From assembly GCA_965235115.1 (NCBI GenBank), contig OZ249436.1, positions 23,376,001 to 23,440,000 on the forward strand: a DNA stretch of 64,000 nt. Direction: 5' to 3'. The notes under the pieces are model-generated. The model made no database searches. It was not told the DNA's origin and saw nothing but the letters and a program-made list of their open reading frames with translations. The stretch comes from Laetmonice hystrix (taxonomy: Eukaryota). The position numbers were made by a program, and so were the translations under genes. The first letter of the stretch is position 1; each line of letters begins with the position of its first letter. Positions 1 to 64,000 of this stretch are shown here, one piece after another.

Positions 1-2053
1 TTTCTTTTTCTGGCGGCTGTTTTGCATCTGCAGCTTCTGCACACGAATGCCTGTAACTGGTTTTGTAGTAAGACCTCTTCTTCTTGATGGGATATGCCAC
101 TGCTGTAAAGAGTATAACGTTTATGAGAATAAATATTCGGGGTAATATGGTATAATAAAATGAATTATGCACATAGGAAACCAAACGAAAGATGTAGTCA
201 TTGGTGGGCCTGCATCATCATGCATGCAACTAGCGTCACATTGAAAGGGACTCAGACAGAGCATTGCCCACAAAGCCCAGAAATAATGAAATCAATTAGC
301 ACGCACCTAACATATTTAAAAAGTAACTTTCCTTAAAGAAAAAGTATTACTTCTTTAAAAAGAGTCATACTGAAATAAACTGCACATATACCTGGGGTTG
401 TGATGTTTTAGATTCAACTGATGGCACTGCTTTCAACCCCAGATTTTTGTAGTGGACCAGCTGGTGAAGCACCGCTACTGTATGGTGGCACAAACTCTTC
501 CCCCGAGCACATGAACAGGTGTTACTTTTAATAGTTACACCTTCAAAGTCAATCTGTGAAACATGCAATTTGCAATTTTACTAAGTAGACATTTATTAGC
601 ACACATATTAATAAGAGTGCTTATGTGAGATATTTGTCGAATTGCAATAATATTTTTGTATTTTCCACAACTGTCTACAGAAAAGAACTGAAAGTGAAAC
701 TGACCACTAAAACAGTGGTCTCTGGTAGTGGCCCACCGGTATATAAGATTGATATCCAACTTACTCTGATATTATGCGGTAATTCAGTTTTCTTTCTTGA
801 CCTAAAGCACTGGGCTTTGAGAGACCACCTGTTTTCTTCTTGATGGCACACTGCAAAATTAACAGGCTAACGTTAGATGGGCATTGGGGGTGAAAACCAG
901 ATCTACAATGTACATCTACACGTCAAGAGTAGTCTACTCTACTGCCACTACAATACAAATAGATTAGTGACAGTGGCAGCTCCAGCCAGGGTTTCATTTT
1001 TTAACATTATTTAACTAGACTCGGGGCCAGCGAGAGCGGGGTGTGGTGGGGGGCGTTGTAGTCCGACATTGGTGACAGCCCATTGCCATTGGTCCGACAG
1101 ACCAATCCCTAGCCTAGGACTAGGAGTATAGTATACTATACTATAGCCTATAGTATAGGTTAGCTAGTATACATGTACTACTAAATACTAATAGTAATAG
1201 TAACACTAAGCTATGCCATGGCTAGAGTTAGGATTAGGTTTATAACTTTAGCCCCTAGGCCAGGGCTAGGGTTAGTAGCCTACTAGTAGTACTACTACTA
1301 CTATTTGTAACTAGTAGTAGTAGTAGTAGGCCAAAGACAAAGTGGACTGTCAGATTAAAGCCAAAAGGACCTAGTCCTCTGCTAGAGCGAGAGGGGTGGG
1401 TCGCCCGACAGAGGCCAGGGATGGCTAGGGCCTAGACGGGTCACTAACTACCTAGATCTACACTACAGTTCTAGTAACTGTAAAGTTATACTATTAATAT
1501 TATAATTAGGCCCCAAATGGATGAGCGCCCGCCCCTGCCCCCAAAGCCAAAGGCCAAGGGTCCCGGTAAGGCCAAGGCCAGGGGAGATCCCCTCTGCCCT
1601 CTCTCTGACTCTGGCCCTGACAGTGACAATAGCTGTAACGTTAGGCCTAGAATAGGTTTGACAATTTCTTGGTTTGCTAAGTACTAACTGTCACTAGTAC
1701 TAGTAACTAGTTCTAGTCTAATGCTAAGGCTAAGCTACTACGACTACGAGGACTACCGTTACGACTTACGTTAACGGTTAGGCCCAGAGCCAGACAGTCG
1801 CAGACACAGCCACAGGACAGTGACAGTGTAGTGACAGTGTAACGTCGTTAGTGTAGTGTAGTCAGTGGTAGACTGTCGGATAATAAAAATTACCTTTGAA
1901 TCCATGGACATACTGCTCCAGAAAAAATTTATATCCCCTCTGTGAAGTTGTGTGGATTCCGCTGCACTGTTCCATATAGGCCTCGAGCATAGTCGCCGTG
2001 AACCGTGGAACGGCCACGAGGTTCCCATGCCATACCGTCACCGTCAACGCCAT
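1..2053 (-). CDS. Spliced SWIM zinc-finger protein, 3' part off the window. Resembles the SWIM(-YqaJ exonuclease) accessory ORF of ISL2EU/Kolobok-type DNA transposons
   Basis: Four GT-AG exons join in frame: 2053-1894 (MALTV...RGYKFFLEQYVHGFK), 850-765 (VCHQEENRWSLKAQCFRSRKKTELPHNIR), 553-392 (IDFEG...CSCARGKSLCHH...SKTSQPQ) and 102 to the left edge (QWHIPSRRRG...). CxC-x5-CxH SWIM motif present. The family link is from motif recall. Confidence 0.8.
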
Positions 2054-2576
2054 TTTGAAAATGTTTGCTAGGCCAGCCTCGTTCTGGACCCGGCGTGAAT
2101 AAGGTCAATAGGCCTCAGCCCAGGCCTAAACCACATTAAAACAATAGGCCTAGGCTATAGGCCTAGGCCTATCATGATTACTTTCAGAACAAGCATTAAA
2201 AAACTTAGGCCTAGTTAAAAACGGAATTTTATGAAAAATAACAGCACTATGCTATGTGAACGAGATTGAAAATATTGTGACGGAATTAGGCCTATAGGGC
2301 CTACATTGACCACTTGTGCTTGTTATTCTTTGAAGGTCAGACCGTCGTCAGTTAAATAGGCCTATACATGTAGGGGTTAATCTAAGAAAAAATTAACTTC
2401 ATTCTGTAATCTACAGGAGTTTATCTTTAAAATAGGCCTAGGCCTAATACGGCCTATGCCAGGAAGGCCTAGGCCTATCCATTGGTATGGCTGCGATGTA
2501 GGCCTAGGCACGATTGACATCCCCTAACCCTAACTGAACCTTGAATTTGGCGCCACATTCCTTCTTGGATAGGTCC

Positions 2577-3143
2577 ATATCGTGCTCTTTTTTTTTTCTT
2601 TTTTTTTGGGGGGGGGGTGGGGGGTGGGGGTTGGGGAGGGGGCACTGCAAACATATCGTGCCGTGCAGACATATCGTGCTGGTTTTGCTGTTAAGAAAGC
2701 AGACATATTGATGAAAAACAGTAGACATATCGTGCCGGTCGGACATATCGTGCCGTTTTGGATGAAACAATGCAGACATATTGTGCCGGTCGGACATATC
2801 GTGCCGGTTTTGCTGAAAAAAAACGCGGACATATCGTGCCGGTCGGACATAGGCCTATCGTGCCATTTTGAATGAAAAAGTGCGGACATATTGTGCCGGT
2901 CGGACATATCGTGCCGGTTTTGCTGTTAAATACTCGGACATATCGTGCCGGTCGGACATATCGTGCCGTTTTGGATGAAAAAGTGCGGACATATTGTGCA
3001 GGTCGGACATATCGTGTCGGTTTTGCTGAAAAAGACTCAGACATATCGTGCCGGTCGGACATATCGTGCCGTTTGGAGTGGAAAACTGCGGACATATTGT
3101 GCCGGGGACATATCGTGCCAGGTGGACATATCGTGCCGCAACA
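2577..3143. repeat. Tandem array of ~59-bp units built from GGACATATCGTGCCGGTC sub-repeats, probably the interior and end of a non-autonomous TIR element
   Basis: Repeated GGACATATCGTGCC(GGTC). Array ends in ...GCCGCAACA; CCCTAACCCTAAC lies just upstream. Confidence 0.85.
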
Positions 3144-3599
3144 AGCCCTCACAATAGCGTATGGTATTGGTCGGAAAGGCCTGTGTAGTGAAGACAGGTT
3201 ACTGAGAGTCGGGTTCTTCAACCCACACTTTTGCGTATGTTATGACGGTGTACTGTGCGGGAGGTTTTCGTTTGAGTCGAGTATGGTAGTGAGCTCCCGG
3301 GTGGTCTTTATACTTGGTCGTTTCATGGGAAGGGGTGACCTCGATGAAGGTCGGCCAGTGCTAGCCCTTTGTGTGTGATTTATAAAGGGAAATAACTGAT
3401 TCTGTTCTTTGTGCCTGTCACTTATGTTATTAATTAGTTATTAACGTGGTAAATTGTTCAGGTTGGTGCGGACAGTTGATCTTCATGAATTTAATGATGC
3501 CCGTGATATGATTGAATATATGTTAGCAGGCCTGTTGTCTGCATATTTTGGGGCTTAGTGTATGTGTATGTTGTGTATTATGGTCCGCCAGTTCCTGCC

Positions 3600-4311
3600 C
3601 GCGCTCATCAAAATGGCCTACGTGCATGAGATGGCGTTTCACTTGTCCTTATTGGTCGTCACCGGTGCTTGTCAAGTTGGCGATGGTTGGTGACAGCACT
3701 CGGATGTGATTGCGTTCATCAACGATGGCAATGTGCTTGAGGTGACGCCTCCCGTTTCCTTAATCGCGCTTATCAAGATGGCCTACGTGCATGAGATGGC
3801 GTTCCACTTGTCCTTATTGGTCGTCACCGGTGCTTGTCAAGTTGGCGATGGTTGGTGACAGCACTCGGATGTGATTGCGTTCATCAACGATGGCAATGTG
3901 CTTGAGGTGACGCCTCCCGTTTCCTTAATCGCGCTTATCAAGATGGCCTACGTGCATGAGATGGCGTTCCACTTGTCCTTATTGGTCGTCACCGGTGCTT
4001 GTCAAGTTGGCGATGGTTGGTGACAGCACTCGGATGTAATTGCGTTCATCAACGATGGCAATGTGCTTGAGGTGACGCCTCCCGTTTCCTTAATCGCGCT
4101 CATCAAGATGACCTACGTGCATGAGATGGCGTTCCACTTGTCCTTATTGGTCGTCACCGGTGCTTGTCAAGTTGGCGGTGGTTGGTGACAGCACTCGGAT
4201 GTAATTGCGTTCATCAACGATGGCAATGTGCTTGAGGTGACGCCTCCCTTTTCCTTAATCGCGCTCATCAAGATGGCCTACGTGCATGAGATGGCGTTCC
4301 ACTTGTCCTTA
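3600..4311. repeat. 165-bp tandem repeat, ~4.3 near-identical copies
   Basis: Units start at 3600, 3765, 3930, 4095 and 4260 (CGCGCTYATCAARATGGCC...). Confidence 0.95.
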
Positions 4312-4389
4312 AGGGGGGGGGGGGGGTAGCTCAATCCGTAGTGAGTGAAATACAATATCAACGTCACTGGTTTCCGGTGTGTCAGCCTC

Positions 4390-5570
4390 TCTTAAAAATA
4401 AGATTTAGGAGAATCAGTATGTGGACCTATCCTAGTTGTTGTCAAGGCCGTAGGCGACGGGTTCATCCGACGTTGAGGCTGGTGAAGACGCTCCCAGGCT
4501 GGCTATGAATGTGGGGGAGTGGGACCAAGCGTTTGCTCAATTCCATGCCATTTTGATTAAGGTCCACCCACACTTGTCAGGATCTCTGATCGCCCATGCT
4601 CAGTATGTCAAAAAGGTGGCGGCGTCTGGTGGCGACTGGTTAATGTACGATGAAAGATTCAGAAGGGGCGTGGCAGATGGTTCAATAATGTGGGGCCAGT
4701 TGAATGTTGAATTATCCTTGGATGCCAGTTTATATGTCATGCGTCGGGGGGCGCTCCAGACGGGGGAATCAGGTCATCCGCGAGTGCAACGGCCAAGACC
4801 GACCTCCAGGATCCCAATAGGCCACTGTTTTCAATTCCATCGTGGGAACGTGTGCAGTAAAAGCACACGGCTCACCCAACATTTCGTTGTGGGAGCTTTC
4901 GTGGAGGGCTCCAGCAGGAACGGCAGCGACGGCAGCAGACATCAAGTGGTCCCCAAAGGCTGTTCGGTGGTGGCACATGAAGTGTCCTTGGTAGTACCGG
5001 GAAGTCCAGGGGAGATGCATGTGGTGGCGTCAACTGAGTCCCTGCAGTTGCAGGCTCAGAAAGAAATGGCTCCGGTGTGCTTGGCACTTCCGACTCCAGT
5101 TGTGGGTTCTAGACTCAAGGAGTTATTATTAAGAGCGGGTTATTGCCCCGATAAAGTTTCGTATCTTGAACTGGGATTTAGCCTAGGGGTTCGGTTGCGA
5201 TATGGAAGTTCCAACCCTGAAATGGATCAACACCAGGCCCATTTTCTCATCCACAGTTACCTAAATTCCATGTTTCTCTCGTTCGTCTTGATCCGAAGAA
5301 AGTTCCAGAGAGAGTATTGCTTTATCCATAAATTGTCCCATCCGTTTGGGGAGTCAGTGAGAGTGAATTATAACATACCTTTTGGGGAGAAAACTGTGTA
5401 ATATGCTAGGTTGGGTGATGCCGTAGCTATTATAAAACAAATAGGCAATGGAACTGGAAACTGAAGGTCCGCCTTTAAAGTTATCCCCATACACACAAAT
5501 GATTACTAATTACTGGGGTTAAAAGGATTCTATTACGCAAATACTGTCCCAATGGGGGCCGGCTTCTTCA
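4390..5570 (+). pseudogene. Degenerate DIRS/Ngaro-type (tyrosine-recombinase) retrotransposon: gag-like region and start of RT
   Basis: Gag-like motifs KI*ENQYVDLS, WDQAF...DWLMYDERFR and CFQFHRG. Then LPTPV...LGFSLGVRLRY, FIHKLSHPFGESV, DAVAIIKQIG and SAFKVIPIH, typical of DIRS/Ngaro RT. Stops and frameshifts present. Confidence 0.7.
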
Positions 5571-6178
5571 TGTGCTAACGTGTATCCATGGTGTCATCAG
5601 ATTGGTGCATTAGGGGTCCAGATGATTGGTAATATTGATATTATATTGTTGTTTTAAATTTTCATTTCCATGTCGACCATTGGATGAGCTGAAACGATGG
5701 AGCTTGGTCTTGGATTCGTTATGGTGTGCCGTCTTCAGGAAGATAACGGGGTCGTCGACGACAGAATATGATTGGTGCCACGGAGGTGTCGCCTGGTGGA
5801 TCAAGGAGTCTGGGCGTCGGTGTGAAAGGGTTGACTCCCGGCCCCTGGTGAGGTCAATGCGATTGGAAGGGCTTGGGGTGGCTGCAGATGGCCATTCCGC
5901 CCCCCCCCCCCCCAAGGGGGTAGAATCAAGACCTGCGACAAGTTGGTGGGAGTAAGCGGGTGTCTCCCTAGGTAGCAAAATCTGGATAGAAAACCATGAC
6001 ACAATCCTGCCGGACAAGGCTGACTCCTGCGGATGGGAGTCGCGTGCATCGGACATCCCAGCTAGTGACTAGGGGACATTATGTCGCTAGTTGCTGTGAA
6101 GAACGATTGACTATGATTTAGAGATATACCAATGAGATATACCAACGTACAGTATATGCGGTGTTACAACCGCTAATG

Positions 6179-6650
6179 TAATAACAGTCACTATTGTAAT
6201 AATTAATGATTATTACAATAGCGGGCGCGCTGCATGGCAAAATCAACCACTATTGTAATAATTATTACAATAGCTGGCGCGAATGCATAGCAAAATCAAC
6301 CACTATTGTAATAACGTCCACTATTGTAATAACTGGGGTGCTAGGGGGTACCAGGGATGTACCACCAGAGTACCGGACAGGACCAGGGGAGCATTTTGGG
6401 GTACCCTCTGAGTACCCTCTGGGTACCCCCTGGGTACCAACCGAGGGGTACCAGGGAAATACTACTGGAGTACCGGACAGGACCAGGGGAGCACTTTGGG
6501 GGTACTCCCTGAGTACCATCTGGGTACCCTCAGGTACCGATCTGGTCGGTACCCTTTGAACAAAGTTTTATTACAATAGTGGTTGATTTTGCCATGCAGC
6601 GCGCCCGCTATTGTAATAATTATTAATTATTACAATAGTGACTGTTATTA
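6179..6650. mobile_element. MITE with ~85-bp terminal inverted repeats and a GGTACC-rich interior
   Basis: Left TAATAACAGTCACTATTG...GCGGGCGCGCTGCATGGCAAAATCAACCAC is mirrored at 6568-6650. Confidence 0.8.
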
Positions 6651-6722
6651 TCCCATCCCCTATCCCGGGGATCGGATCTAGAAATTGTCTGGTTTCGGTT
6701 TCTGTATTATTATTTGCGACCC

Positions 6723-6775
<53 letters not shown>

Positions 6776-7745
6776 AACAGGGGTCATATCTCGGTCGGTT
6801 TTCAAGATATCTAAGTCAAACTTAGTGGACATGTTGATAGTCACCAACTCTGACCTGACAATGAGTCATGACGTCACATGACGTAACGTCATGACGTCAT
6901 GACGTCATTCGTGTTCTGAATATTGGGACGGTTTTTAAGGTCAATATGGACACTTTCTAGGAACTTATGACACTGTCAGAATTTGGCAAATCCCTAATTC
7001 ATTTTTCGGAAAAATTTTGACCTTTGACCTTTGACATGTCTAAAAGGTGGGTCAAAGGTCAGAAAATGCTTAAATCCCTACTTTTCCTCAATTTACATTA
7101 AAATTTTATGAAATTGCCCAGGAATGGTCTCTAAGGAGGGCTTCAAAGGAATCCGCTTTGCTACAATTGATTGGACCCATATTGGCTGAGTCACGTGACC
7201 TCAAAATTTTGAACGGTGGTCAATTTTGCTATCTATGGCTATAACTAAGAAACGGTGCCAGATAGGGCCATAGTTACTATTGAACACGAATAGGAAGTCA
7301 TGCATTCTCTTTCAATTGAGGCCAAGTTTGATGACGTAGCGTGACGTATGACGTCATAATGACATCATCATTATTTTCTAGGGACTATAATTCTTAAACG
7401 GTGGGTGATAAAGACATAGTTACTATTGAACAAGAGTAGGAAGTCATGCATGCTCTTTCAGTTGACTCCAAGTTTGATGACGTAGCGTGACATATGACGT
7501 CACAATGACGTCATCAGTATTTTCTAGGGTCTATAAGTCCTAAACGGTGGGAGATAGAGCCATGGTTACTATAGAACACAAATAGGAAGTCATGGATGCT
7601 CTTTCAACTGAGGCCAAGTTTAATGACGTAGCATGACGTATGACGTCATAGTGACGTCATCAATATTTTCTAAGGCCTGTAACTCCTAAACAGTGGGAGA
7701 TAAAACCATGGTTACTATTGGACATGAATAGGAATAGGAATGGGG
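6648..7745 (+). mobile_element. Helentron-associated (HINE/DINE-like) non-autonomous element with (TAG)n and ~120-bp core repeats
   Basis: 5' TTATCCCATCCCC...GGGGATCGGAT hairpin, a microsatellite, then four ~120-bp units containing GTTACTAT...TAGGAAGTCATG (7240-7735). Confidence 0.55.
6723..6775. repeat. (TAG)n microsatellite
   Basis: Direct reading. Confidence 0.97.
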
Positions 7746-8653
7746 GGGGGGGGGGTTGACTGTCGCCTGACGTTTCAGGCTATTAAGAGCCAGGTGACAG
7801 CTATAAGGGTCTAAGTTCATCGTCGTACGACGGATGTTTTGAGTGGATGATAATTTTCAATTAAGTGAACTTGCTAGGTGAAGTTTGATGTATATTCTAC
7901 CGTTGGTCCGTCGCGAGACGTGGAGAGCAAGTGATGAGCGTCGCTATGGATTGTAACGTACTGTAAGGTAGCTCTTGTGGATTGGATAAAGTATAATGTT
8001 GGTGTTTAACAACCCTTATTATATGTGATACAGGTTGGGGTTGGTGTCCCAGTTTACGGTTTAGTGTTCTAGTGATACAGTTTGGGGTTGGTGTCCATGA
8101 ACACTTACGTTATGGACAAGAAATTTATATCCTGGCCCTTTCCCGTAGCCACGGGAGGGCGAGAAGGATATTGACATTAAATCACTTGAGCAGATTTCCC
8201 GCATCGATTTAACCTTTCCCGAAGTTTCGGGGGGGGGGGGGGGGGGGGGACAAGACAATGTGTAACATGGATTAATATTCAACAGCGAGAAATATATTTT
8301 GGGCTGCATATAGAAATTTTGATATTCCCAGGCTCTTCATCAACAAATTCTTGCCTTGAAGAGTCAGGTTTCGCCATGACCATAAATTGATAGTTGTCTT
8401 TAATTCTTTAATTCTGTTAGCGAAATTTCGGGACGACAACTGTTCATGGTTTGTGGAGAATTTGATTCCTAGAATTTTAAATTCACTCTCGATCCATTTT
8501 GCCGGGATATTTTCGGGTCTATTATTTGTAGAGTCAACTAATTTCAATATCTCTGTTTTGTTTCTATCCACCTTTAGCCCTGAGCATTTTTGAAAACGAT
8601 GTAATAAGTCAAAAAGTGCGAGGATGCCCTCCCCTGTCCCTATAAGACATGAT

Positions 8654-10272
8654 AGGCAGATTTTTCGTCGCCGGTCTAGACCTGGTCTAAGAAGATCCAT
8701 GGTTTAAACCATACATAAACTGGGTCTGAAGTATGGTCTAACTTTTTGCATTTCTCGTGCCTAGTTTTTCCCCAAACCTGGTCTTAATCATGGTCTTACT
8801 TAAAACTAGGGAGGGGGGTAGTTTAAGTCGTGGTTTTTCTCGAGCAAGTGCGATAAGTGCACCTGCATTGAGAGACACGTGACACACAATGGCTGGAATA
8901 TTGCATACTATTGGTGGAGAGGGCAAGGAGACAAGAACATATAGACTACATATAGATACTGGCGGGGGGGGGGGGTAGGGGCGATCGCCCCCCTCTTCTG
9001 AAACTCATGCCCCTGATCCACCGGTGGCGATTGGGCTTCGTGATGGGTTGGCGACATGTTCGTGACATCTTCGCGACAGCCCGAGCATCTAAAAATTGCT
9101 CGGCAATCGCGAAACACAATTTCGGTGGATCAGCTTTGGAGACGGATTGGCGACAGCTTCGCGACACACCTGGCTTTGTGACAGCTTCGCGACAGGTGTC
9201 GCCAATATCAAACAAGTTTGATATTCGCGACTGGCAACGGACGCAGTTTGCGAGGGTGTTGTTGTCGCAACCGGTGGATCAGGTATGTGATTTTCGTGAC
9301 ACCTTGGCGCGTGCTTCGAGACAGCTTGGCGACTTACTGAATCATGTCGCCAAGCTGTCTCAACAAAATGACAACTGCGGCTTCGCGATCGAGCATTTCC
9401 ATCGCGAAGCTGTTACGAACGTGTCGCCACCGGTGGATCAGGGCCATGATACTTATCGGCCTATCAGCCAGAGTGGGACAGAACAGGGCCAGAGTCGGCC
9501 TAGGCTGACTTCAGCCACCACCACCCCCGGAAGAAATTATCTTTCGACGCTACTGGAGAGATTATACCAACCGATTGCGATGATGTCGATTTTCATGGTA
9601 GATAGAGATTTACAAGGCAAACAGTGTTACATCTTATTGACACAATTCAGCAAGACCCGGAACCACGAATCCCGTCACACCCGCCCAGAAAACTTTGTCG
9701 CTTGATATCACACTTTGGGTTGAAAAACAGTGTTTATCAATCGATAAACACTGGCTTTTTTTGACAAAAACTCTGCTTATCGACTGAAAGACAAGCTTTT
9801 TGGCGAAAACAGTATTTTTACCTGGAATACAAGAGTTTTCGGCCAAAACTTTGTAGTCGGCCTATATAGAAGGTTTCAGTCGAGAAACAGTGTTTATCAA
9901 TGAGAAACACTGTTTTTCAACCCAAATTCTTATATCAAGCGATAGACAGGGTTTCAACTGATAAGCAGTGTTTTTCAATCGAAAAACTATTTTTCAATTG
10001 ATAAACACTGTTTTTTTTATCAAAAAACAGTATTTATCAGACCTTACCCATTCTGCTTGCCATTATACGCATGCGCTCTCACTGTGTGACACTTGAACTT
10101 GGTTTATACTAGGACTATTTGTGGGTCGGTGAGACCTGGTTTAATTCACCCACGAAAAATTCCTTCGCGGACCTGGTTTAATCCTGGTCTGAACCGGGTT
10201 TCCACAATCCTGTTTTAAACGAGGTTTCACTGACTTAGACCACGATTAAGACCGGCGACGAAAAATCGACCT
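8654..10272. mobile_element. Non-autonomous TIR element with a 3-bp TSD (GAT) inserted in the LINE RT; carries nested MITEs
   Basis: 24-bp TIRs AGG(CA/TC)GATTTTTCGTCGCCGGTCT. GAT at 8651-8653 and 10273-10275. Confidence 0.85.
9005..9449. mobile_element. Nested MITE
   Basis: Inverted termini TCATGSCCCTGATCCACCGGTGGCGA. TSD is ambiguous (AT or CATG). Confidence 0.75.
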
Positions 10273-11316
10273 GATGTGTCGTCCGCAAACTGGCTTAATT
10301 TTACTTCTACCTCTCCAATCCATATACCCGGGATAGTCATATCCTTTCTAATATTGTTTGCCATGATTTCTGCTGCAATTACAAAGAGAAAAGGTGAAAT
10401 AGGACAGCCTTGTCTCACCCCTCTGGAGACTTCAAAGAACTCTGACGCGTATCCATTGTTAATAACGCAGCTGACTGCACCACTATCACCTAACCATTTT
10501 CCTGAACGTGTCACCTAGGCCAAACGCTTCTAGGGCCCTATCTATGAACGACCAGTCTATTTTGTCGAAAGCCTTTTCAAAATCTATTGCCACAAGGAAG
10601 CCTTGTAAGTTCTTTTTAGCCGCTATTGCTAGAATGTCATCAATCAATCTTATATTTTCACCTATATATCTTCCTTTAACAAAGCCTGTCTGGTTAGGGT
10701 GAATGATATCTGGAAGAACTTTACATAATCGGGTAGCAAGACATTTTGCAAGTATTTTGTAATCGACATTAAGCAGTGATATCGGTCGCCAGTTCTCTAG
10801 CAAGGTTCTGTCCCTATTTCCCTTTGGTATGATGGTTATAATGCCCCGTCTTTGGTCTATAGACAGTTTTTCAAAATTTAATGCAAATCGAAACTGATCA
10901 AAGAGTAATTCCTTGATATCATCCCAGAATCGTTTGTAAAATTCTACTGTGAATCCATCAGATCCTGGTGACTTGTGAGCTTTCATTATTTTCATATCTT
11001 CACTAATGGTTACTCCTTGACTTTTTGCAATAAAGGCGTCTCCTGCTGCCGAAAAAGACTGTACGAGCTCGTATATGGCCTTATAGCTCGTAAAGAAGCA
11101 AAAGCTCGTAAATTTTGCTATTCTAATCTATAGAAAATACGAGCTCGTAAAATACGAGTGTTTAGTGAAACGGGCCCATATCTCATGAAGCATCCGAACC
11201 ATACCCACCAGGCTGAGGTAGGCCGTTGCTAAGGAAATTTCGGACTGCATGTCTGTTGCTAACTGATGTTACCATCTTAATCTCTGATAGCACTTTAGGG
11301 GGGTAGGGGCCATTCT

Positions 11317-12625
11317 TTTTTAGCCCCCACAACGGGGGGCTTATAATTCGCCCTCCGTCCGTCCGTACGTCCGTCTGTATGTCTGTAGACAGCGATTTCT
11401 CAGAAGTGTATGGGTCGATTTCTTTGAAACTTCACACAATGATCAGTGATGAACTGAGGATGATGCACGTCAAACAAATTTTTGATATAATTCAAAATGG
11501 CCGCTTGGCGGCCATCTTCGATGTAAACACATTTTGAGCAATAACTCAGCCAAAACAATCACGATTTCTTTCAAACATGGTGCAGGGATGAGGCATAATG
11601 AGGGCCAATATGCATCACAATAAAATTTCAATTCAGATCCAAAATGGCGACATGGCTGCCATATTTCTTTCTTGACCCCCACAATGACACTGATTTGGCT
11701 TATATCTCGAAAACGGTGCAAGATGACGCAATAGTTATTATTATTGATAGATAGGAAGTCATATAATATATGACTTCCTATCTATCAATAATAGTAATAG
11801 TATGAAAATATGCATGACCTTGATTGACCTTTCAAGGTCGCTCAAGGTCATCGAAAATTGCGCCAAATGAAACCATAATATTTTCAATAGCCTCGATCTT
11901 CAAAACAGTTAAAGATAACGACATAGGCCTAATCTTGCATGAAACATTACATAATGATCCGGGACAGTCCACGGATCAGGCAGGTCAAAGATATATTTGA
12001 CATCAGTCAAAATGACCGCGTGGTGGCCATCTTGGATATTAAACACATTTGGAGCAATACCTCAGACAAAACGATCCCGATTTCTTTCAAATTTGGTGGA
12101 AAGAAGGTGTATATATGAGGGTACTATGTTCTCTGTGACGGGTATCTACGCAAAAACTACGCAAAACCGGTTTTGCAAAACTGTATGTCATTTCTTTTGC
12201 AGTCAATTAAGTATTTTCTATCAATTCTTTTTGTGCATTTACCAGAAGGGATTAGATATTATTATGATCTATATACACATTGCATTTGAAATAAACAATG
12301 AAATGGGAATGACAAGTATCTACGGAAAAATACACAATCATGTAAACCCACATAAAATATACATACTTAAACTATACTGGAATATATCATGGGAAATATA
12401 TCTTTATGAACTGTTCTACGTAAATAATACCGAAAGAAGTTAATATCGTATGTTTCTTTTTTGTGCTTGGTGTTAAATGACTCAATTGTTACTTTTTAGG
12501 GTTAAAAATGACCTATTTTTGAGGTATATTTGGCTGTAACTTCCTTAATACTTGTTGGAGATATGCAAAAGTATGGTTCCCTTTGAAGTTCTTGACAAGC
12601 CCGATGTGGTGGGGCAATAATACTT
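11317..12625 (+). mobile_element. HINE/DINE-like Helentron derivative
   Basis: Starts TTTTTTAGCCCCCAC, followed by a (GTCC/GTCT)n tract and a GACCTTGATTGACC core. Inverted GTGGGGCAATAA near 12610. Homologous to reverse-oriented copies at ~21060-21870 and ~34763-35360. Confidence 0.6.
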
Positions 12626-13975
12626 TATGTATAACTAATTCTGAAAGATTTATTCAACGTATAAGTAAAAATATCCAGTTGACGACGGTTCGTGAGAATC
12701 GACCGTTACACGTACACATTCACTGGATTTCATTTTGGCGATTTTTTTTGGCTGCTGCCGCATTGCCGCATTACCGTTGCCGTTGCCGCAAAAACGCTAC
12801 ATGTGTACACGGCTTAAGGCATTTAAACCCAGAGAGGCCGTTTTGTCTACATAAGGGCTCTTGGCCTGTGGCTCCGAGCTATTATGCAATACAGCAGGTA
12901 ATAAATGAGTAATTCATTGGCCGCTGATTCACTAACGGTGGGTTCATAACGTGAGTTTTGTACGTAATTTCCCGCAATTTCTGCTGTAATTACTGTAGGC
13001 TCACCTGTCAATACTTCCAGTTTGACAGGTATGGTGGGAAAGCGAAGAAAAGTGTTTCTGCCAAAATACAGCGGAGTCCGAAACAGGTCTAATCAAAATC
13101 GTCCGTCTTCCACGTGACTTCGCGAGAGTCACGAGGCGAGTACTGGTAATTGGGATCCGAGGATGTTCGATTGTTTGGCTGTCTCATCGGCGTTTTCTGC
13201 CTCAAGTATTTATTTTCGCCATTAAGACTGATTGACCACGCCGCATCCTCCCAAATCGTGCGTAATTACCTTTGTCGAGGCGAAAGTGGTCTAATAACTC
13301 CTGCTGCAAGCTCAAAGCGCGGCTCCGAGAACGCAGCGCACGGAACGGTCCCATGTCAAGTTGGCCCGGGACGATTTACCATTCTCCTCACGCATGACAA
13401 ATTAATTTAAAACGCCGCTCACGAGAGCGACTGCACAAATGGCCCGCCATAATCTGAGAGTGTTCTCTCCCCTGAAGAGGGTTATGATTAAAATGTCAAA
13501 TAATAGAATGGCACGATCTTATCACTAGGGAATGAAAATGTGACAATGGGCCAATGTCGGCGGTTTCCAAGCTGCTGCTACATTTCCGGAGGCAAAAGAT
13601 TAATTCCAATCATAAAGTCTTTATTGAATTAGGCGATCAATAAACGGAGATTATGTAAAATGTGCCGCGGTGGGCGCCTTGCGAGATGCTGCGTCGCCAA
13701 TGAATAATCGGTATATTCGAATAAATCCGAAATATCTGCTGATATCCCGTGTCAAGTCATGTCTGGTTTCACGATAACAATGCAATATGTACTACAAGGA
13801 GAAATTATCATAATGTTGATCGTGTAGTAGAAACGTATTTGATTCGATTCTTTTGACAACATGGAACATGGTTATAATTATGTGGAAGGAAGACGATATA
13901 CAAAATTAATATGGACGGGTTCGAATGCTTGCGTCGGTCATTTTGAAGGGGTTGGATAATGTAACACATGGGAGT

Positions 13976-13976
<1 letters not shown>

Positions 13977-14040
<64 letters not shown>

Positions 14041-14042
14041 TT
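13977..14042. repeat. (TTA)n microsatellite, probably the (TAA)n 3' tail of the adjacent minus-strand LINE
   Basis: Direct reading; lies just 3' of the RT relic. Confidence 0.9.
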
Positions 14043-14149
14043 ATTTCACCTCCAGATTGAAGAATACATACAGCATATCACAGATAGTACATCACAGATA
14101 TCATAGATATCACAGATAAAATAACTTAAATAATTCTAATACTTCTAAT

Positions 14150-15445
14150 AGTAACTTAAAACCTATTGCAGAGCAGTGGTCAATAGGTGAACCAATACAT
14201 ATTCCTCTGAATATGGTTTGATAAAATTTTCATGATGAAGTAGCACCTTTATTGAGTCTACATGCCCATCCATGTTTTGCACATGATTAAGACTGCTTGG
14301 GGGTTAAAAACAAGATTAACTGGTGACTGACCAGATCGAACAACTCTCTCTAGAAGAGATCCAGGAGACAGGGAGCCAAATAAAATATACTAGGACAGGT
14401 GAAACGTACACAATTTACGTGTTGGACTGGATACTTTCCATATTCAATGGAAGAGAGACAGTTGTTTCTTAAATATAATATCATCAACACGCTGAATATT
14501 TAGAGCGTGAAGTAACTGTGTATTATGAGACCTCTTGCTCAGCCCAAGACTTTGCTTAACCAGTTGGCCTTGTATAGACTCTAATTTCTGGACCTCCTTA
14601 TTAGTGATGCTCATGCTGTCTATACCATATGTGAGCGTTGGTTGGCAAATACGTTTAAAAAGATAGCTTTGTACCTCAGTTGTAGCACCTGGATATACCA
14701 TACCAACTTGTGATAAACCATAAAATGACTGCCTACACTTCGTAACGCGATGATTTACATGGTCTGAGGATGATCCACTGGCATTAAAGATGTTGCCCAG
14801 TATTTCTAGTTTATCTACCTGAGGCAGCTCAGTTTCCTCCATAGACCACTGTGGTTCCGTAATAAAAGAACATTTTCCAACAACCATACATTTTGATTTT
14901 TCTTTGTTAAACTTGAATCGCCATCTATTACTATATTGTACGCACGTGTTAATTAATTGTTGCAGGCCAGACACAGAGACACAAAATAGCGATATATCAT
15001 CAGCATATGCAAATGAATTATGAATGGAATCACCGATACCTATACCCAAATCAGCAGTTTGTAGGTAGGACAGTAATTGGTTAATAAAAATATTAAACAG
15101 ATATGGTGACAGTACACTCCCTTGCCGGGTGCCTCGTGTTACTTTAAACACTATACTATGATAACCATTCCATTTTACTATAGCATTTAAATTTATGTAC
15201 CATTCATATAGAAATAACCATTCATGTGCTTCTACAACACTGATAAGCTTTAAGAATAGTGATACATGACATACTGTATCAAAACACTTTTCTGCATCTA
15301 GACTAGCAAGAAATAAGGGCGTCTGTTGATCTTTACAGTGAGCCATGATATCATTCAACAGGTTACAAGCCATACCTGTCCCTCGACCCTCTCGAATGCC
15401 ATACTGGTTATCACTAATTTGCTCTACTGGTATCAAAGTATAGAG
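14150..15445 (-). pseudogene. 5'-truncated non-LTR retrotransposon ORF2 (RT), RTEX/CR1-group-like
   Basis: ORF 14444-15436: QYGIREGRGT, LDAEKCFD, GTRQGSVLSPYLFN, YADD. A coding-like tail continues past stops (DGHVDSIKVLLHHENFIKPYSEE). Clade uncertain. Confidence 0.85.
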
Positions 15446-15594
15446 TCCGAATGATTGTTTCGGTTATATAACGGAAGGTTCAAATGGGCTAATGATAACA
15501 AAACATCGCATTGTTGCCGCATATCAGAAATGTGCTCCGGCATTTGTTATAGAAATGGAAGCCAGAAAGAGAAAAAGAAAAGAAAAAGGAAGAA

Positions 15595-15720
<126 letters not shown>

Positions 15721-15899
15721 AAAATGAGAATACAATGACGAGAAAAGAGAAAGGTGGTCAGGTGAGCAACATAAGGCAGCAGCCCAGAAGTGGTTCGGAC
15801 ACTCGAAAATTTACATGTACATCTAATTGGATATTAGATTACACATACTTATCATCGTGTGAGCTAATGACGACAAAAATGGCATGGTTGCCGTAAACC

Positions 15900-16100
15900 A
15901 TAGATGAAAGGCAATATGGTTTCGGAAAAAAAATATTCAACTAACCGAGCTGTAATCGAACTTATTACGAAAATATATCAAGCCTTCGATAATAATAATT
16001 ATACGGCTGCCGTGTTTTTGCATTTGTCAAAAGCTTTTGATACCATAGATCACACGATCCTGAAAAATAAACTAAAACATTAGGGTATTAGAGGTAAATG
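15900..16100 (+). pseudogene. Short CR1/L2-type RT fragment
   Basis: Manual translation: DERQYGF / YSTNRAVIEL...AVFLHLSKAFDTIDHTILKNKLKH*GIRG, with one frameshift and one stop. Confidence 0.75.
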
Positions 16101-17104
16101 TACAAATGACTTACCTGCATGCCCATAAGTGGCATGAAGTATACGTATTTTATTCAAAACAATAAAATGTAAAATGTTTGGGCACTACTTTCCCTTCTTT
16201 TACCGAGCGCCATGATCATCCCTAGTTTTCAGTTACACAGTGACGGACCGTAGCCTGACCCAAATACTATTATTTTTAAAGCACTCCTCAAATTTCTTGC
16301 AGTAGATTTCAACATCAGAATAAATTCTTTCTTCATACCTGTGTCCAGAGAAAATAAAATTATGTTTCGTTATTGAGACGCTTCCTCTGTCTTAGGTTGT
16401 TCGAGTACTTCTATCAGAGATTTTTAACGGTTTAATGCAAGGTCTGTTGTTTTAACAGGAAGAAATCGGGTTCAACTTTTGGCTTTGTAGGCATAAATTA
16501 GGCCTACCTTTCCAGTAATACCGCTCTGCGATCTTCAAAATAATAGTTTTTAGAAATCGGGTTCAACTGTTAACTTTATAGGTATAAATTAGGCCTACCT
16601 TTCCAGTAATATTGCTCTGCGATCTTCAAATAGGTTGTTTTCTGTTGAGAAGTGCCCTCCAGTTATGGCATTTCTTTATTGCTTTATTTACCCTGGCTAG
16701 ACGTCAGCGTTGCCGCTGGTTTTCACAGTCAGCCAGCAAGTTGTATAGCGTCAGAGAGTTTCACAATTACAGAATTCTGTATATTTAACAAACATTTAAA
16801 GAAAACAAGGCCCTCCCAGGGCTCTTAGTCATTAAAAGTAATACAAACATGGATACGTATGAGAGACAGCACAAGTGAGTTCAGTTGCCAACGTGAGAAA
16901 CTCAATCGGGAGTTATTATAATACATGCCGTGCAATATATCACAGTACAGTCGTAAACTCTAGGCCATACACATGCACATTGTAGTAGCTATCTCAAGAC
17001 GCTATCATGCAATTGGAACGACATAAGCGTTACACAGGGCCGAACAATGCACACCGTGATGATAGGTTCATTCATCAATTGGGAAAAGGGTTGAGCTCAG
17101 CATA

Positions 17105-18015
17105 CAGTTCTTCTGATAGTACTTAAACTGGTTGTATGTTGGGATGTTTCGTATGCTTACTGTTAGGTCATTCCAGGCTATGTCACCTCTATATAGCGGG
17201 TTTCTCTTAAATTTTTCCAGTTTAGGTTGCGGGACCTTAAACACTAGGGCCTCATGAGTTCTGGTATGTTTCGAGTATCAACAATATCTAGAAAATGTTG
17301 TTGCTTGTACATAAAGTTTCTGAGGTGTGCCAGCCTTCGTGGGGCTAATTTTGCAGTGTTGCACCTTCGATGTATAAGTCGGTGGTTGAGATATAACCCA
17401 TTTCGTTAATACAGATTCTGAGACCGCGGTTCTGTAAAGTTTGGAGTTTTTTCATATCAGACTGGTTACCACCATCATATATGATGTCCCCATAATCCAG
17501 GATGGGAAGAATCATAGTTTTATATATCGCTAAGCTCACTTGGAATGTAATAAGCCCCCTTATCTTAGAAAATATATAAATTTTGTGTGCAGTTAGTCGA
17601 TGACAGTTGTCAATATGCTTGTTGAAGGTTATAGGTGAGCATCCAGTGTAATTCCTAAATATTTATAGCAGTATGTCCGTTCAATACTCCTGTTATTAAA
17701 CACCAGGTTATGGTTCTTGATCTTTTTGGTTTGTGATTTTAACCCATATAGTACATATTTAGTCTTTTTAGAGTTGATAGTCAGCTTATTACTCACAGCC
17801 CATTCAGCTAAACCAGTCAAGTCATCTTGGATATGTCTGGTGACATCAGCGATGACTCTGCCAGACTTAAAGACTACGGTATCATCTGCATGGAGTTGGA
17901 TGTTTGAAAAACGTATGGCAGTAAACATATCATTTACATAAACTAGGAAGAGTAGAGGGCCCAGAACCGATCCTTGCGGTACTCCACAGACAATTCCCTT
18001 TTTCTCTGAGAGAGC
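17105..18015 (-). pseudogene. CR1/L2-group LINE 3' fragment (RT C-terminal half)
   Basis: CGVPQGSVLGPLLFLVYVND, LHADDT, YKYLGITLD, IYKTMILPILDYGD and LQTLQNRGLR, with stops and frameshifts. Confidence 0.88.
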
Positions 18016-19579
18016 GTTGTTGTTATCGGCATCATGAACAATTGACACAATATCAAAAAGCCATTGCTCGCGGTCGTAGTCAGAGTGGCGCCGGGCCTCA
18101 GGGGCCAAGCTCCCGTCAACATCACACGCATGCACGAATCCAAGTGGGACGAATGCAGGCGGCCGAAACCCACGGCTGCCCAGATCCGTGTCCACCCTGA
18201 TATGTCCCCTGACATCGGTAGGCTTTTCCTAGCCATTCCTCATCACTATCGATGGTTTTCGTCTATGTTCTAACAAATTTTGCTTATAAGTTGTCAACGT
18301 CCGCTGCCTTCCAAATCGATCAACGCAACAGGTGCGTCAGCTTTTAGTTCCTCCCAAACTGGAGAGCAGTCCCAAGGAGCAGACGGTGAATGGCGGCCTT
18401 CACCAGCTGAGCAGGTTGTAAGAAGCCTCCGGCACTAAAGTGCCTATATCTTAACCATCTGAGCACCAATTGTGTTCAAATATTTTTTAACTTGCTTAGA
18501 ATATCACGGCATGTGTGCCTGGCCTGTACAGACTGGCGATGGTCTTTTCTTTTAAGTATTTTCGAGAAACTGGGCCCTAGTCACATATTTAGTGGAACTA
18601 TGGGGTAAATAAACACAACTGCCAACAAATAACTTGTAACCAATCGATAATAACGGTTCAATCTTAAATTACCACCGTAAATTCTCTTTTCCTCTGATTG
18701 AAGGACGTACAATATTTTTCCATCGGAATCGAAACCTGAAAGCCTAAGTACGTTTAATAGGGTTATTCCCATTGGCCTATTGTTGAAAGGGAAAACGCAT
18801 TGCACCGGCTAAAATGGTCTTTCTGTATCCTCTCATTTGATTCGATCCAGCAACCAGCGGCCCTCACCTGCTCATAACGTCCTCAGCTGGTGACCGTAAC
18901 GCAAAATAGGGTGAATACTTAGACTTAGACTTATCATTTCAAACTTGTTTGATTTTTTGTTTGATGTTGCATAAACCTTACCCATTCCGCCACCTGACGA
19001 CTAATTAGGGAACTGCCTTAAGAAGCTGTTGTCACAGTGAGGTGTTGCTCTCAGGTACTTTTACGACCACTAATGGGGATTGTGTAACGACTGCCAATAT
19101 TGGTCACATTGCAGATAGCGACTTCTAACATTGCAAGCGCTAACACTTGTGACAACATGGGGTATCTGATATGGAACGGCACGGTCAGTAGGGCCGTTAG
19201 TAGTCGCAAAAAATTAAGGATCGCAAAGGTTTTAGTGGTCCTTAAGGCAAAAAAATATGCAACGAGGCCCAGGCGCTTTATCTTGGGAGACGATGACTTT
19301 TTCTTCTCTTCGTGTTCTTTGTGTCCTTTACTGGGAGCATCCGGGACATGGGGTTTCTTGTGGAGGGCAAAACATAAGACATCTATGCCTACAATGTAGG
19401 CCTACATGATTTTATCCTTTATTTACCGGATAACAAGCACTAAGTCTTAGTACTAGCCCTAGCTAGGTATCTACTATAGGTCTATACGGTGTAGTGTTTT
19501 CCATTCAGCAGAAATACTTGGTCGCCCAACTACTTATGTTTTTTTACCATACTAGCCCATTATAAACAAGCTTGTGAAG

Positions 19580-21870
19580 CTTATAGCCCCCACCAAGAAC
19601 TATGGATTCTTGAAGAAACGATGCACGACTTCAATTGATCTTTGAAGGGCAAAGAAAATATTGCCAAATGAAACTTCGTATGTACTTCGTCCGCATCTTA
19701 TAGTAACTATGCAGTTATGTACAATTTGATAGTGTTATCCAACGTGAAGTGTTTTGTCTAGATACAGGCAATTGCAAATATGCTTGACCTTGATTGACCT
19801 TTAGAGGTCAGTTATGTACAGTTTGATAGCGTTATCCGGCGTAAAGTATTTTCTAGATACAGGCAATTGCAAATATGCTTGACCTTGATTGACCTTTGGA
19901 GGTTAGTTAAATTCATGGAAATTCATGATTTTCTCTCTCAATTTTTACTAATATTAGTAAATTTCACCAGACCCCGTCAGAGTCACAGCCCACCAACTGA
20001 GTAGGGACTAATTATCTGTAGGTCCAGGAACTATGTGTACTTTTGGCACGCTTGTTGCCCCTCATGCCTTCTGTCACCAAGAAAGAAGGACAGAAAATGT
20101 CAGAGTTATTGTTTCGAATTTCTTCATATCCAAGATGGCCACCAAGCAGCCATTTTTAATGATATGGTTGACCTGTGTCCTCCTTAGACTGTCCCTGGTT
20201 ATTATGTAATGTTTCATGCAAGTTTAGATGTTGTTATCTTCAACTGGTTTGGAGATACAGGCCATTAAAATATGCATGACCTTAATTGACCTTTCAAGGT
20301 CGCTCAAGGTCATGGGAAATGGCGCCAAATGATACTTAATATATGACTTCCTATCTGTCAATAATATACACATGTTGACTGGTCAAGAGGGCAACAGCAT
20401 AAGTCTGTTCCCCCCGAGGGCCATGCTGATCACCCCAAAATCAATCTATTTCCCGAGGGCATCGCCCGAGGGAAATAGATTGATTTTGGGGTAAAATCAA
20501 TCTATTTCCCGAGGGCATCGCCCGAGGGAAATAGATTGATTTTGGGGTGATCAACATGGCCCGAGGGGGGAACAGACTTATGCTGTTGCCCGAATAAGGC
20601 CAGTCAACATGAGTTTTATAACACGCCATACCTACATGCATTTCATTCAAAAGTAAACAGCGATTCCCGGCGACTGGGTGGGTTATTTTTAGTTTTCTGC
20701 CTGTGAGTGTGGCCTACATTAATTAGACGTCACTCACTGTGATGCCACACTCACTGTGATGCCACTAGCTCCTATCTAGGCCTACTCCTAGATCTGAATC
20801 TTTCTTTCATATAAATTCAAAACCCTTGTCAGTGCGGAAAAGTCGTCCGCTATTGTCTCAGAAGTTCTGCAGGCAAGGTAGGCCTATTGCTATCACGCAA
20901 CGATTTGTCGAACTATTTCCCATGGGCAATAGTTCGACAACTATTGCCCGGTAAAGCATGAGACAGCATTAAAATGATTCGGACCACGTGACCAGGAACC
21001 GACCAATCAGAGCGCAGGAAAGAAAGTAGGCGTGTTATAACAGTAACTATTGCCTTATCTTGCACCGTTTTCGAGATACGAGCCAAAAGAGTGTTATATT
21101 AATATGGCCGCCATGTCGCCATATTTGCTCTGATCTGGAAATACATTGGAATATTTATTGCCCCTCATATGCACCTTCTTTCTAACAAATTTGAAAGAAA
21201 TCGGGATCGTTTTGTCTGAGTTATTGCTCCAAATGTGATTATATCCAAGATGACCACCACGCGGCCATTTTGACTGATGTCAAAAATATTTTTGACCTGC
21301 CTCTACCTTGGACTGTACCTGATCATTATGTAATGTTTCATTAAAGATTATGTTGTTATCGTCAACTGTTTTAAAGATCCAGGCTATTGAAAATCTGCAT
21401 GACCTTGATTGACCTTTCAAGGTCGCTCAAGGTCATGGAAAATGGCGCCAAATGAAACTTCATATATGACTTCCTATCTATCAATAATAGTAACTACTGC
21501 GTCATCTTGCACCGTTTTCGAGATATAAGCCAAACCGGTGTCATTGTGGGGGTCAAGAAATAAATATGGCCGCCATGTCGCCATTATGGATCTGAATTGA
21601 AATTGTATTGCGTTGCATATTGGCCATCATTATGCCTCCTCCCTGGACCAGGTTTGAAAGAAATCGTGATTGTTTTGGCTGAGTTATTGATGAAAATGTG
21701 TTTACATCCCAGATGCCGCCAAGCGGCCATTTGAATGATATCAAAAATCTGTTTGACGTGCATCATACTCAGATCATCCCTGATCATTGTGTGAATTTTC
21801 AAAGAAATCGACCCATACACGTCTGAGAAATCGCTGTCTACGGACATACGGACGTACGTACATACGGCAG
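19580..21870 (-). mobile_element. Mosaic of HINE-like fragments (same family as 11317-12625), interrupted by the hairpin element at 20365-21040
   Basis: Repeated GACCTTGATTGACCTTTCAAGGTCGCTCAAGGTCATGG...GACTTCCTATCT cores. 21480-21860 is the reverse complement of 11360-11770. Confidence 0.6.
20365..21040. mobile_element. Non-autonomous element with a long terminal hairpin, Crypton-like
   Basis: ~240-bp palindrome at 20371-20611. TTATAACACGCC (~20616) is inverted at GGCGTGTTATAA (21029-21040). It interrupts the HINE core ...TCAATAA|(C/T)AGTAACT..., which is intact at 21481. The family call is tentative. Confidence 0.6.
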
Positions 21871-23020
21871 AACCAGCATACATGTCAAAGGGGTATTCCC
21901 GGAATTCCCCTCCTGACGTCACTATTCAGTTCATTCAACTGGTTCCCGGTGGTCTTACCCAGGGTCGACGAGGAACGATTTTCAAATATGTAATGATTTT
22001 GATTTTCTTCAACGATGCACTTTATGAAACGGAACCGACGATATATCGTAACGATTATCGTTCCTGATTGTTCTTGGCGAAGAACGATGAATTTGTCACG
22101 ACCATATGAAAAATCGCTCAAGTGTTTCATAAAATCGTTCTTAGCTTTTTTTCAATCGTTATTTCCTCGAAAAAAGTTGTTGGCCACGACCACCCCGAGG
22201 GTTGTCGTAGAATAATATAAAGGCGCGAAATGAGTGAATTTTGGCGGAATTTTACTACAACCGTGAACTATGGAGGGGAGAAGGAGGCGTCGGTGGTTCT
22301 TCGCACGAATAAACCCAATTAATAGGTTTTACGGCGACTTATTCGGGAGACGGTATCGGCAGGACAAGGTGTCAGTGATTGCACTTTCAAGAACATATGA
22401 AAACTCGCCGTTTTGCTCAACGTCCGGAGACCCAAGAGGCGGGGGGGGGGATAACTGCCCAAGAACGAGTAAGTATCATGCATATAGTCAAAGCTTGAAT
22501 TTGTGTAAAGAACCTAACATTTATTCAAAATTTTCAAAATGTATTACTTAGAAATAAGTATGGTATACTTCTTAAATAGGTTAATTCCTCTTAAAGTAAT
22601 TAAGATGCATATATCAGCAGAATTTGTAGGCCTAAAACTAACTCACTAAAAATAGGTTAATTACCCCTTCCTCATTTTGCAGATGTGTTTGGCCCTGTGC
22701 CACTACGCGACAGGGCCCAACTATAGCGTTCTGGGCGACCTCCAAGGCGTTAGCAAGCCCAACGGATAACAAGCACTAAGTCTTAGTACTAGCCCTATAG
22801 CTAGGTATCTACTATAGGTCTATACGGTGTAGTGTTTTCCATTAGGCAGAAATACTTGGTCGCCCAACAACTTCTATAAATGTTTTTAAGGCCTACCATA
22901 ATTATACCAGCCCATTATAAAAAAAATCGTAACCACGTTTTGGACTGAGAAAACGAAACATTTAGGCCTACGCTATGACATACAAAGGTAAGCCTATATT
23001 AAAAATTACATTCTGGGGTA
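21279..23020. repeat. ~1.7-kb direct repeat, copy A (copy B at 34763-36402; partial copies at ~19425-19565 and ~23230-23480)
   Basis: Colinear from GTCAAAAATAT..TTTGACCTGCCTCTACC to AAAAATTACATTCTGGGGTA. Confidence 0.9.
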
Positions 23021-25129
23021 GCCTGGCCGAAATACGTGGGGCAGTTGGCCTGCCACGTGCCACGTTCGAACGGGCCCGGGGTGTGGGTTAAAAAAACACC
23101 AAAAAACTGGAACACCCAGGGGGCAGCTGCCCCCCCCCCCCCCAGGCTACGGCCCTCCAGCTGTAACACGTATATATAGATCTACCTTTTTTCGGTAGCG
23201 ATCCATGATTGTGATGGTTTTGGAGTGTCGGCAGAACCAGCATGTGTAAAGGGGATTTCCCCGGAATTCCCCTCCTGACGTCACTATTCAGGTCATTCAA
23301 CTGGTTCCCGGTGGTCTTACCCAGGGTCGACGAGGAACGATTTTCAAATTTGTAACGATTTTGATTGTCTTCACCGATGCACTTTATGAAACGAAACCGA
23401 CGATATATCGTAACGATTATCGTTCCTGCGACGATTTTTTTTAAGAATTATCGTTCTTTTTTGGTCGTGGTTTATGAAACAGGGCCCAGGGGCGGATCTA
23501 GGTTTTCCCTAGGGGGGGGGGGGGGGTTACAGAGACGGCAACAGTGCGAGGGAGCCCTAACGGGTGGGATCCAGCAGGCGCTTATAATTGGTGGCTCGGG
23601 GGGGGGGGTTAAACCCCCTGAATCCACCCCCTGGATCCGCCAGTGTCTTCGTACTCGCATCACGTAACTTGTAGCCAAATAGCTAAACCCTCCTAAATAG
23701 CATTGAACTTATTTCACTTGCACCGAACGTGAACTTTTAGGCGGCTGTCGGCAAGCGCGGCTACCGCCCCTAGCCCTGATTCCCGATGAGCCAATAATTC
23801 AATTGGTTGGGTCGAACTGTCACCCAGGCCTCCGAGGAACATCGCCACAGAGTAGCAGCCTATGTTTTAGCTAATCCAAGATTATCTCTAAGGCGACTCT
23901 GGAACCGGAGAAATGGAGAACTAGAATTTTGGTCGACAGCTAGATAGCCGTTGTGTTCGTGCCTTGCGTTGGAAACGAGCACTGTGGGTGGCTTTGTTTC
24001 CGGCTTTGTTTTGCCGCCACACACTTGGGCAGTTTATGCCGCGGGAAATTTGTCGCGAAAACGCTTTATTTCCCACATATAAAAGCTCGGCGTCCATGTA
24101 GGCCCTACGCGAAATGTGTCCAAGTAGCATCCATGCCCACTTGACGCGATATGCCTGGCGTGCGCATATCGGAATGACGTGTAGGCTACACATAGCTAAT
24201 TAAGTCACTAAAAGGGTTGATCCACTGCGTTTTTTTGGTCGAACGACAATGGGCGACTCTGAAAACCTGTGTTCCGCGTGGCGGCAGCACCGTCTCACCG
24301 GTCCACCAGGATAAACATTAGGTTATGATCCACTATTTATTTTCTTCTATAATTTAATGTAATGTTTTGGCCATTTTCAATGTTTAAAATAATTTCTGCG
24401 AATGTCTGCTTGGCATGGCAGGTTAGATATGCATGTTTCCGACAATAAAAACTCAATTTACGTATAGGTTGAATGATTAGATTTTATTTTATCGGAGCTT
24501 CTGTTACATGACCCCAGGTGGCACCACCAAATCGACCAGAATACAGGCCTGTGATACATAACATATTGGCTAAGATTTTCCAAGGAAAGTTAAGCAGATA
24601 TTCTCTAATAATACACTGATATTATTGATCATATAGTGAACTTTTTCTCTGTGGTATTTGATGAGCACATTCAGGGGGGTTATATCCATTCTTGGCCCTA
24701 GATACATTCACTCCATAGCATTTTGAGGGACAACCAGCAGCCCATTGGCTAAATAGGGGGTCATGACCATTAGCACAGCAGCTGATGTTTGCCAAGCTGT
24801 GGCTGGAAGCCATACCGACATTGTTGTGAAATGTTATAGAGCTTGTAGACTTATTTTGCTTCCTTGATTCTGTATGAGTTTTTTAATAACACAATAGACT
24901 ACGGCTTCCAGCAACACATTATATCATTTCGTCGTCGTATACGTCGTATACGCCGGCCTAGTCAGCACATAAACTATAAGATATACTTACACATATAAAG
25001 CTTGATATCTGACTGTAACTAGAGTCTATAACTTTAACTAGTGTAAGTCGCAAACATTTAGTTGTAGCCTGTTGGCCTGGTCCTTGCTAAAACTACACAC
25101 GAGTGACATACGAGTAACATATAAGAGTA

Positions 25130-25650
25130 CATAGGCCTACAAGTAACATACGAGTACATACGAGTAACATACGAGTACATATATAACGAATAACATACCA
25201 TGCAGTACACACAACTAACATACGAGTACATACGACTACTACTGTATACTAGTATACTGTATACTAGTACTAGTATACTATACGAGTGGACACAACTAAC
25301 ATACGAGTGAGTACATACGACTACTACCGTATACTGTATACTAGTATACTGTATACTAGTATACTGTATACTATACTACTATACTATACTATACTATACG
25401 AGTACATACGACTAATACTGCATACTAGTATACTAGTATACTGTATACTACTATACTACTATACTAAATATACTATACTATACTATATGAGTATATACGA
25501 CTACTACTGTATACTAGTATACTGTATAGTAGTATACTACTATCATACCATACCATATGAGTACATTATGACTACTACTGTATACAAGTATACTAGTATA
25601 CTAGTATGCAGTGTACTAGTATACATTATACTAGTATATAGTAGTAGGCC
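25130..25650. repeat. Low-complexity TAC/TAG/ATAC minisatellite-like tract
   Basis: Repeated TACGAGTA(A)CA and TATACTAGTATACTG. Confidence 0.85.
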
Positions 25651-25880
25651 TACGTAGTTGTATATGTTTCTGATATTTATCAATGATATGCATCTTGTCG
25701 TTCATAATTCCAACCTAAAACTAGAAACTCTGATTGCCAAGCAATACAAGTAGGATCCCATTTCCCCAATGGTTTTCTATCATTACCTACATTTTTCTCT
25801 ACTTCAATTTCACTGTCCTGTGATTCAGCCAACTGTGGAACCATCCACACCAACCTGCTGGCTCACTCAACCAGGGGCAG

Positions 25881-26078
25881 GGGTGCGTTGCATAAAAAAT
25901 CCCCGCCCGTTAAATCCGCCGCTAACGGTCAGTTAACGGGATGTTGCGTTGCATAATAAATTCCCACCCGCTATCGTTCCCGTTAACTGTTGTTTATTAA
26001 CGGGCACCTAAAAGGTCCCCGCTATTTTAACGGGGCATTTTAACGGGGCGGGCGGGGAATTTTTTATGCAACGGGCCC
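25881..26078. mobile_element. 198-bp PIF/Harbinger-like MITE, CAG TSD
   Basis: TIR GGG(TG/CC)CGTTGCATAAAAAAT. CAG at 25878-25880 and 26079-26081. Empty site visible in the paralogous unit near 30345. Confidence 0.85.
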
Positions 26079-26359
26079 CAGAGCTGGCCAAGAGTTCTCT
26101 TGTAACTTCAAGAAGACCGCTTAATATAGGCCTAATCTTTTATTCCGCTCTCCTCCAATATAAGATTCAAGAATATGATATCTTATACAGTTACACCCAC
26201 AGTTATAAATACAAAGGCCCAGCTATTCAATTAAGTCTGTTCCCAGCAAGGGTCCATCAACCCACCCTGACTAAGAGGAATGGGGAGTCCCTGCCCACCC
26301 CGACCTTATCAGCAGCAGTTACGTAACGCTGCCAACACGGGGCTGGGAGAAGCGGCCGG

Positions 26360-28752
26360 TGTCAGATGAAATAAGTACTCCCGTGAAATATCTACTCCCC
26401 CAGTACATATTTCATAATGAAAAATGTACTCCCCCTATGAAATCTGTACTCCCATCCTTCATCCCAAGAATAATTTATGTGATTCACTTCAAACGGACAA
26501 CAGACAACTGACAATGCTTATTTCTGTGCCTCAATAAGGTATTGGTGTATTCCAGTGATTGTTAGGTAATTTGCATCTTGCATCTGATTGGTTAAGGTTT
26601 TAGCCCCTAACGACAATGTTTTGGCCTATATCTCGAAAACGGTGTAAGATAGAGTATTAGTTACTATTATTCACACATAGGAAGTCATATATGACCTTTC
26701 ATTTGGCATGGGGTTCTTTGCCCTTGAGCGACCTTGAAAGGTCAGTCGAGGTCACACAAAATTGTCAATGGCCTGTATCTCCTAAACTCTTCAAGATAGC
26801 TACATACCCCCGGTAGTTACTATTAATGATGGATAGGAAGTCCTATATAAAGTTTCACTATTGTTATTGACCTTGACTGAACTTTAGGGGTCAATCAAAG
26901 TAATCCATCTTTCAAAAGGCCTACATCGCCAAAAGTCTCCTAGATAGTCACATAGTAACTATTACTGATGGATAGGAAGTCCTATATAATGTTTCACTAT
27001 TTTCATTGACCTTGATTGAACTTTAGGGGTCAGTTATGGTAATGCATCTTGCCAGAGGCCAAAAGTCTTCAAGGTAGCCACATAGTTACTGTTAATGATG
27101 GATAGGAAGTCCTATAATAAAGTTTCACTATTTTCATTGACCTTGACTGAACTTTAGGGGTCAACTAAGGTAATGCATCTTTCCAAAGGCCTATATCGCA
27201 AAAGGTATTAAAGATAGCCACATAGTTAATATTAATGATGGATAGGAAGTCATAAATAAAGTTTCATTCGAGACCATTTCCACTGACCTTGACTAACCTG
27301 CAAAGGTCAATCAAGGTCATGCATCTTTTTAAGGGGCTATCTCGCCAAAACTATTCAAGACAATGACAAAGTTACTCTTAATGATGGGCAGAAAGTCCTA
27401 TATACTTTCATTTTACGCTATTTTCAGTGACCTTGACTGGAGCTTGACCTTGACCTTGAAATAGGTCAATTAATCTCTACGGAAAAGGTACACCCAGTAC
27501 ATATTTCATATGAAAAAGGTACTCCCCCAGTAGATATACTCTATGGAAAGGGTACACCCGGTACATTTTTAATATGAAAATGATACCCCCACCTCAGTAC
27601 ATTGTATAGGCTCTATGGAAACGGTACACCCAATACATACTTCATATGACAAAGGTACTCTCCCAGTACATAGGCTCTATGGAAACGGTACACCCAGTAC
27701 ATTTTACATATGAAAAAGGTACTCCCCCAGTACATAGGCGCATTGAAAGGGCACCCCAGTACATATTTAATATGAAATAGGTACTCCCCCAGTACATAGG
27801 CTCTCTGGAAAGGGTACCCCCAGTACATATTTCATATGAAATAGGTACTCCCCCAGTACATAGGCTCTATGGAAACGGTACACCCAGTACCTATTTCATA
27901 TGAAAAAGGTACTCCCCCCAATGCATAGGCTCTCTGGATAGGGTTCCCCCAGTACATATTTCATATGAAAAAGGTACTCGCCCAGTACATAGGTGCATTG
28001 AAAGGGCACCCCCAGTACATATTTAATATGAAATACTATAGGTACTCCCCGAGTACATAGGCTCTCTGGATAGGGTACCCCCAGTACCTATTTCATATGA
28101 AAAAGGTACTCCCCCAGTACATAGGCTCTCTGGTTAGGGTACCCCCAGTACATATTTAATATGAAGTAGGTACTCCCCCAGTACATAGGCTCTCTGGATA
28201 GGGTACCCCCAGTACCTATTTCATATGAAAAAGGTACTCCCCAGTACATAGGCTCTCTGGTTAGGGTACCCCCAGTACATATTTAATATGAAATAGGTAC
28301 TCCCCCAGTACATAGGCTCTCTGGATAGGGTACCCCCAGTACATATTACATATGAAAAAGGTACTCCTCCAGTACATAGGCTCTATGGAAACGGTACACC
28401 CAGTACATATTTAATATGAAATAGGTACTCCCCCAGTACATAGGCCCGATGGATAGGGTACCCCCAGTACATATTTAATATGAAATAGGTACTCCCCCAG
28501 TACCCTAACCAGAGAGCCTATGTCCTAGGGGAGTACCTTTTTCATATGAAATATGTACTACTGGGGGAGTACATATTTCATAAGGGGAGTAACTTTTTCA
28601 TATGAAATATGTACTGGGGGAGTACATATTTCATATGAAATATGTACGGGGGAGTACATATTTCATATGAAATATGTACTGGGGAGTACATATTTCATAT
28701 GAAATATGTACTGGGGAGTACTTTCTCCACGCAGTACAAATTTAATATGACA
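26360..28752. mobile_element. Ginger1-like non-autonomous transposon filled with tandem arrays
   Basis: TGTCA...TGACA termini with CCGG on both sides (26356-26359, 28753-28756). Absent from the paralogous unit near 30635. Contains ~120-bp HINE cores (26600-27470) and a ~59-bp CCCCAGTACAT array (27478-28740) whose last part is inverted. Confidence 0.75.
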
Positions 28753-31700
28753 CCGGCCTCAGAGCAGGCGGTTTGTGTATTCAGAGATGCTAACCGTCAG
28801 AGGGTAAAAATATTATTGTGGAGACTATACCCATTAAAACTTACAATTCTGGCCACATTACCTATCCAAGAAAAGAACTAAACAATCAGTGGTATACCTG
28901 AATCTATACACTTTGTAACTGTTATATTTGTAGATGGCTAACATACACACGTTTCAAGATAGAGCCTGTCAACGTCAGATTACAAATTTCATCATAAATA
29001 AAAACATATTGGTAAATTTATGCAAAATTATCGGCATCATGAACAATTGACACGGATAGGCCTAGGGGGCCTATCAAAAAGCGCCCTGCCATGTCAGTGT
29101 CACACAAGTCCAATGAGTGTGAATGTCATCCACACCAGGCTTTTGACTCAGGCTGAAACGAAGTGCAACTGACCAAAAGTTTAGCATGTCACCTTAATTC
29201 CACAGCCAACAATCAAAGTATTCTGTTATTCAGCTCTCCTCCCATGTAAGATTCAAAAACATATACATTAGACAGTTAGCCTACACCCCCAGTACAAAAC
29301 CACAGTTAATTCAATTATGTCAGTTCTGAATACACATATTCCTCCAACCCCCACCCTCACTGGGACTGTAGTCACAGTAGCAGATCTGTGTATACAGAGA
29401 CCACAACCATCCTAGTGACAAACATTATATTGTGAAGACTATACCCATTAAAACTTGGAATTCTGGCCATATTACCTTTTCAAAAAGAGAACTAAACAAT
29501 CAGTGGTAACTTAAATCTATGTACACTTTGTAATTGTTGTATTTGCATATGGCTATCTTAAATACGTTTCAAGATAGAGCCTGTCAACGTCGGATTACAT
29601 ATTTCATCATAAATAAAAAGATATTGGTAAGTTTATGCAAACAATTATGCAAAGTGACTAATCTTTAATAGGAGCACACATCTAGTGACCAAATATATGA
29701 TTCCTATCTCGTCGAAGCAATTTTAACAAAAAGTGCCAAAATTGCCAAATTTCAAAGTCACATGACTCTCTTAATATAAGTCAAGTTCTTGATTTCTAAA
29801 CGTCCCCATAAAAAGCCACCTTATGAGACTCTTCAGACACACTTTGCCTACACATTGAAAAAATATTGAGGGAGGAGATGCAATCTAAGCTGTTTAAGAT
29901 CTTTGACCTAGATCTCACAAAGGTCAAAGGTCAGAGGTCAAATTCAGGTGCATGACGATTAATGCCCAAGTGCGTAATTAGGAACTATCATCGAGATTGC
30001 TCCTACTTTTCCAGAAATTCAAGAAATGAGCCCTCATTTGAGCAACTTTAACACGTCATAAAACACGTAATATGACGTAATCAGTCAATAGCTGATCATT
30101 TTATTGGATTATCAATGTTCCCTGCAAGTTTCATGACGATATCTTCATAGATAACCGAGATACGGCAAAAGTCTAACCACGGGAATAACTAGAAACTCTG
30201 ATTGCCAAGCAATACAGGTAGGATCCCATTTCCCCAATGGTTTTCTATCATTACCTACATTTTTCTCTACTTCAATTTCACTGTGCTGTGATTCATCCAA
30301 CTCTGGAACCATCCACACCAACCTGCTGGCTCACTCAACCAAGGGCAGAGCTGGCCAAGAGTTCTGTTGTAACTTCAAGAAGACCGGTTAATATAGGCCT
30401 AATCTTTTATTCCACTCTCCTCCAATATAAGATTCAAGAATATAATATACTCTTCCAATATAAGATTCAAGAATATGATACATGTATCTTATACAGTTAC
30501 ACCCACAGTTATAAATACAAAGGCCCAGCTATTCAATTAAGTCTGTTCCCAGCAAGCGTCCGTCAACGCACCCTGACACCCCGACCTTATCAGCAGCAGT
30601 TACGTAACCCTGCCAACACGGGGCTGGGAGAGGCGGCCGGCGGCGGTTTGTGTATTCAGAGATGCTAACCGTCAGAGGGTAAAAATATTATTGTGGAGAC
30701 TATACCCATTAAAACTTACAATTCTGACCATATTACCTTTCCGAGAAAAGAACTAAACGATCAGCGGTATACCTGACTCTATACACTTTGTAACTGTTAT
30801 ATTTGTAGATGGCTATCATACACACGTTTGAAGATAGAGCCTGTCTACGTCAGATTACATATTTCATCATAAATAAGAAAATATTGGTAAATTTATGCAA
30901 AAAGTTATGCAAAGTGACCAATCTTTAATAGGAGCACACATCCAGTGACCAAATATATGATTCCTATCTCGTTGAAGCAATTTTAGCAAAAAGTGCCAAA
31001 AGTGCCAAATTTCAAAGTCACGTGACTCTTAATATAGGTCAAATTCCTGACTTCAAATCGTTTCAATAAAGAGCCACCTTATGAGACTCTTCAGACACAC
31101 TTTTTCTACATATTGCAAAATATTGAGGGAGGAGATGCAATTTAAGATGTTTAACATCTTTGACCTAGATCTCACAAAGGTCAAAGGTCAGAGGTCAAAT
31201 TCAGGTGCATGCCGATTAATGCCCAAGTGCCTAATTAGGAACTATCATGGAGATTGCTCCTACCTTTCCAGAAGTTCAAGAAATGAGCCCTCCTTTGAGC
31301 AACTTTAACACGACATAAGTCATTGACGTGACGTCATATGACGTAATCAGTCAATAGCTGAACTTTTTTGTGGATGATCAATGTTTTCTGCAAGTTTCAT
31401 GACGATACCATCATAGATAACCGAGATACAGCAAAAGTCTAACTACCGGAATAACTAGAAACTCTGATTGCCAAGCAATACAGGTAGGATCCTATTTCCC
31501 CAATGGTTTTCTATCATTACCTACATTTTTCTCTCCTTTAATTTGACTGTCCTGTGATTCCGCCAACTGTTCCACAGGTATACTTGACACTGCCGTGCCG
31601 ACATTACCTCTGGAGGTTATTTTCATTTACATGGAATTTACTAAGTACCCCTTTGACAATTATGAAATAGTATAGTCCTTAAACCTGTTATCGGCATCAT

Positions 31701-34700
31701 GAACAATTGACACGGATAGGCCTACGGGGCCTATCAAAAAGCGCCCTGCCAGCTCAGTGTCACACAAGGCCAATGGGTGTGAATGTCATCCACACCAGGC
31801 TTTTGACTCAGATTGAAACGAAGTGCAACTGACCAAAAGTTTAGCATGTCACCTTAATTCCACAGCCAACAATCAAAGTATTCGTTTATTCAGCTCTCCT
31901 CCCATGTAAGATTCAAAAACATATACATTAGACAGTTAGCCTACACCCCCAGTTCAAAAACCACAGTTAATTCAATTATGTCAGTTCTGAATACACATAT
32001 TCCTCCAACCCCCACCCTGACTGTGAGGCAAGGGGAAGTATCCAAAAACATGTATTAGACAGAACCTACAGTTTAGAGGCACAGCTAATTCAGTAATGTC
32101 AGTTTGGAATACACATAGGCTATTCCTCCAACCACATCCTGACCGGCGGCCGCGTCACAGTAGGAGATCTGGGCCGACCCGGACCTTATCAGCAGCAGTT
32201 ACGTAACGCTACCGCCCTCGGGTGGCTGTTCACAGCCGGTGGTCTTGTATACGCAGACAGCCGACCGTCCACAGTGATAAACATTTTATTGTGAAGACTA
32301 TACCGATTATAACTTATAATTCTGACCATATTACCTTTCCAAGAAAAGAACTAAACGATTAGTGGTATACCTGACTCTATACACTTTATAACTGTTATAT
32401 TTGTTGATGGCTATCATACACACGTTTCAAGATAGAGACTGTCTACGTCAGATTACATATTTCATCATAAATACAAAATTATTGGTCGATTTATGAAAAT
32501 AATTAGACAAAGCGACCAATCCTTTATAGATGCACACATCTAGTGACCAAATACATGATTCCTATCTCATTGAAGCAATTTGAGCAAAAAGTGACAAAAG
32601 TGACAAATTTTAAAGTCACGTGACTCTCTTAATATAGGTCAAATTCCTGACTTCAAACCGTTTCAATAAAGAGCCACCTTATGAGACTCTTCAGACACAC
32701 TTTGGCTACATATTGCAAAATATCTAGGGAAGAGATGCAATTTAAGCTGTTTAACATCTTTGACCTAGATCTCACAAAGGTCAAAGGTCAGAGGTCAAAT
32801 TTAGGTGCATGACGATTAATGCCTAAGTGCCTAATTAGGAACTATCATGGAGATTGCTCCTACTTTTTCAGAAATTCAAGAAATGAGCCCTCCTTTGAGC
32901 AACTTTAACACGTCATAAGTCATTGACGTGACGTCATATGACGTAATCAGTCAATAGTTGATCAGTTTAGGTCATGATCAATGTTCCCTGCAAATTTCAT
33001 CACGATACCTTCAGAGATAACCGAGATATGGCCATAGTCTAACCACGTGAATAATCATAAGAAGAAGAAGAAGAATAGTGTAGACGAAACCAAGTGATTT
33101 CAAAATCCCATTTCCCCCTTCGGGGGGAAATGGGATAATCAGAAGAAGAAGAAGAATAGTGTAGACGAAACCAAGTGATTTTAAAATCCCATTTCCCCCT
33201 TCGGGGGGGAAATGGGATAACTAGAAACTCTGATTGCCAAGCAATACAGGTAAGATCCCATTTCCCCAATGGTTTTCTATCATTACCTACATTTTACTTC
33301 CCTTTAATTTGACTGTTATTCAGCTCTCATTCAAAAACGTATGCATTAGACAGTTACACCTGCTGTTCAAAACCACAGCAAATTCAGTTATGTCAGTTCT
33401 GAATACACAGTCATATTCCTCCAACCCCACCCTGAGTGCAAGGGGAGGTAAGGGGGATTATTCACGACCGACGGGCTTACCGGCGGGCCCTAAGATAGTC
33501 TATCCACATCAATCTGCTGGCTCACTAAACCAAGGACAGCTGGCCAAGAGTTGTCTTGTAAATTCAAAAAGACAGCCTTCATCAGAGTTTTGTTTTATTG
33601 CTCTCCTTCAATATAAGATTCAAGAACATGTGTATTAGACAGTTACACTCTACAGCTCTAAAGCAGGGCTAATTCAGCTGGGTTTGTTCTGGACAGATTC
33701 CAACCCCACGCTGACTCGGAGGACCGGGGAGTCGACACCAGCGGCCCTTATCAGCACCAATTACATGTACATAACTCTCTGCCGGCCTGGCTCTCTGGCC
33801 AGGCGGACCTCGCAGCGGGCGATCTGTGTATACAGAGACCACAACCATCCTAGTGACAAACATTATATTGTGCAGACTATACCGATTAAAACTTGGAATT
33901 CTGGCCATATTACCTTTTCAAAAAGAGAACTAAACAGTCAGTGGTAACTTAAATCTATACACTTTGTAATTGTTGTATTTGCATATGGCTATCTTAAATA
34001 CGTTTCAAGGTAGAGCCTGTGAACGTCAGATTACATATTTCATCATAAATAAAAAAGTATTGGTAAATTTATAAAAAGAAATATGCAAAATGACCAATCT
34101 TTAATAGGAGCACACATATAGTGACCAAATATATGATTCTATGATAATTTATGCAAAAAATTATGCAAAGTGACCAATCTTTACTAGGAGCACACATCTA
34201 GTGACCAAATATATAATTCCTATCTCGTTGAAGCAATTTGAGCAAAAAGTGACAAAAGTGACAAATTTTAAAGTCACGTGACTCTCTTAATATAGGTCAA
34301 ATTCCTGACTTCAAACCGTTTCAATAAAGAGCCACCTTATGAGACTCTTCAGACACACTTTGGCTACATATTGCAAAATATCTAGGGAATATGCCTAAGT
34401 GCCTAATTAGGAACTATCATAGAGATTGCTCCTACTTTTCCAGATATTGAAGAAATGAGCCCTCATTTGAGGAAATTTAACAGGTCATTCGGGGGGGGGG
34501 GGAATGGGATAATCAGAAAAAGAAGAAGAAGAAGAAGAAGAAGAAGAAGAAGAATAGTGTAGACGAAACCGAGTGATTTCAAAATCCCATTTCCCCCTTC
34601 GGGGGGGGGGGGATAATCAGAAGAAGAAGAAGAAGAATAGTGTAGACGAAACCAAGTGATTTCAAAATCCCATTTCCCCCTTCGGGGGGATGGGATAATT

Positions 34701-34762
34701 ATATGCTGATGATACAGTTGCATATTCCAGCGCTGAGAGTATTGAAGTCGCAGCAGTTAACC

Positions 34763-36402
34763 GTCAAAAATATCTTTGACCTGCCTCTACCTTGGACTGT
34801 ACCTGATCATTATGTAATGTTTCATGCAAGATTATGTTGTTATCGTCAACTGTTTTAAAGATCCAGGCTATTGAAAATCTGCATGACCTTGATTGACCTT
34901 TCAAGGTCGCTCAAGGTCATGGAAAATGGCGCCAAATGAAACTTCATATATGACTTCCTATCTATCAATAATAGTAACTATTGCGTCATCTTGCACCGTT
35001 TTCGAGATATAAGCCAAAACAGTGTCATTGTGGGGGGTCAAGAAACAAATATGGCCGCCATGTCGCCATTTTGAATCTGAATTGAAATTGTATTGCTATG
35101 CATATTGGCCATCATTATGCCTCCTCCCTGGACCAGGTTTGAAAGAAATCGTGACTGTTTTGGCTGAGATATTGATGAAAATGTGTTTACATCCAAGATG
35201 GCCGCCAAACGGCCATTTTGAATGATATCAAAAATCTGTTCGACGTGCGTCATAGTCAGATCATCCCTGATCATTGTGTGAAGTTTCAAAGAAATCGACC
35301 CATACACCTCTGAGAAATCGCTGTCTACGGACATACGAACGTGCGTACATACGGCAGAACAAGCATGTGTCAAGGGGGTATTCCCGGAATTCCCCTCCTG
35401 ACGTCACTATTCAGTTCATTCAACTGGTTCCCGGTTGTCTTACCCAGGGTCGACGAGGAACGAGTTTCAAATATGTAACGATTTTGATTTTCTTCAACGA
35501 TGCACTTTATGAAACGGAACCGACGATATATCGTAACGATTATCGTTCCTGCTACGATTTTTTAAGAATTATCGTTCTTTTTTGGTCGTGGTTTATGAAA
35601 CAGAGCCCAGGGGTTGTCGTAGGATAATATAAAGGCGCGAAATGAGTGAATTTTGGCGGAATTTTACTACAACCGTCAATTATGGAGGAGAGAAGGAGGC
35701 GTCGGTGGTTCTTCCCACGAATGAACCCAATTAATAGGTTTGACGGCGACTTATTCTGGAAACGGTATCGGCAAGGAGTCAGTGATCGCCCTTTCAAGAA
35801 CGAAAACATATGCCGTTTTGCTCAACGTCCAGAGACCCAAGAGGCGGGGGGGGGGGGGATAACTGCCCAAGAACGAGTAAGTATCATCCATATAGTCAAA
35901 GCTTGAATTTGTGTAAAGAACCTAACATTTATTCAAAATTTTCAAATTACATGTATTTAGAAATAAGTAGGACTGTGGTATACTTCTTAAATAGGGCAAT
36001 TCCTCTTTTAAGAGGAATTGCCCTATTTAAGAAAACTAACTCACTAAAAATAGGTTAATTACCCCTTCCTCATTTTGCAGATGTGTTTGGCCCTGTGCTA
36101 CTACGCGACAGGGCCCAACAACAGCGTTCTGGGCGACCTCCAAGGCGTTAGCAAGTCCACCGGATAATAAGCACTAAGTTTTAGTACTAGCCCTAGCTAT
36201 AGTATCTACTATAGGTCTATACGGTGTAGTGTTTTCCATTAAGCAGAGATACTTACTCGCCCAACTATTTTTTTAGGCCTACCATATCATACCAGTCCAT
36301 AATAAAAAAAATCGCAACCACGTTTTGGATTGAGAAAACGAAACATTTAGGCGTACGCTATGAAACAAATTAAGCCTATATGAAAAATTACATTCTGGGG
36401 TA
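34763..36402. repeat. ~1.7-kb direct repeat, copy B
   Basis: Colinear with 21279-23020. Confidence 0.9.
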
Positions 36403-36429
36403 TTCATTAAACGTTATACTATTACAGCT

Positions 36430-38335
36430 CAGGGTCGTATAAACTCGCCTGACTGTAGTGATCAGGCCCCTATATACCCCTCATGAGTGTTGTGGTTAGG
36501 CCCTATATACCCCACATGACTGTATTTTTCTTTTGAAATGCACGGGCATCACGGGTAACCCAATTACTTTGACAATGTCCCTAAAGAGAAAAGTTGTATA
36601 GTCCTCTTCAGGAATCGAACCCCGGCCCCAAGATTACTTCACCCATTCGCATAGCATAAAGTGTCGACACCCATGCCCACTCGGCCACCGCAACTCCCCT
36701 AAAAAGGAGCTTTGGTGGTCGAGCAGGACAATGGACCTTCCCCCCTACACACATCTTCCGAAATGAGACGGAATCCATATTTTCCTAGATAGAGCTACAC
36801 ATGATTTCTACCGAACATTGACTGTTAAGGTAATCCTGGCACTGGCGTAGACTGTATTTTTCTTTTGAAATGCACGGGCATCACGGGTAACCCAATTACT
36901 TTGACAATGTCCCTAAAGAGAAAAGTTGTATAGTCCTCTACAGGAATCGAACCCCGGCCCCAAGATTACTGCACCCATTCGCATAGCATAAGGTGTCGAC
37001 ACCCATGCCCACTCGGCCACCGCCACTCCCCTAAAAAAGGAGCTTTGGTGGTCGAGCAGGACAATGGAATCAGGCGTAACCCAATTACTTTGACAATGTC
37101 CCTAAAGAGAAAGGTTGTATAGTCCTCTACAGGAATCGAACCCCGGCCCCAAGATTACTGCACCCATTCGCATAGCATAAGGTATCGACGCCGTGATTAG
37201 GTCCCTATATACCTCACGTGACTGTATTTTTCTTTTGAAATGCACGGGCATCAGGGGTAACCCAATTACTTTGACAATGTCCCTAAAGAGAAAAGTTGTA
37301 TAGTCCTCTACAGGAATCGAACCCAGGCCCTAAGATTACTGCACCCATTCGCATAGCATAAGGTGTCGACTGTAGTGATTAGGCCCCTATATATCCATCC
37401 TGACTGTAGTGGTTAGGAATCTATATAACTCGCCTGACTGTATTTTTCTTTTGAAATGCACGGGCATCAGGGGTAACCCAATTACTTTGACAATGTCCCT
37501 AAAGAGAAAAGTTGTATAGTCCTCTACAGGAATCGAACCCAGGCCCTAAGATTACTGCACCCATTCGCATAGCATAAGGTGTCGACATCCATGCCCACTA
37601 GGCAGTGATCAGGCCCCTATATACCCCTCATGAGTGTTGTGGTTAGGCCCTATATACGCCACCTGCCTGTATTTTTCTTTTTGAAATGCACGGGCATCAG
37701 GGGTAACCCAATTACTTTGACAATGTCCCTAAAGAGAAAAGTTGTATAGTCCTCTACAGGAATCGAACCCAGGCCCTAAGATTACTGCACCCATTCGCAT
37801 GTGATTAGGTCCCTATATACCCCGCCTGACTGTATTTTTCTTTTGAAATGCACGGGCATCAGGGGTAACCCAATTACTTTGACAATGTCCCTAAAGAGAA
37901 AAGTTGTATAGTCCTCTACAGGAATCGAACCCCGGCCCTAAGATTACTGCACCCATTCGCATAGCATAAGGTGTCGACATCCATGCCCACTAGGCCACCG
38001 CCACTCCCGTGATTAGGAACTTATATACCCCACCTGACTGTAGTGATTATGAACCTATATACGCCACCTTCCTGTGGTGATTAGGGCCCTGTATACCCCA
38101 GCTGACTGTAGTGATTAGGTCCCTCTATATAGCCTGACTGTAGTGGTTAGAAACCTATATAACCCACCTGCCCTGTATTTTTCTTTTGAAAATGCACGGG
38201 CATCAGGGGTAACCCAATTACTTTGACAATGTCCCTAAAGAGAAAAGTTGTATAGTCCTCTACAGGAATCGAACCCAGGCCCTAAGATTACTGCACCCAT
38301 TCGCATAGCATAAGGTGTCTGGAGTGATTAGGTGC
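36430..38335 (-). mobile_element. 34-bp minisatellite carrying eight copies of a tRNA-like (SINE-like) element
   Basis: Minisatellite unit ~GTGATTAGGCCCCTATATACCCCACCTGACTGTA. Eight GGAATCGAACC (minus-strand B box GGTTCGATTCC); A box TGGCCGAGTGG in the longer copies. Confidence 0.75.
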
Positions 38336-38727
38336 AACCTCTTCACTCTAGGCCTAATATCAAGCCACTCAGGCAGTGACTGACCATGGACTGACGTTAT
38401 ATAGGCCTATTTAAATAGGCCTATCCCATGGGGGTCCAGTGCCCTCTTTCGGAAAACAGATCACCACATCCTCAGCTGACCAATATGATTGCCCATCTCT
38501 AATACTTCAAAAAAAAAAGTTCTGGCTACGGGCCTGAATCCGTTGTATTTATGGGTCTAAAGCTGGCCACACATGCAGATAAGGGCATGTGAAAAGAAAG
38601 CTGTAACATGATCGTGTATGTGCGACTGTTTGCTCAAACAGGGCCTTGTAACACCTTCAGACCTCGACCCCGCTAGCCAATGTGCTGTTGTCTCAACCTG
38701 ATTGACAGGTCACACCTTGGCAACAAT

Positions 38728-39180
38728 AGGTGACCAAGCCCTGAATCCAGGTCCCATATAATGGATAGACTCCCACCTATAAGGTGAACAGGGCTGGGGT
38801 GTTGGTCGATATCTAGGTGACCAAGCCCTGAATCCAGGTCCCATATAATGGATAGACTCCCACCTAGTATAAGGTGAACAGGGCTGGGGTGTTGGTCGAT
38901 ATAGGTGACCAAGCCCTGAATCCAGGTCCCATAATAGATAGACTCCCACCTATAAGGTGAACAGGGCTGGGGTGTTGGTCGATATAGGTGACCAAGCCCT
39001 GAATCCTGGTCCCATGGCATATAATGGATAGAGTCCCAACTATAAGGTGAACAGGGCTCGGGTATTGGTCGATATAGCTGACCAAGCCCCGAATCCAGGT
39101 CCCATATAGGCCTACCCCCACCTACAAGGTGACCAGGCCTCGGGTATTGGTCGATTTAGCTGACCAAGTCCTGAATCCTG
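38728..39180. repeat. ~75-80-bp tandem repeat, ~6 copies
   Basis: Repeated TGACCAAGCCCTGAATCCAGGTCCCAT...AAGGTGAACAGGGCT. Confidence 0.92.
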
Positions 39181-41372
39181 GCAGCTAGAGGAGTCGCGGC
39201 GCTGACAGTGACAGTCTGCTGCGTGCTGGCCTCGTGTGCTGCATACTTTATAGCCCGTTATATACTACTGTTTCTGACCCTTTTCTTCTCTCTGTCAATT
39301 AGAAGCCAATAGATTTGTATTTTAGGAGAATATATCTGTCTCGATTTTGGACAGTAATCTGTATTTAACTCCTCAAGAATAGTGTTTTCGACCGCCTCTA
39401 TCGAGGACTCAGTCGCGACATAAGACGGAACGGAACGTCTGCTAGCTAGAATTCGGATTTTCCCGCAACCCTCTAGTGAATCCCCGACCTGGATTCCAGC
39501 GATGAGATTTAGCCTCTTCCGATGACCCTCTTCCGATGACCCTGGCTGTTGCAAGGCGTAAAACCCCAAATACCCACCCACCCATCCTGGCATCTGGGAA
39601 CAAAATCTAGGCCCTCTGACGGTCTGACCATCTCCTGCCACCTTGGAGCTGGGGGGGGGGGCAAAACTATGCTTGTCGGAGCCCCCCAGCTTTTGAGCTG
39701 GGGGGGGGGGCAACAGGCGCCCCCTGCCCCCCCGTTCCGGCGCCTATGACAGAGGTGAAAATCTCCAGTTCCTAGATATAACGTCTCTAACACAGTCTTA
39801 GGAATATGACTGTACAGCTTTGAACCATGCAGTACTTTTATAATAGACTATGAAACAAATTGGAAGTTAATTCTAATTGTCTTCACAGATTTGTGGCCTT
39901 TCAAATGTCTTGTAGTGCAAGGGAATGTCTACATAAAACAATTGTTATAACAAAGTTATACATACTAGTATTCAATTGCATGTCATATTGTTCAGATTGA
40001 TATGTTTCACTCAGTATTGGAGCGAGGAAAATTTTTGGTCTTCTTTTAATTTTTTTAGCGGTTTCGGGCAGATTTTTTTTATATAAATCTGCTGCCTGTC
40101 AACAATCTATTTTTTTCACACACATTGCTAAACAAACTATTTTTTTCACACACATTTGGGAGGAAACTATTTTTTTGGGTCAACTTGGCAAACAAACTTT
40201 TTTTTACAAACCCCGCCCCCCAACTATTAAAGGGAAATGTGTGTGTTCGACGGAATTTGATTGACCACTAGAATTTTCAAAATATTTTTATGGGGGATAG
40301 CCTTTGTCCTTAGGAGTACAGAGAAACAAAAAAAATCAAATGTCACCGAATTAGATTTTTTTATACAGGCCTCCGTAAAAAATGGGTCTTTACTATAGGT
40401 TTCAATGAAAAAAACAGGATTTTTCAGACATTTTGACTAATAGTTAAAAAATTTTACCACCAATTTCCTCCTGAAACTCGGTGACAAGATAAAGTGGATC
40501 AGGACTAATAGTTTAAAACAAAAAAAAATTGGGGGTCGCCGAATCAAAAAAAAAGTTACAGCCTGCCAAACAGTCAGTGCCTTGGTAAAACACGGGTCTT
40601 AACCATAGCATTCAATGGAGTAAACAGGTTCTGGCACACAGTTTGGTTCATGGTTTAAAAAATACTGCTGATTTCCACATCAAAGTAGTTGACTGCATAA
40701 ATAAGCCAAACATTTTTCTGTTAAAGCTCAGTACGCGGCACTTTGAATACTCACATTTCCCCAGTGGTACCAACGCGACTCACTAGGTGGCGCTTTGAAC
40801 ACTCACATTTCCTTTTAAATGGTCTGCCCTAAGGATGAAGTGGCCTTCACGGCTGTGTAGTTGATACATGTATATTTGTCCTATGTGATTTTGTAGTAGG
40901 TATTGGCTTGTGAGTCCAAATAAAACAACAACAACAACAACAACAACAACTGGCCGTAATTAAGGGTTGACCACTTTACTGAGGTGGCCGTTAAACGGGG
41001 TGCCACTGTATATTGTCCTAGTGCTAAAAATACGTGTATAAAATGTTCTTAATTATCATAAAGATTAGGTGGGGGGGGGGAGATACAGAACAATGTGTTT
41101 TGTCCTTTTGGACTGAGGACATGTGCTTTCGTCATTATCGCGGAGCGCTATCAAGCGAGGCTAGGTCTATAAGGGCGCATATAAGTCTCGGTTAGTGGTC
41201 TTGGGGCATGCCACGGATTTTTTTGTAATTAAAGGATGTATTTGCTATTTTCTGGGGGCTGAGCAACGTTGTTTTTTCTACCTTGCATGGGTAGGCCTAT
41301 TTCTCTAAATAGGTTTTCAGACTTTTATCCTGACAAGGTGGGCCTTGGCTGGCTCCGTGGGTAGGTTACGAG

Positions 41373-41610
41373 ATCGCTTTCACATGCATACGGTGTGCGG
41401 CGTGCGGCGTGCGGCGTGCGGCGTGCGGCGTGCGGCGTGCGGCGTGCGTTTTTGTTAATAATGTAGCCAATGTAAATCCCCGCACACCGCAAACCGGGGG
41501 CATGTGAACGGTTATATCTATTTTCAGTTGTTCCATTTCTGCAAAAACGCAAGCCGCACGCCGCAGGCCGCAGGCCGCACGCCGCAAACCGTGTGCATGT
41601 GAAAGCGGCT
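41373..41610. mobile_element. Small MITE containing a (GCGGCGT)n 7-bp array
   Basis: TIR CGCTTTCACATGCA / TGCATGTGAAAGCG. Array at 41395-41447. Confidence 0.7.
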
Positions 41611-42044
41611 TCGCACCCCCCTCGCCGACGGGCCTGCCTTGTTCCCAGCGAACAAAGCAATGTTCAAGCAACATTGCAGCAACATGATCATTTTGTTGTA
41701 GCAATGTTGGCATGTACCATGGCAGCAACATTCGCAAGTTATGTTTTCATAATATTGTGATATTATACTGGAACAATATTTAAACAATATCATCCTAATA
41801 TTATATTAAAATACCCAGCAGGCAAAACTCGTGCATTTCCCGTAGAATACACGTGGATATTATTTATATGTGCATGTGTATTACAAGTGTGATTTTCCAT
41901 GTCCTATCAACCAGTTTTCCATTTCTCCCGGTTTCCACATCACACACAACGTGGATCTGATATGCGGCTATTTTTAGCCATGACATGACCGCCATGGTTG
42001 AGTGGTCACTGACTCCGAGACCCGTATGCCTTTTTCGCGAAGAG

Positions 42045-42142
42045 GCCGGGCACTGATGGGATTCGAACCGTTTGCACTGATGGGATTCGAACCGTTTGAT
42101 CTCCTGATGACAGGTACGCGTCTCTGCCCATTCGGCCACGCT
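42045..42142 (-). other. tRNA-derived (SINE-like) segment with a duplicated B box
   Basis: Minus strand TGGCCGAATGG...GGTTCGAATCCC, with the B-box segment tandemly duplicated. No convincing cloverleaf. Confidence 0.5.
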
Positions 42143-42377
42143 TGTAGCTTGTATCTTGCACGGTTGGAATCCTGTTTTTTCCTCGTGTTGCTATCAATAA
42201 ACCCCGCGCGTTACCGAGGGGGTTTATTGATAGCACCCCTCGGTTGATCATTTTTCTCTCTCAATAAAATCCTCTACTTGGTCTCGTATTTTTTCTCCAT
42301 TTCTCAATTCAGAACATTTACCATAAATCCCTTCGCTAACGCTCGGGGCTTTCAGTGATAGCACCCGTAAGGTAATG

Positions 42378-43596
42378 CAGGGGCGCCGCTGCCTATTTCA
42401 AAGTGGGGGGACAATCTTGGTGTGTTTGACCTTCCCCCCCCCCCCCCCCAGATTTATGGGGGCGGATCCAGGATTTTCTTTGCAGGGGGGGGGGGGGTGT
42501 CAGAAAGTGCCCGCGCTGAGAGGGGGGGGGGGGCTCCAACTTAAAATGTTTGGGAATATAAAGGCCATCTCAGTGAACGATTCAGGGGGCTTGCCCCCCT
42601 TAGATCTGCCCTTTTTTGTATGAAGATGTATTACTATTAGTATAGTTACAATGAAATCATGCCGAGCGTAGCGAGGCCAAAAATTTTTTTTTAGGTGTGC
42701 CCCACCTGGCTCTTGACATCACAAGAAACAGTATCAAGCAATATATTTATCAGAAGCAAAAAAAGTTGACGATTAGGCCTAAAACACACTTTTACGCATG
42801 AGGTCTTTTTCTTCCAAATCAAATAGGAGGGCCCAACATGGGGGTGGAAAATGTTGACAGCCGCAAGCCTAACGCTGTCAGACAATAATTAAAGCGTGGC
42901 CTAGATTTCCTAGAGCTTAAGATTGACCTGAATATTCAGGTCTATGACTAAACAAGAGACGGTACAGGGGCGGATCCAGCTTTTTCAAGTAGGGGGTCCA
43001 ACGTTTTTAGGGGCGCAACCGGCGTGACTGTACGAGCGCCGCAGGCACAAAGCCTTGCTAGGGGGTCCGGGGCATGCCCCCTGGAAAATTTTCAAATTCA
43101 AGGTGTCATTTGGTGAAATCTGATGCATTTTGGAGCACAAAATAAGCTATTTAAAGACCAATGATGTCAAAAGTCTTAATGTAGCCCTACAATGCCGTGA
43201 GGCGCCATGAACGGCAGGAGGGGCACCATGAAATTTTAGGAGGGTCCAGACCCTATGTGACCCCCTCCCCTGGATCCGCCGGTGTGGTAGGACTAAGGTA
43301 CACAGCCGCAGGGGGCCTGGGCCGCGGTCAGGCCCATATTATATAGGATAGAAGAGCAAAGCATAGACCTATCTCCTAAACACATAGGCCTAGGCCTAGA
43401 TTAAAAATGATGAAAATCTATCTTTAATTTGTCTCCTATGGGAAATTGACCTGAAAAAGCTAGGCATAGGGAGTATAAGAAGATCTGTAGATCTATTAGG
43501 CCTAGCTTCAACTTCAAGGAGCCTTTGACCTTTTTAGGTCGCCAGCAAAAGTGGGGGGACATGTCCCCCCCGTCCCCCCCGGCAGCGGCGCCCCTG
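42378..43596. mobile_element. hAT-like MITE with an apparent 5-bp TSD (TAATG); contains a related MITE at 42965-43284
   Basis: Perfect 16-bp TIR CAGGGGCGCCGCTGCC. TAATG at 42373-42377 and 43597-43601. Confidence 0.75.
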
Positions 43597-44849
43597 TAAT
43601 GGGGGGTATTTCGCTAGAAAAAAAAAGAAATCGTCCGGAAAACCATCTAGATTTACACCACCGCCTTGAAGATTTACACCACCACAACGCTAAGCGAAGT
43701 TCCTAACTTCGTGATATATTTTTTGCTTTTAAGATTGCAATATAACAAATTCACTAGATTTTTGGGCCACCCTAGCATCAGCTCTGTATAGACACACAGC
43801 TGACGAGTTGGCTACGATGGATCCAGTTGCCAGTACTGTTAAACTTTCAGCTTCTCACAACGGTTATTTTTCTCAAAGTCAATCGTCGTACAGAGCTAGC
43901 CAGTGGGAAAATGTTATCATAGACATTTACATATTTTAATATAACTTTGTCTTTTCCATGGGACCCAGATATCCACGTGTATTCCACGAGAAAATTCAAT
44001 CATTTCCACGTGTAGATATCCGTGTGTGTCTCACGAGAAATACACCAATCATTTTATGATTTCCCATATTGCTGCAATACTGCAGCAACATACATTCAGA
44101 ATATCGTAGCCTAATATTGCTACAATGCTACAGCAATAAGCCTTCATCTGCATCTAACACTGGCTCGATATTGCTGAAATATTTTACCTTTAACTATCTT
44201 CCAACAGTGTTGTAGCAATGTTGCAGCAATGTTACCCAAAGCGCAACCATTCAGTAATATTGCTGGAATACTGCGTGTCAGCTGGGTTATAACCTGAGTC
44301 CTCTGTCATACAATGTGGTGGACGATCACCGAAAGCTATTTATAGCGAGACCTGCATTCTTCAACTCGCCTATTTTAAGCACTCCGATGCTACCCATTCA
44401 AGGAAGCGCTCGATGACGACCGTAACTGGCCTTACCAAGGTTCAGTGATCACGACCAGAACCAAGATGACATCGCCAAGCTAAACACCGGTCGTTGAGCA
44501 CAGCGTACCGCCGGAGTGGGCCTGTCACTGCAGAAGATATGAATACATCCCAGTTTTTCACCTGTCACCCTCTTGAAAGAGCCACAGGGGGCGACTTCTG
44601 GTCAGCCCCTTGGGGGGGGGGGGGCAATATTCTTGACACTTCTCGCCACGGCCACGAGTTCACGCATCCGGAAAGGTCCGAATCAAATTACAGCAAGGGG
44701 CTGGCCTTCCTAAATGGCACTTTCTGAATATGTGGTGCCTACCTATTAAGACATTCGTGACGTTTAACTAAAAGCCTGGAAATGTGAAAGTGTACCGGTG
44801 TAAAAGGTTTTTTTTACTTCGGTAAAGACAACTATAACAGTTGGAACTA

Positions 44850-45481
44850 GTCAGCATGATTGCCTGCAATCATTGATCCCATTTCCCTAAAATACATACA
44901 GACATCCTGTAAGCCTATAGGCTACATGAGGAAGATCGATATGGAGAGTGCATTTTGTTGTAGAACCATTATGTCAAATTTGACCAGGATAATTCGAAGA
45001 GATCTACTTCAAAATCGTACATTTATGTATTACTGAATCATCTCTTTTCTAGTATCTGAGAGACATTTGCCCTGTTGGTACTTGTTTAGTCACTGAAGAA
45101 CATTTTCATAAATTTAGGCCAAAATCCCACCTGCTATAAAAGCACAACTAATTTCCTAAAGATCTCTTGAAAACTCAATTGTTTTACTAACGATATAAAA
45201 TTGGAGTTTGACGTTTACAATACGAAAAATATCTGATAAAAATACCTTTCCTTAATGGGATTCGAAGCCATGATATCCAGCCTATGTGACGGCTATTTTA
45301 CCGAATCAGCTATAGAGACTCATAACTGAAGCGGTACTAAGGTCCTATCTATAATAGATGAATGACGTCACGACACGTAACAGTAATGTCACAGGAGAAA
45401 ATTGTCACAAATTTGGCTTATCCCACCCTCTTTAAGCAGGGCAAGTTTCATAAAGATTCTGTTCAAAACTGCAAGGGATAT
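44850..45481. repeat. Older host repeat into which both the LTR element and the Academ-like element inserted; continues at 58223-58452 and 63214-64000
   Basis: Shared motifs AAATTTGGCTTATC..CCACCCTCTTTAAGC and AAAACTGCAAG.GATATGACT. Paralogous empty sites near 63820 and 45275. Confidence 0.75.
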
Positions 45482-46634
45482 TATCGTCTGGCTGACGATT
45501 GAGTTGGGGAACTAACTCGTGAAGGGGAGGCTGAGAGGTATATTACGACACAAGCGGGGATAAGTTGTTAACGATTGTTTAATTAACAGTAGAATAAATG
45601 ATACACACCAATATGTAAACCGTCAACGTGCTAGTATACGTGTAAGAACCGTTTGCTTACCGGGTTGCCGAATAAGTCCTTGGCTTAGGTGTGGTCAACA
45701 CCATGTCTATAATCTGAGTGTCCAGTAAGGCTAAGGCGAGCCAGTACGAATGTATATATAAATGTGTGAAGGGTCCAAGATAGCTGGTTGTTCTCTGGTG
45801 CTTGTTGTTGCTCGTCTCTTGTTCTCTGGTGCCTGTCTTGTTGCCTTCTCTTGCTTTCTGTTGCTTTTCTGCTTGATCCAGAGTGGATGCAACTTATATA
45901 GGTTTAATTACGTCAGAATAGTTAATTTAGCGAAACGGATTGTCATTGGACCAGGAAGGTCACGAGGGGAAGCAACATGGCCGCGAACCTAAGGGAGTTT
46001 TAATTCCCCAAAGCCAGCGACGCCCTCATTAATTATTTATAGAAACTAAAGTTGAAGTATAATACTGTTTTCGTTGTATAAAAAGTTATATGTGCTATAT
46101 ACGAATAAATGAGTGAAAAATATGGAATCCTGAGAAGGCTACAAATCTTATGGTGTGCTTTACATACCGTAACTCATATTAATAAGCATATATACATATT
46201 GTTCACAACAATCGTCTTTAAACCTAGTACATGGACGTTACACCGTAAAAATATATATATCCTTTCCTGCAGAAACATGTAGGTCCTATAGATTCACAAT
46301 AATTAACTTGTTGACGGATAATTCAGAACTTATTAAACTTGTATATATAATTGCTGATGACAACTACAGGTGTTTGTTTCAACTAGCGTAACGGTATAGA
46401 AGAGTGACGGTATTGTACATATAAGAGGGTCAGACGTATATATAGATTAACAGCTAAGGTTATATGATAGTTTTGAGATATATATCGTAAGAGAACATCG
46501 ACGTTACATATATAATTAGGCTCACAGGAGCTTACAATCCAAAATGGCGTAGCCCACGTAAACCGGACCATCTGGTATACGTTCCGCCTTAAGGGCCTAC
46601 ACAAAGGGATGGCGCTATAAATATCGTGCCGATA
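45482..46634 (-). repeat. 3' LTR (1153 bp)
   Basis: Direct repeat of 57070-58222. TATCG...CGATA termini. Only two substitutions noticed by eye. Confidence 0.96.
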
Positions 46635-46648
46635 TCACCCCTGTTGTT
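46635..46648 (-). promoter_or_regulatory. Candidate polypurine tract
   Basis: Minus strand AACAACAGGGGTGA abuts the 3' LTR; short and imperfect. Confidence 0.45.
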
Positions 46649-47073
46649 GCAAAAGTTCGTCTCGAACTTAAAATCAAAGACGCCTAATTCATACTATGTT
46701 GATACAATTCGATACAAGTAATCGTCGCTACTACTAAAATACATAAGTGACATGAACGTAACTGGTTATTATTGCTTATATGCCGTGGCTATGGGTCCAT
46801 AGTTCGTAGCTGGCTTAAATTCAACATTGACATTTTGCAAAAATAACGCAGAAAATTAAAAATGTGTCCAATTTAGCAAATGGTCTAAAGACGTGAACAA
46901 ATACTATGATATCATGTGGTCGCGCAGGACCATTGCAAAACAAGTAATACAGTAATACAAGAAACATATAAAACGCTCAGTAAGAAATCCCAAATTAGGG
47001 GTCAATAGGTCCAACTTGTCATGTGCTTAAAATTGTACGTGGCATGTCGATTTGTGTGGCAATATAGGAAGCT

Positions 47074-49211
47074 CTAAGGCAAACCTGGGTACAAGTTACT
47101 AGAGGCGTCTTCGTCATTCATACACCCAGACACATAGAAGGATCTGTTTCCATGGTCTACTAGTAAATAGGCAGTGTATGCTGAAGCAAACAGTTTACGT
47201 ACACGATAGGCATTAATTGGATTTAATGGAATGACGTCTGGCATTGTCAGTGGTTCGCCAGATAGGCTGTTCTTAATGTGTATATCATTCCACGTGATCA
47301 TTAACTTTGGGCGTAATTTTCCCTGAAGACCCAAATGCTTGATCGCGCCATCGGCCTTAAATGAGTAATTCTTAGGATACATAGGTAAGGGCCTAATGGG
47401 TAGAATAATGCTTTGACTTGCACTCGTGAGTTCAAGACTAATTCGAAGGACTTGTTTGCGATAGCAGTGACGAATAAGGAGAAAGCCGATCAGAACGACT
47501 ATAAGGGAAAGCATGACTGCTTGGAGTGGTAGTGCTGGGGTGTGGCATGGGGGGTTGGTGGGGGTCGGGGTAGTGGTTAGTTGGGGTAGGAACGTCCAAA
47601 CCTGATTAGAGAGGGTAGCCTCGACAGGTTTAACAGTCAGAGCTGTTACCATAGAAAATAGAAGTTTAACGCGATATGCCATGTAACATGAGAGTAAAAG
47701 ACTCAGACAAGCTATGGCTGCGGAGATATATGCCACATACATCGAGGAAGATGAGGATATATTTGGGAGATCCTCCAAAAGAGGTTCTGAGAGAGACTCA
47801 AATGCTTTCTCGTTTCTCTGAGCGGCCTCCACCGCCTTTCGAAGGTTGAGGTCTGCGTTCGTCTCTGTAACCAGGGTTGACTTGTATTTATGTTTAAAGA
47901 GTGTAATGGGGGGTAAATTTCCATCAAATGGCAGTTGATGAAGGTCAGATGGTCTAAAACCTGACAACATGTGAAGTTCATAGCTGTGTAGCATCATAGC
48001 CATGTTAAAACCATGGGACAGTGAACTGTCTGTGCCATTATGACAGAAATCGAGACGTGGTGGAATATAGAAACCTTGTGCTGAAAAGGAGCACAGGCAT
48101 GGAAGTCGCATAACACAAAAGTGACAACCATGCTGTACCCTAGAGTATGATGTACACGTGAGCTGGAATCTGGTTATATTAGTTAGAAGTAAGGTTCCAT
48201 GGCCTAAATGTGCTACCGTCGGTTTAATGATGTTAGCCTTTAGCCTAAAATTACAAAGTTGTTTAATTTCGAATTTGTTATCAGTAAAGATAGCTGAAGC
48301 ACAGGATGGATTAGTAATTGCCACTAGTGGTTCATCCAAGTGCTCATTAAAGAGATAATAGGGGTGAGAAATAGACTGACCATTGAGACTGTGGAATTCA
48401 GCATAGTACATGCCATCCCTGCTAAGGGCAAAATAATTTGGAAGTCCGGACAGAAGCGAGGCATGTAGAGAAGTATAGTTAATTGGGACGGGGAAAGTAC
48501 TAATTTGGAAAAGGTCCAGTAAAACATGCGAAGTGATGAGTGGAAAGTGTACATTAACATATATAGAATTGTTATGATAAAGCCATGTAAATCTGAAGTA
48601 TTGATAGAATTGAGGCAAAGTGATGTCAGGGAGTCTGAACTGTGGATGGTGTTTGGCTAATGCACTAGCAATAACATTGCTGGCCTTGTGAAAACTAGCT
48701 GGTGGAATAAACATTTCTGAAATTGTGCCTTGTACCAGTGTTTGTACTGCAGTCCTTAGTTCTGCTGCAAAGAGCTTCAAATTAGCAGCCAGTTTAAGTT
48801 CTGTGGCGACTGTGCTTGTGAAATTTATGACTTCCTTGATTGTTTTGTGTATAGCTTGGGCATTTCGGATGACATCCATGATGGTGTCATGTTCGACTTC
48901 TATGGCCCGTTTAACATCATGAAATTTAGCATTAGAGTGTGTCATAAAGGACGATAACTCTTGATGGAAGGTCTGCATCATCGATTTAGCTCTAGTTTGC
49001 TGGCGAGCCATTTTGCGTGCATGTTTGACAAGGATTTGAAGATCGTGATCCGTGGCAAATCCAAATAAGGATTTTCCAACGTCGGCCACTAAAGGCAGAA
49101 TGCCGGCGGATCTGGGACTCCGACCATTGTAGTGTGGCGGATCCAAGTGGTGAGGTAGTAGATTCGGGATGGTATCCAGAACGGCATTGAACTGATCTGC
49201 CGCATCCTTCC
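47074..49211 (-). CDS. env: Envelope glycoprotein, 3' part (baculovirus-F/errantivirus-like fusion protein)
   Basis: RSPR cleavage motif followed by fusion-peptide-like SAGILPLVADVGKSLFGFAT, a heptad-like region, Cys-rich ectodomain, N-glycosylation sequons and two hydrophobic segments. The first ~18 aa of the 730-aa track ORF come from the MITE. Confidence 0.9.
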
Positions 49212-49214
49212 TAA

Positions 49215-50530
49215 AGCCCCAGTCCCACCAAAGCCGATTGTACGACGTTCTATGCCGTTCTATCAAGATCTGAAATTTAGTTTAAGTCGTGATGAATCGT
49301 GATAAAATCACGACAACCCGAAGAGCTAGCTACGAATCTATCATGTTCTATCCCGACATCGGCCCGACCTTCCCGACAGCGCAACGACTACAGCAACGTT
49401 CATTGCCGACCTATGCAGATTGAGCTTCGACCTATCAAGATCCCGGGCCGATGTATGGCGACCTATACCAAGATTGACAAACGATGTAGCAACGTCCTAT
49501 GCCGTGCCCCAGCCGAGCTACGACCTGTCCCGATGACACCAGGTCTAGATCAGGGCTAAAACCACAGTCCCACCAAAGCCGAATTAGCTACGACGTGTCA
49601 CGATCTGATAAATCGTGTAGAATCGGGAAAGGTCCTAACTCGGTCGTACAGTAGTCTTGATAGATCCTCATAGGTCGGGATAGGCCACGATTGCACCCCG
49701 ACAATTTTAAACTGTTCAAAACAATCGGCATTGGTCGGGAAAAAGCTCAAATCGGGGATATACCGTAGGTCAAACGTTGCTCAGTCGGGAATAGTCGGGG
49801 GACAATCGGGATAGTTCGTTGTTCAGTCCTGGTTGATCGTAGGACAATCGCCAGACATTTCCTAGATCTAGCCCTGAAGTCATCGGGACAGGTCGTATCT
49901 CGGCTGGGGCTCAGACGGCATAGAACGTTGCTACATCGTTGGTCAAACATCGGGTCGGGTTCTTGATAGAACGTAGCTCAATCTGCATAGGTCGGCAGAG
50001 AACGTTGCTAAGTTGTTTCTCGGTCGGGAAGGTCGGGGGATGTCGAGATAGAACATGATAGCACGCGGCGTGATCGTTGAGAGATCTTTGGAAAACCGTT
50101 GCCCAGTCGCCGTTGAACGTGACAATTCGTAGCTAGGTCTTCAGGTTGTCATTATTTCATCACGATTCATCACGACTTAAAATAAATTTTAGATCTTGAT
50201 AGAACGGCGTGGAACGTAGTACAATCGGCTTTGCTGGGACTGGGGATTAATTTTCTGGCAATTGTCCTACGATAAACCAGGACTGAACAACGAACTATCC
50301 CGATTGTTCCCCGACTATATTCCCGACTGAGCAACGTTTGACCTACGATATAGCCCCGATCTGAGCTTTTTCCCGACCAATGCCGATTGTTTTGAACAGT
50401 TCAAAATTGTCGCGACCTATGACGATCTATCAAGACTACTCTACGACCGAGTTAGGACCTTTCCCGATTCTACACGATTTATCAGATCGTGACACGTCGT
50501 AGCTAATTCGGCTTTGGTGGGACTGGGGCT
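49215..50530. mobile_element. PIF/Harbinger (Tourist-like) MITE inserted in env, TAA TSD
   Basis: Perfect 23-bp TIR AGCCCCAGTCCCACCAAAGCCGA. TAA at 49212-49214 and 50531-50533. Confidence 0.92.
49560..50247. mobile_element. Second copy of the same MITE family nested in inverse orientation, TAA TSD
   Basis: Degenerate TIRs AACCACAGTCCCACCAAAGCCGA / TCGGCTTTGCTGGGACTGGGGAT. TAA at 49557-49559 and 50248-50250. Confidence 0.88.
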
Positions 50531-50854
50531 TAATGGAATGTAGCAACCAATCTGCTGGCTTGTAGCCGTAACATTTAGACGTAGTGGACGTGTTGAAGCA
50601 GATTTGGCTTGGTATACTGACATGAAATGTCGAAGGCAGAAGAACTTGGAATGTGTGCTTCCATGTTGAGTGAATTGCGAGTCTTGATCCCAAAGATTTG
50701 TAAATGGTTCCATAGTTCAACAAGTATTTAGTTGAAGTTGTACCTCCAAGGCAAACGCTCACACAGCAGAAGAGGACCAACAGCCTCAGAAGCCCAACGC
50801 TGCGAGCTGGGTGAATGTCAGGCGACCGTGCCGACCCAATTGTAGTCGGCTCAT
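50531..50854 (-). CDS. env: Envelope glycoprotein, 5' part (signal peptide and N-terminal subunit)
   Basis: LLRLLVLFCCVSVCLG signal-like segment, then LNYGTIYK...WKHTFQVLLP. Joins the 3' part in frame (WLLHSI-R-KDAADQ) when the MITE is removed. No in-frame ATG upstream; preceded by a pyrimidine tract and CAG. Confidence 0.85.
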
Positions 50855-51155
50855 CTGTCAGACAACAAAGCAGAGACACGGGAAGAAAATGAGAAGGTGG
50901 CGATTGGTGAGGGAACCAGCCCTGTATGTGAATAATGGTAATGAAGTGATATAGAAGTGCATTATGACGTGTGTCTCAGCCATGCTTAACTTGAGATGGG
51001 TCACCCTAATACTACAACTCATTGGCAACAAGGGGAGTGGCTGAACCGCAATATTGAAATGTACTGCTTTGGGTTATAAGTACTCCTCTGCCGTGCAGGA
51101 ATGTCTCTTGATAGGAAGGTACTACTTTATGCCCGGCACTTTAGAACAACAAGGG

Positions 51156-54100
51156 TTAGACTGACTTGAATAATGTCTTGGGTTTCTTCTTTTTTTGTCG
51201 ACCAGAGTTGTTGTACCTTTCATGAAACTTAATTATCATTTCAGTTGGGATATCAGCGGGCCATAACCATGCTGGAGGTTTATTCTCCAACCTTACTTTA
51301 TATATTTTCTTGCCTTCCTTATATGAAGCTCGCAGAATTTTGATTGGCTTTGGTTTGGCATCCGTGTTTTGAGGAGCGCTTGCATCTTGTGATGGCTCAT
51401 TGACATGTTTAGACTGATCCGTGTCCTGAGCTGGTGACTGAGTTATAGAGTCAGCCGCTGTCTCGGCCTCTGGAGGAGTGTAATCCTCACAAGGTTCTGA
51501 AGACGACAGGTCAGATTTGACAAAGGGTTTCAATCTATTTGCATGCTGTCTTGTCGAAATTCTGGTGTGTGATCCAACGTCACGCAAGGAGTATGTGTTG
51601 TTGTCATGTATTTGGTCTATATAATATGGGCCTCGCCATGGTTTATGCAGCTTTTTGGAGAGCCCTATGGGAACTTTCTCACTTCTAAGCAGCACTGCTT
51701 GGTTTATTTTGAACGTGGGTGGGGCTGTTCCTTTATCATAGTGTTGCTTGTATTTGTGCTGATGTTCCAGTATGTTACTCTTTGCCATGTCATGGATCAT
51801 GCGAATTTTACCCAAAGTATTCGCCAAATACTCCTGAGTTGAGGGAGGAAGGCGATCCTTAGGTTGCAGTGTTCTATCAATTGGGAGACTCATGTCTTCA
51901 CCAAAGAGTAAATAGAATGGTGAGTAACCCGTCGATCTTGATGCTGGTGTGGCTCTGTAACTCATTAATATACCAGGGAGATATATAGGCCAGTCTGTTT
52001 GGTTATCATTAACAAATGAACGGAGCGCTTGACCAATGACACTGTTGAAGCGCTCACACGTCGCATTTGTCTGCGGGTGGTATGGTGATGTATGTACTCG
52101 GTTGACTTTGAAGAGTTGACAGAGTGATGCCACTAATGATGACAGGAACTGTTTACCTCTATCAGATACCAGAGTTTTAGGTGCCCCATATCGCGTAAAA
52201 ATCTCCTCATAGAGAACTTTTGCGACTGATGCTGCATTTGCATTTTCCAAAGGAAACGCTTCAGGCCACTTGGAAAAGCTGTCAACCAGCAATAGGATGT
52301 ATTTCTTTTTATCAGCGCTCTCATGTAATGGTCCCAGGAAATCGATGTGCCAGCGCTCAAACCTTCCCACGATTGGCATGGGTTGCAATGGGGCAGGCCT
52401 ACAATGGCGGTTAGCTTTAGCCGATTGACACGATGGACATCCTTCAACTAAATCCTTGACATGAGAATACATACCAGGCCAGAAGTATTTCTGTTTGATA
52501 GAGTCGTAGGTACGGTCAAATCCCTGATGTGCGCCGCCAAGGAGGTTATGATGGTAATGTTCCATGATGGTATGGCGCATGTCTCCGGAGGTTATTTTGT
52601 CTTCCTCTGGAATCACTAGACGTAGTTGTGTAATCTCGTTTCCAGCAGGGTCTTTGCCTAAATACAACTTGTGATGCAGTAAGCCATCCTTTAGTACATA
52701 CCTAGACAGTGAGCGCTGAGTGTAGCCTGATGGCTTATCTGTCTTAGACTTAGTGACTAGATAGTTAAATATCTTCCCCATCTTGCCCAACTTTTGGAGC
52801 TCTTTTATATCAAGGTCTGCAGAAATTTCTAGGACAGACTCCTCTTGACCTGTGACGTCTGCAGTGATATCTATGGCTGCCAAAGTGGGTAGAGGGTTAG
52901 TTTGTGATGGAGACCGTGAGGTGTCTACTGTTGCCATGAGTGGCACTTCTGGCTCAGGTTGGACAGCATTCTCAGTAGTTGTCTCTGTTTGACACGCTAC
53001 TGAACGGGGCACGTCTTGTGGTAAGTCACGTGTGGGATCATCTGTTCTAGACAGAACGTCTGCATTGATATTTTCTGCACCTTTTCTGTATGTAATATGA
53101 TAATCCCAGCCTGCGAGTTCAAGTGCCCACCTGCTTAACCGTCCAGTGCCGCCTTCTTTGGCTTTAATATAGGCCAGAGCTTTGTGGTCTGTGACCACCT
53201 CAAACGTGGATCCTATAAGGTATGATCTGTATTCCCTGATGCCGTCGATCACAGCCAAACCTTCACGCTCAGTGATAGAGTAAGCTTTCTCTTCACGCCT
53301 GAGAGATCGACCTCCATATGCTAAAACACGCTCATCGCCATGTATGTCTCGCTGTGAGAGAATATAGCCTATGCCCGTGCCACTTGCGTCACATGTCAGG
53401 GTGTACTTTTTTGTAGGATCTGGGAACTGAAGCATAACAGGCCCTGTTAGTCTGTCTTTTAAAGCCTGGAAGGAACTCTCACATTCCTCCGTCCAGTTGA
53501 ATTTCATACCTTTAACAAGCAAGCCATTGAGGGGTGCACGAAGAGAGCCAAAGTCCTTAATGAACCGCCTGTAGTAGTTGCAAAGACCTAGAAATTTGCG
53601 GACTTGCCTGGGTGTTGATGGCCTGCAGAAGTCTTTAACGATTTGGACTTTGTCGGGGTTAGGCCGGATGCCATCTTTAGAAATAATATGGCCTAGGTAT
53701 TTAATGGAATCGAGGCCAAATTTGCACTTTTTGGGGTTTAAAGTGAGACCTGCATTTTCAATTCGGTTCAATACGCGGTCTAGTTCTCCGAGATGTGCGT
53801 CAAACCCTGTCGAGTGGACGCATACGTCATCGACATACGAGAAGGCACAGTCACGTAGAGTGTCACCAAGGGTTTCGGTCATTAATTTCTGAAATGCAGC
53901 CGGGGCATTGGACAAACCGAAGGGCATTTTGTTACATTCATACTGATGGTCTTGTAGGACAAAACCAGTTTTGTGTTTTGTTGCTGGGTCTAGTTTTACT
54001 TGCCAGAATCCCGAATTTAGGTCCAGCTGGCTGAATAGACAGCTTTCCTTTTGTCCGATGGCGTCCCAGACGTCCTCGACTCTGGCAAGGGGGTAGGAAA

Positions 54101-55631
54101 TTTTCTTTGTAATTTGATTAAGTTTCCGGAAATCTATCGCGAATCTATATGTATTGTCTTTTTTTCTGACCATAACCACAGGAGAGCGCCACATTGAAGT
54201 TGAAGGCTCTATTATGTTATACTTCAGAAGTGTGTCAATTTGTTTTTCAATTTCTTCCTTGATAATGGGGTTAACACGGTAGTAACGCTGTGAAGCTGGG
54301 GGTGCGTCTCCGGTGTCAATAACGTGAGGTGCCACTTTGGCTGTACCCAATTCACTAATATCTGCTGCAAACGCTTTACGATGGCTTTGCAGAAATTGTA
54401 AGAGTATTTCTTTCTCTTCAGGTGGCAAATTGGACTCAGACAGATCAAAAGTGATATCTGCTGCTTCAGACTGTTCTGACTGAATGGGGACATCTGTCAT
54501 GCCACGATAATCAAGCCCAGAAAGGTCGCCATCAAAGGCGTCATCACTGTTAAAGAGGACTTGGGCCTTTTGTAAAGTAGTGGCCAGACCTATGGTGTGA
54601 GATTTCTTTATTGTGATTGTAGTATCAGAATGGTTGACCAAGGTACACTTAGTATATTTGCCTTTTGGGCAGTCAATACTGGGTGGGACGACCAGATCTG
54701 GGAACTGATCCTCCAAACTATGTACTGGTTCCATGAAAAGTAAACCATGATGGGGTTTTGTGAGAACCAATTGTACAGTGCACTCTGAAGTAGGTGGAAT
54801 GGAAACCTTCTGTGCGGTTCTGGCTAGAGTGCGTCGTTTGGTTGGCCCACGCAAGGGGACAGATGGGCCATCCTTAAAGGTTAGCATACCACTTGCGAAA
54901 TTTACATCTATATTGTTGTCTTTTAAAAAATCAAGACCCAGGATGAGTGAGTGGTGACCTTCTAGCACATGAAAATTTTGCATCAATGTGTGTCCTTCAA
55001 TGTTGAGTGTCAGTATGACCCTACCAAAAACATTGTGGGTTTCACCACCAACTCCTACAACAGCATCAAACCGTGGTTCGAGCGTTTGCGTTTGAACGGG
55101 CAAATTTTGTAAGAAGTTGTGTGAAATACAAGACACTTTGGCACCAGAATCTACCAACGCAAGTGTAGACTTGTTTCCAATGTGCACGCTAATCATATTG
55201 GTATAATCATCATCAAGGGAAACTGTGACATGCATAATGGAGTGTTCCTGGGAGGTTGTTTGTGAGGGAGGGGGAGATATGGGTGATTGAACTATATGGG
55301 ATTCAGCCTGGCTTGCCGGTGGCGAAGGTGTATGGTCGACTTGACGTGTTGTTTTGTCACTGCAAACAATGCCTTGGCTGGCGCCAGCCATATGTGTCTG
55401 GTGAGGTAGAGTATAGCTGTCAGCATCCTTGTGATTGTTGCTGGGTGGGGAGGCTGTTTGGGGTGGAGGTGTTAATTGAGGGGGGGTGGACCTGAATACT
55501 TTTGAGGTACAGGTATGTGTGGGCTGTGTTGTGGGAGGGTAGGTGCTAGGTGGTTGGGACAAAACCTGGGGGAATGCCACTTGTTGGTTTTGTACTGAAT
55601 TACATGTACAAGATGTCTTTGCCAGCATCAT
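51156..55631 (-). CDS. pol: Pol polyprotein: protease, RT, RNase H, integrase, degenerate chromo-like tail (1491 aa, uninterrupted)
   Basis: LVDSGA (protease); MPFGL and YVDD (RT); LTCDAS..GIG (RNase H); HHCC zinc motif, DFLGP, SDRG and ERFN (integrase); GPY motif. Confidence 0.97.
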   Translation of the reverse strand: MMLAKTSCTCNSVQNQQVAFPQVLSQPPSTYPPTTQPTHTCTSKVFRSTPPQLTPPPQTASPPSNNHKDADSYTLPHQTHMAGASQGIVCSDKTTRQVDHTPSPPASQAESHIVQSPISPPPSQTTSQEHSIMHVTVSLDDDYTNMISVHIGNKSTLALVDSGAKVSCISHNFLQNLPVQTQTLEPRFDAVVGVGGETHNVFGRVILTLNIEGHTLMQNFHVLEGHHSLILGLDFLKDNNIDVNFASGMLTFKDGPSVPLRGPTKRRTLARTAQKVSIPPTSECTVQLVLTKPHHGLLFMEPVHSLEDQFPDLVVPPSIDCPKGKYTKCTLVNHSDTTITIKKSHTIGLATTLQKAQVLFNSDDAFDGDLSGLDYRGMTDVPIQSEQSEAADITFDLSESNLPPEEKEILLQFLQSHRKAFAADISELGTAKVAPHVIDTGDAPPASQRYYRVNPIIKEEIEKQIDTLLKYNIIEPSTSMWRSPVVMVRKKDNTYRFAIDFRKLNQITKKISYPLARVEDVWDAIGQKESCLFSQLDLNSGFWQVKLDPATKHKTGFVLQDHQYECNKMPFGLSNAPAAFQKLMTETLGDTLRDCAFSYVDDVCVHSTGFDAHLGELDRVLNRIENAGLTLNPKKCKFGLDSIKYLGHIISKDGIRPNPDKVQIVKDFCRPSTPRQVRKFLGLCNYYRRFIKDFGSLRAPLNGLLVKGMKFNWTEECESSFQALKDRLTGPVMLQFPDPTKKYTLTCDASGTGIGYILSQRDIHGDERVLAYGGRSLRREEKAYSITEREGLAVIDGIREYRSYLIGSTFEVVTDHKALAYIKAKEGGTGRLSRWALELAGWDYHITYRKGAENINADVLSRTDDPTRDLPQDVPRSVACQTETTTENAVQPEPEVPLMATVDTSRSPSQTNPLPTLAAIDITADVTGQEESVLEISADLDIKELQKLGKMGKIFNYLVTKSKTDKPSGYTQRSLSRYVLKDGLLHHKLYLGKDPAGNEITQLRLVIPEEDKITSGDMRHTIMEHYHHNLLGGAHQGFDRTYDSIKQKYFWPGMYSHVKDLVEGCPSCQSAKANRHCRPAPLQPMPIVGRFERWHIDFLGPLHESADKKKYILLLVDSFSKWPEAFPLENANAASVAKVLYEEIFTRYGAPKTLVSDRGKQFLSSLVASLCQLFKVNRVHTSPYHPQTNATCERFNSVIGQALRSFVNDNQTDWPIYLPGILMSYRATPASRSTGYSPFYLLFGEDMSLPIDRTLQPKDRLPPSTQEYLANTLGKIRMIHDMAKSNILEHQHKYKQHYDKGTAPPTFKINQAVLLRSEKVPIGLSKKLHKPWRGPYYIDQIHDNNTYSLRDVGSHTRISTRQHANRLKPFVKSDLSSSEPCEDYTPPEAETAADSITQSPAQDTDQSKHVNEPSQDASAPQNTDAKPKPIKILRASYKEGKKIYKVRLENKPPAWLWPADIPTEMIIKFHERYNNSGRQKKKKPKTLFKSV

Positions 55632-55685
55632 GTTGCGTATTGGTGACCTGTTCAGATGGACCCGTTTCTGAACTGGTGAGCAACA

Positions 55686-57011
55686 TCAGTGGTCGTAGTG
55701 GGGGAGGGAGGTATGTTGGTGGGGGGCTGGGAGGGTGGGGTTAGGGTGTGTACAGGTGGCGCACTGCATTAGGGGCTCTGCATAGTTAACATATCCCACT
55801 CTCTTATTATTCCCAAATCCATTGCCGGACCTATACTGCCGATTATTGTGTTGTGGCGCCACAGGTGGCAAACCACGGCGCTTACGCCCGCAAACATTCT
55901 CTAAGTGATCTTTTATACCACAGTACCGACATATTTTGCCACTAGCACGACAGTTGGACCTACCTTGACAAGTACTGCTGCCACAGTAGTTACAGGTCCG
56001 TTGTGAGCCGAACGGCGGTGCTGACCGTCCGTTTCTGCCAGTTGATGGAGAGCGGTGGCGTTCTGGCCCAGAGTCTGTGGTGGCACTAAGGCGACCCCGG
56101 TTGACCTCTGTGTTGAGGGTGGTTGTCAGCCTGTCCATCGCATCGGACAGTTGTAGGATGGCCTTGTGTCCCGCATCCAACTTGACGTCCACCGCCGACA
56201 CTGCTGCCGTTGTCGTCTGCCCTGCTGCGTTGGCTCCTCCAAACAAGATGCTTTGCATCGTTTGTAGTGTTGATGGTGCTGGATGGAGTCGTCCGTCCAT
56301 GGCTGACACGCTGGTTTGCGCGCCGGGAGTCGGTAGCATAGGTGTTGGGGCGGTGCTGAATGTTGCTGCAGCCTCATAGAGTTCCAGCAGCGACTTTGGC
56401 GCATGCAGCATCACGAGATTTCGCACCTCAGGCCGTAACCCGCTGCATATGGGTCTGACCAGCTGAGCTTCTGACACCTCCGGACAGTACCCTGCTGCCA
56501 ATTGCATCTTGTCTATATATGTTGTTAATGCCTCACCAGGCAGCTGGTGGCGACAGGCCAACGCCCGTTCACCAAGGAGAGCGTCCTCCGCCGATGGACA
56601 GAACCGTTTTCCAAATTCCGTCTTTAACGCATCCCACTTGGCACCATCTGACGCATACTCAGTATCCTTTCTAATAAAGTCTCGGTACCAAGACTTTGCC
56701 ACACTTGAGAGGGAGAGTGGGAGGAGGTTTATTTTCTCCTCTGCTGTGCACTTATAGTGCTTGGCGTACTGCTCAAAGTCCTCTATAAACGATTTTCCCT
56801 CCTTATTTTGAAACCCATCAAACTCCGCCCGGAATGGTGGGCAGGCGTTGTGTGCCATGCAGGTGGGTGAGGCTGCACGCTGATTTTGAGGCGCGTTGTT
56901 TGAGCCGTTCCCCACTTGTCCTTGTAAGACTGGTTTTCTGGACCTAGTAGCGTGAGCTGGACACGCCGTATCGGGTCTATTGCTATTAATTGGTGTGGTG
57001 AATATTGGCAT
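55686..57011 (-). CDS. gag: Gag protein (441 aa from the first ATG)
   Basis: Retrotransposon capsid-like region (FEQYAK...AKSWY...WDALKTEF...Q.PGE) and tandem zinc knuckles CNYCGSSTC...C / CRYCGIKDHLENVC. The track's GTG start at 57068 lies at the PBS and is unlikely. Confidence 0.92.
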   Translation of the reverse strand: MPIFTTPINSNRPDTACPAHATRSRKPVLQGQVGNGSNNAPQNQRAASPTCMAHNACPPFRAEFDGFQNKEGKSFIEDFEQYAKHYKCTAEEKINLLPLSLSSVAKSWYRDFIRKDTEYASDGAKWDALKTEFGKRFCPSAEDALLGERALACRHQLPGEALTTYIDKMQLAAGYCPEVSEAQLVRPICSGLRPEVRNLVMLHAPKSLLELYEAAATFSTAPTPMLPTPGAQTSVSAMDGRLHPAPSTLQTMQSILFGGANAAGQTTTAAVSAVDVKLDAGHKAILQLSDAMDRLTTTLNTEVNRGRLSATTDSGPERHRSPSTGRNGRSAPPFGSQRTCNYCGSSTCQGRSNCRASGKICRYCGIKDHLENVCGRKRRGLPPVAPQHNNRQYRSGNGFGNNKRVGYVNYAEPLMQCATCTHPNPTLPAPHQHTSLPHYDH

Positions 57012-57049
57012 GAAATTTAGATTGAAGGGGGGGAATTCCGAAACCGCGA

Positions 57050-57067
57050 CTCGGGTTCTTTCCACCA
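57050..57067 (-). promoter_or_regulatory. Candidate primer-binding site
   Basis: TGGTGGAAAGAACCCGAG starts 2 nt after the 5' LTR. TGG matches tRNA CCA; TGGTGGA resembles a tRNA-Ala end over only 7 nt. Confidence 0.55.
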
Positions 57068-57069
57068 CT

Positions 57070-58222
57070 TATCGTCTGGCTGACGATTGAGTTGGGGAAC
57101 TAACTCGTGAAGGGGAGGCTGAGAGGTATATTACGACACAAGCGGGGATAAGTTGTTAACGATTGTTTAATTAACAGTAGAATAAATGATACACACCAAT
57201 ATGTAAACCGTCAACGTGCTAGTATACGTGTAAGAACCGTTTGCTTACCGGGTTGCCGAATAAGTCCTTGGCTTAGGTGTGGTCAACACCATGTCTATAA
57301 TCTGAGTGTCCAGTAAGGCTAAGGCGAGCCAGTACGAATGTATATATAAATGTGTGAAGGGTCCAAGATAGCTGGTTGTTCTCTGGTGCTTGTTGTTGCT
57401 CGTCTCTTGTTCTCTGGTGCCTGTCTTGTTGCCTTCTCTTGCTTTCTGTTGCTTTTCTGCTTGATCCAGAATGGATGCAACTTATATAGGTTTAATTACG
57501 TCAGAATAGTTAATTTAGCGAAACGGATTGTCATTGGACCAGGAAGGTCACGAGGGGAAGCAACATGGCCGCGAACCTAAGGGAGTTTTAATTCCCCAAA
57601 GCCAGCGACGCCCTCATTAATTATTTATAGAAACTAAAGTTGAAGTATAATACTGTTTTCGTTGTATAAAAAGTTATATGTGCTATATACGAATAAATGA
57701 GTGAAAAATATGGAATCCTGAGAAGGCTACAAATCTTATGGTGTGCTTTACATACCGTAACTCATATTAATAAGCATATATACATATTGTTCACAACAAT
57801 CGTCTTTAAACCTAGTACATGGACGTTACACCGTAAAAATATATATATCCTTTCCTGCAGAAACATGTAGGTCCTATAGATTCACAATAATTAACTTGTT
57901 GACGGATAATTCAGAACTTATTAAACTTGTATATATAATTGCTGATGACAACTACAGGTGTTTGTTTCAACTAGCGTAACGGTATAGAAGAGTGACGGTA
58001 TTGTACATATAAGAGAGTCAGACGTATATATAGATTAACAGCTAAGGTTATATGATAGTTTTGAGATATATATCGTAAGAGAACATCGACGTTACATATA
58101 TAATTAGGCTCACAGGAGCTTACAATCCAAAATGGCGTAGCCCACGTAAACCGGACCATCTGGTATACGTTCCGCCTTAAGGGCCTACACAAAGGGATGG
58201 CGCTATAAATATCGTGCCGATA
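57070..58222 (-). repeat. 5' LTR (1153 bp)
   Basis: Direct repeat of 45482-46634. Candidate minus-strand TATA box TATATAAG at 57481-57488. Confidence 0.96.
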
Positions 58223-59989
58223 ATATGACTAATTTCTGGTATACATGTAATGGCCATATGACTGATTTCTGGTATAATGGCCATAAAACCCATCTTTTAG
58301 GTCATATATGACTGACCATCAAATTAAAAAAGATAATATAGCTTAATAGTTTTTTCAATAATATCAAAATTTGCATTTTAATGTTTAGAATATGAAAAAT
58401 TCCAGATAAAAATATTTTCTTTTGTAGGATTCGAACCAGTAATATACAGCTTTAGTCTAGTAGCCAGATAGGTGAACCCAGAAATGTTGAGTACCCTAAG
58501 GTATTTTGATGGAAATGTGATCTATGATGTGTGGGGACTCGGAAACCGTCGCATGCTAATTTGTATATGTTGGGCAATTAGTGTAATTAGCCTAATTAGC
58601 CTGAAAAAGGAATCTATCATAGATTCCCTATAAATCGACTTTGAGTCACATTTTTGGTGTCTAAATTTATGTTTTCGGTAGCAAGGAATTCATTAAACAT
58701 ATTTCTAGACCCATTTGTTAATTATTTGAAAGCCTAATTAGCATAATTAATATAAAATTGATAAAACAAATGGTAAAGTCTATGTAAATGGACGTGGAAC
58801 TTATATCTGGGTTCTTAAAACTGTGGTTCTGGCCTAAATGAAATTGTGAAACATTGTTTCAAGCTCATGTACAAAGTTATCACAAGCGAAATTAGCATAA
58901 TTTTGGATAGTATTAGTGTAATTAGCCTAATAAGCATCAACCTACTGATTGCCCGAAAAAAGAATCAATCATAAATTCCCTATAAATCGACTTTGAGTCC
59001 CATTTTTGATGTCTAAACCTATGTTTTCGGTCGCAAGGAATTCATTAAACATATTTCTAGAATGATTTGCTAATTATTTGCATGCTTAATTAGCAAATTG
59101 ATTACATAATGGTAAAGTCTGTGTAAATGCACTTGGAACTTCTATCTGGGTGCTTAAAACTGTGTTTCCAGCTTTTTTGTTGAACATGGCTTCGAGCTCA
59201 TGTACAAATTTACTACAAGCAAAATTAGCATAATTTTGGATAGTATTAGTGTAATTAGCCTAATTAGCATAGGGCTACTGAGCGCCCAAAAAGGAATTTA
59301 TCATAGATTCCCTATAAATCAACTTAGAATCACAATTTTAAAGTCCAAATCTATGTTTTCAACCCCAATGATTTGATTAAACGTATCTTCAGACTCATTT
59401 GTATATTATTTGCATGCTTAATTAGCATAATTAACATAAAATTGATAAAACAAGTAATAAAGTCTATGTAAATGCATTTGGAATTTTTATCAGGGTGCTT
59501 AAAACTGTGTTTCCGGCCTAAATGAATCCGTTGAACATGGTTTCGAGCTCATGTAAAAAGTTACTACAAGAAAAATTTGCATAATTTTGGATAGTATTAG
59601 TGTAATTAAGCTAATTAGCATAGGCCTACTGATTGCCTGAAAAAGGAATATACCATAAATTCCCTATAAATCAACTTAGAATCACAATTTTTGTGTCTAA
59701 ATCTATGTTTTCGACCCCAAGGATTTAATTAAACGTATCTTCAGACTCATTTGTATATTATTTGCATGCCTAATTAGCACAATTAACATAAGATTGATAA
59801 AACAAATAATAAAGTCTATGTAAATGCACTTGGAGCTTTTATCTGGGTATTTAAAACTGCGTTTCAGGCCTAAATTAGCATAATTTTTGATTCCAATGTT
59901 TTCAGACATGATAGACCTATATATGCTCACTTCAAAGCCTAACTTCAAACAACTACTCATTCACCATCCTCCTTATCGGTTATCCCTCT

Positions 59990-60730
59990 CTTCTTCTATG
60001 TCTTCTTCCTCAGTGTCACGAATAGTCAGTGGATTGAGCCAGTTGTTTCCTGCTTTATAAACAGGAAAGCCCAGCAGACTTGCAACTACAGTTGCTTTGA
60101 CGGCAAGCATTTCCTTCTGCATGGTAGCTGCAGCTGATAATTTCCAGGAGAGTGTTCTGGAGCCACTGACTAGTCGGCATTACATCTCTTCCCTCCATGA
60201 TGTCCCAGCCATGGCTTGTGATAGCATTTGAAGCTGCTGTGTGCTAGAGGAGTGGCTTTGTCAGCAGCTTGCCACAACTGTATATGCAAGAATCCTATGA
60301 AGGGACAGATTATTATCGATAGGTGGTAACTTCTTCAAAGGAGGTGGTTTCTTCCTGCTCCTGAAGATGTTGTATCTCGCCTCGTTCATGGACGATGCCT
60401 TGGGTAGCTTGTTGGATTTTAGTAGGTGTAGCCTCCTCCTCCCCAAGGACCGTGTCCAACTCAGGCATGCTCATTTTCAAGCAACTTCAGGGCAGAGACC
60501 TTGCCCTTCCCGCATGGAAAAGACATGGTGTCACAGGCAGAGAGGACATGCACGCCTAGTAGACCCTGGCATTTGGTTCCATGCTTCTTGACAGTGGCAT
60601 TTATGTTGATGACAGTCCCATCCCACTTCTCCATCTGAACGCGACACATCAGCGCCTTTTTCCATAGCCAGTACACAGCCAACACGAAAACGTGGCTGTC
60701 GTCGCACAGCACCTTGTGCACCTTCAGCGT
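59990..60730 (-). pseudogene. XPG/FEN1-like nuclease and Cys-rich C-terminal fragment, left arm
   Basis: DDSHVFVLAVYW, LLGVHVLSACDTMSFPCGKGKVSALKLL (H3TH-like) and SMNEARYNIF...LPP, with frameshifts. Confidence 0.75.
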
Positions 60731-60739
60731 TGGCAACAG

Positions 60740-61500
60740 GGTCCACATGATAGGAAGAGCTGACAGTGAAGTAGCACATGATGAGGCGGGCATAACACTA
60801 ATATATTACATGTTGTTGAAGGCAGCAGCAGAAAAAAGAGCTGATGTGTCACGTTCAGATGGAAAAGTGGGATGGGACTGTCCTAGACATCGCCACTGGC
60901 AAGAAGCTTGGAGGTCTCTACCCTGAAGTTGCAGAAAATCAGCATGCCTGAGTTGGACACGGTCCTTGGGGAGGAGGAGGCTACACCTACTGAAATCCAA
61001 CAAGCTACCCGAGCTTTCTTGCAACTGTATGGCCAGCCGAAGGCATCGTCCATGAACGAGGCGAGATACAACATCTTCAGGATCAGGAAGAAACAACCTC
61101 CTCTGAAGAAGTTACTACCTACCAATATTTCCCTTCATAGGCTTCGTGCATATTCTGTAAATACAGTTGTGGCAAGCTGCTGACAAAGCCACTCCTCCAG
61201 CACCCGGCAGCTTCAAATGCTATCAAAAGCCATGGCTGGGACATCACGGAGGGAAGAGATGTAATGCCGCACACATCCGACTAGCCAGTGGCTCCAAAAC
61301 GCTCTTCTGGACATTATCAGCTGCAGCTACCGTGCAGAAGGAAATGCTTGCCGTCAAAGCAACTGTAGTTGCAAGTCTGCTGGGCTTTCCTGCACAGGCT
61401 ATACCGTGTTTGTGAAGCAGGAAACAACTGGCTCAATCCACTGACTATTCGTAACACTGCGGAAGAAGACATAGAAAAAAGGGATGAGGAGGATGGTGAA
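60740..61500 (+). pseudogene. XPG/FEN1-like nuclease and Cys-rich C-terminal fragment, right arm
   Basis: AHDEAGITLIYYML, SMNEARYNIF, WQAADK and a frameshifted DIISCSY...NACRQSNCSCKSAGLSC cysteine cluster. Confidence 0.75.
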
Positions 61501-64000
61501 TAAGTAGAAGTTAGGCTAAGTGAACATATACGTCTAAAAACATTGGAATGTCAGTTAATTTTTGCCTCATTTAGGCATAAGATTCCCACATTATGAAAGG
61601 TCCGACATTTGGTGGGTGGGGTTCGAGCGAGCACCAAAGGCAAAGGCATGAATCCCTTCTAGGAGGTCCGGGAGCTTCCTAGGCTACTCGGAAAACTTTT
61701 AAAGATTTTGAAAATAAAGGTGCGATTTGGTTATATCTGGCGCATTTTAGAGCAATAAAAAGCAAACCATATGTTTGCACTCAGCCAAATTTCTAAGGGG
61801 ACTGGAGTGATACGCAAACATTTTCTTCCACCCTCAGTTCCCACATCCATGACCCGCAGAGCTGGTTCACTTTGAACAGAAGATCCAGGTATTTGGATGT
61901 TCTATAAGTGAAGAAAAATACTAATCCCCTGGCGCTACAGCCATGAACCAATGGAAGGGTCGGATTGGAGGATTATCATTGCCGCCAGCAGCCCCCCCCC
62001 CCCCCCCCCATAAAAACAAATCCGGACAAATCCCATGCCTAATATAGTAATGAGTTACTATCCAAAATTACGCTAATTTCGCTTGTAATGAATTTGTACA
62101 TGAACGCGAATCCATGTTCAACAAATTCATTGAGGCCGGAATCGCAATTTTAAACACCCAGATAAAAGCTCCAAGTGCATTTACATATTCGTCTTATCAA
62201 TTTTATGTTAATTATGCTAATTAAGCATGCAAACAATATACAAATGAGTCTGAAGATACGTTTAATCAAATCCTTGGGGTCGAAAACATAGATTTAGACA
62301 CAAAAATTGGGATTCTATGTTGATTTATAGGGAATCTATGATATATTCCTTTTTTGGGCGACCAGTAGGCCTCTGCTAATTAGGCTAATTACACTAATAC
62401 TATCCAAAATTATGCAAATTTCGCTTGTAATCACTTTGTACATGGACTTGAAACCATGTTTAACATTTTCATTTAGGCCGTAAATGCAGTTTTAAGCACC
62501 CTGATAAAAGCTCCAAGTGCATTTACATAGACTTTATCAATTTCATGTTAATTATGCTAATTAAGCATGCAAACAATATACAAATGAGTCTGAAGACACG
62601 TTTAATCAAATCCTTGGGGTCGAAAATGTAGATTTCGACACCAAAATTGTGATTCTACGTTGATTTACAGGGAATCTGTGATATGTTCCTTTTTCGGGCA
62701 GTCACTAGTTTGATGCTAATTAGGCTAATTACACTAATACTATCCGAAATTATGCTAATTTCGCTTGTGATAACTTTGTACATGAGCTTGAAACAGTGTT
62801 CACCAATTTCATTTAGGCTGGAAACACAGTTTTAAGAACCCAGATATAACTTCCACGTGCATTTACGTAGAATTTACCATTTGTTTTATCAATTTTATAT
62901 TAATTATGCTAATTAGGCTTTCAAATAATTAGCAAATGGGTCTAGAAATATGTTTAATGAATTCCTTAATTGCTACCGAAAACATAGATTTAGACACCAG
63001 AAATGTGACTCAAAGTCCATTTATAGGGAATCTATGATATATGCCTTTTTCGGGCTAATTAAGCTAATTACACTAATTGCCCAACATATACAAATTAGCA
63101 TGCGGCGGTTTTTGAGTCCCCACACATCATAGATTACATTTCCATCAAAATACCTTTGGGTACTCAACATTTCTGGGTTCACTATTGGCCATATAGGGCT
63201 GGCTACTAGACTACTTAGGGGTCGGGTTTGTTACCCACTCAGCTATTAAAACACACAGCTGAAGACGTACGAAGGTCCTATCTAGAATAGGCGAATGACG
63301 TTATGACTCCAACAAGTGACGTCACAGGAGAAAATTTTCATAAATTTGGCTTATCATCCCACCCTCTTTAAGCACTACAATTCTCATTAAGATCTGTTGA
63401 AAACTGCCAGAGATATGACTGCTTTCTGGTAAACTGACCATAGGCCTACATTCAAACTTTGATGTCACGTGACTCCGTTAAAATATGTCATATCGCTAAA
63501 TCCATGCTACAACTTCTGTGGATATCTAGGAGCAACCATTCTATGCAATTTGGCCCTCATTTAAAGAAAGCTACTTCAAAATGGTAGATTTATGTGAGAG
63601 ATGACCTGTGAGCCAGTTCTTAAGAAGGTCAAAGGTCATCAGTGAAACTTTGGTAAACAAAGTACATGTATTAAGGACCCATCCTTTTTTCTACTATATG
63701 AGAGATAGTTGCCCTGTTGGTATTTCTTTGGTCTCCGAAGAACATTTTTATAAATTTGGCTCAACATCCCACCTGTTTTAAACCCAAATAGTTTCATAAA
63801 GATCTCTTGAAAACTGCAAGCGATATGACTGATTTCTGGTAAAATGGCCATAGAACCCATCTTTTAGGTCATATGACTGACCATCAAATTGAAAGAGATA
63901 ATATAGGCCTACGGTAGCTCAAGAGTTGTCCTAAATATGAAAATTTGCATTTTGACGTTTTGAATACGGAAAATGTCACATAAAAATACTTTCCCTTAGA

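Follow-up and report, generated by a model that had tools for sequence, protein, structure and literature searches.

The described system closest to the repeats considered here is SINEU-3 of crocodilians, and with it target-preferring SINEs are already known (PMC4494074). In the available parts of that account, SINEU-3, a non-autonomous SINE, prefers a site within a different repeat: of 347 copies close to full length, 313 flank Mariner-N4. Its copies include 5'-truncated ones and tandems around the target duplication, and it was probably moved by Tx1-Mar LINEs, Tx1 targets including satellites and microsatellites (PMC4494074). The element described below shares the preferred site within another repeat, the truncations and the tandems. 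The heads of SINEU-3, however, come from U1/U2 snRNA, its target is a DNA transposon, its target duplication is ~16 nt long and its partner is known (PMC4494074), whereas the present element has A and B boxes, a 34-bp minisatellite as target and a duplication of 0-7 nt. Because head and target are different and the duplication is shorter, it is not a member of SINEU-3, although it works like one.

A second group for comparison consists of site-specific elements residing in tandem repeats: Kibi/Koshi, satellite-targeting Tx1 (PMC4494074), Utopia/YURE (PMC4640811) and the R1 tandems (PMC5932611). As far as the accessible text of these papers goes, the likenesses lie in precise 3' and varied 5' junctions, as generally reported for site-specific non-LTR elements (PMC4640811), in little or no target duplication in some families, in weaker copies at short target-like motifs, and in tandems formed by repeated insertion, which is a source of non-LTR tandems (PMC5932611). 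These elements are autonomous and encode reverse transcriptase and endonuclease, whereas the present one is 325 nt long and non-coding. In the latter respect it is like the tRNA-derived SINE2 class, whose members are described, in the sections available, as short, non-coding and numerous, with A and B boxes and an A-rich tail (PMC5786205); it differs in that its boxes lie ~160 nt inside, behind a run of five T, and in having no tRNA match. Among tandem SINEs and satellites derived from SINEs, the newt PolIII/TAN repeat, in what is accessible of its description, likewise forms head-to-tail whole units of ~360 nt with a tRNA-like part (PMC10702118), but the present family is also found dispersed and embedded in a minisatellite. 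Three features of a SINE are present in it, and the head at the 5' end is not.

SINEs with a preferred site are uncommon, and a literature search covering the main text of mostly open-access papers listed no minisatellite-preferring SINE. A young, abundant family with many junctions could reveal the cut geometry and motif of a LINE enzyme from sequence alone, and repeated insertion makes the minisatellite a mixed array and seeds tandem SINE arrays.

The locus is a degenerate 34-bp minisatellite (36424..38330, no strand assigned) of ~14 units, with a mean pairwise divergence of 24%, broken up by eight copies of the element. By blastn these eight, all within the array, are the only copies in the window (the whole 64-kb stretch of DNA analysed); a ninth was sought across it and none was found. 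The left flank of the array (35611-36402) is itself repeated, being 87% like 22199-23020, which has no minisatellite after it; on the right the array is adjoined by a separate 90-bp tandem repeat of ~5 copies (38726-39181).

All eight copies, c1 to c8, lie on the minus strand. The first, c1 (36525..36849), is a full-length element of ~322-325 nt with several private letters. Its ragged end runs into GACTGTA (36850..36856, plus strand), apparently a duplicated target reused by c2 (36857..37068), which is 5'-truncated to 212 nt and fused to c3 (~37066..37192); c3, of ~124-127 nt, lacks 20 nt of the 3' end, is 5'-truncated with a blunt 5' junction, and carries a second family-wide set of letters. 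Likewise truncated at the 5' end are c4 (37227..37370, 144 nt) with a target duplication of 4-7 nt, c5 (37443..37603, 161 nt) ending 1 nt ahead of GTGAT, c6 (37672..37800, 129 nt) with a blunt 5' junction, and c8 (38178..38319, 142 nt) with an imperfect 4-nt duplication, in the last unit of the array. The 5' junction of c7 (37835..38008, 174 nt) is also blunt, and its 5' end lies ~12 nt ahead of the A box, the predicted position of a Pol III start.

The one fixed and one ragged end noted in the preliminary description are borne out. Seven of the eight copies begin directly after CTGTA with a T-run, the exception being c3, of which the first 20 nt are missing. At the ragged ends, six copies return to the minisatellite 0-4 nt before GTGAT: c3, c6 and c7 exactly at GTGATTAGG, c5 after 1 nt, c8 after TGGA, and c4 after TGTA, with three further letters common to element and repeat. 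Under a simple random-phase model, six ragged ends would fall within 8 nt by chance with a probability of (8/34)^6 = 1.7e-4; the pattern of the eight copies is real and beyond chance. The left flank is the target repeat for 6 of the 8 copies. Of 11 intact target sites 6 are filled, and of 3 altered ones 0, a difference that is not significant (p = 0.21).

Read on the minus strand, as had been proposed, the fixed end is an A-rich 3' tail (36525..36540) and internal promoter boxes are present: an A box of Pol III type 2 at 36687-36677 and a B box at 36621-36611 match the respective consensus sequences. The two are 55 nt apart, and the variant letter at 36682 occupies a site in the A box that the consensus leaves free. 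The label "tRNA-like", given earlier on these grounds, can refer to the two boxes only: ARAGORN reports no tRNA gene and Rfam no tRNA match at E up to 5-10, decayed heads being often missed; Rfam searches of four stretches gave sub-threshold noise only, and no open frame of 150 aa is present in the element. In the full-length element the boxes lie ~160 nt inside, ~150 nt preceding the box region, so that this form lacks an RNA-derived head at its 5' end; a shorter form starting at the box region exists in c7 and in a joint at 36699 in one set of public contigs.

The 5' part (36700..36849, minus strand), which ends in a T5 run (36705-36701, minus strand) located 5' of the A box, may weakly resemble the inverted 3' part. 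When the 5' part is compared with the whole 3' part inverted, 77 of 137 columns are aligned alike; shuffled sequences do as well in 78 of 1000 cases in a local test, in global tests in 6-23 of 1000 with two of the scorings and in 35-221 of 1000 with the third, and in 33 of 2000 when the central hairpin is left out. Neither inspection by eye nor Rfam revealed a promoter in the 5' part. An HDV-like ribozyme was considered on the basis of its motif and dropped; for a retrozyme or hammerhead satellite, the core motif occurs once, solely through a private letter of c1, and Rfam gave no ribozyme match in stretches of the element. A second element with A and B boxes lies at 41990-42170 (minus strand); 24 bp are tandemly duplicated at the B box, and Rfam gives no tRNA match; around the A box it has 14 of 15 letters in common with the present element (10 of 1000 shuffles).

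Did these copies arrive separately, or were they multiplied in place? If unit and element had been duplicated together, equal likeness would be expected for both. Among c4-c8 (10 pairs), the shared 114-nt body differs at 0-1 nt, while the left minisatellite units of the same pairs differ at 3-9 of 34-35 positions; with bodies near-identical and flanking units diverged, block duplication is not the explanation of these five copies. It had been suggested earlier that block duplication contributed, from a spacer block recurring at ~36457-36510 and ~37604-37657. The recurrence is genuine: the two instances of this two-unit block differ at 4 of 68 columns, one of these being an end offset. In this duplicated two-unit block, c1 follows one instance and c6 the other, and since c1 and c6 differ at 5 of 114 nt, mostly at family-wide letters, the spacer appears to have been duplicated first and then filled twice. 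Duplication of spacer is thus upheld, but it leaves c4-c8 unexplained.

Further evidence comes from public contigs. Those of four of nine runs (X1, X4, X6 and X7 among X1 to X9) were compared with positions 36405-36856; X1 and X4 represent one sample, from organism A, possibly the source of the window, X6 is from organism B, and X7 is a marine metagenome. Summed contig depth gives no copy number and no indication of expression or start site, and the joints and loose ends described below are among those listed, 12 of 45 rows for the joints and 13 of 295 for the loose ends. In X1, 3407 contigs match on the 452 bases, in identity bands of 727, 1173, 1096 and 411; this is a large family with old and young copies. 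It is short (~325 nt), non-coding and present in many copies, some of them, in X4 and X6, in unrelated flanks. Exact-pattern scans for the element in JGI metagenomes and GTDB gave 0 matches, as did a scan for the minisatellite in JGI metagenomes; a single exact-pattern match in IMG/VR is a 27-nt chance match within a phage-contig gene.

In all four runs contig cover extends from the fixed end to 36846-36849. Records 7 and 8 of X1 and record 18 of X6 stop at 36846, the last with an unrelated flank. Because family cover ends at 36846-36849, c1 is full length rather than the end of a LINE, and the ~150 bp upstream of the tRNA-like part, which the preliminary description had found unusual for a simple SINE, turn out to be a regular part of a ~322-325-nt family. 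At 36778, eight X1 contigs diverge from the element (median 191 letters, with low agreement); they may belong to a subfamily of greater age or to a relative that is longer. At 36691 a single X4 contig departs from the element into GT-rich sequence, which opens with GTG and so resembles the target's right half.

Among the joints listed, those at 36676, 36699, 36777, 36788 and 36845 lead back into the minisatellite at GTGATTAGG-like letters. The joint at 36699 (to 36502) is the end of c7, recurring in X1 contigs, and the other four cut points are absent from the window. Those at 36777 and 36845 are bridged by 49-50 letters, and the majority of the listed joints are blunt or almost blunt. Both the window copies and the five listed X1 joints represent independent insertion at a single nucleotide of a repeat. 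The marker letters of c4-c8 (36623, 36629, 36670 and 36682) are carried by 16-22 contigs of X1 and recur in X4, X6 and X7, and those of c3 (36554 and 36663) are carried by 56-66 X1 contigs; given that these letters are family-wide, the window copies represent three family-wide types. The earlier proposal of a non-autonomous retroelement that inserted independently, time and again, at a single site accordingly gains in strength from the junction geometry, the divergence of flanks relative to bodies, the cut points in contigs and the family-wide variants.

Head-to-tail tandems are also present in the family. A joint from 36849 to 36518 with seven shared letters (GACTGTA), the same joint as that between c1 and c2, is found in each of the four runs; the bridge is 34 letters long in X1, 48 in X6 and 143 in X7, but only 18 in X4. 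X6 and X7 each have a single 364-nt contig containing a complete c4-c8-type unit that closes on itself; this fits a tandem array, and a circle would also be possible.

Specificity for the target appears to be for a short motif. All three of the 3'-side flanks listed for X4 are unrelated DNA keeping TGACTGTA, CTGTA or TGTA; a single unrelated 5' flank is seen in X6. Since the unrelated 3' flanks keep (GAC)TGTA, the target would be this motif rather than the array itself; the preference for a site stands, but "homing to this minisatellite", as it was first described, is too strong for copies whose flanks retain the motif only. One published criterion for target specificity, in the available part of its source, is that more than 20% of flanks be the target repeat (PMC4494074). 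The depth of the junction bin relative to the next bin is 0.18 in X1 and 0.005 in X4, a rough floor at best with units differing by 24%.

The most probable reading, to which we would give a probability of about 0.78, is a SINE of Pol III type that a site-preferring LINE moves through target-primed reverse transcription (TPRT). It builds on the observed junction geometry, the independence of the copies from their flanks, the size and unit length of the family and its tandems, and would involve an RNA intermediate, Pol III transcription, a nicking enzyme and a partner. A SINE-like family of ~325 nt would be copied in trans by a LINE preferring (GA)CTGTA|GTG: after a nick following CTGTA, priming would take place on the A-rich tail, synthesis would often stop early, leaving a ragged 5' end, and the other strand would be cut no more than 7 nt from the same place, giving a blunt junction or a short duplication. 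The minisatellite would act as a sink, offering one site per 34-bp unit, and would have taken up copies of three or more family variants. Duplication of GACTGTA would renew the site, allowing a second copy head to tail, as with c2 beside c1. TPRT, in the accessible text of two papers, leaves a 3' end that is A-rich and fixed, 5' ends that are ragged, and the other junction close by (PMC3747384, PMC4640811).

Several points sit awkwardly with TPRT by a LINE. The reverse transcriptase fragments of the window yield no partner, the boxes come with no tRNA match, and the filling of intact and altered sites does not differ significantly. A T5 run upstream of the A box should stop Pol III arriving from upstream, and the making of full-length RNA is left unexplained. 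Look-alike copies also adjoin each other (c1 with c2; c4-c8), as local copying would also yield. Regarding the enzyme, blunt junctions would suit a restriction-like one and short duplications a Tx1-type one.

One alternative, itself rather unlikely, would have head-to-tail arrays serve as source genes for the young variant, with a permuted RNA from them picking its landing site itself. Pol III would start just ahead of an A box, cross the tail and the target motif, enter the 5' part of the next unit and stop at its T5 run. The product would be a 332-nt permuted RNA with paired ends and its own target sequence inside, which would pair with the nicked site and guide insertion. The array stretch from just ahead of the A box of one unit to the next T5 is predicted to resemble a complete Pol III unit with the target motif inside, c4-c8 never extend beyond the predicted start, c7 ending at it, and the c4-c8 variant is the one present as a self-closing unit in X6 and X7. 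Dispersed full-length copies, however, would go unexplained, and the support is indirect. In the predicted fold of c1 the 5' part pairs with the box region, but the folds are unremarkable (c1, z -1.96, 2 of 100 shuffles; the natural permuted unit across c2-c1, z -1.37, 10 of 100), and for the predicted pairs that two variant letters would break, compensating changes were sought among the contig variants listed and none was found. If true, such RNA guidance would be a new way of site choice for a SINE.

Could the array have filled without any RNA? A break at an empty CTGTA|GTG might be repaired from a filled neighbouring unit by one-sided invasion, with partial copying and joining of the ends, which would yield a fixed left junction, variable length and blunt rejoining. 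Copy similarity does follow array order, the near-identical copies c4-c8 being neighbours with only 0-1 of 114 nt different, and at 36552 the letter common to c1 and c2 is one seldom met in X1. Such repair would still require a break at one exact base, it gives no account of copies in unrelated flanks keeping the motif, and c7, the longest of c4-c8, is without the 36623 letter common to c4, c5, c6, c8 and a family-wide variant; repair from a neighbour is accordingly improbable as the source of these copies.

Somewhat less credible again is a mechanism with little enzyme preference, by which RNA running on into TACAGTC would pair with nicked GACTGTA ends and so select the site, the source copies being tandem or embedded in minisatellite. 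The GACTGTA head-to-tail joints in the four runs, bridged by 34-143 letters in X1, X6 and X7, would provide such sources, unrelated flanks retain 4-8 letters of exactly the GACTGTA-type motif, and one study, in its available text, proposes that the RNA anneals to the target in SART1Bm and R1Bm (PMC7265360). Against it, blunt 5' junctions at an exact base suggest a defined second-strand cut, and an endonuclease preference is a simpler account of the same flanks.

Multiplication of one insertion through unequal crossing-over, in blocks of unit and element that deletions later shortened, is very improbable, even with the recurring two-unit spacer block (4 of 68 columns differing) and a similarity that follows array order in its favour. 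Bodies are only 0-1% apart in copies whose flanking units differ by 9-26%, six deletions ending no more than 4 nt from one phase would be needed (1.7e-4, simple model), and the window copies hold three family-wide types. The derivation of all eight from one insertion by crossover and deletion, which the preliminary description had named among the outcomes that would refute it, is by the divergence, the phase and the three types largely refuted.

Scarcely credible is an origin of the copies as 3' ends of a LINE that is site-specific and has a tRNA-like piece in its 3' UTR: such LINEs are, in the accessible part of their description, often 5'-truncated with blunt junctions (PMC4640811), but X1 and X6 contigs stop at 36846 with unrelated or target flanks, the X6 and X7 unit closes on itself at 36849, and no long open frame is present here. 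Coding for reverse transcriptase and endonuclease, as in the site-specific LINEs Tx1 and R2/NeSL/Utopia, is absent from a family that ends at 36846-36849; this origin is mostly refuted, the eight X1 contigs at 36778 leaving room for a minority of longer copies.

As for the partner presumed by the TPRT reading, no such LINE was found in the window. Three broken LINE-type reverse transcriptase fragments with RVT_1 matches are present on the minus strand (8272-11127, 14444-15463 and 17345-18228), the first presumably L1/Tx1-like by its motifs; they share no tail with the element (118-223 of 300 shuffles score as well). The window also contains a Ty3/gypsy-type LTR element (45481-58222, minus strand) with gag-, pol- and env-like frames (Baculo_F, E 1e-6), the 1154-bp LTRs of which are 99.8% identical and therefore indicate that it is young.

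Follow-up and report, generated by a model that had tools for sequence, protein, structure and literature searches.

A recently inserted env-bearing Ty3/gypsy element in Laetmonice hystrix with a predicted matrix-like domain at the end of Env

Introduction

Gypsy elements that carry an env gene occur across most animal phyla, including annelids and molluscs (Chary and Hayashi, eLife 2026, PMC13524379). The accessible part of the table in that study contains 70 polychaete entries, and of the 30 rows listed 29 are of the F type and one is of the gB type. As described in the available text, these 'ancient errantiviruses' have the gene order gag-pol-env, LTRs, a primer-binding site and an F-type ectodomain with a furin site and a fusion peptide; they are of low copy number and have lophotrochozoan relatives. 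The element described here resembles them in all these points. A further mark of the group is a 'mini' domain behind RNase H in place of a pseudo-RNase H. Their ectodomains were analysed after being cut at the transmembrane region, whereas the Env of the present element was read beyond it. The main text, in its available form, does not mention the words matrix, cytoplasmic, readthrough or splice, and the accessible text supplements do not mention matrix, late domain, cytoplasmic or readthrough. The origin of errantivirus env and its transmission outside Drosophila were left open there (PMC13524379).

In Drosophila, gypsy, ZAM and Idefix express Env-F from a spliced RNA with a first exon upstream of or within gag, and the protein has a signal peptide, a furin site, a fusion peptide and an anchor (PMC12992720), much as is proposed for the present locus. 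It has one transmembrane domain and a cytoplasmic tail, and the available part of this source mentions neither a second helix nor a matrix-like domain. For fungal gypsy elements, ribosomal readthrough of in-frame stops between gag and pol has been described (10.1101/2022.12.06.519325, accessible part).

Retroviral Gag and VP40 recruit ESCRT through late domains, of which LYPxL binds ALIX and P[TS]AP binds TSG101 (PMC10587442, accessible part). The glycoproteins of the Aliusviridae are long class I fusogens (PMC12583693, accessible part), and the ICTV profile of the Jingchuvirales lists GP, NP, L and unknown proteins and no matrix gene (PMC10770922). These are RNA viruses, whereas the element described here is a retroelement.

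Structure and age of the element

The window, a stretch of 64,000 nucleotides of Laetmonice hystrix (GCA_965235115.1, contig OZ249436.1, positions 23,376,001 to 23,440,000), contains a Ty3/gypsy element of 12,741 bp on the minus strand, running from 58222 to 45482. All features given below are on this strand except the target-site duplications and the MITE, which have none assigned. The 5' LTR (57070..58222) is 1,153 bp long, has the termini TA...TA with a 5-bp inverted repeat instead of TG...CA, and contains a TATA-like box near 57346-57348; the 3' LTR occupies 45482..46634. The 4-bp target-site duplication ATAT is found at 45478..45481 and 58223..58226, so the sequence-only reading, which placed the element at 45478..58226, had given the LTR borders together with both ATAT copies. 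From the sequence, the primer-binding site was assigned to 57050..57067, where it starts with TGG 2 nt inward of the 5' LTR, and a putative polypurine tract, a purine-rich stretch 5' of the 3' LTR, to 46635..46650. The tRNA may be one with an Ala-like 3' end. The accessible primer-binding site table of PMC13524379 contains no exact match to the site, and a search of the window against Rfam gave no matches.

Gag (441 aa, 57011-55689) contains a capsid and a zinc-knuckle region and matched Pfam Retrotrans_gag (E 2.3e-10) and Ty3_capsid (E 2e-4). The pol frame of 1,509 codons (51159..55685) has no internal stop and encodes a P/S/T/Q-rich linker, protease, RT, RNase H and integrase (RVT_1 7e-31, RT_RNaseH 8e-30, Integrase_H2C2 3e-18, rve 3e-13, gag-asp_proteas 4e-8). 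The paired LTRs, the duplication, the primer-binding site and the polypurine tract, the pol order PR-RT-RH-IN and the gypsy-type capsid place the element in Ty3/gypsy (Metaviridae). A third reading frame after pol codes for an F-type fusogen and is interrupted in the window copy; an F-type or gB-type fusogen in this place is the operational mark of an errantivirus.

When the two LTRs were aligned at their offset of 11,588, no indels and exactly two mismatches were found, at 45883/57471 and 46428/58016, the same two positions that had been spotted by eye. The divergence of 2 in 1,153 (0.17%) cannot be chance. If 2e-9 to 1e-8 per site per year is assumed as the rate, the insertion is roughly 0.1-0.4 million years old, with a wide error since only two events are counted. 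The youth claimed for the element was thus borne out, and sibling copies in one sample are about 0.2% apart. The host had also been taken for a non-insect, in agreement with the named relatives of pol and env, which are from the bivalves Mytilus and Pinctada. The window element is a recent insertion of an env-bearing Ty3/gypsy element, probably of the 'ancient errantivirus' type, and its env was later struck by a MITE.

Interruption of env and its probable expression from a spliced RNA

The env gene is split into a 5' piece (50535..50855) and a 3' piece of 712 aa (47077..49212). Between them lies a non-coding MITE of 1,316 bp (49215..50530), which has terminal inverted repeats, a 3-bp TAA duplication, no coding capacity and a high copy number. 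Its superfamily is, we assume, PIF/Harbinger-like. In the contigs the depth reached 25,000-58,000 in its central bins, compared with about 100-230 in the internal genes of the element. The insertion has broken the env of the window copy.

Copies of the element were followed in three contig sets (X1, X2 and X3) of one sample, possibly the source of the assembly itself. The long contigs differ from the window copy by about 0.2%. A joint that skips the MITE was present in X1, X2 and X3, and therefore the MITE is not in all copies. The LTR contigs of X1 and X3 reached about twice the internal depth, and one junction contig of X3 reached 69; depth is no copy number, and these values hint at a few full-length copies. 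Contigs with an empty insertion site were found as well, and they do not prove polymorphism because the site lies within a high-copy host repeat and all runs come from one sample.

The 5' piece of env begins after a pyrimidine-rich splice acceptor that ends at 50855 and contains a hydrophobic, signal-like stretch. Since env has no in-frame ATG, Env is very probably translated from a spliced RNA, as in the Drosophila errantiviruses. By phase, the acceptor at 50855 goes with donors at 55963 and 56536, and a weaker acceptor at 50800 goes with an LTR donor at 57248, each of these fits having a chance of 1/3.

The UGA codon between gag and pol

The gag and pol genes share one frame and are separated by a single UGA (55688-55686). 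The same stop was kept in the siblings: contig 6 of X1 and contig 20 of X3 differ from the window copy at 11 and 10 positions, all of them listed and none at the stop, and for the X2 contig 11 of 14 differences are listed. Junctions were then scored at 32 loci of one genome record rich in animal retroelements. Four distinct elements with a pol identity of 35-38% (L081, identical to L093, L082, L083 and L084) had a zinc-knuckle gag that shares the frame of pol and is separated from it by one stop, and these are all of the nearest relatives with a visible junction. L082 and L083 have UGA-C, and L081 and L084 have UAG-GGG; L081 has a second stop inside gag. Among the other junctions, 13 distinct ones from more distant elements (28-31%) have gag and pol overlapping in different frames, four appear to be a single ORF and nine were unscorable.

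The window, 27 loci and 18 rows hand-picked from the 120 pol matches listed, 46 rows in all, were placed in a quick RT-RNase H tree, with SH-aLRT as the only support value. The window and all four stop-type elements fell into one clade (SH-aLRT 100), which also includes three frameshifters on a long branch. In this tree, which is made without insect or published reference elements, the window pol clusters with bivalve and unnamed elements. Of 79 loci from a metagenome scan, none had env; two of them, L001 and L003, were taken into the tree and scored for their junctions, and the rest were left aside. Scans of viral contigs gave two distant pol loci, neither of which was used, and no env relatives.

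The UGA is probably a programmed stop that is read through rather than damage, because the siblings share it and the four closest relatives have an in-frame stop. The full-length RNA would then give Gag, and occasional readthrough of the UGA would give Gag-Pol. In Tj1, Tosmo1-3, Tcry1, Tca2 and MLV, too, gag is separated from pol by one in-frame stop; the fission-yeast elements have a fixed GAA-TGA-CT, whereas here the stop varies (UGA-U, UGA-C, UAG-G) and occurs with or without a downstream stem (10.1101/2022.12.06.519325, accessible part). A possible stimulator of readthrough in the window is a weak stem-loop (55646..55677) that starts 8 nt after the UGA-U, with z values of -1.9, -0.3 and -2.0 over 50, 70 and 100 nt. 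The spacer of MLV readthrough is 8 nt. In L081 a stem follows the stop by about 8 nt with z -3.8 to -4.1; the stem of L084, at the same distance, is less clear (-1.9 over 50 nt, -4.0 over 100 nt), and L082 and L083 have none. The Drosophila errantiviruses make Gag-Pol by frameshift. A -1 frameshift was rejected at the present junction, where gag and pol are in one frame and the surroundings of the stop contain no slippery heptamer. The AUG that overlaps the UGA leads into a short frame and not into pol.

It is unlikely, to our judgement, that the UGA is not read through and that reinitiation or a spliced RNA lets pol start at its own AUG, in a Met-Met pair 19 codons downstream, or that the stop is a lesion spread by a master copy complemented in trans. 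Foamy viruses, with their separate start and spliced RNA for Pol, provide the model. AG acceptors are indeed present just 3' of the stop, the nucleotides around the stop match no known leaky context, and P0278, a cluster member of a 66%-identical relative, starts with a similar Met-x-Leu-Ala-Lys, a start set by the gene caller. However, a single in-frame stop is shared by all four nearest relatives, strong stems follow it in L081 and less clearly in L084, and the 1,509 codons of pol contain no other lesion. The element had been called near-intact apart from one UGA and one MITE: both are present and the MITE does break env of the window copy, whereas reading the UGA as decay was probably wrong.

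The fusogen and the second membrane protein of Env

The 712-aa piece of Env matched Pfam Baculo_F above the cut-off (E 9.8e-7). It was modelled with AlphaFold from an alignment of 97 rows (pLDDT 81.6), and the top Foldseek rows were foamy virus Env and the F proteins of hMPV, RSV and measles virus (E 4e-4 to 8e-4). The F-like env, for which a check of the fusion-protein fold had been proposed, is thus supported. The predicted fold shows the front part to be a class I fusogen, which would be cleaved by furin and held by one anchor. An RxxR furin-type site followed by a fusion-peptide-like stretch lies at 49039..49122, the motifs being named with the help of the accessible text of PMC13524379, and the anchor TM1, placed by hydropathy, at 47677..47742. 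Among 50%-identity representatives 1,558 Env relatives were found at E <= 0.001, the best with about 30% identity.

Behind the anchor follow a basic pair and a hydrophobic, signal-peptide-like segment that ends in small residues (47617..47667), a candidate internal cleavage signal. In the 97 Env rows, which have a median identity of 24%, K or R occurs at its two columns in 89 and 81 rows, and the mean hydropathy is 1.4. A second membrane helix, TM2, followed by basic residues, was assigned from hydropathy to 47467..47529, and a conserved beta-rich C-terminal domain with a predicted matrix-like fold of the Mononegavirales type to 47134..47448. The second helix, the C-terminal domain and the tail motifs are conserved across the Env family.

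With the predicted structure of the C-terminal domain, matrix proteins of four virus families made up six of the top seven matches. The best matches, of modest value, extend over the whole domain and were Borna M, paramyxo- and pneumovirus M and filovirus VP40. In the independent library BFVD the domain matched bornavirus M and, among its top matches, chu-like virus glycoproteins, which we take from their names to belong to the Jingchuvirales, chiefly the Aliusviridae. A BFVD match gives no position within the protein; these glycoproteins may have the same F-plus-matrix layout. Sequence searches with the domain against Pfam, PDB sequences, longer proteins and viral contigs gave no matches, and the ESM Atlas returned low-value matches only, mostly RCC1-like by features and unnamed by structure. 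We call the domain matrix-like and not a member of the matrix family because it belongs to the end of Env, C-terminal to a membrane helix, and is not a soluble product of its own gene. On the predicted fold, homology to the Mononegavirales matrix is slightly favoured.

On the models, the best overall explanation, and a fairly likely one, is that Env is a polyprotein giving a fusogen and a membrane-tethered matrix. Signal peptidase would cut at the internal signal and free a further small membrane protein, made up of a short outer part rich in T and P, a helix that spans the membrane and, on the cytosolic side, a domain of the Mononegavirales matrix fold.

Late-domain motifs and a proposed role in budding

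The Env of the window element ends in a late-domain-type LYPxL motif (47080..47094). Independently of the fold, LYPxL was found in the floppy tail behind the domain in 21 of the 97 rows, compared with a mean of 0.1 and a maximum of 2 in 300 shuffles, and P[TS]AP in nine (shuffle mean 0.24). In this enrichment test late-domain motifs were absent from 63 of the 97 tails, and the outer linker had neither motif in any row. A motif scan of Gag and Pol of the window element found no YPx(1-3)L, P[TS]AP or PPxY, and Gag has no N-terminal glycine. The matrix proteins of the Mononegavirales resemble the Env domain in fold over its whole length, here a predicted one, and have late domains that recruit ESCRT (PMC10587442, accessible part). 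The tethered matrix would line the inner face of the membrane, gather fusogen and capsid and recruit ALIX or TSG101, so that the particle is pinched off. From the motifs we lean towards the view that it does the budding job for which Gag has no motifs here.

The domain could instead be cytosolic but an unrelated beta-rich adaptor, with YPxL as a tyrosine-based trafficking signal that sorts Env and with budding driven otherwise. This is rather improbable, given that six of the seven top fold matches are matrix proteins from four families, that the independent library returned bornavirus M together with the chu-like glycoproteins, and that strict LYPxL and P[TS]AP are both enriched, at times side by side. 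The sequence-only reading had seen the main point in an env-bearing lineage of a non-insect host that was recently active and possibly infectious. The LTR identity, the near-identical siblings and the class I fold agree with it, but such elements are widespread, polychaetes included (PMC13524379, accessible part), and env of the window copy is interrupted; we consider it quite unlikely to be the main point. It is very improbable that the middle hydrophobic segment fails to span the membrane and that the domain after TM2 is an extracellular accessory subunit for attachment or receptor binding. In favour of this, sequons are not depleted, a cysteine pair co-occurs, and the middle segment has little length and moderate hydrophobicity. 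Against it, TM2 is followed by basic residues (mean 2.4 K/R in 6 positions), the domain is net basic and the tail keeps cytosolic-type motifs.

Relation to described systems

An env-bearing gypsy element outside the insects, which had been put forward as the point of note, was already published, with the polychaete entries mentioned above, in the accessible part of PMC13524379. The type of the element is thus known; as far as seen in the available parts of that study, the second membrane protein of Env, the late domains and the readthrough junction are undescribed. The matrix-like feature is family-wide and not peculiar to the window copy, and youth and a non-insect host are ordinary. In the literature covered, with most subscription papers and bioRxiv supplements outside its scope, we found no report of a matrix-like domain on gypsy Env or chu-like glycoproteins; there was none in the accessible parts of 10.1101/2022.06.22.497255, 10.1101/2024.09.25.615016, 10.1101/2024.12.15.628590, 10.1101/2024.11.25.625296, PMC11122063 and PMC11952523.

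We tentatively propose, at somewhat less than even confidence, that an invertebrate gypsy clade carries a fusogen-plus-matrix cassette in common with negative-strand RNA viruses. It would comprise a true Mononegavirales-type matrix with its own helix and ESCRT late domains, which is cut from the end of Env and buds in place of Gag, and chu-like viruses would have this domain too, as an unannotated matrix within their long glycoproteins. If true, the origin of this env would be linked to negative-strand RNA viruses instead of baculoviruses. The domain could serve, besides the fusogen, as a second character for tracing this origin, and a matrix-like Env product with late domains would explain, in a way that can be tested, the wrapping and release of a gypsy capsid that lacks retroviral budding motifs. 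It also suggests a place for the matrix of the Jingchuvirales, for which no matrix gene is annotated (PMC10770922).

Both the matrix-like domain and the late-domain tail of Env had been overlooked when the locus was read from its letters.

The C-terminal domain of Env and the gag-pol junction

The retroelement loci L080-L111 and L114-L119 were taken from G001, a genome that is filed as a bacterial MAG. In the profile searches of G001, 176 matches were obtained with the gypsy pol profile and 6 with the env profile, and the contigs carrying these matches look like DNA of the host animal. The beta-rich C-terminal domain of Env was present in the env genes of L114-L117 but was missing from L118 and L119, two more distant F-type env genes of the same source, and is therefore a marker of a sub-clade. 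The pol locus L087 and the env locus L117 lie on the same contig and belong to one element, which has a long branch and combines a frameshifted gag-pol with an env that encodes the C-terminal domain. The type of junction and the type of env can thus be uncoupled.

Structural details of the element and its surroundings

The LTRs (45482-46634 and 57070-58222) end with TA...TA instead of TG...CA and are flanked by the target duplication ATAT, whereas L081, a relative with an in-frame gag-pol stop, starts with the usual TG. When the window copy was compared with one near-identical sibling contig, 11 differences were observed over 5.3 kb, 6 of which cluster within 185 bp (55334-55518) in the low-complexity linker downstream of the UGA.

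The MITE in env (49215-50530) has an interleaved foldback layout, a-b-a'-b', with two additional internal TIR-like copies near 49560 and 50225, and looks as if two related foldback units had been combined. Its abundance in the sample is very high.

Much of the window is occupied by minisatellite and larger tandem arrays (27475-28561, 28805-34488, 36501-38366 and 58599-59875) with unit sizes of 64 bp, about 1.3-1.6 kb, about 200 bp and 352 bp. Other reverse transcriptase fragments, LINE-like by appearance, were found at 10489-11127, 14447-15463 and 17632-18228. A frame of 315 codons without a Pfam match (4454-5401) looks like a decayed gag or pol piece of a retroelement.
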